Source: Leucoraja erinacea (taxonomy: Eukaryota). From it: DNA of 64,000 nt. The DNA lies in the NCBI RefSeq assembly GCF_028641065.1, contig NC_073411.1, positions 13,330,001 through 13,394,000 of the forward strand. Reading direction: 5' to 3'. Position numbers and translations under genes: made by a program. Below the pieces are notes generated by a model. The model saw only the letters and a program-made list of their open reading frames with translations. It was not told the origin of the DNA and did not search any database. This document shows, in pieces, positions 1-64,000 of the stretch. How positions within the stretch are numbered: position 1 is the first letter of the stretch; each line of letters opens with the position of its first letter.

Positions 1-989
1 GGTCAACACCTGCACCTGTTTTTATGTGTTTCTGTAACTCACCAACGCAAACTGTTTGCAGCACGGAAACTAGCCCTTCGGCCCACCGAGTCCATGCTAA
101 CCATCGATCAGCCATTCACACTAGTTCGATGCCATCCCACACCCTGAACACGAGGGGCAATTTACAGAAGCCAATTAACCTACAAACCCGAATGTCTCTG
201 GGATGTGGGAGGAAACTGGAGCACCCGGAGGGAACCTGTGCGGCTGCAGGGAGAACGTGCAAACTCCGCACAGACAGCACCTGAGGTCAGGATCGAACGT
301 CGCAGGGAAAACATGAAAACTCCAGACCAGGGTCACTGGCACAGCCTACACCACAGAGCTGACCTCAAAGTTGTTTGGTACAAGGTCTTGGACAAAGGAC
401 TGTCCCAACAAATGTCCAGCACACACTAGTTCTATGTTATCCACTCCCTACACACTAGGGGCAATTTAGAGGGACAAATAACCTACAAACCCCTCAAATG
501 TTGATAGAGAGCCCTGCTCCCCCATTCCCAGCTCCCACTGTACCCCTGCTGGGCTCTCTCCGCCACCTTCAGTCAATCAGACGAGATGTGTAAGAAGAAA
601 CTGCAGATGCTGGTTTATGCCAAAGTTAGACAGTCTGAAGAAGGGTCTCGACCCAACACGTCACCCTTTTCCTCTCTCCAGAGATGCTGCCCGTCCCACT
701 GAGTTACTCCAGCATTTTGTGTCGACCTGTCACTCAATCAGAGATGACCGATGTAGAACAGTACAACACATGAACAGGCCCTTCAGCCCACAAGGTCTGT
801 GCTGGAACATGAAGATTAGATAAAACTAATCTCATCTACATAACATTGTCATAAGCAGAATCTCGGGGGCAGTCCATGGAACCGCAAATGGTGGTTCATA
901 CAAAAAAAATGCAAAGTGCTGGAGTAATTCAGTAGATCTGGCAGCATTTCTGAAGAACGTGGATTGGAGTCTTCATGCAGTCTAAAGGT

Positions 990-1745
990 ATGCTGCCTGA
1001 CCCGCTGAGTTACTCCAGCACTCTGTGAAACGTCACCTATCCATGTTCACAGATGCTGCCTGACCCGCTGAGTTACTCCAGCACTCTGTGAAACGTCACC
1101 TATCCATGTTCTCCACAGATGCTGCCTGACCCGCTGAGTTACTCCAGCACTCTGTGAAACGTCACCTATCCATGTTCTCCACAGATGCTGCCTGACCCAC
1201 TGATTTACTCCAGCACTCTGTGAAACGTCACCTATCCATGTTCTCCACAGATGCTGCCCGACCCGCTGAGTTATGGTGCAGCAGCATCTATGGAGCTAAG
1301 GAAATAGGCAACTTTTCGGGCCGAAATCCTTCTGGAAATAGGCAACGTTTCGGGCCGAAACGTTACCTTTCCTTAGCTCCATAGATGCTGCCTGACCCGC
1401 TGAGTTACTCCAGCACTCTCTGAAACGTCACCTATCCATGTTCTCCACAGATGCTGCCTGACCCACTGAGTTACTCCAACACTCTGTGAAACGTCACCTA
1501 TCCATGTTCTCCACAGATGCTGCCTGACCCACTGAGTTACTCCAGCACTCTGAAACGTCACCTATCCATGTTCTCCACAGATGCTGCCTGACCCACTGAG
1601 TTACTCCAGCACTCTGTGAAACGTCACCTATCCATGTTCTCCACAGATGCTGCCTGACCCGCTGAGTTACTCCAGCACTCTGTGAAACGTCACCTATCCA
1701 TGTTCTCCACAGATGCTGCCTAACCCACTGAGTTACTCCAGCACT
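990..1745 (+). repeat. 66-bp tandem repeat derived from a Penelope-like terminal repeat
   Basis: Unit GATGCTGCCTGACCCGCTGAGTTACTCCAGCACTCTGTGAAACGTCACCTATCCATGTTCTCCACA, about 10 copies, interrupted near 1275-1385. Confidence 0.9.
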
Positions 1746-2477
1746 GTGTGTGTGTGTTTTAGCAACAGTTTATACAGCATCAGCCACGGTCCCAGAGACA
1801 ACAGCTGGCAAGCACATCGGACCCGAGTAATCTTGGTTACTATGGCAACATATCCGTCCACACAGAACACTTGTGTAGGAATGAACTGCAGATGCTGGTT
1901 TATGCCAAAGATGGGCACGAGATGCTGGAGTAACTCAGCGGGACAGGCAGCATCTCTGGATGATGTTTCGGGTTGAGATGTGATACAGCGTGGAAACAGG
2001 CCCAACTTGCCCACACCAGCCAACATGTCCCAGCTACACTAGTCCCCCCACCTGACTGTGTTTGGCCCATATCCCTCCAAAGGGGCCTGTTTCCACACTG
2101 TATCACTCTAAGAATGAAAATAGTACTATACACTGCATTCCAGATGTTGCCTCACCATTGTCTTGTAAAAACTCTTGAGTTTAATTCTCCTCGTAAGAAA
2201 CTAGTACATTGTTCACTTCATAATTACTTTCTGTCCTATCAACTATCTGAAAAGCAAAATGCTGCCTTTGCTGATATTTTAGAGATTGAATTGAATTACT
2301 CAGCAGGTCAGGCAGCAATGGTGGAGAGAGAAACCAAGCGACATTTCATCACACTTCATTAACTTATCCTTGTCACGTTCAGACCATCCACCTGAAGTTC
2401 CAACTGTTGAAACTTCCCAACAAAGATGGACGCAAAAAGCTGGAGAAACTCGGCGGGGACAGGCAGCATCTCTGGAG

Positions 2478-2978
2478 GGTGCCATTGAGGGAGTACATAG
2501 AAGGTTCACCAGACTGATTCCTGGGATGGCAGGACTTTCATATGAAGAAAGACTGGATAGACTCGGCTTGTACTCGCTAGAATTTAGAAGATTGAGGGGG
2601 GATCTTATAGAAACTTACAAAATTCTTATGGGGTTGGACAGGCTAGATGCAGGAAGATTGTTCCCGATGTTGGGGAAGTCCAGAACAAGGGGTGACAGTT
2701 TAAGGATAAAGGGGAAATCTTTTAGGACCGAGATGAGAAAACATTTTTTACACAGAGAGTGGTGAATCTGTGGAATTCTCTGCCACAGAATGTAGTTGAG
2801 GCCACAGTTCATTGGCTATATTTAAGAGGGAGTTAGATGTGGCCCTTGTGGCTAAAGGGATCAGGGGGTATGGAGAGAAGGCAGGTACAGGATTCCGAGT
2901 TGGATGATCAGCCATGATCATATTGAATGGCGGTGCAGGCTCGAAGGGCCGAATGGCCTCCTGCACCTTTTTTCTATG
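2478..2978 (+). mobile_element. CR1-clade LINE 3' fragment
   Basis: [48 protein letters not shown] (CR1 ORF2 C-terminus), followed by the family 3' UTR. Dozens of related fragments occur in the window. Confidence 0.9.
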
Positions 2979-3516
2979 GAGAGAAGGGATGGGTGACATT
3001 TCGGGTGGAGACCCTTCTTCAGACAGAGAGTCGGGGGAGGGGGGAATGAGAGAAGCCAACGGTGATGGAATTTGACTCGTGGGTGGTGATGGTGAAATAT
3101 TCATTGAGTCATTGATACTGTTGTTAGTTTATTACTATGAAGATTTAAACGTCCAATGTTCACAGTGAGGTTGATTAGAAGGTTGGGGACCGCACCCTTT
3201 TTTACGGGAAGGCCATTCAGTGGTGTGATCAACGTGAGGAAGGAGCTCCTGGATCTGGTGGTAGGTACATGCAAACTTTGTGAACTTTCAAACTATCTTC
3301 TGCCTGATGGGAGAGGGGAGAAGAGGGAACGACAAGAGGGTGTGAGTGGTTCTCAACTTTCCCGTGGCAGCGTGAAGTGTAGATGAAGTGGATGGTGGGG
3401 AGTTTGGTCTGTGTTCACAACTCTCTAGAACTCCATGTATCTCCGAGCTTTGCATCTGCCCACCATCCACTCCATTCTTCTTGAAGTTGCGGGCGATTTT
3501 AACTTGCCGAATATTT

Positions 3517-4245
3517 ACATAGAAACATAGAAAATGGGTGCAGGAGGAGGCCATTCGGCCCTTCGAGCCTGCACCGCCATTCAATATGATCATGACTGAT
3601 CATCCAACTCAGTATCATGTACCTGCCTTCTCTCCATACCCCCTGATATCTTTAGCTATTAGGGCCACATCTTAAATTTAAAAATTCCCTCTTAAATGTA
3701 GCCAATGAACTGGCATAAAATACCTTCTGTAGCAGAGAGTTCCAGAGATTCACCATTCTCTGTGTGAAAAATGTTTTTCTCATCTCGGTCCTAAAGAATT
3801 TCCCCTTTGCCTTAAACTGTGACCCCTTGTTCTGGACTTCCCCAACATCGGGAACAATCTTCCTGCATCCAGCCTGTCCAATCTCTTAAGAATTTTGTAA
3901 GTTTCTATAAGATCCCCCCTCAATCTTCTAAATTTTAGCGAGTACAAGCCGAGTCTATCCAGTATTTCTTCATATGTAAGTCCTGATATATGTAAGGAAT
4001 CAGTCTGGTAACCCTACTCTGTACTCCCTCTATGGCAAGAATGTCTTTCCTCAGATTTGGAGACCAAAACTCTACGCAATACTCCAGGTGTGGTCTCACC
4101 AAGACCCTGTACAATGCAGTAGAATCTCCCTGCTCCTATAATCAAATCATTTTGCCATGAAGGCCATCATGCCATTTGCTTTCTTCACTGCCTGCTGTAC
4201 CTGCATGCTTACTTTCAGTGACTGATGTACAAGGACATCCAGGTG
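3517..4245 (-). mobile_element. CR1-clade LINE 3' fragment
   Basis: Reverse complement of the same family, including the (TTTCTATG)n tail. Ends about 90 bp upstream of the caspase ATG. Confidence 0.88.
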
Positions 4246-4336
4246 TTGGGATTGAACTGGTGACAGCACTCGCAGCCCTGACCCACAGGAGGTGGACATC
4301 AGCGGTGACCAGTGTGGTCTTCGGTTCCCGTGAGTG

Positions 4337-4544
4337 ATGATGAATCAGCCGGCCGTCGCTGAGCTTCTCAAGCCAAGAGCCCTCATCGTGTCGGTGGAGA
4401 AGTTCCGCCACCCCTCCTTCGTCAACAGGAGCGGGGCAGCGACCGACGCAAAGAAACTCCACGGAATCCTCTACAAACTGGGCTTCCAGGTGGAGCTCAG
4501 CATCGATCCCGACGCCAGTGAGATCCTCCAGCTGTACAGGACTG
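4337..4544 (+). CDS. Caspase (effector-type, candidate caspase-17-like) coding exon 1
   Basis: ATG at 4337 opens MMNQPAVAELLKPRALIVSVEKF...NRSGAATDAKKL...LGFQV, the caspase large-subunit N-terminal pattern (R-x-G-x-x-x-D, LGF). Ends in phase 1 at G|GTGAGT. An additional upstream exon cannot be excluded. Confidence 0.85.
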
Positions 4545-5207
4545 GTGAGTTGAACAAGTGTGGGGAGAGGGGGAGAAATGAGGATGCAGGGAAAACCAGG
4601 GGTCACAGTTCAAGATTATTATCTAAATGGTGGCCGAGGGAGTTAGATGTGGCTAAAGGGATCAGGGGGTATGGAGAGAAGGCAGGTACAGGATACTGAG
4701 TTGGATGATCAGCCATGATCATATTGAATGGCGGTGCAGGCTCGAAGGGCCGAATGGCTTACTCCTGCACCTAATTTCTATGTTTCTATGTTTTAAGAAC
4801 AAGAGCTAGGCTAGAGAGTTAGTAAAGCCAGCAAAGTCTAATCAAGGATAGTCAGAATCAGAATCACAGATTGTGGATTGTGGAGATATCGGAGACCTTA
4901 CATTTGTAAAAAAATAGATATGTCTTAATAGACAAACCAGAATTATTCATTACAATATGGTCTCCATTTATAGATTACTTGAAGGACTAGATGAATAGTT
5001 ATGTGGGTGCCTGAGACACACTGCCAGGGATGGTGGTAGAGGCAGACAGGATAGTGGTGTTTTGGACAGGCAGGTGGATATGGAGGGATATGGGTCATGT
5101 GGGGATAGGTAGAGTTGGTCTGAACATCATGCACAGCACAGACATTGTGGGCCGAAGAGCCTGTTCCTGTGCTGTTCTACGTTCTAATGAAGGGTTTACT
5201 TTTCCAG

Positions 5208-5380
5208 AGTCCCAGATGAGACATGGAACCTGCTTCCTCTCCGTTCTCTCCAGCCACGGGGAGGAGGGAGTGTTATACGGGGCGGACAGCGAGGCCGTGC
5301 GTCTCAGGGACATTTACTCCATGTTTGGAGCAGAGACCTGCCCTTCACTGGAGGGGAAGCCAAAAATCTTCTTCATTCAG
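5208..5380 (+). CDS. Caspase exon 2 (catalytic His, SHG; KPKIFFIQ)
   Basis: Acceptor tttccag and donor CAG|GTAAAT. Encodes ESQMRHGTCFLSVLSSHGEEGVLYGAD...CPSLEGKPKIFFIQ, phase-compatible with exons 1 and 3. Confidence 0.93.
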
Positions 5381-5494
5381 GTAAATATTCCCGTGTACAA
5401 CGGATCCTTGCGCCCACACTGCCCATCACAGCCACTGCCTACATCAAGAGTTTGCAACATGGCGTAAATTTCACTAACACAGGGGGTAAATGTG

Positions 5495-6197
5495 TTTAAG
5501 AGGGAACTGCAGATGCTGGAGAATTGAAGGTTACACAAAAAAGCTGGAGAAACTCAGCGGGTGCAGCAGCATCTATGGAGCGAAGGAGATAGGCAACGTT
5601 TCGGGCCGAAACCCTTCTTCAGACTGATCGGGGGCGGGGGTGGGTGAGGACAAGAAAGGGAAAAGGAGGAGTAGCCAGAAGGCTGGGGGATGGGAGGAGA
5701 CAGCAGGGGGGCTAAGGAAGGGGTCACAGATGGGGGACAGTTAGAGAGGAGGTTGGGAAACTGTCTCCGGAGAGAAGAGGAGAACTTCTTCAAGGTGGGC
5801 ATATCTTGAAGAGATAACGCAGTAGAGTATACACAGTGTTTAAGAGGGAACTGCAGATGCCTGGGTCTCCTCCATGGCCACAGCGAGCAGCACCGGAAAT
5901 TGGAGGAACAGCACCTCATATTCCGTTTGGGGAGTCTGCACCCCGGGGGCATGAACATCGAATTCTCCCAATTTTGTTAGTCCTTGCTGTCTCCTCCCCT
6001 TCCTCAGTCCCCCTGCTGTCTCCTCCCATCCCCCAGCCTTCTGGCTCCTCCTCCTCCTTTTCCCTTTCTTGTCCCCACCTACCCCCACCCCCGATCAGTC
6101 TGAAGAAGGGTTTCGGCCCGAAACGTTGCCTATTTCCTTCGCTCCATAGATGCTGCTGCACCCGCTGAGTTTCTCCAGCTTTTTTGTGTAACCTTCG
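5495..6197. mobile_element. Penelope-like element remnant with inverted terminal duplication and GIY-YIG C-terminal fragment
   Basis: About 5527-5725 is the reverse complement of about 5995-6195. The interior encodes LEEQHLIFRLGSLH...MNIEFS (about 5900-5968), resembling the C-terminus of PLE GIY-YIG endonucleases. Confidence 0.7.
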
Positions 6198-6466
6198 GGT
6201 AAATGTGTTGATTGGATTTGTACAATTTTTCTCATTGACTGACTGTGTTTGGTTCTGGTACCTGTTCATCATTAGCTGTTCGTAAATAAGTGAAATAACA
6301 TTGTTACGTGCTGTTAAAGTTGCCACGGGTAAACGGGACGAGAAAGGTTGGGTGGAATATTGACGGGAACGGCCTTAGCGTTGAGATGTAGATGGGCAGA
6401 GTTGTTTTAAAGTGTGTTCATGAAAGTTTTCTTTGCTGAAAAAAAAAACTTCACTGGCCACGTCGA

Positions 6467-6751
6467 CTTTAGAGATACAGCGCGGAAACAGGCCCTTTGG
6501 CCACCAAGTCCGTGCCGACAAGCGATACACCAGCACTATCCTACACACTAGGGACAAGTTATAATTTACAGAAGTCAATTAGCCTACAAACCTGCTCGTC
6601 TTTAGAGCGTGGGGAAGAAACCGGAGCACCCGGAGGAAACCCACGCTGGTCAAAGAGAGAACGTACACATTCCATACAGTCGGCACCCGAGGTCATGGTC
6701 GAACCCGGGTCTCTGGCGCTGTGAGGCAGAAACTCTACCGCTGCGCCACCT
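6467..6751 (-). mobile_element. tRNA-derived SINE (V-SINE/HE1-like)
   Basis: The minus strand begins GGTGGCGCAGCGGTAGAG (A box)...GGTTCGACC (B box). Related copies lie near 55-300, 7545-7620, 12560-12760, 30960-31125, 38815-39120 and 39660-39785. Confidence 0.75.
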
Positions 6752-6843
6752 TGCCTTACTAAAGTCCATGTAGACAACATCCACTGCCCCCCCTCCCTCA
6801 TCGATCACCTTCATCTCCCGCTTAAAAATACGATGAGGTTTAA

Positions 6844-7022
6844 GGGCCTGTCCCACTTGCCCGTCATTTGCGCGTAATTTACGCGTCACAACGCACGACG
6901 TGATCAGCGAATGGTGCGTGGTGACATAGACAATGACGCGCGGTGTCTCAGGATTTTGGGATTTACAACATTTTTGGCGCCATCACCGTGTCGTGCAAAT
7001 AACGGCCAAGTGGGACAGGTCC
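6844..7022. mobile_element. PIF/Harbinger-like MITE
   Basis: TIRs GGGCCTGTCCCACTTG / CAAGTGGGACAGGTCC with T/A-rich flanks. Confidence 0.7.
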
Positions 7023-7653
7023 TTTAGTAAGACCAGACCTGCCATGTGTAAAGCCATGCTGACTGTCCCTAATTAGCCCGTTCCCCTCCAAATGTGAGTG
7101 AATCCTATCGTGAAGAATTCCCTGGTGGACAAAAGTGCTGGAGAAACTCAGCGGGTGAGGCAGCATCTATGTGGAGCGAAGGAAATAGGCGACGTTTCGG
7201 GTCGAGACTCTTCTTCAGAATTCGCTCCCAATATTACTGTGAATATGCACAATGTGGTCAAGTCTGTGTGGAGCCACAGGAGATGGGCAAGGTCCTCGAC
7301 AAGTCATAAGGTCACAAGTGATAGGAGCAGTCTTAGGCTATTCGGCCCATCAAGTCTACTCCGCCATTCAACCATGGCTGATCTATCTCTCCCTCCTAAC
7401 CACATTCTCCTGCCTTCTCCACATAACTTCTGTACTAATTAAACTGTCCCGTATTAGCCGGTATATATTGGGCTAAATTGGTTTGTCCCCTCTCCCGTAT
7501 TTGACCGCTACTGCTCGGGTCGAGGGGACTGTGGGGTCCGGAGCGCCCGTAGTCAGGATCGAACCTGGTTCTTTGGCGCTGTGAGGCAGCAGCAGCTCTA
7601 CCCGCTGCGCCACCGTGCCGCCTCACCGGGCTGTCGGTTATGTTGCAACGCAG

Positions 7654-7792
7654 GCTTGCCGCGGGCCGGAGATGGACAGCGGAGTCACCGTGGACATGGT
7701 GGAGACGGACAGCTGTGACCCGCGGACAGACTCCTTCTCCCACTACCTGGCGCTGCCCCTAGACATGGCCATCCATTTCTCCAGCTGCCCAG
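7654..7792 (+). CDS. Caspase exon 3 (catalytic Cys, QACRG; intersubunit linker VETD)
   Basis: Acceptor cag|GCTTGC completes QACRG across the junction. Encodes ACRGPEMDSGVTVDMVETDS...HFSSCP and ends at G|GTAGGT. Confidence 0.93.
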
Positions 7793-8285
7793 GTAGGTAC
7801 AACCTGCACACCTGTACCAGCCCGGGGGGGGGGGGGGGGGGAGAGAGGGGGGGTGGGGGAGCGGGGGGGCCAGGGTTCCTGTAGAGAGGTGGGTCGTTCC
7901 ACACCACCATGTGTTGGGGGTGGTATCAACACTGGCATCTGACGGACTCTTCCCACATCTCCAGGGTGGTACCATGGTGTCTCCAGTGTGTTAGATGGGA
8001 GGTCAGGGCCGCTCTCTAGTTGGTGGTAGGATGGTTCAGTTGCCTTATAACTGTCCCTGAATCTGGAGGTGTGTGTGTGCGTTCGTTTTCACACTTCTGT
8101 ACCTCTTGCCCGATAGGAGAGGGGAGCAGAGGGAGTGACCGGAGGGGGTTGGTGAGACTGGTCCTTGATGATGCTGCTGGCCTTGCCGAGGCAGAGGTGT
8201 GAGTGGGGTGGGTGGAAATGAGGTTGGTTTGTGTGTGATGGTCTGGGCTGGCGTTTCACTCCAAAATCTGATTTGGTCCCTACAG

Positions 8286-8518
8286 ATTATGTCTCCTTCC
8301 TGCGCCCCTCTGGCTCGGCCTTCCTGCAGAGCCTGTGTCAGGTGTTGAAGGGGGAGCAGAGACACTGGGAGCTGCTGAGGATCATGACCCGTGTGAACGG
8401 CCTGGTCGCACAGGGGTTCGAGGCTCGGGGCCACGAATACGTTGGCAAGAAGCAGATGCCCTGTTTCATCAGCAGACTGCGTCACGAGGTCTATCCTTTC
8501 TCCGGCAAGCTCTCATAG
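8286..8518 (+). CDS. Caspase exon 4 (small subunit), stop TAG
   Basis: Acceptor tacag. Encodes DYVSFLRPSGSAFLQSLC...ELLRIMTRVN...KKQMPCFISRLRHEVYPFSGKLS*, matching the caspase-3/7 small-subunit pattern GSxFxQxLC...KQxP. The four exons total 753 nt (250 aa plus stop). Confidence 0.93.
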
Positions 8519-8872
8519 AAACATAGAAAATAGGTGCAGGAGTAGGCCATTCGGCCCTTCGAGCCTGCACCGCCATTCAATATGATCATGGCTGATCATC
8601 CAACTCAGTATCCTGTACTTGCCTTCTCTCCATACCCCCTGATCCCTTTAGCCACAAGGGCCACATCTAACTCCCTCTTAAATATAGACAATGAACTGTG
8701 GCCTCAACTACCTTCTGTGGCAGAGAGTTCCACAGATTCACCACTCTCTGTGTGAAAAGTGTTTTCCTCATCTCGGTCCTAAAAGATTTCCCCCCTTATC
8801 CTCAAGCTGTGACCCCTTGTTCTGGACTTCCCCAACATCGGGAACAATTCTCCTGCATCTAGCCTGTCCCAA
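8514..8872 (-). mobile_element. CR1-clade LINE 3' fragment abutting the caspase stop codon
   Basis: Begins CATAGAAACATAGAAAATAGGTGCAGGAG, the reverse of the LINE tail. Confidence 0.9.
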
Positions 8873-10784
8873 CCCCTCAGCCTCTCGGCCGAGGCTGAGC
8901 CCCGAGTCCACCTCAGCCCCCCAACACGTCAACTCTCCAACCCTCCCCCTCACACTCCCAATGCAGGCCTTTCGGCCCTTCGCATCCGTGCTGGTCAAAC
9001 AACACTCAATGTGCGGCATAGAAGGAACTGCATAGAAACATAGACAATAGGTGCAGGAGTAGACCATTCGACCCTGCGAGCCTGCACCGCCATTCAATGT
9101 GATCAACCCCAATCAGTACCCCGTTCCTGCTTCTCCCCATATCCCCTGACTCCACTATCTTTAAGAGCCCTATCTAGCTCTCTCTTGAAAGCATCCAGAC
9201 AACCTGCCTCTACAAGCCTCTGAGGCAGAGAATTCCACAAACTCATAACTCTCTGTGAGAAAAAGTGTTTCCTCGTCTCCTTTCTAAATGGCTTACTCCT
9301 TATTCGTAAACTGTGGCCCCTGGTTCTGGACTGGTTCCCAACATCGAGAACACGTTTCCTGCCTCTAGCCTGTCCAAACCCTTAATAATCTTATATGTTT
9401 CAATAAGATGCCCTCTCATCCTTCTAAACTCTAGGGTATACAAGCCCAGCCGCTCCATTCTCTCAGCATATGACAGTCCCGCCATCCCAGGAATGATGAT
9501 CTATTCTAGTATTCTTGGTTACTTACAGAGGAAGCAGATTGGACTTTATTGCCTTCCATCACAGTGAGGAATGTGGAATCCACTGTGGTGGATGTTTATG
9601 TTAGCATTGATGTGGTTGTGTGTCTTGTAGCATTTCACTTAGTATGGAAACTCAAATTTCACTGGACCTTAACTGGTCCATGTGACAATAAACTGACCTT
9701 GTATCCCCAGCAGTTTGAACATTGACTTCTCTACCTTCAAGTAGCCCTTACTTTCCCACCCTCTCCATCCCCTCTGCCATCCCAGTTCTCCCACCAGTCT
9801 GTCTCCAATTACATTTTATCTCTGTACCGCCCACTCCCCTGACACGTCTGAAGAATGGTCTCGACCAGAAACGTCACCCATTCCTTCCCTCCAGAGATGC
9901 TGCCTGTCCTATTTAGTTACTCCATCATTTTATGTCTACCTTCGATTTAACCCAGCATCTGCAGTTCCTTCCCACACAATGATCTAGTCTACATTTTCCT
10001 TGTTCCCCATCCCCTTTGTCCTGTTTTCACACCTTACACTTCCTTATCTATGTATCTATCTCTCCCCTGACATCAGTATGAAGAAGGGTCTCGACCCGAA
10101 ACGTCACCCATTCCTTCTCTCCATTGATGCTGCCTGTCCTGCTGAGTTACTCCAGCATTTTGTGTCTATTTTCGGTTAAAACACCCCTGTTCCCATTTAA
10201 AGAATGTGACATTACCATTAGTTCTGGAGAGACTGGAAAATTAAACATGAGGTTCTCTGAAACTATCTCTGACGGTTCACGGACGGCGATGTAATGGCAA
10301 GATAATCAATAAATTTGCTTTGCCCCCGTCATAAAGTGCGTTTGTGCCCGTGAACTTGCCAGACATCTCCTTCGAACTTTCCCCCTCCCACCCTCGAGCT
10401 ACGCCCTCTAGTCTTTGACATTCCCACTCATCTACTTTATCTACACCTCTCATGATTTTATAAACTTCTCTCGGGTCTCCCCTCAGTCTCCGACGTTCCT
10501 GAGAAAACCATCCAGGTCTGTCCGGCCTCTCCCTGTAGCTAGAAACCTCCAATCCAGGTGGCGTCTGGTAAACCTCCTCTGCACCCTCTCCAAAGCCTCC
10601 ACACCCTTCCCTGATGGGACGAGCAGAACTGCACGCGATACTCTGAATGCCGTTCGCTATTTCCTGGTGGATAACTTCTGAAGTTGAAGCCGGGATAAAA
10701 GATGCACAAGACACGGAACGACGACATCACACGTTTATTTAATTCCATTTGAAATGATTCTGTTTCAGGGGCGATGGCCGTGGG

Positions 10785-11140
10785 TGAGTACACGCAACAT
10801 GTAACACACGGCGTGTATCACGCGACAGGTAACACGTAACATGCACAGTGTGACATGTAACACGCACCGTGTAATATGCGACATATAACACGCGGCGTGT
10901 ATCACGTGACAGGTAACACGTAACACGCAGTGTGTGACATGTAACACGCACCGTGTAATATGCGACGTATAACACGCGGTGTGTATCACGCGGCACGCAC
11001 CGTGTAACACGCAACATGTAACACGCACAGTGTGACATGTAACACGCACCGTGTAATATGCGACATATAACACGCGGTGTGTATCACGTAACACGCGCCG
11101 ATAACACGCAACATGTAACACGCAACATGTAACACGCACC
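10785..11140. repeat. 14-bp degenerate minisatellite with higher-order blocks
   Basis: GTAACACGCAACAT-like units; the block GTAACACGCACCGTGTAATATGCGAC recurs at spacings of 84 and 98 bp. Confidence 0.85.
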
Positions 11141-12911
11141 AGCCCCAGGTCACAGACATCATTCCTTTGTCGCAAATTACCAACATTTCCAACCGCAAGT
11201 GCAAATCAAAGCGTGCAAGGGTAACGGGGTAGATGGGAGGGGGGGGGGGGTGTACGGGCTGCGGAATGCCCAAGGAGGGGGCCATAGACGCTGTTCCCCC
11301 CCCCCCCCCCCCACCCCACAATCCCCCCCCCCCCCCCCCCCCCCCCCCCACCCCCCCCCCCCCCCCCCCCCCACACCCCACCCCATCACCCCCCCCCCCC
11401 CCCCCATACCTCTTACCCCCCCCCCAAATCACCCCCTTGTACCCCTCCTAAAGAAATTTGAGGAAAGACATTCTTGCGATTGAGGGAGTGCAGCGTAGGT
11501 TCACCAGGTTAATTCCCGGGATGGAGAGACTGTCATATGCCGAGAGAATGGAGCAGCTGGGCTTGTACACTCTGGAGTTTAGAAGGATGAGAGAGGATCT
11601 TATTGAAACATATAAGATTATTAATGGATTGGGCACGTTAGAGGCAATAACAGCAATTCTCTGGATGCATTTTCAGAGAGTTGTGAGAGAGAGTTAATTC
11701 AGATAGGGCTCTTAAAGATAGCGCTGGAGTCAAGAGGGATATAAAGGGGAGAAGGCAGGAGACGGGGTACTGTACTGATTGTGGATGATCAGCCATGATC
11801 ATATTGAATGGCAGTGCTGGGTCGAAGGGTCGAATGGCCTACTCCTGCACCTATTGTGTATTGTCCCTCCCACCCATTATTATCACCCCCTTATACCCCT
11901 CATCCCATCACTGCTCCCCCTCCCCATCACCCTACCATAACCACCCACCCCCTCCCCCTTCAATCACCCCTCACCCACCCTCTATGACCCATCACCCCCC
12001 CTCCCCCCAGTGTTCCATGAGCAGGCAGATCAGACGCAGAGACCCTGGGTGTAGCAGGGATATAGTGTGGGTCGGGGGAGCGAGGGGGGTAGGGGGGCAG
12101 CGAAGGGGGGGTGGGGTGTGGGGGCTATCGCCCGACTCCAGCGAGACGCTGCGGGCTCCACAGAACATCCACCGATCCACTTCACATCTGCAAAGAACCA
12201 GAGGGACGGGTTAGATCCATTCTGGGGCGGGGGTGAAATCGGCAACAGCCCCCAACCAGCGCGGACTGCACTCCCATCGAGACCCCACCAATATTCCAGT
12301 GTGTCTGTCGTACAGGCTGACAGCAGAACAATGAAACACTGACTTACAGCAGCTCCGATAAAGAACAGTGGTTTAGTTTATTGTGGGCCGAATGGCCTGT
12401 TTCTGTGCTGTACTGTTGTGTGTTCGATGTTCCTCTTTCCCCCTGAAATGTTTTTGCATTAGATGCATTTCTATCATATACCGCCGTCTTATGAATCAGC
12501 TTCGGGATCACCGTAACTCATTCAATTAAATTAAATCCTCCTCGTCTTTAGTTTAGTTTAGAGATACAGTGGAATCAGGCCGCCCTGGCCCACACCGACC
12601 AGCGATCCCCGCACACTAACTCTACCCTACACACACTAGGGACAATTCACACTTACACCAAGCCAATTAACCTGCAAACCTGCACGTCTTTGGAGTGGGG
12701 GAGGAAACCGAAGATCTGGGAGAAATCCCACGCAGGTCACGGGGAGAACGTGCAAACTCTTATTTATAATAAGAAAGGAGATAAAATGTACTAAATTATA
12801 ATCCCAATATTAGTGCAATCAATGGCAGTCCATGGCTCATCATTTAGTTCGTGGTGTTCAGGAGCCCTGTGGCCGCGGGCAGAAATAGACGTGATGGGGG
12901 GGTTAAAGATA

Positions 12912-13590
12912 AGGTGGGGGGAAGGAGAGGGGGAAGGGGGAGAGGGGAAGGGGAGAGAGGAAAGGAGAGATGCAAGGAGAGAGGGGGAAGGGGAAAGGGG
13001 GGGAAGGAGGAGAGAGAAAGCAGATGGGAGGGGGGTAAGGAGAGAGTGGTGGGAGGGAGAGGGAGAGAGGGGGAAGGAAGAGAGGGAGGAAGGAGAGAGA
13101 GAGTAGAGAGGGGAGGAGGGGGAGGAGGAGAGGGTAGAGGGGGAAGGAGAGAGGGGGGAAGGAGAGAGTAGGAGAGGGAGAGGGGAAGGAGAGGAGAGAG
13201 GGGGAAGGAAGAGAGAGAGAGAGAGTGGGAGAGGGAGAGGAGGAGAGAGGTAGGGGAGGGGGGAAGGAGAGGAAGGAGAGAGAGAGTAGGAGAGGGAGAG
13301 GGGGAAGGAGAGAGATAGAGAGGGGGGGAAGGTTAGAGGAGAGGCAAGGAGAGAAGCAGAGAGATGCAAGGAGAGAGGGAAGGAGAGAAGCAGAGATGCA
13401 AGGAGGAGAGGGGCGAGGAGAGGGGGAAAGAGAGAGAGAAAGCAGATGGGAGGGGGTAAGAAGAGAGGGGGGAGAGAGTGGTGGAGGGAGAGGGAGAGAG
13501 GGGGGAGAGAGAGAGAGGGAGGAAGGAGAGAGAGTAGGAGAGGTAGAGGGGGAAGGAGAGAGGTAGAGGGGGAAGGAGAGAGAGGGGGCA
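12912..13590. repeat. Polypurine (GA-rich) low-complexity tract
   Basis: About 680 bp of almost only G and A on the + strand. Confidence 0.9.
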
Positions 13591-13619
13591 TCGCAGAGGG
13601 AGAGGTTGGAGACACGAAC

Positions 13620-13703
13620 CTTCTGGTCCAGCTGCTGATAGTCGGTGGTCTTTGGCCGTCGAGAGTTCTTTGATCTCCGTCCCTCGACAACAACTGCAAT
13701 AAT
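13620..13703 (-). CDS. TGOLN2: TGOLN2 exon 3: cytoplasmic tail with YxxL sorting motif
   Basis: IIAVVVEGRRSKNSRRPKTTDYQQLDQK resembles the mammalian tail [28 protein letters not shown]. 84 nt, flanked by ttacag and GTTCGT. The terminal exon was not fixed. Confidence 0.93.
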
Positions 13704-14729
13704 CTGTAACAGAGAGGGGGGGGGGGAGATAGATAACAGGGGATCCTCACCCTGCGCCCACCCCCCACCTCCCCTCTCCAACCGCGACATGTACACAGCC
13801 TCACGAAACACCTGCGGTGAAAGTGACCCTTACCCCCGGCAACTTACAACCGCACGGCACACACATTGGATTTGTAAATCCCCCTGTACCACACCCGGGT
13901 GCACTCCCCATCCCATTCCCCCCCTCCCTTTCCCCAATCCCCCTCCCCATTCTCTTTTCCCCCTTCCTTTAGAAGTTTGAAAACGCACACCTCCAGATTC
14001 AGGGACAGTTTCTTCCCAGCTGTTATCAGGCAACTGAACCATCCTATTAACACCCAGAGAGTGGTGCTGAACTATTAGCTACCTCTTTGATGATCCTCGG
14101 ACTATCGCTGAGTTTCTCCAGCGTTTTTGTCTATTTCAGACTATCCTTGATCGGATTTTGTTGGCTTGACCTCGCACTAAACGTTATTCCCTTATTCCCT
14201 CGGGTGGACTATGAGGGGGAGAACTGGATATTTTTAGTGCCTTCCCTCACAGTGAATTCTGCTGTGGGGGGACGTTTCATGTTGATTTCTATAGTGTACT
14301 GTTTCTGTGTCTTTTTTCTTTTTCTCTTTTTTTGTTTTGTATGGATATATTGACATTTGATCTGTTCAATTAATTTAATCAATCTCTGTAAAGCACTTTG
14401 GTTCAAATACTGGTTTTGTTGAAAAGTGCTATATAAATAAACATTATTATTATTATCATGTAAACAGCTCGATTGTAATCATGTATTGTGTTTCTAGCTG
14501 ACTGGATAGCACGCAACAAAAGCTTTTCACTGTACCTCGGTACACGTGACAATAAATTAAACCACTGAAGACAGACACAAAATGCCGGAGTAACTCAGCG
14601 GGACAGGCAGCATCTCTGGAGAGAAGGAACGGGTGACGTTTCGGGTCGAGACCCTTCTTCAGACTGAGATTCAGGGGAGGGGAAGACCAGAGGTACGGAA
14701 GGGTAAAGGTATGAAAACGACAGATTAAA

Positions 14730-14955
14730 GGGCCTGTCCCACTTGGTGTATTTTTTGGAGACTGCCGGCATCATTGACTGACGTATATCAGGTCACCAAA
14801 TAATTTGTGGCTAGACGATGTAATGACGTGCGGTGTTTTTTCAAGTGTCGCAACATTTTTTTTGTCGCTGCTGGATTTTGAAATGTTCAAAACCTTTTGG
14901 CGACACTGATATGATGCCGGCAGTCACCAAAAAAAATTGCCAAGTGGGCAGGCCC
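14730..14955. mobile_element. PIF/Harbinger-like MITE, same family as 6844-7022
   Basis: TIRs GGGCCTGTCCCACTTGG / CCAAGTGGGCAGGCCC. Confidence 0.7.
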
Positions 14956-15791
14956 TTAACACAGATGATGATGTAGAAAAATGTTCCATTGTTAGCTGAG
15001 GGGAACGTGACACGGAGGCACATAATCAGTAAAATTAGGACAGCGAAACTAGTCGGACAACTAGGGTGAGGTCACACATTCCATCTCTCCTGAGACGCTT
15101 GGTTACTCCAGTACATTGTTACTATCTCTGGTTGTAAATCACCGCCTGCAATTCCCTAGAGAGAAGGATTGGGTGAGACCCTTCCTCAGACGTCACCCAT
15201 TCCTTCTCTCCAGAGATGCTGCCCGTCCTGCTGAGTTACTCCAGCACTTTGTGTCTATCTCCAGTGTAAAGGCCCTTCATTCGAACTTGGGGAATGTCGG
15301 TAGCGGCTCGTAATGCCAGCCGTAGGAACTTGAGGCATCAGGTAAGTCGGAACGATTTTTCAACAGCCCCGAGTACCTACGAATGGCTATCACCATAATT
15401 CTCCAAGTTCAAATCAAGGGGAAACCTCTTTTAAAATATTTTTAAAATAGGTGCGAGTGTAGGCCATTCGGCCCTTCGAGACAGCACTGGCATTCAATGT
15501 GATCATGGCTGATCATCCAAAATCAGTACCCCGTTCCTGCCTTCTCCTCACATCCCTTGATTCCGTTAGCCCTTAGAGCTATATCTAACTCTCTTTTGAA
15601 AACATCCAGTGAATTTGATGTGAACAGCCTCCACTACCTTCTGTGGCAGAGAATTCCACAGATTCACAACTCTCTGGGTGAATTTTTTTTTCCTCATCTC
15701 AGTCTTAAATGGCCTCCCCCTTATTCTTAGTGTGTGCCCCCTGGTTCTGGACTCCCCCACCTGCAGCTCCCTGCTCCACTCACTCACTCAC

Positions 15792-16621
15792 CTTGCGCTT
15801 GTTGTGGTAGGCAACATAGACAACGGCCACGATGATGGCGGTGCTGACCAAGTAGGCGAAGAAGTGGCTGCTCTCCGCCACGTCCTCCGGCACCGTGTCC
15901 ATCCCGGCCTGTGCCCGCCCCGGATCCACCACCCCTCCAGCGGCCTTCTCCGGTTCTTCCCCGCCCGCGGCTCCCTCGGGCCCGACCGGGTCTCCCTCCG
16001 CGGCCTCGCCTTCATCTGTCTCCGCCTCCTCGGTCGGTTCGTGGTCAGTGGTCTCCCCGCCCTCTGGACTGGTCTTTGGCTCTTCGGCCTTTGGCCCTAC
16101 GGACTCTGACCCTCCGATCTCTGACCCTCCGGCCTTTGGCCCTTCGGCCTTTGGCCCTACGGACTCTGACCCTCCGGCCTTTGGCCCTCCGGTCTCTGGC
16201 CCTCCGGCCTTTGGCCCTACGGCATCTGACCCTCCGGTCTCTGACCCTCCGGCCTTTGGCCCTACGGCATCTGACCCTCCGGCCTTTGGCCCTACGGCAT
16301 CTGACCCTCCGGCCTTTGGCCCTCCGGCCTCTGGCCCTCCGGCCTTTGGCCCTCCAGTCTCTGGCCCTCCAGCCTTTGGCCCTTCAGCCTTTGGCCCTAC
16401 GGTATCTGACCCTCCGGCCTTTGGCCCTCCGGCCTCTGACCCTCCGGCCTTTGGCCCTACGGTATCTGACGCTCCGGACACTGGCTTGGCCGCTGCCGAC
16501 TCAGCGCCACCTCCAACAGCGATCACATTGCTCGCTACGTCGGGCTTCAGCGGTGTCGGCTCCGCGGGAACGGACCTCTTCTCTTTCAGTTTTTCATTTT
16601 TAACCCCGGAGAGTGAAACGC
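15792..16621 (-). CDS. TGOLN2: TGOLN2 exon 2: repeat-rich luminal domain, acidic stretch and transmembrane helix
   Basis: Ends [29 protein letters not shown]|gtgagt, the TGN38/TGN46 juxtamembrane and TM signature. Acceptor ccccacag. Confidence 0.93.
16075..16470 (-). repeat. Coding minisatellite, 15-nt unit (GPKAG / GSDAV / GPETG pentapeptides)
   Basis: Repeated CCCTCCGGCCTTTGG-type units on the + strand, in frame within TGOLN2 exon 2. Confidence 0.9.
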
Positions 16622-17049
16622 CTGTGGGGGAGAGAGAGAGAGGATGAGGAACTGAAACTAATGCCTTCTGAAGAAGTGTCTCGACCTGAAACATAGAAAA
16701 GTCACCTATTTCTCCAGCATTTTTGTCTACCTTTAGGAAGGAGGTGAGGAGGTATTTCTTTAGTCGGCGGGGGTGGTGAATCTGCTGAATTCATTGCCAC
16801 AGATGGCTGTGGAGGCCAAGTCAGTGGATATTTTTATATGTTTAAGGCAGAGATAGATAGATTCTTGATCAGTAAGGGCGTCAGAGGTTATGGGGAGAAG
16901 GCAGGAGAATGGGGTTAGGAGGGAGAGACAGATCAGCCATGATTGAATGGTGGAGGAGGCTTGATGGGCCGAATGGCATCATTCTGCTCCTATCACCGAT
17001 GACGATGACCTTATGAAACAACGGTGCACGGTCACCGAGAGACCCAGTA

Positions 17050-17340
17050 GGCGAGGCGCTCCCTCCCCCGGACCGCGGCGCTCCCTCCCCCGGACCGCGA
17101 CGCTCCCTCCCCCGGACCGCGGCGCTCCCTCTACCGGCGAGACGCTCCCTCCAGCAGATGGGGCGCTCCCTCTACCGGCGAGGCGCTCCCTCCAGCAGAT
17201 GGGGCGCTCCCTCTACCGGCGAGGCGCTCCCTCACCCACCCAGCAACAGCAGGTGGGGCGCTCCCTCACCCACCCAGCAACAGCAGGTGGGGCGCTCCCT
17301 CCCCGGGCCGCGGCGCTCCCTCACTCACCCAGCAACAACA
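17050..17340. repeat. GC-rich minisatellite in TGOLN2 intron 1 (GGCGCTCCCTC core)
   Basis: Repeated GGCGCTCCCTC with variable spacers, including two copies resembling the end of exon 1. Confidence 0.8.
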
Positions 17341-17362
17341 GCGGGACGAGCAGGAGCCTCAT
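17329..17362 (-). CDS. TGOLN2: TGOLN2 exon 1 (signal peptide MRLLLVPLLLL-G)
   Basis: ATG at 17362 in a CpG-rich region, hydrophobic leader and phase-1 donor G|GTGAGT, compatible with the phase-1 acceptor at 16621. Confidence 0.85.
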
Positions 17363-17727
17363 TGCGTCCTCGGAGCCAGGCGAGTGACGCGGGCCCGTTC
17401 GCGGCTCCCCGCAAACCCCGGCACCGGAGCAGGAGCGGTCCACGGGCGGGGACTCGGGTCTCGGGTCTCAGGCCGTTGGCTCCGCTGCTGATGGGGATCC
17501 CGATCCAGACTGGGAGAGTGATCCAGACTCCACGTTTTCCCACCGCCCCGAGTACGTGCCCTTTCGATACATATAGGATCTTTGATACATACGGAGAGGG
17601 TCAGGTGACCGGAAGAAACCGACGGATTGCAACATGTGGCAGAAACACAGCGTGGGTCGGGCAGCCTCTGTGGAAGTGAGAGAGACAGGGATGGCATCGG
17701 GTTGTGTGTCCATGATTGATACGTTAT

Positions 17728-18140
17728 TGTAATAATAATAATAATAAATTTTATTTATGGGCGCCTTTCAAGAGTCTCAAGGACACCTTACAAAAATTTA
17801 GCAGGTAGAGGAAAAACATGTAAGGGGAATGAAATAAATAGTAGAGACATGACTAGTACACAAAGTAAAGACAGAATTCAATTCAAAACACAATATGAGG
17901 CAATTAATGCACAGATGAAAAGGGAGGGGGACGTGGGGCTAAGGATAGGCAGAGGTGAAGAGATTGGTCTTGAGGCGGGACTGGAAGATGGTGAGGGACA
18001 CGGAATTGCGGATCAGTTGGGGGAGGGAGTTCCAGAGCCTGAGAGCTGCCCTGGAGAAGGCTCTGTCCCCAAAACTGCGGAGGTTGGACTTGTGGATGGA
18101 GAGGAGACCGGCTAATGTGGATCTGAGGGGTCGTGAGGAT
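17728..18140 (-). mobile_element. L2-like LINE 3' end upstream of TGOLN2
   Basis: The minus strand encodes a ...PRLWNSLP...FQSRLKT.LF-type C-terminus followed by a 3' UTR ending in (ATT)n. Confidence 0.6.
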
Positions 18141-20829
18141 TGGTAGGGGGTGTGTATTATTGTGTAGGAAGGAACTGGCTTACACCGAAGATAGACACAA
18201 AATGCTGGAGTAACTCAGCCGGACAGGCAGCGTCCCTGGAGAGGATTCAAGAGAGTTTATTTTCATGTATCCCAGATAGGACAATGAAATTCCTGAAGGG
18301 TGACGTTTGGGGTCAGACTGAAGAAGGGTCTCGTCCCGAAACGTCACCTATTCCTTCGCTCCAGGGATGCTGCCTGTCCCATTTATACTTTATTGCAAAG
18401 AGTCGTCATATATAGAGTGCTGACAAAGCTACAAAAGTATTCAATATAGTCCTGATGGTTCCTACATAGAAAATATGTGCAGGAGGAGGCCATTCGGCCC
18501 TTTGAGCCAGCATCGCCATTCATTGTGATCATGGCTGATCGTCCCCAATCAATAACCCGTGCCTGCCTTCTCCCTACATCCCTTGATTCCACTAGCCCCC
18601 GATAGCTCTATCTTCCTCTTCCTTCTCCCCCTCATCCCCTTGCCGCCCCTCCTAGTTCTCAGCCCACCCCCCACAACGGGTCCCATTTTGTTCTGACCAC
18701 CGGCACTCATGTGGGCGTCGGCTCTCTGACAGTCCCCCCTCCCTCTCCACTATTCTTCACTCCTCCTCCTCACTCCCCTCCGTCCCCCCCACCGACTCCC
18801 CCTCACTCACCACCTGGACCCCCCCCCCTCCCTCTCCAACGTTCCTCCTTGCTTCCGGGCCGCGGAGACTTTGTCCTTTGACCCTCGCCGTGCAAAAAGC
18901 AGAAACACCCAGGCCGCAGAATCCTAACGCCAAATCAAGGCAGTTTTTAGAGTTCAGAATTTAGAGGACAACAACAGATCCATTGCAGGAAGCATCACAG
19001 CACGGTTTGGAAACAGCTCCATCCAAGACCACAATAAATTGCATAGAATTGTGTACGCAGCCCAGACGATCACACAAACCAACCTCCCTTCCATTGGCTC
19101 CATTTATACCTTACGCTGCCTCGGCAAGGCCAGCAGCATAATCTTCTCCTTCTTCTTGCGTATGGCGTGCACAGCCTAAAGTTGTAGGACAACTTGTTCT
19201 ATTTGATCTTATTTGATTGTGCACCACCCCACAGCATAATCAAGGACCAATCTCACCCGACCACTCCCTCTTCTCCCCTCTCCCATCAGGGAAAAGGTAC
19301 AGTTGTGTAAACGCACACCTCCAGATTCATGATAGTTTCTTCCCAGCTGTTATCAGGCAACTGAACCATCACACCAACAACTAGAGGGCGGTCCTGAGCT
19401 ATTATCTGCCTCATTGGAGACCCTTGCACTATCTTTGATTTGATTTACTGCCCTTTATCTTCCACTAAACGTTATTCACGATTTTCCCTTCATCTGTATT
19501 TGTACAGTGTGAATGCCTCACTTATAATCATGTATTGTCTTTCCGCTGACTGGTTGGCACGCAACAAAAGCTTTTCACTGTTCCTCAGTACATGTGACAA
19601 TAAACAAATAAACTAAATGGATATGTGGTGTATCGGGTTGAGAACCCTTCTTCAGTTTGCATATTGGGCCAATAAATCTGTGGATAGAAACATAGAAAAA
19701 TGCAAGTGCGGAGTAAGCCCATTCCGAGCCCTCGTACGCTCTGCCCCGCCGCCATATGCCGTAACATTAATGGACATCACATCCTGGCAGTATCCCATCC
19801 TTCCTTTCGCTCTCTGTCCAATATCACCTGACACCCTCCTTTTTAGTTAGCACCCCCGGGACACCATGGACTTAACTACTCCTCCCTCTTACATATAGCC
19901 AATGAACTTGGCTATACAATCAACCAACTGACCCTCTGGTGGCGATCCTTACGGCCACTGCCCTCAGACTGGATGTGTAAACTACATTCTTCGTGTTGTC
20001 TCGAATCCACTCGCCTGGCTTCCCCCCTTATAGTCGTGCGCTTTCGTGTTGGCCCCAATGCTTTTTCTGCGCATCAGGACTTCCCTCTGCTTCTCCCGGA
20101 ACTAGTCGTCCCCCTTCCCTCAGTATCCTTAAACTGTGGCCCCAACCCTAGTGTGACTTTTTGCCTCCATCCTCGGAATGTCCCCCCTAATCTCTAGCCT
20201 GTTGTAGCCGTGGGCAAGCCCCGAGTCCTCTATCCAGAATTTTGCTGTCAATAGACGCTCCCTGCCCCTACCACAATCGGTAATCAAAGAGAACTCTTGA
20301 GAACCTCGTTGTTTCCCTCTATAGCCTCTCCCCTGCCGGTTTTTCAATCATTTCCCCAGGATTAGAGGAGACCTCAACCGTACGCTGTACTTACCATGTT
20401 GTGGTCCTCAGGACCGAAACCTCTCGTAGAATTTTGTCCCGTGCATAAGACCTGCCCCAGCTTCTCTAACTCAACCTTTCTCTAGCAATGTCTATCGAGC
20501 TTGTTATGTGGTTTCGTCTTTCTGCCATCGCTTTGACATTCTTGTCCTTGCATCCTCAGGAATCAGTCTGTGGTGACAATTCGCTGTACTCCCTCTATTT
20601 TGGCAAGAATGTGACAGTTTTCCTCGCGCTAGAGCAGACCAAAACTGTAAGTAATACTCCATCTGGGTGTGGTCTACACCAAGATCCTGTACAACTTGCA
20701 CCGAACCTCCCTGCTCATCTTATAACTCAAACTTCCATGCTTATGAATGCATCAACATATACCTTTTTGCTTTCAAAGTCTTCATAAAATACCTGCTGTG
20801 CAAGCCTGCATTGCCTACTTTCAATGACT

Positions 20830-22410
20830 GGTGTACCAACCGCAGCACCTAGACCACCTGGGGGCCTATGCGAGGATGCTGTTTGGTGATTTTAGCTTTG
20901 CATTCAACACAATTGTGCCAGAGCTACTATACTCCAAACCTTCCGAGCTGACTGTGCCTGAACCCCTCTGTCGGTGGATCACCAGCTTCATGACAGACAG
21001 GAAGCAGCATGTGAGGCTGGGAAATCCGCAGACCAAAGATCCTACAGCGAGCAAGATGGTCCACGCGACGAAAAAGACGTAGTACCGTCATGGGCAGATT
21101 CACGGGTCATTATCGGCCCCATTTCCGTAACCGGCTTCCGTCTCCGCATTAAAGATCCCGTAGCGGAGCAAAGATACTAGTGTGGAGACGGAAGCCGGTT
21201 ACGGAAACATCCTCTTAAAAATAAAACTTATTTGGGAAAAATCTTCTCCTCATTTTCAGAATTATAATTTATTTACATAAACTGTTCCCCCGCAACGTTG
21301 ATTACACTGCGGGTCGGGTTACTGAAATGGATAAAAAAAAGGCCCACAGTCCGCTCCGTTGCGTACTACACGTCAGCCCATTGCATTTAGAAGGAGTGGT
21401 CTATCTTGCTTGCTATAGGATGTTTGCTGCAAAGGCTTAGCATAGGAGCACCGCAAGGCTGCATACTCTCTCCTCTCATCTCCTCTCTCTACACCAACGA
21501 CTGCACCTCCAGAGACACCTCTGTCAAGCTTCTCAAGTTTGCGGATGACACAACCCTGATTGGACTGATCCAGGATGAGGAGGAATCTGCCTACAGACAG
21601 GAAGTGTCACAGCTGGTGTCCTGGTGCCATCGCAACAACCTAGAGCTCAATGCTCTTAAGACAGTGGAATTGATTGTAGACTTTAGGAGAGCTCCCCCTC
21701 CCCTCCCCCCTCACCATCAACAACACCACAGTTACATCTATGGAGTGTTTTAAGTTCCTGGGAACCATCATCTCCAAGGACCTTAAGTGGGGGGGCTACC
21801 ATCGACTCCACCGTCAAAAAGGCACAACAGAGGATGTACTTCCTACGGCAGCTGAGGAAGCACAATCTGCCACAGACAATGATTGTCCAATTCTATACAG
21901 CCATCGTAGAGTCTGTTCTCACCTTCTCTATCATGGTCTGGTTGGCTCAGCCACCAAGCACGACACCTGGAGGCTGCAGCGAATCGTCCGATCAGCAGAG
22001 AAGGTTATTGGCTGCAACCTTCCCTCCATTGATGAACTATACACTGCAAGGGCCAGGAAGCGAGCGGGCAAGATCATCTCCGACCCCTCTCACCCTGGCC
22101 ACAAACTCTTTGAATCACTTCCCTCCAGATTGTCAAAGCTGCCACAGCCAGACATAAAAACAGTTTTTATCCACGATTAGTTACTCTACTCAACAGCCAA
22201 AAATCTGTAGCCTCCGTTTGATCTGGTATTTTGTTGGTTCACATGCTTGATCAATGGTGTTTTTATCCTTAATGTTTTATTATTATTAATGTTTAGAGTT
22301 TTCGGAGTCATTCGTAACTGTCACTGTTTGTCATGTTGTTACTTGTGGGAGGAGCACCAAGGCAAATTCCTTGTATGTGAATACTTGGCCAATAAACTTA
22401 CTTACTTACT
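20830..22410 (+). mobile_element. Rex1/Babar-like LINE reverse transcriptase 3' portion (frameshifted)
   Basis: DFSFAFNTI, GAPQGCILSPL, KFADDTTLIGLI, LNALKTVELIVDFRR and QQRMYFLRQLRK motifs, ending in an (ACTT)n tail. Confidence 0.85.
21034..21426. mobile_element. Non-autonomous TIR element (hAT-like MITE) nested in the Rex1-like LINE
   Basis: 24-bp TIRs CAAAGATCCTACAGCGAGCAAGAT / ATCTTGCTTGCTATAGGATGTTTG (3 mismatches) and a degenerate 8-bp flank CCGCAGAC / CTGCAAAG. Confidence 0.7.
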
Positions 22411-35723: not shown

Positions 35724-36311
35724 GTGAGTGACTCTCCAAGCACTGGGGTCCCCACTGGCCCAGAGCACGTCTGCACTGGGTGGGGGGGAGGGGAGGGGGG
35801 AGTGATTGGGCAGGGGGGGGGTGTGGGGAGGGGGGGGATTGGGCAGGGAGGGGATGGTGTGTGCGGAGGGGGATGAGGGCAGGGGGTGTTGGGAGGGGGG
35901 GGCAGGTGGGGGTGTGGGGAGGGTAGGGGGGGGGGGTGTGGGGAGGGGGCTTGGGGTGTGGGGAGAGGGACGGGGCATGGGAGTAGGTGGGCAGCGAGAG
36001 AGAATGCTACAGAACTCCCGTCAGAGCGAGGAAGAGAACTACTTCAAAGTAGACATACCGTGAGGAGATTTCGCAGTGGAGCAGATGAAGTGAGTAGAGA
36101 GGAACTGCAAATGCTGGTTTAACCCGGAGACGGGCAGAAAAAGCTGGGTCAGACAGCGCCTCTGGGGAGAAGGAATAGGTGGCGTTTTGGGTCGAGACCC
36201 CTCTATGTATATCTAGAGGAGTGAGCTGCTGTTGGCGGTCGGGGTGGCGTTTCCGCTGCCTGGGGGCAACGCTCGGTTCCTGTTCCTCCCTGACCCGTGT
36301 CTCTTTGGCAG

Positions 36312-36422
36312 GTTCTCTCCGCAGATGGTCTCACCGCCACATGGAATCCCTCATCCAGCCATCGTAAGCACAGGTATCAAACAGGAGCCGACACACAGCC
36401 AGCCCAGCCCAAGCCACGTCTC
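36312..36422 (+). CDS. TCF7L1: TCF7L1 exon 8
   Basis: RFSPQMVSPPHGIPHPAIVSTGIKQEP, containing the conserved GIPHPAIV...KQE motif. Confidence 0.92.
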
Positions 36423-36605
36423 GTAAGTCATGTTGTCCCTTCACTGGCTCAGTCAATAACAGCAACTGCTCGGTCAACAGCAAGACTTTGATTCAGAGGT
36501 TCACAGTTGATTTATTGTCACCTGCACAGATAAACGGTGTAGTGCTTGCTCTGCATGCGATCCAGTCAAATCTCACTATACATGAGTATACAATAGAAAT
36601 AACAT

Positions 36606-36915
36606 GTGCTGGAGTAACTCAGCGGGTCAGGCAGCATCTGTGGAGAACATAGCTAGGTGACATTTCACAGAGTGCTGGAGTAACTCAGCGGGTCAGGCAG
36701 CATCTGTGGAGAACATGGGTAGGTGACGTTTCACAGAGTGCTGGAGTAACTCAGCGGGTCAGGCAGCATCTGTGGAGAACATGGATAGGTGACGTTTCAC
36801 AGAGTGCTGGAGTAACTCAGTGGGTCAGGCAGCATCTGTGGAGAACATGGATAGGTGACGTTTCACAGAGTGCTGGAGTAACTCAGCGGGTCAGGCAGCA
36901 TCCCTGGAGAACATG
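36606..36915 (-). repeat. Same 66-bp tandem repeat in reverse orientation (TCF7L1 intron 8)
   Basis: About 4.5 copies of the reverse complement of the 990-1745 unit. Confidence 0.9.
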
Positions 36916-38093
36916 GATTGGCAATGTTTCGGGTCGGGACCCTTCTTTAGGCTGATTGTGGTCGCAGGGGCGGTGGGGAGGTGCTGGAAGAGGTTAAGGA
37001 GGCAACAAACGAACATCCCATTTCCCACCTCCCTTTCCGGCAGCCAGCCAGGATTTTGTACCTTGGGGGAGAAGGAGAAAATGTTTGATTCTTTGGGACA
37101 GATAGCAATGGGAGCGATTGGGAATGGTTGAAACCATTAGGACTGTACTGTGGGAATGGGTGATAAAATGTTTTAAGCAATAGACAATAGGTGCAGGAGT
37201 AGGCCATTCGGCCCTTCGAGCCAGCACCGCCATTCAATGTGATCATGGCTGATCATCCACAATCAGTACCCCGTTCCTGCCTTCTCCCCATATCCCCTGA
37301 TTCCGCTATTTTTAAGAGCCCTATCCAGCTCTCTCTTAAAAGTATCCAGAGAACTGGTCTCCACCGCCCTCTGATACAGAGAATTCCATAGACTTACCAC
37401 TCAAAGTGTTTCCTCATCTCCGTTCTAAATGGCTTACCCCTTATTCTTAAACTGTGGTCCCCTGGTTCTGGACTCCCCCAACATCGGGAACATGTTTCCT
37501 GCCTCCAACGTGTCCAAACCCTTAACAATCTTATATATTTCAATAAGACTGCCGCTCATCCTTCTAAACTCCAGAGTGTACAAGCCCAGCCGCTCCATTC
37601 TCCCAGCTTATGACAGTCCCGCCATCCCGGGAATTAACCATGTAAACCTACGCTGCATTCCCTCAATAGCAAGAATGTCCTTCCTCAAATTAGGGGACCA
37701 AGGAGGGAAGAGACAGAGACTTTAAGACTTTTGCCTCCATCACAGTGAGGAGGTGCCTGGTGAACTCACAGTGGTGGGTGTTAATTTGTGTTTATTGTAT
37801 GTTTCTTATTTATTATTATATGTATGACTGCAGGCAACAAAATTTCGTTCAGACCGAAAGGTCTGAATGACAATAAAGGAATCCAATCCAATCCAATCCA
37901 AAACTGCACACAATACTCCAGGTGTGGTCTCTCTAGGGCTCCAGCAAAACTGATTGCCGAAGAGTTTGGTTTCTCTGGGTTGTGTCCACTGGGGAAGGGT
38001 TGGGTGCATTGGGACTGGGTCCAAGGGGCTTGGCTTTGTAGCCGTGACTATGGGTGGTCTGGGTCCTGACCATCGCGCCTGCCTTTGTTTCAG

Positions 38094-38253
38094 GAGACCT
38101 CCGTCCATTAAGGAGGAGGACGAGAAGAGGAAGCCACACATCAAGAAGCCTCTGAACGCCTTCATGCTGTACATGAAGGAGATGCGAGCCAAGGTTGTGG
38201 CAGAGTGCACGCTCAAAGAGAGCGCGGCCATTAACCAGATCCTGGGGCGCAAG
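38094..38253 (+). CDS. TCF7L1: TCF7L1 exon 9 (HMG box, first part)
   Basis: [41 protein letters not shown]|gtaagg. Confidence 0.97.
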
Positions 38254-38325
38254 GTAAGGTCCACACGCAGCGACACACGGCTTGCAGGTACAGCAGGGCC
38301 GCTGGAACTTTGGTTCAGTTTAGAG

Positions 38326-38757
38326 CAGTGGTGTACGCCCCACAGGGGGGCAATTTGATTTTTAAGGGGGGCAATTGCGCGCAACTGAGGTCTGGGTCCA
38401 AATTTTTGTTTTTTATTTTTCTCTCTTTATTACCTGTGAATACTCTTTTATTATCATATTTATCATTATTATTATTTTAATACCACCTAATGTTTTTTCT
38501 TTTTTTTTTTACAATTTTTTAGTAATTTCTTGCTCAGAACTTTAACTGTCTTTTGTTTATTTCATTTTTCTTTTTCATGGATGCCATGTTCTTTTGAAGC
38601 TTGTTTAAACCAAGGTATTGGCGTTTTAAGCTTCTTCAGCTGAAACGGAGTTCACTTTTTAAATGATAAGAATTATATATCACCACATGGGGGGGGGGCA
38701 TTAGGATTTTAGAGGTGATTAGGTGGGGCATGGCCAAAAAAAGGTTGGGAACCACTG
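38326..38757. mobile_element. hAT (Charlie-like) MITE
   Basis: Ends CAGTGGT...ACCACTG with a perfect 8-bp TSD GTTTAGAG on both sides. Confidence 0.85.
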
Positions 38758-38814
38758 GTTTAGAGATACAGATCCACCGAGTCCGCGCCAACCGGCGATC
38801 ACCCCACCACTAGT

Positions 38815-39120
38815 TTAATGTAGAGATACAGCACGGAACCAGGCCATTCGGCCCACTGGGTCCATGCTGACCAGCAAACCCCCGCACCATAACACTATCC
38901 TACACCCACTAGGGACAATTTTTACACTTGTACCAAGCCAAATTAACCAACATACCTGTACGTCTTTGGAGTGGGGGAGGAAACCGAAGATCGCGGAGAA
39001 AACCCACGCAGGTCACGGGGAGAACGTACAGACGGCGCCCGTAGTCGGGATCGAACCCGGGTCTCCGGCGCTGCATTCGCTGTAAGGCAGCAACTCTACC
39101 GCTGCGCCACCGTGACCGCC
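38815..39120 (-). mobile_element. tRNA-derived SINE (V-SINE/HE1-like)
   Basis: A box GGTGGCGCAGCGG and B box GGTTCGATCCC on the minus strand, with a TCTCTA-type tail. Confidence 0.75.
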
Positions 39121-40679
39121 CAGTTTAGACCGTTAGTTTAGTGCAGAGATACAGCACGGAAACAGGCCCTTGGGCCCACCACATCCGTGCCGACCAGCGA
39201 TCACCCGAACACTAGTTTAGTTTAGAGATACCGTGCCGACCAGCGATGCCCGTACGGTAGGACAATCCTACACACCTGGGACAATTTACAATTTTTTTTA
39301 CTGAAGCCAATTAACCTGCAAACCTGTACGTTTTGGGGATGTGAGAGGAAACTGGAGCACCTGTGTAGAATAGTAGAATAGTTTCTTTATTGTCATTGTA
39401 ACATGAACCATGTACAACGAAATTTAAAAATGTCAGCCAGTCAGTGCACCATTCAAACATTTCTAAAAGCTAACGATACATACAAGGTAAAATATTAAAA
39501 GATAAACAACTAAATAAATATCACGAAAATAGCACGCATAAACACCCAACCCTCCATCCTTCTGTCGATTTCACAGTGTACCACAGTCCCTTAGTATGTA
39601 TCGCCCCTGCGTTCCTTGGCGGCTACATTTAGTGCTTTTATAGCAGTGGGGTAATGGTAGCAATGGAACACCCATACGGTCACAGGGAGAACGTACAAAC
39701 TCCCTACGGAGAGCACCTATAGTCAGGATGGAACCCAGTTCTCTGGCGCTGTGAGGCAGCATCTCTACCACTGCACCACCATGCCTCCGCGCTGTTAGTT
39801 GGATCTCTTGTGATTTGTAAATATTTTAGTAAATGTTGGGGGGATGTTAAGTTGGGTTTGGATTTACGTGGAAAGATAGAAAGTAGGTGCAGGAGTAGAC
39901 CATTCGGCCCTTCCAGCCAGCACTGCCATTCAATATGATCATGGCTGATCATCCACAATCAGTACCCCGTTCCGGCTTTCTCCCCATAACCATTGAATCC
40001 TTTAGCCTGAAGAGCTAAATCTAACTCTCTTGAAAACATCCAGTGAATTGGCCTCCACTGCCTACTGTGGCAGAGAATTCCACAGATTCACAACTCCTCC
40101 AACCTTATCTACTGTAGTCGCTGTTCCAGGTGAGACCAAGTGCAGGCTCAGACATGGTTTCGCCGAACACCTCCGCTCACAGTCACAGATTCACAACTCT
40201 CTGGGTGAAAAAGTTTTTCCCCATCTCAGTCCTAAATGGCCGACCCCTTTATTCTTAAACTGTGACCCCTGGATCTGGACTTGCCGCCAACACCAGGAAC
40301 ATATTTCCTGCTGTTTATTTCTATAAGATCCCCTCTCATCTTTCTAAATTCCGGTGAATGTAAGGCCAGTCGATCCATTCTTTCATCATATGCGGAGAAG
40401 GCAGGAACGGGGTACTGATTGGGGATGATCAGCCATGATCACATTGAATGGTGGTGCTGGTTCGAAGGGCCGAATGGCCTACTCCTGCACCTACTGTCTA
40501 TTGTCTACCATACGCCAGGGTGTGGAGTAGCTGGGATCTCATTACTGCTGGGGTCAAGTGTCCGATCTCGGACAGTGGCTGCACTGGGTGACTGGTTCAG
40601 ACGGAGCTTGGAGGGAGGGAGTGAGTGAGGGGGGTGGTCTGTGCTGTCCAGCAATTGACCCCTCTGCCTGTGTCCACAG

Positions 40680-40787
40680 TGGCACGGCCTGACACGTGAG
40701 CAGCAGTCCAAGTACTATGAGCTGGCGAGGATGGAGAGGCAGCTGCACTCCCAGCTCTACCCTGGCTGGTCGGCACGTGACAACTAT
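40680..40787 (+). CDS. TCF7L1: TCF7L1 exon 10 (HMG box, second part)
   Basis: [36 protein letters not shown]|gtaagt; LHSQLYP is TCF7L1-type. Confidence 0.96.
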
Positions 40788-41514
40788 GTAAGTACTCTCC
40801 CAGCCTAGTCTGCGCCGCTGGCCGCCGTGACTCTCGTCTCCCCGCCAGACGTGTGGACGGACCCAAGGGGAGATGGAGTCTAGTGATGCAGAACCCATGG
40901 AGACCCCAAACGTCGCCTATTCCTTCTCTCTGTAGATGCTGCCCCACCCGCTGAGTTTCTCCAGCATTTTTCGTTCACTTTCACTTTGTCCGTGCCCAGT
41001 GCCAGATCTTGTACACCTCAATATCCAGCCTCTCCCTCTAACTCGAGCCCAACTAACATCCTGAATCATTCTGCTTGGTGGTTGACATGTGACATTGAGG
41101 GGGAATGGGGGGGGGGGGGGGGGGCGTGTTCTCGATGGGCAGGGAGGGGGGGGTCAGGGGTCAGGGGGGGCCCCTTGGGTTGGCCAGAATTTGGTTTTCT
41201 GGGTTGGGGGGGATGGTGGGTGGTCAGTTTAGTGGTGGGTGAGGGATCAGTTGGTCACGGGGTGGTCAGTAGAGGGGTGTGGGGGGTCGGAGGGCTGTAC
41301 CGGTTGGGTGAAGGGGTCAGCTGGTCAGTGGGTGGCCTGGTGTGGTGTGGGGGGCCGGAGGGCTGTACTGGGTGGGTGAAGGGGTCAGCTGGTCAGTGGG
41401 TGGTCGGGTGTGGTGGTGGGGGGTCGGAGGGCTGTACCGGGTGGGTGAAGGGGTCAGCTGGTCAGGGAATGGCCGGGCCGTGCTGAGCTCACTGACTTGG
41501 TTTCCATTTTTCAG

Positions 41515-41572
41515 GGGAAGCGGAAAAAGAGGAAACGAGGCAAACAGCAGATGACCGAGGAGAGTAACCCAG
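41515..41572 (+). CDS. TCF7L1: TCF7L1 exon 11 (basic tail/NLS)
   Basis: tttcag|GKRKKRKRGKQQMTEESNP-G|gtgtgt. Confidence 0.9.
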
Positions 41573-42978
41573 GTGTGTCCTCTGACCCCAGGGTCAGCCA
41601 GGGGTCACCGCAAGGGGTCACTGGGTTATCGCAGGTCGGCCGGGGGTTACTGTGGGTCACCGGTGGGCAAGGCTGAGATGGATGCTGGGGGGAGTTCCGG
41701 TTCGATCCTCGACTTGGGTACTGTCTGTGTGGAGTTTGCACGTTACCCTTGTGACCTGCGTGGGTTTCCTCCGGGTGCTCCGGTTTCCTCCCACATAGAA
41801 AATAGGTGCAGGAGTAGGCCATTCGGCCCTTTGAGCCCGCACTGCCATTCAATGTGACGATCATCTCTGGGAGAGTACTTACATTCAATGGCTGATCATC
41901 CAACTCAGGTACAGGATACTGAGTTGGATGATCAGCCATGATCATATTGAATGGCGGTGCAGGCTCGAAGGGCCGAATGGCCTACTCCTGCACCTATCTT
42001 CTATGTTTCTATCCCATAGACGTGCGGGTTTGTAGGATAATTGGCCCCTAGTGTGTAAGGAAAAAATGGGATAACATAGAACTATCGTGATTAGAAGGAT
42101 AGAAGGAGTTTAGAAGAATGAGGGGGGGGGGGGGTCTCATTGAAACTTACCGAATAGTGATAGTGAAAGGCCTGGATAAAGTGGATGAGGAGAGGGTGTT
42201 TCCACTAGTGGAAGAATCTAGGACCAGAGGGCACAGCCTCAGAATAAAAGGATGTACCATTAGACAGGAGATGAGGAAAACTTTCTTTAGTCATAGGGGG
42301 ATGAATGGCTGGAATCCGTTGCCACAGAAGGCTGTAGAGGTTAAGTCGTGGGTATTTTTATAATGGAGATTGACAAATTCTTGATTAGTAAGGTGGACAC
42401 GGGTTGTGGGGAGAAGGCAGGAGAATGGGGTTGAGAGGGAAGGATGGATCAGCCATGTTTGAATAGTGGAGTAGATCTTGATGGGCCGAATGGCCTAATT
42501 CTGCTCCTATCACCTATGAACATGAGTGAATAGAGGAACCAAGTCTGGAGGGTTCGCAAGTTAGAGGAGTAGAATTAGGCCATTTGGCCCACTGAGTCTA
42601 CCCTGCCATTCAATCAAGGCTGATCTCTGCCTCCTAATGCCATTTTCCTGCCTGATCTCTTCTTCTTCTTGCTTACGGCATGCACAGCCTAAAGTTGTAG
42701 GACAACTTGTTCTATTTGATCTTATTTAATTGTGCACGCCAGGTTGATTGCATTAGTCGAAACAGGGCGGACCTCGTGAAGGTTGCAATCTCCCACCCCT
42801 GCCTGATTCCCATGACACCCGTTCCAATCAAGAATTTGTCTATCTCTGCCTTAAATATATCCACTGTGGGTGGTGAATCTGTGGATTTCATTGCCTCTAG
42901 TGTGTGGCCATTCGGCCCACTGCGTGCATGCTGACCCACTGTGTGTGACTCTCTAATGGTGGCCTCCTTCTCCCACAG

Positions 42979-43331
42979 ATGCATCCGTGCCTGTTGCCCA
43001 TCGGCGGGTGAGGAGCCGCTCAGCGCACGTGGACGGGATCTACTCCCTGCCCCTCTCTGCCTCGGCCAGCGTCCTGGACTCCCCTCCGTCCCCGCCCGGC
43101 CGAGACCCCGACCAGTCGCCGCCTCCCTCGCTGACCGCCAGGCAGGACTACCCGTCCAAACCACGGCCCCCTAGCTCCAGCCCGGGCTCCCGCTACCTCT
43201 CTCAGGCCGCCACCCCCACCTTCCTCCTCACCCCCCCCTCCTCAGTGGAGGCAGCCACTCACCCTCACTACGCCTCACAGACACAGCCGTTGTCCCTGGT
43301 GACCAAGTCCCCGGTGACCGCCGACCCCTGA
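42979..43331 (+). CDS. TCF7L1: TCF7L1 terminal exon with CtBP motif PLSLVTK
   Basis: Acceptor cccacag. Reads DASVPVAH...ASVLDSP...QTQPLSLVTKSPVTADP*. No CRARF C-clamp was seen, consistent with TCF7L1. Confidence 0.88.
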
Positions 43332-46300
43332 CCCCCGACCCCCTGCTCAATCTGCCTCTCTGATTGACACCTGACCTCCCGGAGAATTTTTTAAAAGATG
43401 TTCTTTGAAGCTGGTCAATATTTGACCCCATTTTTTTTATATTGATACCTGTAAATAACTTTTTTATAACGTTGTAGCTGGAGGAAGGCGAAGGAGGACC
43501 TGCAGTGGGTGGGGAAGACGGGGGTGGAGGAAGGGGGGGCCTGCTGGGCTGCAGCTTGGGGCATCCTCACCAGGGTTAGTGGAGGTGAGCATCACTGGGC
43601 TGCCTGTTAAAATGGCTGGTCCGCAGGGTGGAGGCGTAGCCTAGCGTAGGGTGGGTCAGTTCCAGAGCCGATCCCTGGCACGGCCTAGGGGGTGGTTTAG
43701 GATCCAACATCACCGAGCTTGTGGGGGGTGGTGGTGATCGCCTACTCGATCTCCCCGTCTCTCCCTGTCGCTGGGCAAGAATGCCAGCCTATGTGGGGCA
43801 CCCTGACAGTCAGTAGACAATCAATGATGCTGAGACTCTTCCCCACCCCCAACCCCCACCCCCACCCACACGCTGGAAACAACATCAGTCCTTTGCCCAG
43901 TTAAGTAGGGTTGTGAATTCTGCATTCTAGGTGAGGGGGACTGTCCCAATGCTTGGGAGCAAGTTCTGGCTTTGCCCAACCCCTTGCTTGTACAGAGTGC
44001 ATTGGCTTCTCACTCAGTCCCTTCACCTGCGCTGTTGGCTTGTCCAGGACCTGCTCCTTCTCTGCAGGAGGCTGGGTCAGGGCATGGTTCCCTCATGGTC
44101 CAGTGGCCTTACCAAGCCTTCCACACACCGTCCACCACGTGGCTGGGTAAAATCTCCGCGCCGGCCAGAGTTACTCTCCCTGTCTGTCGGACCTGTCAGT
44201 GTGAGCGAACTTCCACCAGACCCATTGCAGTCACATTTGTTGCCATTTAAGACCATTCCATCCTCCATATCCCATCCATTGATTTTATTTTTGCTTTGTT
44301 TAAAACATGTACAAATTTCTGCATAAACATATTATATAAGAAAAATTATAGTTTACAGTTTACATTTTATTTTTGTTCTCCGATGTGTTTACTTTGAGAT
44401 TTTGTTTTGGAGAGAGGAGCGATGAACACCAACTTTGAAGGAATAGTAACGGGGGAGGTGGGGGGGTAATATGGGGGGGGGGGGGGGGGGGTGGCGCATT
44501 TAATTATTCATTTGCTACTTCATTCCCAAAGCTTCAGTTTGTAGAACGTGATTGTAGAATGAAAATGTTGAAGAAACCTCACAGAGTGGAACAAGCTGCC
44601 AGAGGAGGTAGTTGAGGCAGGGACTATCCCAATGTTTAAGCAACGTGGATAGGACAGGTTTGGAGGGATATGGACCAAATGCAGGCAGGTGGGACTAGTG
44701 TAGATGGGACATGTTGGCCGTTGTGGGCAAGTTGGGCCGAAAGGCCTGTTTCCACACCGTATCACTCAAATAAATAATGTGGAATTCTCTGCCTCAGAGG
44801 GCGGTGGAGGCAGGTTCTCTGGATGCTTTCAAGAGAGAGCTAGATAGGGCTCTTAAAAATAGCGGAGTCAGGGGATACGGGGGAGAAGGCAGGAACGGGG
44901 TACTGATTGGGGATGATCACATTGAATGGCGGTGCTGGCTCGAAGGGCCGAATGGCCTACTCCTGCACCTATTGTCTATTGTCTAAACTATGCATGAGTG
45001 TACAATAGAACACACAAAGTGCTGGAGTAACTCAGTGGATCAGGCAGCATCTTTGAAGAACATGGTTAGGTGACGTTTTGGGTCGGGACCCTTCTTTGGA
45101 GTCCTTGCTCCAAACTCCTCACCTTTGCATCTGATTACCACTCAGTCCCCAGAGATGCTGCCCGACCGCACTGAGTTACTCCAGCCCTTTGAAGCATGAA
45201 GTGTAGGTGGAGTCAATGGAAAGGAGGTTGGTCTGGGCTGCGTCCACAATTCTCTGCAATTCCATGCGGGCTTGGCACGGGGCTGTTCCCAATCCATGGT
45301 GTATCTGTATCTTGACGTACAATCACCATCACTGGTTGTCGCTGTAGATGTTGGTGAGAGTTGATATCTAGGGACAAAAGCAGGGCAATGCATCTGTCTG
45401 CTCAGCCCTGGTTGAATTGAATTATCTCTGAGGGTCAAGTACTATTTTCCATGGGATGTGGCATTAAAGCTGTGAGACGGACAAATAGAAGCTCGGGGTT
45501 AGACTGAATGAAGGCGTCTGCTAGAATCTGTCGCCCCTTGTTTCTCTCCAGTGTAGAGGAGACACAGTCCATACAGTTGGAGAGGCTGAGACTGCACACG
45601 GTGTAATCGAGAGCGGACAGGGACTCGGCGAGTCAGGCAGCATCTGTGGAGGTGAATGGATGGTTGATGTTTCGGGTCGAGACCTTTCATCGCCTATCCC
45701 TCTGTCTCCACGGATGCTGCCTGACCTGCCGAGTTCTTCCAGCTCTTTGTCTTTTGCACCTCGTTCATTTTTATTTCTCTCTCTCTCTCTCCACTTTCCT
45801 CATTCATCTGCTCCACGCTGGTCATTTCAAATTCACAATTCAAATTTCCTGCCATCGATTGACCTATCATAACGCTCCTTCCCAGGTTGTCCTGCCCCTA
45901 TCAGTGATGGGCACTTGACCTGACCAATCAGTGCCATAGAAACAGACAATAGGGCCATTCAGCCCTTCGAGCCAGCACCGCCATTCAATATGATCATGGC
46001 TGATCATCCAAAAACAGTACCCCGTTCCTGCCTTCTCCCCATATCCCTTGATTCCATTAGTCCCAAGAGCTAAATCTAACTCTCTTGAACGCATCCAGTG
46101 AATTGGCCTCCATTGCCTTCTGTGGCAGAGAATTCCACAGATTCTCTGGATGAAAACATTTTTCCTCATCTCAATCCTAAATGGCCTACCTCTTATTCTT
46201 AAACTGTGACCACTGGTTCTCGACTCCCGTAACATTGTGAACAGTTTTCCTGCATCTAGCCTGTCCAATCCTTTCAAAATGTTATATGTTTCTATTAGAT

Positions 46301-48194
46301 CCCATCTCATCCTAAATTCCAGCCCAGTTGACCTATTATTTCATCCTACATCAATCCCGTCATCCCTATTATTATCCTGGTGAACCTACGCTGCACTCAC
46401 TCAATAGCAAGAATGTCCTTCCACAAATTAGGAGACCAAAACTGCACACAAAACTCCAGGTGCGGTCTCAACAGGGCCCTGTAAAACTGCACTCAAATCC
46501 TCTCGTTACGAATGCCAGCATGCCATTAGATTTCTTCACTGCCTGCTGTACCTGCATGCTTACTTTCAGTGATTATGTACAAGCACACCCAGGTCTCGTT
46601 GCACCTCCCCTTCTCCTAATCTGACACCATTCAGATAATTCTGAAGAAGGGTCTAGACCCGAGGCGTCACCCATTCCTTCTCTCTAGAGATGCTCCAGTC
46701 CTGATGAGTTGCTCCAGCATTTTGTTTACCTTCGATTTAAAGCAGCATCTGCATTTCTTTCCTACACCATTCAGATAATAATCCGCCTTCCTGTTCTTGC
46801 CACCAAAGTGGATAACTTGCATTTATCCACATTATAGGTAGGCAAAAATGCTGGAGAAACTCAGCGGGTGCAGCAGCATCAATGCAGCGAAGGAAATAGG
46901 CAACGTTTCGTGCCGAAATCCTCCTTCAGACCGATATTATCCACATTATACTGCGTCTGCCATGCTTCTGCCCACTCACCCATCCTAATCCAGGTCACTC
47001 TGCAGTCTCATAGAGCAGCGAAGGAAGATGAGGAAAAAAGTTTTCACACAGAGTTGTGAATTTGTGGAATTCTCTGCCTCAGAAGGCAGTGGAGGCTGAT
47101 TCACTGGATGCATTCAAAAGAGAGTTAGATAGAGCTCTTAGGGCTAGCAGGATAGAAAATAGGTGCAGGAGTAGGCCATTCAGCCCTTCGATTCGCCCCC
47201 CCCCCCCCTCGGATCTAGGTATATTTGGGGGGGGGGGAAGCAGGAATGGTTTCGAGACCATTCGGCCCTTCAGCCATGATCACATTGAATGGTGGTGTTG
47301 GCTCGAAGGGCCGAATGGTCTATTCCTGCACCTATTGTCTATTGTATCTAAAGAGCTGGCGTTACTCAGCGGGACAGGCAGCATCTCTGGAGTAATCCCG
47401 CCCACCTGCCTATGATGGGCACCAGGCCGGGCCAATCAATCGCGATGTCCCGCGATGTCCCGCCCACCCCTCCGATGATGGGCACCGGCTCGACCATTCA
47501 GCGCCGCCGCTCGGCCCAGTGGACCAATGAGCCGGAGGAGGGGCGTATCCTCGCTGCAAAGAGTTGGTGCACAAGTTGCCATCGACTTTTTATAGTTTTG
47601 TATTCGCTTTTAAAAAATATATATATATTAAAAAATCAACGTTTTGGAATTAAGTCAAACAGTCTTTATCTGTGTGTTCATTTACAAACGTCCTAGACTA
47701 TAGACAAAAGTGCAGGAGGAGGCCATTCGGCCCTTCGAGTCAGCACCGCCATTCATTGTGATCATGTCTGATCATCCACAATCCTGCCTTCTCCCCATAT
47801 CCATTAATTCCTCTAGCCCTGAGAGCTCTGTATAACTCTCTTTTGAATGCATCCAGTGAATTGGTCTCCACTGCCTACTGAGGCAGGGAATTCCACAGAT
47901 TTACAACACTGGGTGAAAATGTTTTTCCTCGTCTCAGTCTGATTGCCAACCCCTCGTTCTTACTGTGGCCCCTGGTTCTGTACTCCACCAACATCGGGAA
48001 CTTGTTTCCTGCCTCTAGCGTGTCCAATCCCTCAATAATCTTATATGTTATATTATGGAACAGTCTCTATGTGATTCTGAGGAAGGGTCTTGACCTGAAA
48101 CGTCACCAATTCCACGTACACATCGCCCCCTACACCACACGTTACACTGTTATACTACTCGTGTGGACTGCTGCAAGTCACACACGATCCTTTG

Positions 48195-48900
48195 CACTAA
48201 TGCACCTTGCATTGCCGCTGTGCATCGTTGCATGCCATGCATTGCCCATTGCACCGTCCGCTGGGCACTGTCGCATGTCCTGAACACCATTACATGCCAT
48301 GCACTCCCCTGTGCATCGTTGCATGTCATACAATGTCCCTGGGCACAGTTACAACCCATGCATTGTGGCCCATGGGCACAGTTTCATGCCATGCATCGTC
48401 CCTGGCCACGGTTGCAATATATGCATCGCCTCTGTGCACCATTGCACGAAATGCATCGGCCCCGTGCATTGCCCCATGTGAACAGCTGCACGTCGTGCAT
48501 TGGCCCTGTGCACCGTTCCATGACGTGCATTGGCCCTGTGCACCGTTGCATGTCATGCATTGGCCCTGTGCACCGTTGCATGTCATGCATTGGCCCTTTG
48601 CACCTGCACTGCCCCATGTGCAACATTGCACGCCGTGCATTGCCGCACGCGTATCATTGCATTGGCCCTGTGCACAGCTGCACATTACCCCATCGCCCCC
48701 CCTGTGCACCGTTGCATGCCGTGCATTGCCCGATGTGTACCGTTGCACGACATGCATCGCCCTGTGCGCAGCTGTACATGTACGGCCCCCATTGCACGCC
48801 ATGCATTACTCCCTGTGCACCACATTGCACGTCATGCATTGCCACCAGTGCACGCCCATGCATCCCCCCCCTCTGTGCACCGTTGCATGTCATGCATTCC
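48195..48900. repeat. Degenerate 30-bp TGCA-rich minisatellite upstream of UBE2D exon A
   Basis: The unit TGCATTGGCCCTGTGCACCGTTGCATGTCA is clearest at 48495-48605. Confidence 0.8.
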
Positions 48901-48924
48901 CTCCACTGCCCCCACCTTGAAGCT

Positions 48925-49056
48925 CACACCTGCCGCGGGTCCGCTCCGCCGTCGGCGCATGCGTGCCGCCCGCCATTGTGACGTCGCGGGTGCGCGGCCC
49001 CGCGTGACGTCAGCGGAGACGGGAGCGGCGCGAGTCTGAGGCGCGCGGCCGCGGGG
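48925..49056 (+). promoter_or_regulatory. CpG-rich promoter of UBE2D exon A
   Basis: NRF1-like GCGCATGCGT (48955), YY1-like CCGCCATTGT (48970), TGACGTCG (48979) and a perfect CRE TGACGTCA (49005). Confidence 0.65.
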
Positions 49057-49080
49057 ATGGCGCACCGGCGGATCAACAAG
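49057..49080 (+). CDS. UBE2D: UBE2D-type first coding exon A (MAHRRINK)
   Basis: ggggATGG context, 24 coding nt, phase-0 donor GTAGGC. Homologous to the MALKRI(N/H/Q)K first exon of UBE2D genes. Confidence 0.7.
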
Positions 49081-52021
49081 GTAGGCGGGAGCGCGCACGG
49101 GCACCCGCACCGGGGGAGGAGAAGGTTCGGTCAGTGGGGGCAGTGATGGCGAGTGGTCAATTAGAGTGGTCAGTGGTGAGTGGTCACTGATGGGGAGATG
49201 AGTGAGGGGTCTGGTGCTGATGGGTCAGTGGACGGTCACTGGTCAGGGGGTCAGTGGGGGGGGGGGCAGTGGTGGGAAGGGTCTGATGAGGGTCAGTGAT
49301 ATTGGTGGGGGTCAGTGGAGGTGGTGGCGTGAGAGTCAGTGGTCAGAGAGAGAGGGGTCAGTGACATTCAAGAGGTAGACAAAAGTGCTGGAGAAACTCA
49401 GCGGGTGCAGCAGCATCTATGGAGCGAAGGAAACAGGTAACATTTCGGGCCCGAAACGTTGCCTATTTCCTTCGCTCCATAGATGCTGCTGCACCCGCTG
49501 AGTTTCTCCAGCCCTTTTGTCTACCTTCCATTTTCCAGCATCTACAGTTCCCCCTTAAACATTCAAGAGGCATTTAATGAACCGGGCACAGGGAATGGAG
49601 GGGTGTGGATCACGTCAAACGGCCCTTTCACTGCCCCCCCCCCCCCCCCGTCATAAACCAGCAGATGCAGTCCCTTCACCCCCACCTCAGCTCAGCATTC
49701 GCCTCAATTTTGACAAAGCTGTCTAGAGTCGTAGACCTCATCTACACTAATCCCACCTGCCCGCGTTTGGCCCATGTCCCTCTAAACATTTCCTTTCCAT
49801 GCATCTGTCCAAGTGTCCTTTAAATGTTGTTATAGTACCTGCTTCAATTATCTCCTCTGGCAGCTAGTTCCAGGTATCCTCCACCCTCTGTGTAAAAATG
49901 TTGCCCCTAGGATTCCTATTAAATCTCTCCCCCCCACCTTAAACCTATGTCCTCTGGTTCTTCATTCTCCTACTCCTACTCTGGGTAACAGATTATTTGC
50001 GTTCACCCTCTCTATTCCCCTCATGATCGTATACACCTCTATAAGACCACCCCTCATCTATGTTGGCATTTGTAGATATAAGGATAAAACAAGTTAATGT
50101 ACATTTGGACTTTCACAATATTTTTGAGAGGAATATTCAGAGTATTGAGTATAGAATCCATGTTCTCCAGAGATGCTACCTATCCCACGGAGGACTTACT
50201 CCAGCCCTTTGCGTCTTGTTTGCAATCCCGCATCTGGTTCCTTGTGCCTTTGGTTAACATTCCGGGTCAGATCACGTTCATCAGAACCAAGGATGGTGCC
50301 ACAAGGCTCCCATAGCAGACATCCAGGGAAAGCTGGGACAACGCTCAAACCTCACGAAGGGTCCCGACCCGAAACGTCGCCTATCCATGATCTCCAGATA
50401 TGCTGCCTGACCCGCTGCGTTACTCCAGCACTTTGTATCTAACTCAAACACCAAACAAAATCGTGGCTTGGCTGGTGATGAGAATGGTCCTGCTGTGAGA
50501 ACCTGCAGCACATCTCGCTAGTTTGCACACCCACTGTTTGCTGCCCTTGGTGGCTGCACCAGGGAAGATTTCTGGAATGTGTATCAACTCTGTGGGCTGT
50601 TGGCTAGTCAGACACTGCTACAAACTTCAACTGAAACCTAGAGAAAGGTTTCCAGCCCGAAACCTACTGATTTATCATTACAAGGAAATGTCGTAACCTG
50701 ACACACACCATTGTTTAGCACTGAAGATACAGTCACTAAGTGCTGGAGTAGCTCAGCGAGTTAGGCAGCATCTCTGGAGAAATATTTTCTCCAGATTTGC
50801 CCCATTGTGTTTCTCCAGCACTTTGTGTCAATCGTTGGTACAAACTAGCATCTGCAGTTCTTTACTTCTGCATTGTTGAGCCAGCACCAGTTGAGCAGAC
50901 GCTGCGAGGGTTTTTTTTAAGTGGGGCTCCGGACCTCCCGTGGTTGCACAGCGAAGGACTGGAACCTATTTAAAACAAAATAAAGTCTGTTTGCTCGAGG
51001 GTTCTGTGTACAGGAATGTTGACATGCTGACCTAATGTGAATGGAATGATGCGGCTGTTACTGAGAATGGCCACACGTACTAGACATATATTTGCAAATA
51101 TTCACTAATGAAATATTTTTTTGTGAAAAATCTGGAAGTGGTCAGCAGGCATAATCTATGGCAAGAATGACTTGGCATTTTCAGGACAACGATTGGGAAA
51201 GGTTAACTCTTTCCAATCTTTCAACAATGTCCTTGTTCCCCCGTGTGCTTCCAGCAAACGCGTTCTCATATTTTTGTCAGATGCCTTTTTTGCTTTTCGA
51301 TCTCCAGGGAGATGTCCTCGGCTCCGACATCTGCAGTAAGCATCGCTGAGCGCTCCGAGCAAAGCCTCCTGTCTTAGTTACAGAGCCCCTCAGCCGCAGT
51401 TAGTTAGCTCTTTGTGTAAACCATTACTGAGTTTCCTGTGTGAGGGGGTGGGAGAGCAGTGAGGGCAATTGGAGGGGCTGGGAGTTTGGAAGGAGTTATA
51501 CGCCGCCTCTCAAAAGACGGTGTAGAACAAACACAAAGTGTTGGGAGTAACTTAGCCGGTCAGGCAGCATCTCTGGAATAAAAGGATGGATGATGTTTTG
51601 GGTCGGAACCTTCTTCAGACGTATAGAAGGGGTGGGGTCCTTCCTGGTGTTTTGCTCATGATTCCAGCATTCCTTGTGTTTCTACCGTGGTTCCCTCTAC
51701 AGCTGGCATTCCTAGTCACTTTGTTTCCGAGTTATCTCTTTAGACGGGGCTGTGCACAGTGCTGCATTGGGTGCATGATTACATTAAATGGCGGTGCTGG
51801 CTCGAAGGGCCGAATGGCCTACTCCTGCACCAATTGTCTATTGTAGACGGGGCTGCATTGGGTGTCCTGTAGATGGGGCTGTGCATGGTGCTGCATTGGT
51901 TGGACTGCAGACGGGGCTGAGTTGAATGCATTGACCAGGAGGCTGCACGAACGGTGCAGCATTGGCGCAGATCCTTGCCCTGGCGGTCAGTGACGTGAGC
52001 ACATCGTGCAGTCAGCGGCGT

Positions 52022-52405
52022 TCGTCAGCGACGCAGCGCGTCGGGCGTCAGTGACGCAAGGCGCCGGGCGGAGCAACAGTCAGTGACGCAAGGCGCCGGG
52101 CGGAGCAACCGTCAGCGACGCAGCGCGCCGGGCGTCAGTGACGTAATGCGCCGGGCGGGGCGACCGTCAGTGACGCAATGCGCCGGGCGGGGCGACCGTC
52201 AGTGACGTAAGGCGCCGGGCGGGGCGACCGTCAGTGACGCAAGGCGCCGGACGGAGCAACCGTCAGTGACGCAGCGCGCCGGGCGTCAGTGACGCAATGC
52301 GCCGGGCGGGGCGACCGTCAGTGACGCAAAGCGCCGGGCGGGGCGACCGTCAGTGACGCATTGCGCCGGGCGGGGCGACCGTCAGTGACGTAAGGCGCCG
52401 GGCGG
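52022..52405 (+). repeat. 32-bp CpG minisatellite with half-CRE palindromes and GC boxes, upstream of UBE2D exon B
   Basis: About 13 units of CGTCAGTGACGYAANGCGCCGGGCGGGGCGAC, with a few 23-24 bp variants. Confidence 0.9.
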
Positions 52406-52431
52406 CGAGGCGGGCGGGCGGACGGACGGGG

Positions 52432-52455
52432 ATGGCGAAGAGGCGGATCCTGAAG
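52432..52455 (+). CDS. UBE2D: UBE2D-type first coding exon B (MAKRRILK)
   Basis: ggggATGG context, 24 coding nt, phase-0 donor GTAAGC. Nucleotide-homologous to exons A and C. Confidence 0.68.
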
Positions 52456-55400
52456 GTAAGCGGGCGGCTGGAGAAGGGTCTCGACCCGACACGTCACCCG
52501 TACCCTCTCCCCACACACGCTGCCCGTCCCGCTGAGTTACTCCAGCTTTTTGTGTCCTTCTTCGGGGAGAGGGGAGGACAGCAGCCGCCCACGCCCCGGC
52601 CCCGGCCCCGGCCCGCCGGACACTCTCTTCCAGGCAGCATCTGACCAGCGTGTCTAGGGCGGCGGTGGGGGCACCGAGAGGAGAAGACTCCCCCCCCCCA
52701 GGCCGCCATGAGGGACGTGGGCCCAGAACCGGGGGGGGGGGGGGGAGATTCTTCTTCTTGGTTTCTTGGTCCTCTAAAATATTCCAAATGGATTTAAACT
52801 GGAGGTGGAGGTGGTACCCCATCTCTCCCCCCTCCCCCACCCCCTCTCTCCTCCCCTCCTCCTCCCATCCCTCTCTCCCCAAACCCCACTGCCCTCTCTA
52901 CCCCACCCCCTTCCCTCTCTCCCTCCGCCCCCTTCCCCCTACCCCTCTGTCCCTCTTCCACCACTCCCCGGGAATAAAAGAGATTGGGAGAGGAGGGGTG
53001 AGGGGAGGGATGGGTGGGGGGAGAGGAGGGGAGGGGTGGTTGAAGGGGAGAGGGGGGTGGCGGGGGAAGGGTTTGGGATGGGGAAGGGAGGAGGACGGGA
53101 TGGGGAGAGGGGAGGTGAAGGGATGGGAGATGGTGAAGGTAGAAGGGATGGGGAGAGGAAGTGAAGGGATGGGAGAAGGCGGAGTTGGGGAACTGGATGG
53201 GAGATGGCTGGGGAAGGAATGGAGGGGATAGAATGGGGGGGAAAGAGGGGATGGGGAGTACTGTGGAGCAACTTGGATCCGTCCTTCAGAGATGCTGCTT
53301 AAACCGTGGAGTTCTCCACCACTTTGTGTCTTTTTATAGTGAACAGCTTGGCCATCAAAAGTAGTGTTTGGGTTGGGACTGAAGAAGGGTTTTAGGTTTT
53401 GGGTCTGATAAAGGGTCCCGACCTGAAGTGGCACCTATCCATGTTCTCCGAGATGCTGCCTGACCCGCTGAGTTACTCCAGCATTTTGTGTCTTTATTTC
53501 CCCTCAGGAACTCGGTGCCTGAGAGTGCAGTAGAGTCAAAGTTAAGATATATTTGATAAGCACTTGAGAGCTGTACGTGCAACACTACAGGCCCCTATTG
53601 GAGACTTGGATTAAACTGTGTATCTGGACCAAAGGATGATCTCCATATCATAAGTTTAGGACGGCTGTACAGAGTAGCAATGTGATGATGATCAGATAAT
53701 CTGTAGCTGCCGGTTAGGGGATAAATGTCCACTGGGACGCCTGGGGAACATTTAATTGGAAACGGCGTACAGCGATCTGATCTGATAAATACAGGTTAAT
53801 ACGGAAATGAAACTGAAAGTTAAACGAGTGCTACACAATGCGTGTAGCTTGTCACGGGTTTATTGAACACATTTTAGTCATATGTCCTTGTGCCTCCTTT
53901 GGTCTGGTGCCAAATCTTGCCTGATGATGCTCCAGGTAAAGATCTTGGGGCATCTCATTGGATTTAAAGTTTAAGAAAGAACTGCAGATGCCGGAAAAAT
54001 CGAAGGTAGACAAACATGCTGGAAAAACTCAGCGGGTGAGGCAGCATCTGTGGAGCAAAGGAATAGGTGGCGTTTCGGGTTGATACCCTTCTTCAGTCCC
54101 AAAACGTCACCTATTCCTTCGCTCCATAGATGCTGCCTCGCCCGCTGAGTTTCTCCAGAATTTTTGTCCACCTTCATTAGATTTAAAGGTGCGTTTCCAA
54201 CACATTGTTACTGGATGTAAGAAAACTGCGGATCTCAAATCTACCAGTTAATATAGAAACAATTAAGGATTGTGTAAAAAAGGGTAACATCTCACATGGT
54301 TAAAAGAGAGGTCTATTATTGTTGACGAGTGCCACTGTTCAGTGAAAAGGTTTTGTTCGCGAGCCATCCAATCAAGTCAGATAATCCTATATATGAATAC
54401 AATCTAGCCAAAACACAATGGGTAGAGCGATGAGAAATATACCAGAGTGCAGAGTATAGTTCTCAGCATTCTTCCAGAACAGTTCAAGAATAAAGAGTCC
54501 AATATCTGCATGACGTATGTTTGAAAACTGGGACAGTACCCGAACTTCTGGAAGGACCATTCAGTGGCCTGATAACAGAGGGGGAAAAGCTGTTCCTGAG
54601 TCTGGTGGTGCTTGCGTTCTAACTTTTGTACCTTCTGTCGGATGGGAGAAGGGAAAAGGAAAGACCGGGGTGGGACAAGTCTTTGATTATGTTGTCTGCT
54701 TTCCTGAGGCAGTATGAAGTGTAGATGGGGTCGATGATGGGGTCTGTGTGTTGACTACAACAACATCCACTACTCCCTGCAATTTCTTGCAGTCTTGGGC
54801 AGAGCTGCTCCCCAACAAAGCTGTGATGCAATCTGACAGAATGCCTCCTGTGGTGCACCTGTAAAAGTTTGTAAGAGTCGTTGGAGACACGTCAAAAAGA
54901 GTTTAGTTAGACAAAGTGAAAATATGAAAATATTATTTTAGATTATGTTTGGGGATGATTGTGACCAAGGGATTTTGTCGTGAAGTGCTGTACGTAGTAT
55001 TAAAAAAGAACAGAGAGGCATTGTTACGGATGCTTGTAAGAGGAAATTAACCCAAGCAGGAAGTTATTACTGGGGAAAATCTAATTCCAGGCAAACCATA
55101 GGTAATTAAAATAATGATTTAAAAAGTCAAGTTGGACAAAGACCAAAGCAATCCATGGGGTGAGATAAATTCCAAAGAATTAGGATTGCAGATACATGCA
55201 GCACTGAATTATTGTGTGTAAAGAAGTTGTCACAAGGATGGAGGCTTTAGGACTCAAACTGGGACCTTTCCTGTCATTTCCCTGTGATGTGGGCCTGGAA
55301 TAAGGACTGTTTTGGGGAGTTTGGTGCCGGGAATGGTCATAGAAACATAGACCCATAGAAAATAGGTGCCAGAGTAGGCCATTCAGCCCTTCGAGCCTGC

Positions 55401-56440
55401 ACCGCCATTAAATATGATCATGGCTGATCATCCAACTCAGTATCCCGTACCTGCCTTCTCTCCATACCCCCTGATCCCTTTAGCCACAAGGACCACATCT
55501 AACTCCCTCTTTAATATAGCCAATGAACTGGCCTCAACTACCTTCTGTGGCAGAGAGTTCCAAAGATGTTTTTCTCATCTCGGTCCTAAAGGATTTCCCC
55601 TTCATCCTTAAACTGTGACTCCTTGTCCTGGACTTCCCCAACATCGGGAACAATCTTCCTGCATCTAGCCTGTCTAACCCCTTAAGAATCTTTGATGTGG
55701 TCAAATGTGTGTCATGATGTGGTCTGCCCATCAGAGACGGTTAGTGTGATTGGGGCATCTGGCCCAATAGAGGACACTGCCCTTGGTTTGAAAGGATTCT
55801 GAGCATTTTGCAGAGTTGGTGGTATCTCACCAATGTCTGTAACGGGTAGTCCCGGAATCTCTCAGGGATCACTTCTTCCAGGGACACTTAAACTTTATGT
55901 GGGATTTGAGTTCTCGATCTTCAAATACCTTTCCCCAGAGGAGCGTGGTTGTGCTGTCACAATGAGGTGAGCTTCAGGGTACTTTCAGTGGCAGGCAGCT
56001 GCCAAGTAGTGGGAAACCAGCCACATTTCCCGGGGCCTTGTCGTGCACCATTATTGTCAGAGTATGGAGTTCTTCAAAATTCAAGAGAGTTTATTGTCAT
56101 GTGTCCCATATAGGACAATGAAATTCTTGCTTTGCTTCAGCACAACAGAACATAGTAGGCATGACTACAAAACAGATCCATATACCATTATATAAATATA
56201 AACACACATGAATAAATAAACTGATAAAGTGCAAATAACAGATAATGGGCTATTAATGTTCAGAGTTTTGTCCGAGCCAAGTTTAATAGCCTGATGGCTG
56301 TGGGGAAGTAGCTATTCCTGAACCTGGTCGTTGCGTCCCATATAGGACAATGAAATTCTTGCTTTGCTTCAGCACAACAGAATATAGTAGGCATAAATAA
56401 ATACAGAACAGAACTGATCAGTGTGACCATATACTAATGA

Positions 56441-56475
<35 letters not shown>

Positions 56476-59274
56476 AATAAACAGATATTTTATCGGACAA
56501 CAGACATTGATTGAAGATCTGCGTTTAGCAGATCTTAGAATAAGACCCATCCTCTCATATTCTTCAGTTGAGGTTAACTTGAGCTTCTGAAGTGGATACC
56601 ATTCGGTTCCACCTGCAGTCCCAAACCCACATACCAGTTCAAGATGACGGTAATACTGCACTGTTAAAGATGTAAGGTTACAGATAGCTCCCTGTATTCT
56701 TCTGCGACTTGTCCTATATTAGCTGTTGATTATTTCTAAAATTAAATTGTGCTTTATTATGCTCCACCTCTTGTTGATGTTGCTAAATGTTAGCCATGCT
56801 GTGAGGACAGAGCCTACGATGGGAACTTGCATGTGGGGTATAATGTAGGAAAAGGTGCGGTTATCCATTTTGAGAAGGAAAATAAAGAAGGGGATTATTA
56901 TTGAAATCTTCTTCTTGTGTATGGCGTGCACAGCCTAAAGTTGTAGGACAACTTGTTCTATTTGATTGTGCACGCCAGGTTGATTGCATTTGTTGAAACA
57001 GGGCGGACCACGTGACGGTTGCAATCTCCCACCACATTATTGAAATGGAGGCTTCAGAATACAGTTGCCGAAACGTTGCCTATTTCCTTCGCTCCATAGA
57101 TGCTGCTGCACCCGCTGAGTTTCTCCAGCACTTTTGTCTACCCCAGGTTTATTATTGTCCTGTGATCGAGGCCCGATGAAAAGCTTTGTTTTCTATGCCA
57201 TCAAATCAGATAATAATATTCTTAAATACAATCAAGCCAAACTCAAAGTACAATAGGTAAGGCAAAGGGAAATATACAGAGTGGAGAATATAGTTTTCAG
57301 CTTTGTGGCGCATCAGGTCCAGAGACAAAGTCCAATATCCTCACTGAGGTAGAGGCAAATCGGAGAGTACCCCGGCTTGTGGAAGGACCATTCAGAAGCC
57401 TGATAAGCAGGGGAAGACCCTCCATCAGTCGGAAGAAGGGTTTTGGCCCGAAACGTTGCCTATTTCCTTCACTCCATAGATGCTGCTGCACCCGCTGAGT
57501 TTCTCCAGCACTTTTGTCTAAGCAGGGGAAGAAGCTGTTCCTGAGTCTGGTTGTGTGCGCTTTCAAACTTTTGTACCTTCTGCCATAGGAGCGGGCAATG
57601 CAGCTCAAAGGCTTCTGTTTCTTCTCATGCGCAATCTGTACACACGTTGACTTTGCCAGCACTGTTCTGCTGAAACATCAACTCTATTTCACTTTCCACA
57701 GATGCTGACTGACCTGATGAGTATGTGCAGCATTTCTGTGAGAGTTGTAGCAAAAAATGATCGTCTCTGGGCCCCAGAGTGCGGAATGTTTTATATTAAA
57801 TGCCTGGTTAGCTGAAAGGGAAATGAATGGGGGTGTGGGTCAGGGGGCATGGGCAGGGGGAGAGAGGGAGGGTGATTTGGGCAATGACGGAGTGGTGGAG
57901 TGGACGGGGCCAGTTCGGCGGGGACGAGGCAGTGTGGGGATGGAGGCACTGGGGATAGGGCAATGGGTAGGGTGGCTGGTGGGTTGCGGGGGGGGGGGGG
58001 TGGGTTGTTGGGGAGCGGGAGGCTCATGCCAGTGGCCTCCGTCCCCTCGGCTCTGGTTTGAGGTGGTGTTGGGGGTGGAGCAGGGAGAGTGAGAGGACGG
58101 TGGGTAGGGGGAATGAGGAGGGTAGCGACAGCGAGGGTATGGTGGGAGGAGGGTAGGGGGACAGGATTATGAGGGGTAGGGGTCGAGGGATCAGTGGGAG
58201 GAGTAGCGAGAGCGAGGGGGGGTAGGTATGGTAAAAGGGGCAGGGGGAGTGAGAAGGGAGGGTGAGAGGTGAGGTGTAGGGGTGGGGTGAGAGAGTGGTG
58301 GTGTGCGAGAGGGGAGGGGTGCGAGAGGGGAGTGAAAGAGGGAGGGAGGTTAGGGGGACGGGGTAGGGATGAGGAGGGTTAGGGGGACTGGTAGTGGGGT
58401 AAGGGTAGAGAGCATGAGTGGGTTGGGGGGGGGATGTGTGTATGGGGGGGGGAGGGCGTGTGTGTGGAGGGGAGGGGATGTGAGTGGGGGGGCTGTGGGG
58501 GTGAGAAGGGGGGATGTGTGAGTGGGGGGCTATGTGTGTGTGTGGGGGTGTGTGAGAAGGGGGGTTGTGTGTGTGGGGGGGTGAGGAGGGGGGGATGTGT
58601 GAGTGGGGGGGTGAGGAGGGGGGGGGGGTGGTGTGTGAGTGGGGGGGGCTATGTGTGTGGGCTATGTGTGTGTGGGGGGTGGTGAGAGGGGGGGGGATGT
58701 GTGAGTGGGGGGCTATGTGTGTGGTGGGGATCTGTGTGTGTGTGGTGTGGGGGTGAGAAGGGGGGAGATGTGTGAGTGGGGGGCTATGTGTGTGTGGTGT
58801 GGGGGGGGGGGGGGGTATGAATGGGGGGTATGTGGGTAGTGTGTGTGTGTGGGGGGGGCTATGTGTGTGTGTGGGGGGGGGGATGTATGAGTGGGGGGGG
58901 GCTATGTGTGTGTGTGGGGGGGGGTGTATGTGGGGGGGGGGGGTGTGTGTGTGTGGGGGGGGGGGGGTGGGGGTGGGGGTGTATGTGGGGGGGGGGGGGT
59001 GGTGTNNNNNNNNNNNNNNNNNNNNNNNNNNNNNNNNNNNNNNNNNNNNNNNNNNNNNNNNNNNNNNNNNNNNNNNNNNNNNNNNNNNNNNNNNNNNNNN
59101 NNNNNNNNNNNNNNNNNNNNNNNNNNNNNNNNNNNNNNNNNNNNNNNNNNNNNNNNNNNNNNNNNNNNNNNNNNNNNNNNNNNNNNNNNNNNNNNNNNNN
59201 NNNNGGGGGGGGCTGTGTGTGTGTGGGGGGGGGGCTGGGGGGGGGGGGGGGGGGGGCTATGTGTGTGTGGGGGA

Positions 59275-59387
59275 TGGGCGAGAAGCGCGTCTCCCGGCCC
59301 TACTGCGCCTGCGCCGGGCCTGCAGTGCGCCTGCGTCGGTGGGCCGAGTGCGGGGCGGAGCGGCGGCGGGGCCGGGTCCGGCGGGGC
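59275..59387 (+). promoter_or_regulatory. CpG-rich promoter of UBE2D exon C
   Basis: Two NRF1-like TGCGCCTGCG motifs and a GGGGCGG box just upstream of the ATG. Confidence 0.6.
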
Positions 59388-59411
59388 ATGGCGCTGAGGC
59401 GGATCCAGAAG
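59388..59411 (+). CDS. UBE2D: UBE2D-type first coding exon C (MALRRIQK), closest to the canonical MALKRIQK
   Basis: ggcATGG context, 24 coding nt, donor GTAAGC, inside a CpG island. The rest of the gene presumably lies beyond the window. Confidence 0.8.
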
Positions 59412-59744
59412 GTAAGCGAGGGCGATGCCGATGCCGGCCTCCGAGGACTGGCCCCATCCGCCGGCCGCCCGCCCGCCTCATCGCCACAGTTACCGGTGAT
59501 CACAGTGGGCCGAGCCGAGGCCCCGGGCCTATGGCGAGCGGAGAGCCGCGGCCTGAACTCAGGCGGTCCGCCGCCTCAAGCGGCTCCCGGCCCGGACACC
59601 CGCCGCTGCCCCACCGTCTCCCTGTCCCCCACCACCACCTCTATCCTCCCCGAACCCCTTCCCAATGTCTCCCCAGCCCCTCCAAATGTCCTCCCTTCAC
59701 CCCCTCTCAATATCCTACCCCCACCTCATCTCAAACTCTCTTCA

Positions 59745-60290
59745 CACCGTCTCAATGCCCCCCCCCCACCCCGTCTAAATGCCCCACCCCCACACCGTCT
59801 AAATGTACCCCCCCCACCCCGTCTAAATGCCCCCCCCCCCACCCCGTCTAAATGCCCCCCCCCCACACCCGTCTAAATGCCCCCCCCCCACCCCGTCTAA
59901 ATGCCCCCCCCACCCCGTCTAAATGCCCCCCCCCCCACCCCGTCTAAATGCCCCCCCCCCACCCCGTCTAAATGCCCCCCCCACACCGTCTAAATGCCCC
60001 CCCCCCACACCGTCTAAATGTACCCCCCACCCCCCCGTCTAAATGCCCCCTCCCCACCGTCAATGCCCCCCCAACCCCGTCTAAATGTCCCCCACCCCCC
60101 CTAAATGCCCCCCCCCCTCTCAATGTCCCCCCCCCCAAATGTCCTCCAACCCCTCTAAATGTCCCCCCCCCCCCCTCTCATGTCCCCTCAACCCCCTCTC
60201 AATGTCCCCCCCCCCCAAACCTCCTCTCAATGCCCCCCCCCCCCAAACCCCCTCTCAATGTCCCCCCAACCGCCTCTCAATGTCCTCCCT
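59745..60290. repeat. C-rich minisatellite (CCGTCTAAATGCCCCCCCCA-type units) downstream of UBE2D exon C
   Basis: Many units with variable C-run length. Confidence 0.85.
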
Positions 60291-63200
60291 CTGACCCCCT
60301 CTTCCCCCTCACCACCCCATCAACCTCATCAACCTCAAGGGATTACCCAATCTTTCCTCCCCACCCACCCACTAGTTTGTCCACTACTTTCACTCTTCAA
60401 AATATTTTTTGCTACGGTGTATGCTACTGTGATAGTATTTAAAATGTTTACCATGTCTACCATTTTTTCTGGATAATTAATTCCCCTTGTGTCAACTTTA
60501 AAGGGACTGCTATTTACTTTTTTCTATCTCTGAATGGAAAAGTACACCCAATGTTCTTGTCTCCCTTGTTCATATTCTATTTTCCGTCTTTATAATTATT
60601 TTCAATTATCCATTGAAGTTTTTCAAATATCCACTGTTCTCAAACTCCACGATTCCTAGGAGGTTCATAATACGCCTCTTATTTCAGTGTTATCCTCACC
60701 ACAGCAGTAGAAAATGAAGATTTGGTTAATTGTCATCTAGTAGTAAAAATTGTGCCAGAATGAAGATGAGCTTGGGTATATGAAGCTTCTGGACTGATGT
60801 AACAGCCCAGCTATTTTGTTAATATTCTTAAGTAAAGTAATCTTGCCTTTATCCAGGTCCAACTGAATGTGACAATTAGGGAAAAAGAATGTTAAAAGCC
60901 TTTTGGTTGTGAAAAATAACACTGCAAGAGGATAACGGGTAGTTGCGCCAAGCCTGGTCAGTAACAGGGAATGAAGAATTGATATGGTCAATAATATTTA
61001 GCAGATGGAGAAGCACTTGTAATCCTTCTCAATATTATCGGTTGATCATGCTGAGCTAGCAACTTGCACTTTATGCAACACAACCATTTCCAGGCCTTTG
61101 TTTATATACCTTTTTTTGTTCAGTCCTTCCAGTAGAGTGTTTCTTGGGGATGTAATCATTGGTGTCACCTGATGCATAATAAAACACCAGTCAGGCCACA
61201 GTTGGAATACTGTTAGCAGTTTTGGGCCTCATATCCGAGGAAGAATGTGCCGGCATTGGAAAGGGTCCAGAGGAGGTTTATGAGAATGATCCCAGGGATG
61301 ATTGGGTTAATAACATATGAGAAGCGTTTAAAGGCTATAGGCCTGTATTCACTGGAGTTTAGACGGATGAGGGAAGATCTTTACTGAATAGCAAAAGGCC
61401 TAGATAAAGTAGACATGGAGAGGATGTTTCCAGCAATGTCTAGAAACCAGAGGGCATACCCTCAGAAGAAAATAATGTACCTTTAGTCAAAGGATGTCAA
61501 ATTTGTGGAATTCATTGCAATGGAGGCCAAGTCAGTGGGTATTTTTAAAGCGGATTGGTTAGTAAGGGTGTCAAAGGTTATGGGGAGGTGTCAGGAGAAT
61601 GTGGTTAAGAGGGAAAGTTAGGTCAGTCGTGGTTTAATATAGCGGAGTACACTTGATGGGCTGAATAGCCTAATTCTGCTCCTATGACACGAATAGAATG
61701 AAAATGAAGAGGAATGTCTTTAGCCAGAGAGTAGTGAATCTATGGAATTCATTGTCACAGCTGTCAAGGCCAAGGCATCGGGTATTTTTAAAGCGGTGAT
61801 TGATAGGTTCTTGATTAGTACGGGCATGAAAAGTTACTGGGGAAAGGCAGGAGAATGGGGATGAAAGGGAGAGATAGATCAGCCATGATGGACTGACGGA
61901 GCAGACTCGATGGGCCAAATGGCCTCATCTGCTCCTATGTCTTATGGATCTTAGTCTGAATTTGTGATTTCAAAGACTGAAATGTGTGACAAGCCTACTT
62001 TTAATTTACATTCCTTTAATCATATTTAATTTAAACGTTTAATTAACCCCTTGGCATCCAAACGGTGTTTTGCTGTCACTGACTCGATGTTCTGCCTCTG
62101 GTGTACAATTAACATTACTTGCAGCCTTCTGATTGGAGCTACCATATGTACTTCTGTTGGATGTTCATGCCTCATCGTCCCATTTGTGGAGAATTCAGCA
62201 CGGAAACAAGCCCTTTGGCCCAATTTGTCCACGAGGATCAAGTTGCCCCCCATTATCCCACGTTTGGCCTATATCCCCCTACACTTCAGATAGACACAAA
62301 AATGCTGGAGAAACTCAGCGGGTGAGGCAGCATCTATGGAGAAAAGGAATAGGTTACATTTTGGGTCGAGACCTTTCTTCAGACTGAAAGCTGGAGTAAC
62401 TCAGCGGGTCAGTCAGCATCTCTGGAGAAAAGGAATAGGTTACGTTTCAGGTCAAGACCAACACCTTTCTGATCCATGTAGGATTTGAGAGTTAGATAGA
62501 GCTCTAGGGCCTAGTGGAGTTAAGGGATATGGGGAGAAGGCAGGCACGGGTTATTGATAGGGGACGATCAGCCATGATCACAATGAATGGCGGTGCTGGC
62601 TCGAAGGGCTGATGGCCCCCTCCTGCACCTATTTTTCTATGTTTCTAGATGTTTGGACCAGTCTGACCTTCCCACTTGGTTCTGCTGTTTCCTACCGCAT
62701 TTTGTATTATTGCATCTACTCCATTGATGAACAAACTTCACATACATTTTCAACTTTAATGTCATCGCACAAATACAAGTACATTTGACAGCTGCATTCC
62801 CCCCCCCCCCCCCCCCCCCCCCCCCTCCCCTTGGTACATGTCTAAATTTGGAGGGCTGTCCAACGGAGAAACAGCAGGCTGACTCGTTAGTATTTGCAGC
62901 TTCACATATCACAGATAAAATGTCAGGCTCTTCAGCCGCAATCCATTACTAAGTCTTATCTCACTTGCCTCTGGCCCACTGGAGATAATAGTACTACGGA
63001 ATACAGGGAGGAAGGAGTGGGCTTTTCAATATTGACTTTGAATCTCGTGGAGTCATCATTTCACACACGGGCTAAAACTGCCTTGTGCCATCTTCCACCA
63101 GCTGATATTTGCTGCTCTTCCAAAATTGGAAGAACCACTGAAATTTAAAAGTCCCCAAAAAATGTTGGTGGGAGACTTTAATGTCCACTAATTCTGTCCT

Positions 63201-64000
63201 GCCAGCACAGATTAAACTGAATGCTGAAGGACATAGCTTCCAGGATGTGTCTCCATGTGTTGAATGAACCAACACCTGAAATAAACCTTGACCATGTGCA
63301 TAGCAGTTGCAGGTATAACTACGTGTGGCTGTGTTGGTGCAGGTAGATGGAGGCATAGCTGCAGGTACAACTAGGTGTTGATGCAGGTATATGGCTACAT
63401 AGTGCCAGGTATAGCTAGGTGTTGGTGCAGGTATATGGCTGCATAGATGCAGGTATAACTCGGTGGTGGTGCAAGCAGACACGAAGTGCTGGGGTAACTC
63501 AGCGGGTCAGGCAGCATCTCTGAAGAAAAAGAGGAGACGTTTTGGGTTGGGACCCTATATGTCTGTGTTGGTGCAGGTATATGGCTGCATAGATGCAGGT
63601 ATAACTAGTTATGACTGCATTGGTGTGGAGTGATTATTATGTTGTCCTAGTGGGAACAAAATTCAATGTTCTCTCCCGGGCATCCTCTAGCATGTTACGG
63701 TGAATCACCATTTGGTAGATATGATCGACTCAGTGGATTGAACAGGACCATTTCTGCTGATGGGCACCAAGTTGTTGTGGTCCATTGCGATGTGTAACGC
63801 CCAGATCCAGTATATCTCTCGCCATTCCCTCGCATTCAAGCGGGATACTAATTGACATTTAATAAAGTGTAGCGGAGCTAGCCAGGAGTGGTGGCAGCTG
63901 TAACATGCCAAACACCAGCATGCAATACGGAGTGACGTGATCTCCCAACCACTCACTGCTCTGCTATTAAAGCAAAGCAAACCTATTTATCTCTCGGTGG

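What the first reader, a model, noticed from the sequence alone, without database searches (positions are those of the whole stretch)
49057..59411. Three tandem UBE2D-type first exons, each with its own promoter: candidate variable N-terminus E2 system
Seen: three homologous cassettes ATGGCG-NNN-(A/C)GGCGGATC-NNN-AAG|GTA(A/G)GC at 49057 (MAHRRINK), 52432 (MAKRRILK) and 59388 (MALRRIQK). Each has exactly 24 coding nt, a strong Kozak context, a phase-0 donor and a separate CpG-rich upstream region. By eye I found no UBE2D exon 2 (EL.DL.RDPP..CSAGP) or later exon between or after them. Known: UBE2D/UbcH5 genes begin with an 8-codon exon (MALKRIxK) encoding part of helix 1, which contacts the E1 UFD and RING/HECT E3s. 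Inference: these are duplicated alternative first exons spliced to one downstream catalytic body, giving isoforms that differ only at residues 3 and 7 of that surface, in the manner of UGT1A or protocadherin variable exons. I do not know of this arrangement for UBE2D, but cannot verify novelty.
Basis: partly seen in the sequence, partly recalled or inferred. Interest (0 to 1): 0.85.

Follow-up and report, generated by a model that had tools for sequence, protein, structure and literature searches.

The report
Three duplicated E2 enzyme first exons
A skate gene for a ubiquitin-conjugating enzyme appears to have three old copies of its tiny first coding exon, each behind its own promoter-like island, but whether the two upstream copies are ever used is still unproven.

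Summary
Three 24-nt cassettes (ATG..AAG|GTA; MAHRRINK, MAKRRILK, MALRRIQK) lie at 49057, 52432 and 59388 on the + strand. They are the only matches in 64 kb even with 3 mismatches, against 0.00 expected by chance. Similarity stops about 5 nt before the ATG and 9 nt into the intron; the flanks do not align (all p >= 0.08). Six of the seven variable columns fill codons 3 and 7 (p = 0.003), which points to protein-level constraint on all three copies. Each lies in CpG-rich DNA. All 10 CRE-like octamers of the window sit upstream of A (1) and B (9). A UBE2D profile found no UBC core exon anywhere in the window, so the enzyme body lies beyond 64000. The assembly gap is 183 nt upstream of C, in a microsatellite, and cuts no cassette.

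Use of the exons is not shown. In four RNA-seq runs, A had 0, 0, about 1 and about 1 fold depth, and B had none. Best reading (0.5): paralogous alternative first exons of one UBE2D-type gene next to a TCF/LEF gene. A published study places helix-1 positions 3 and 7 on the face that meets the E1 enzyme, which suggests tuning of E1 choice. This is untested.

The parts
49057..49080 (+). Cassette A: 8-codon first coding exon, MAHRRINK, followed by donor AAG|GTAGGC (49081-49086)
48930..49056 (+). CpG-rich upstream region of A. It holds the only full palindromic CRE (TGACGTCA) of the window at 49005-49012 (-52) and a TGACG half-site at 48979.
52432..52455 (+). Cassette B: 8-codon first coding exon, MAKRRILK, followed by donor AAG|GTAAGC
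52023..52405 (+). Tandem array (32-nt unit, about 12 copies, with 23-nt variants) directly upstream of B. It carries 9 of the window's 10 CRE-like octamers TGACG[TC][AC]A, the last at 52386 (-46). CpG o/e is 1.29.
52468..52560 (+). Copy of an interspersed SINE-like repeat that starts 13 nt after B's donor. It accounts for all RNA read depth near B.
   Evidence: family D12
59388..59411 (+). Cassette C: 8-codon first coding exon, MALRRIQK, 7 of 8 residues as in the MALKRIQK start of stored vertebrate UBE2D4-type proteins; donor AAG|GTAAGC
59205..59387 (+). The 183 read letters upstream of C: G-rich microsatellite, then CpG-rich DNA with one GCGC.TGCGC (NRF1-like, name recalled) at 59305. No CRE-like octamer.
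59006..59204 (.). Assembly gap (length only estimated) inside the microsatellite upstream of C. Not filled and not looked up.
59412..64000 (+). Start of the presumed intron 1 after C: 4589 nt with no UBC-type exon. It contains a C-rich 24-nt tandem repeat at 59642-60267.

Best explanation
The three cassettes are paralogous copies of the first coding exon of a single UBE2D (UBC4/5)-type ubiquitin-conjugating enzyme gene. That gene starts just downstream of a TCF/LEF gene, and its catalytic exons lie beyond the window's end. They arose by old tandem duplication of a short promoter-plus-exon-1 segment. All three have been kept as translatable, spliceable first exons. Cassette C (MALRRIQK, the canonical type) is most likely the main housekeeping start. 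A and B sit behind CRE-type elements and are most likely minor, condition- or tissue-restricted alternative promoters. Their transcripts would splice from the same phase-0 donor position to the shared exon 2, giving enzymes that differ only at residues 3 and 7 of helix 1. Shown: homology, intactness, codon-structured constraint, CpG-rich context, and absence of body exons in the window. Inferred: the gene's identity, transcription from A and B, and splicing to a common acceptor.
For: There are 3 of 3 exact pattern matches, on the + strand only, against 0.00 expected. The core 39 nt are 29-32 of 39 identical between pairs, while 175 nt upstream and 200 nt downstream show no similarity above shuffles (6 comparisons, p = 0.08-0.84). 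The copies are therefore old and only the exon has been kept. The 7 variable columns of the 24-nt CDS are 7, 8, 9, 10, 19, 20 and 21. Six fill codons 3 and 7, and the seventh is a synonymous CGG/AGG change. The probability that 7 random columns fill two whole codons is 0.0027. Among 26 distinct N-terminal 8-mers from 222 of 236 stored UBC4/5-type E2s, positions 3 and 7 are also the most variable, at 2.05 and 2.80 bits (M1, R5 and I/L6 were fixed by my search expression). ATG context and donors are intact in all three. GC is 0.69-0.78 and CpG o/e 0.81-1.29 at each. All 10 of the window's 10 CRE-like octamers lie upstream of A and B, at similar distances for the nearest one (-52 and -46). No UBC core exon lies between or after the cassettes, so they are not three complete genes. 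A TCF/LEF gene lies upstream on the same strand (Pfam CTNNB1_binding E = 2e-10 and 1e-12, HMG_box E = 4e-10). From recall only, human UBE2D1, D2 and D3 each share a chromosome arm with a TCF/LEF paralogue.
Against: RNA (4 runs, 7.3-14.9 million records each, 5-25% of each run read). The 200-nt bin holding exon A had depth 0 in X12 and X15, and 1.07 and 1.25 in X19 and X22. That is no higher than stray depth in neighbouring bins. No loose end or joint at 49080 was listed. The bin 52100-52299 was 0 in all four runs. The depth in 52300-52499 matches reads of the repeat that starts at 52468: about 185 reads cross 52490 in X12, and 180 of them carry C>A. Exon B itself therefore seems uncovered. Residue 3 is H in A and K in B, and neither occurs at position 3 in the 26 distinct 8-mers. 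That could mean decay as easily as new function. The gene's identity rests on 8 residues. In two database searches none of the listed proteins was a vertebrate-type UBE2D with these N-termini (0 of the 98 new proteins). Only 120 of 8000 scored candidates are listed, and clustering at 90% identity hides such isoforms, so this absence weighs little.
Confidence: 0.5

Rival explanations
1. Only cassette C is a working first exon. A and B are relics of promoter-plus-exon-1 duplications that are no longer used or never were. Their intact look reflects GC-rich, slowly changing CpG-island DNA, and their odd residue 3 (H, K) is the start of decay.
For: No reads on B and about 0-1 fold depth on A in 4 RNA runs. 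H3 and K3 are absent from 26 distinct family 8-mers. A's donor is weaker (GTAGGC against GTAAGC). A repeat is inserted 13 nt after B's donor.
Against: The flanks are saturated, yet 17 of the 18 CDS columns outside codons 3 and 7 are identical in all three, and ATG, frame and donor are intact in all three. Clustering of changes in two codons has p = 0.003 under uniform decay. No decayed copies exist, since 3 mismatches add no further site. CpG islands normally persist only where DNA stays unmethylated in the germ line (established knowledge). The RNA test had no positive control and the tissues are unknown.
Confidence: 0.27
2. A and/or B start other transcripts, such as non-coding or upstream-ORF RNAs or transcripts spliced to different exons, rather than isoforms of the E2. 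The E2-like peptide would then be incidental to them today.
For: Nothing shows a shared acceptor. The read-through ORFs from A and B end after 29 and 70 codons. The promoter-like islands are separate.
Against: Constraint follows the codon pattern of the E2 family, including the phase-0 donor right after codon 8. That pattern is hard to explain unless the 8 residues are joined to an E2 body.
Confidence: 0.1
3. The downstream gene is an E2 of another subfamily whose helix 1 also reads RRI.K or RRL.K (UBE2N/Ubc13-like or UBE2L3-like; N-termini recalled from memory), not a UBE2D.
For: All three cassettes have R4, whereas the vertebrate and other metazoan UBE2D proteins I inspected have K4. In one search, RRI starts were flagged only in the first-search listing, mostly metagenome-derived proteins, many without a source name, that resemble the giant-virus E2 query. 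Only 8 residues are available.
Against: C is 7 of 8 identical to MALKRIQK of stored UBE2D4-type proteins. The length is exactly 8 codons, whereas the recalled UBE2N and UBE2L3 first exons are longer. K4R is conservative and occurs within UBC4/5-type E2s (6 of 26 8-mers).
Confidence: 0.08

Closest known systems
UBE2D / UbcH5 / UBC4-5 family of ubiquitin-conjugating enzymes
   Same: The N-terminal helix-1 pattern M-A-x-[KR]-R-I-x-K. C is 7 of 8 identical to stored UBE2D4-type proteins. The variable positions 3 and 7 are the family's own most variable positions.
   Different: R instead of K at residue 4 in all three. H or K at residue 3 in A and B, not seen in 26 family 8-mers. Three alternative starts instead of one. 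The catalytic core was not seen because it lies outside the window.
Arrays of tandemly duplicated alternative first exons with their own promoters (UGT1A, clustered protocadherins; from established knowledge)
   Same: Several homologous first exons in one orientation, each in its own promoter-like CpG-rich stretch, upstream of a presumed common body, each ending in a donor at the same phase.
   Different: Each exon encodes 8 residues, not a domain. There are only three copies. Promoter activity and splicing to common exons are not shown.
Tandem exon duplication with mutually exclusive use in E2 genes of molluscs (inferred from gene models P0003 Mizuhopecten and P0007 Mytilus, which read through two copies of the C-terminal exon; Pecten 'isoform X7')
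   Same: The same enzyme family, with a duplicated small exon offering alternative versions of one surface.
   Different: That duplication is at the C-terminal end, and my reading of those models is an inference from protein sequences only. Here the first exon and its promoter are duplicated.
UBA1a/UBA1b alternative first exons of the E1 enzyme (PMC10920915, passage read)
   Same: A ubiquitin-cascade enzyme whose N-terminus is changed by the choice of first exon.
   Different: In UBA1 the alternative exon removes a nuclear localisation signal. Here two residues of a binding helix change.

Membership tests
UBE2D (UBC4/5-type) E2 gene | UBC core with HPN motif and catalytic cysteine | tested here: inconclusive
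   Absent from all six frames of the window. The window ends 4589 nt after C, so the core may lie beyond it.
UBE2D (UBC4/5-type) E2 gene | N-terminal helix-1 motif MALKRIxK | tested here: met
   C has 7 of 8, and A and B 5 of 8, residues in common with MALKRIQK. The invariant residues M1, A2, R5, I6 and K8 are kept in all three.
UBE2D (UBC4/5-type) E2 gene | First coding exon of 8 codons ending in phase 0 after K8 | not testable with these tools
   The cassettes have this form. That UBE2D genes of other vertebrates do is recalled.
UBE2D (UBC4/5-type) E2 gene | Linkage to a TCF/LEF paralogue (paralogon argument) | tested here: inconclusive
   A TCF/LEF gene lies on the + strand at about 27.7-40.8 kb. 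Its TCF7L1-like motifs and the human map positions are recalled, not tested.
Variable-first-exon array (UGT1A / protocadherin type) | Several homologous first exons in tandem, same orientation | tested here: met
   3 copies on the + strand within 10.4 kb.
Variable-first-exon array (UGT1A / protocadherin type) | Each exon has its own active promoter | tested here: inconclusive
   CpG-rich context at all three and CRE-like sites at A and B. No transcription start evidence; read depth about 0-1 at A and 0 at B.
Variable-first-exon array (UGT1A / protocadherin type) | Each first exon spliced to one set of constant exons | tested here: inconclusive
   No junction or loose end at 49080 or 52455 was listed in 4 runs. 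C and the acceptor were not examined.
Variable-first-exon array (UGT1A / protocadherin type) | Variable exon encodes a whole binding domain | tested here: not met
   Each encodes 8 residues.

The most novel reading that the evidence does not exclude
The three first exons form a switch for E1 choice. They differ only at helix-1 residues 3 (H/K/L) and 7 (N/L/Q). PMC12999496 states that positions 3, 7 and 11 of E2 helix 1 face the E1 UFD and that changing them moves E2s between UBA1-only and UBA1+UBA6 use. [quoted passage not shown] The skate gene would then make, from three promoters, one catalytic body with the same E3-binding face (R4, R5, K8 invariant) but different E1 charging. The form would be L3/Q7 as in dual-specific UBE2D, while K3 or H3 would be biased towards UBA1. 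A and B would be under CRE (cAMP/ATF/CREM-type) control. That positions 3 and 7 are UBE2D residue numbers is my assumption, because the figure and extended data could not be seen.
Probability: 0.12. Interest if true: 0.75.

Novelty: new member of a known kind. Interest (0 to 1): 0.42.

Why it matters
UBE2D enzymes serve hundreds of E3 ligases and are among the most conserved proteins known. Their diversity is usually ascribed to four paralogous genes. A single gene offering three promoter-specific versions of helix 1 would be a compact, natural experiment on what residues 3 and 7 do, and these are the residues a 2025 structural study links to UBA1 versus UBA6 charging. It would also be an example of tandem first-exon duplication in which the duplicated unit is only 8 codons plus a promoter. 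If A and B prove silent, the locus is an ordinary gene start with two well-preserved relics.

Tried and rejected
1. Separate complete paralogues: rejected, because no UBC exon exists anywhere in the window.

2. Chance or low-complexity artefact: rejected (0.00 expected).

3. Recent segmental duplication: rejected, because flanks are not similar above shuffles and the repeat finder shows only interspersed and tandem repeats around the cassettes.

4. Gene conversion as the cause of identity: set aside, because conversion tracts would not leave codons 3 and 7 saturated between identical runs (inference).

Most laid reads were interspersed repeats at 90-95% likeness. There was no positive control, so the negative result is weak.

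6. Looking for annotated skate isoforms in the protein collection.
- UBC4/5-type E2 genes were fetched from viral contigs by an active-site motif pattern (119 loci), aligned with the three window peptides and searched (7999 of 8000 candidates passed, 120 listed).
- A second search used metazoan UBE2D hits plus the peptides (7876 of 8000 passed, 120 listed).
- Nothing with these N-termini on a vertebrate-type body was found.
- The approach cannot succeed in principle if the skate protein sits inside a 90%-identity mega-cluster. One such cluster joins cod, oyster, rotifer and sea anemone proteins (1859 members, 40 read). I therefore did not spend the third search.

8. Literature.
- 'UBE2D3' + 'alternative first exon' gave 1 paper. 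Its passages were read, and the phrase concerns UBA1.
- In the UBE2D review PMC9790923, the word 'exon' occurs 0 times.
- The three peptides as text gave 0 papers.
- 'UBE2D' / 'alternative promoter' / 'first exon' gave 1420 papers holding at least 2 terms. None of the 15 listed mentions UBE2D (listing only).
- I found no description of this arrangement, but subscription journals and genome annotations were not searched.

8b. Supplementary files were not asked for. The exact mutated residues in PMC12999496 are in figures and extended data that I could not see.

9. The search of earlier findings gave nothing bearing on this locus.
Full report
OBSERVATION.
- A, 49057-49080: ATG GCG CAC CGG CGG ATC AAC AAG, followed by GTAGGC.
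- B, 52432-52455: ATG GCG AAG AGG CGG ATC CTG AAG, followed by GTAAGC.
- C, 59388-59411: ATG GCG CTG AGG CGG ATC CAG AAG, followed by GTAAGC.

A regular expression finds only these three on either strand. An IUPAC pattern of the shared letters, allowing up to 3 mismatches, also finds only these three. It has 0.00 matches expected in 100 dinucleotide-preserving shuffles. There are therefore no further copies and no decayed copies in the 64 kb. All three have G at -3 and G at +4 around the ATG, and a phase-0 donor after codon 8.

THE GAP. The N run 59006-59204 lies 183 nt upstream of C's ATG. On both sides is the same G-rich/GT-rich microsatellite. No cassette, donor or frame crosses it. It makes the B-to-C distance (6956 nt as written) and the extent of C's upstream region uncertain, and nothing else. 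I did not fill it or look it up.

HOW FAR THE SIMILARITY REACHES.
- In a MAFFT alignment of +/-100 nt, conserved columns cluster from about -5 to +33.
- Local alignments of 175 nt upstream and 200 nt downstream, tested against 300 shuffles each, are unremarkable in all 6 comparisons (p = 0.083 for B/C upstream, otherwise 0.24-0.84).
- The core 39 nt are 29-32 of 39 identical between pairs.
- The repeat finder shows that the surroundings are tandem arrays and copies of a SINE-like interspersed repeat, one of which begins 13 nt after B's donor.

The duplications are therefore old, and only the exon with a few flanking letters has been kept.

PATTERN OF CHANGE. Of the 24 coding columns, 7 vary among the three copies: 7, 8, 9, 10, 19, 20 and 21. 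Six of them fill codons 3 and 7 completely, and the seventh is a synonymous CGG/AGG change in codon 4. If 7 variable columns fell at random among codons 2-8, two whole codons would be filled with probability 0.0027 (analytic; 0.0026 simulated). I compared this with the family. Among 236 stored UBC4/5-type E2 proteins, 222 have a recognisable start, giving 26 distinct 8-mers. Positions 3 and 7 are the most variable (2.05 and 2.80 bits). My expression fixed M1, R5 and I/L6, so their invariance in that count is by construction. The three copies thus vary where the family tolerates change and are fixed where it does not. This is the main argument that all three have been under selection as coding sequence joined to an E2 body. 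Against it, H (A) and K (B) at position 3 occur in none of the 26 8-mers.

PROMOTER-LIKE CONTEXT. The -300..+100 regions have GC 0.69, 0.73 and 0.78 and CpG o/e 0.97, 1.29 and 0.81. Most 2-kb bins of the window are below 0.7. All 10 CRE-like octamers TGACG[TC][AC]A in the window lie upstream of A (one, the only full TGACGTCA, at -52) and B (nine, from -380 to -46). B's nine are carried by a 32-nt unit repeated about 12 times. The 183 letters available upstream of C have none. They hold one GCGC.TGCGC element, and the name NRF1-like for it is recalled. A and B therefore share a regulatory flavour that C lacks. This is motif evidence only.

WHAT GENE THIS IS. No UBC core exists in the window. 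Seven motif expressions gave one irrelevant hit. A profile built from six metazoan UBE2D proteins, run with all filters off against 3354 stop-free segments of the six frames, gave a best E = 1.8. The cassettes are therefore not three complete genes, and the body lies more than 4589 nt beyond C. C is 7 of 8 identical to MALKRIQK, the start of stored UBE2D4-type proteins. R at residue 4 occurs in 6 of the 26 family 8-mers. Among the 120 proteins of the first search it was flagged mostly in metagenome-derived proteins that resemble the giant-virus E2 query, many without a source name.

Upstream on the same strand is a TCF/LEF gene:
- CTNNB1_binding at 27.7 and 34.1 kb (E = 2e-10 and 1e-12);
- HMG box at 38.1 and 40.7 kb (E = 4e-10 and 7e-5).

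Its motifs look TCF7L1-like to me from memory. Also from memory, human UBE2D1, D2 and D3 lie on the same arms as TCF7L2, TCF7 and LEF1, and UBE2D4 lies beside CAMK2B, a member of the same paralogy group. A UBE2D4-type gene next to TCF7L1 would fit that picture. None of that paragraph's map data was tested here.

RNA. The look-up of sequencing runs offered raw-read RNA runs of the same species label or study. I laid 48500-54499 with X12, X15, X19 and X22 at 92% likeness. Records read were 7.3, 12.9, 8.7 and 14.9 million, that is 6, 5, 6 and 25% of the runs. Of the laid reads, 67-98% ran on into unlike sequence and most were 90-95% alike. They are copies of interspersed repeats expressed elsewhere.

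- Exon A: its bin (48900-49099) had depth 0/0, 0/0, 0/1.07 and 0/1.25. That is one to three reads in two runs, no more than stray depth in 48500-48699.
- Exon B: the bin 52100-52299 was 0 in all four runs. The depth in 52300-52499 (for example 30.6 in X12) equals what about 185 reads crossing 52490, 180 of them with C>A, give if they cover only the last 32 nt. That places them on the repeat that starts at 52468, so exon B appears uncovered. This last step is an inference from the bin arithmetic.
- No joint or loose end at 49080 or 52455 was among those listed (900 joints and 3066 loose ends were not shown).

Neither A nor B is therefore a major start in these samples. The tissues are also unknown to me.

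DATABASE ATTEMPT. To see whether annotated skate isoforms exist, I needed an E2 sequence supplied by a tool.
- An active-site motif pattern fetched 119 viral loci, and seven of their E2 ORFs were aligned with the three window peptides.
- The first search listed 120 of 8000 scored candidates.
- A second search with six metazoan UBE2D hits plus the peptides listed another 120.
- None of the 98 new proteins carries RRINK, RRILK or RRIQK.

This says little. Listing is by profile score, which the body dominates, and clustering at 90% identity merges most animal UBE2D proteins. One cluster of 1859 members, of which 40 were read, holds cod, oyster, rotifer, leech and sea anemone proteins.

MECHANISM. 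The most likely reading is that one UBE2D-type gene has three alternative first coding exons, produced by old tandem duplication. C would be the main start, and A and B would be minor or restricted, CRE-driven starts. Each would splice at the same phase to exon 2.

A further idea comes from PMC12999496 (section 8 and passages read).
- The legend of its Fig. 3 says that helix-1 residues 3, 7 and 11 face the E1 UFD.
- The text says that changing two or three residues at these positions gives UBA1-specific E2s activity with UBA6, and that negative charges placed there on UBE2D2 hinder UBA6 but not UBA1.

The skate cassettes differ only at residues 3 and 7. If the paper's numbering equals UBE2D residue numbers (assumed, since the figures could not be seen), the isoforms would keep E3 contacts and differ in E1 charging. 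This is a hypothesis without any test here.

KNOWN OR NEW. Alternative first exons, and tandemly duplicated exons used alternatively, are common. I found no description of such an arrangement for UBE2D in four searches:
-, 1 paper; its phrase concerns UBA1;
-, a UBE2D review with no occurrence of the word 'exon';
-, 0 papers;
-, a listing of 15 papers, none mentioning UBE2D.

Subscription journals and genome annotation were not covered. I file it as a new member of a known kind, of moderate interest. The interest would rise if A and B prove to be used.

Noticed in passing
window 27652-40805 (+): Exons of a TCF/LEF transcription factor gene: the beta-catenin-binding N-terminus at about 27.77 kb, a middle exon at about 34.1 kb next to an assembly gap (34323-34584), another at about 36.3 kb, and HMG-box exons at about 38.1 and 40.7 kb. 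The motifs GRK|WH, LHSQLYP and [17 protein letters not shown] look TCF7L1-like from memory.
   Followed up: partly
window 48186-48900 (+): A 30-nt minisatellite (unit about TGCATTGGCCCTGTGCACCGTTGCATGTCA) runs right up to A's CpG-rich region. It creates a misleading 295-codon stop-free frame (48094-48978).
   Followed up: partly
window 52023-52405: The CRE-bearing 32-nt unit upstream of B is amplified about 12 times, with higher-order periods of 119 and 151 nt. It is a tandem array of transcription-factor half-sites abutting a start codon. Copy number may be polymorphic.
   Followed up: partly
window 58404-59260 and 59642-60267: C is bracketed by a G-rich/GT microsatellite upstream, which contains the assembly gap, and a C-rich 24-nt tandem repeat (about CACCCCGTCTAAATGCCCCCCCCC, about 16-22 copies) downstream. 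These are strand-asymmetric G and C tracts on either side of a promoter.
   Followed up: no
window 49300-49520, 50356-50440, 51700-51850, 53409-53493, 53990-54170, 57065-57140, 57445-57520: Copies, in both orientations, of a SINE-like interspersed repeat (core ..CCCGAAACGTC..GCTGAGTT.CTCCAGC..TTTGT..). They attract hundreds to thousands fold RNA read depth at 90-95% likeness in all four runs, so the family is abundantly present in transcripts genome-wide.
   Followed up: no
proteins P0003 (Mizuhopecten), P0007 (Mytilus), P0232 (Pecten 'isoform X7'): Molluscan UBC4/5 gene models read through two successive versions of the C-terminal exon (..LLSICSLLCDPNPDDPLVP.. twice). This suggests tandemly duplicated, alternatively used last exons in the same enzyme family.
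   Followed up: no
loci L093, L099, L086 and proteins P0010-P0117: E2 ORFs on viral contigs, and many metagenome-derived relatives (several without a source name), start MSLRRIQK, MALRRINK or MALRRIQK. R at residue 4 is therefore common outside animals.
   Followed up: partly
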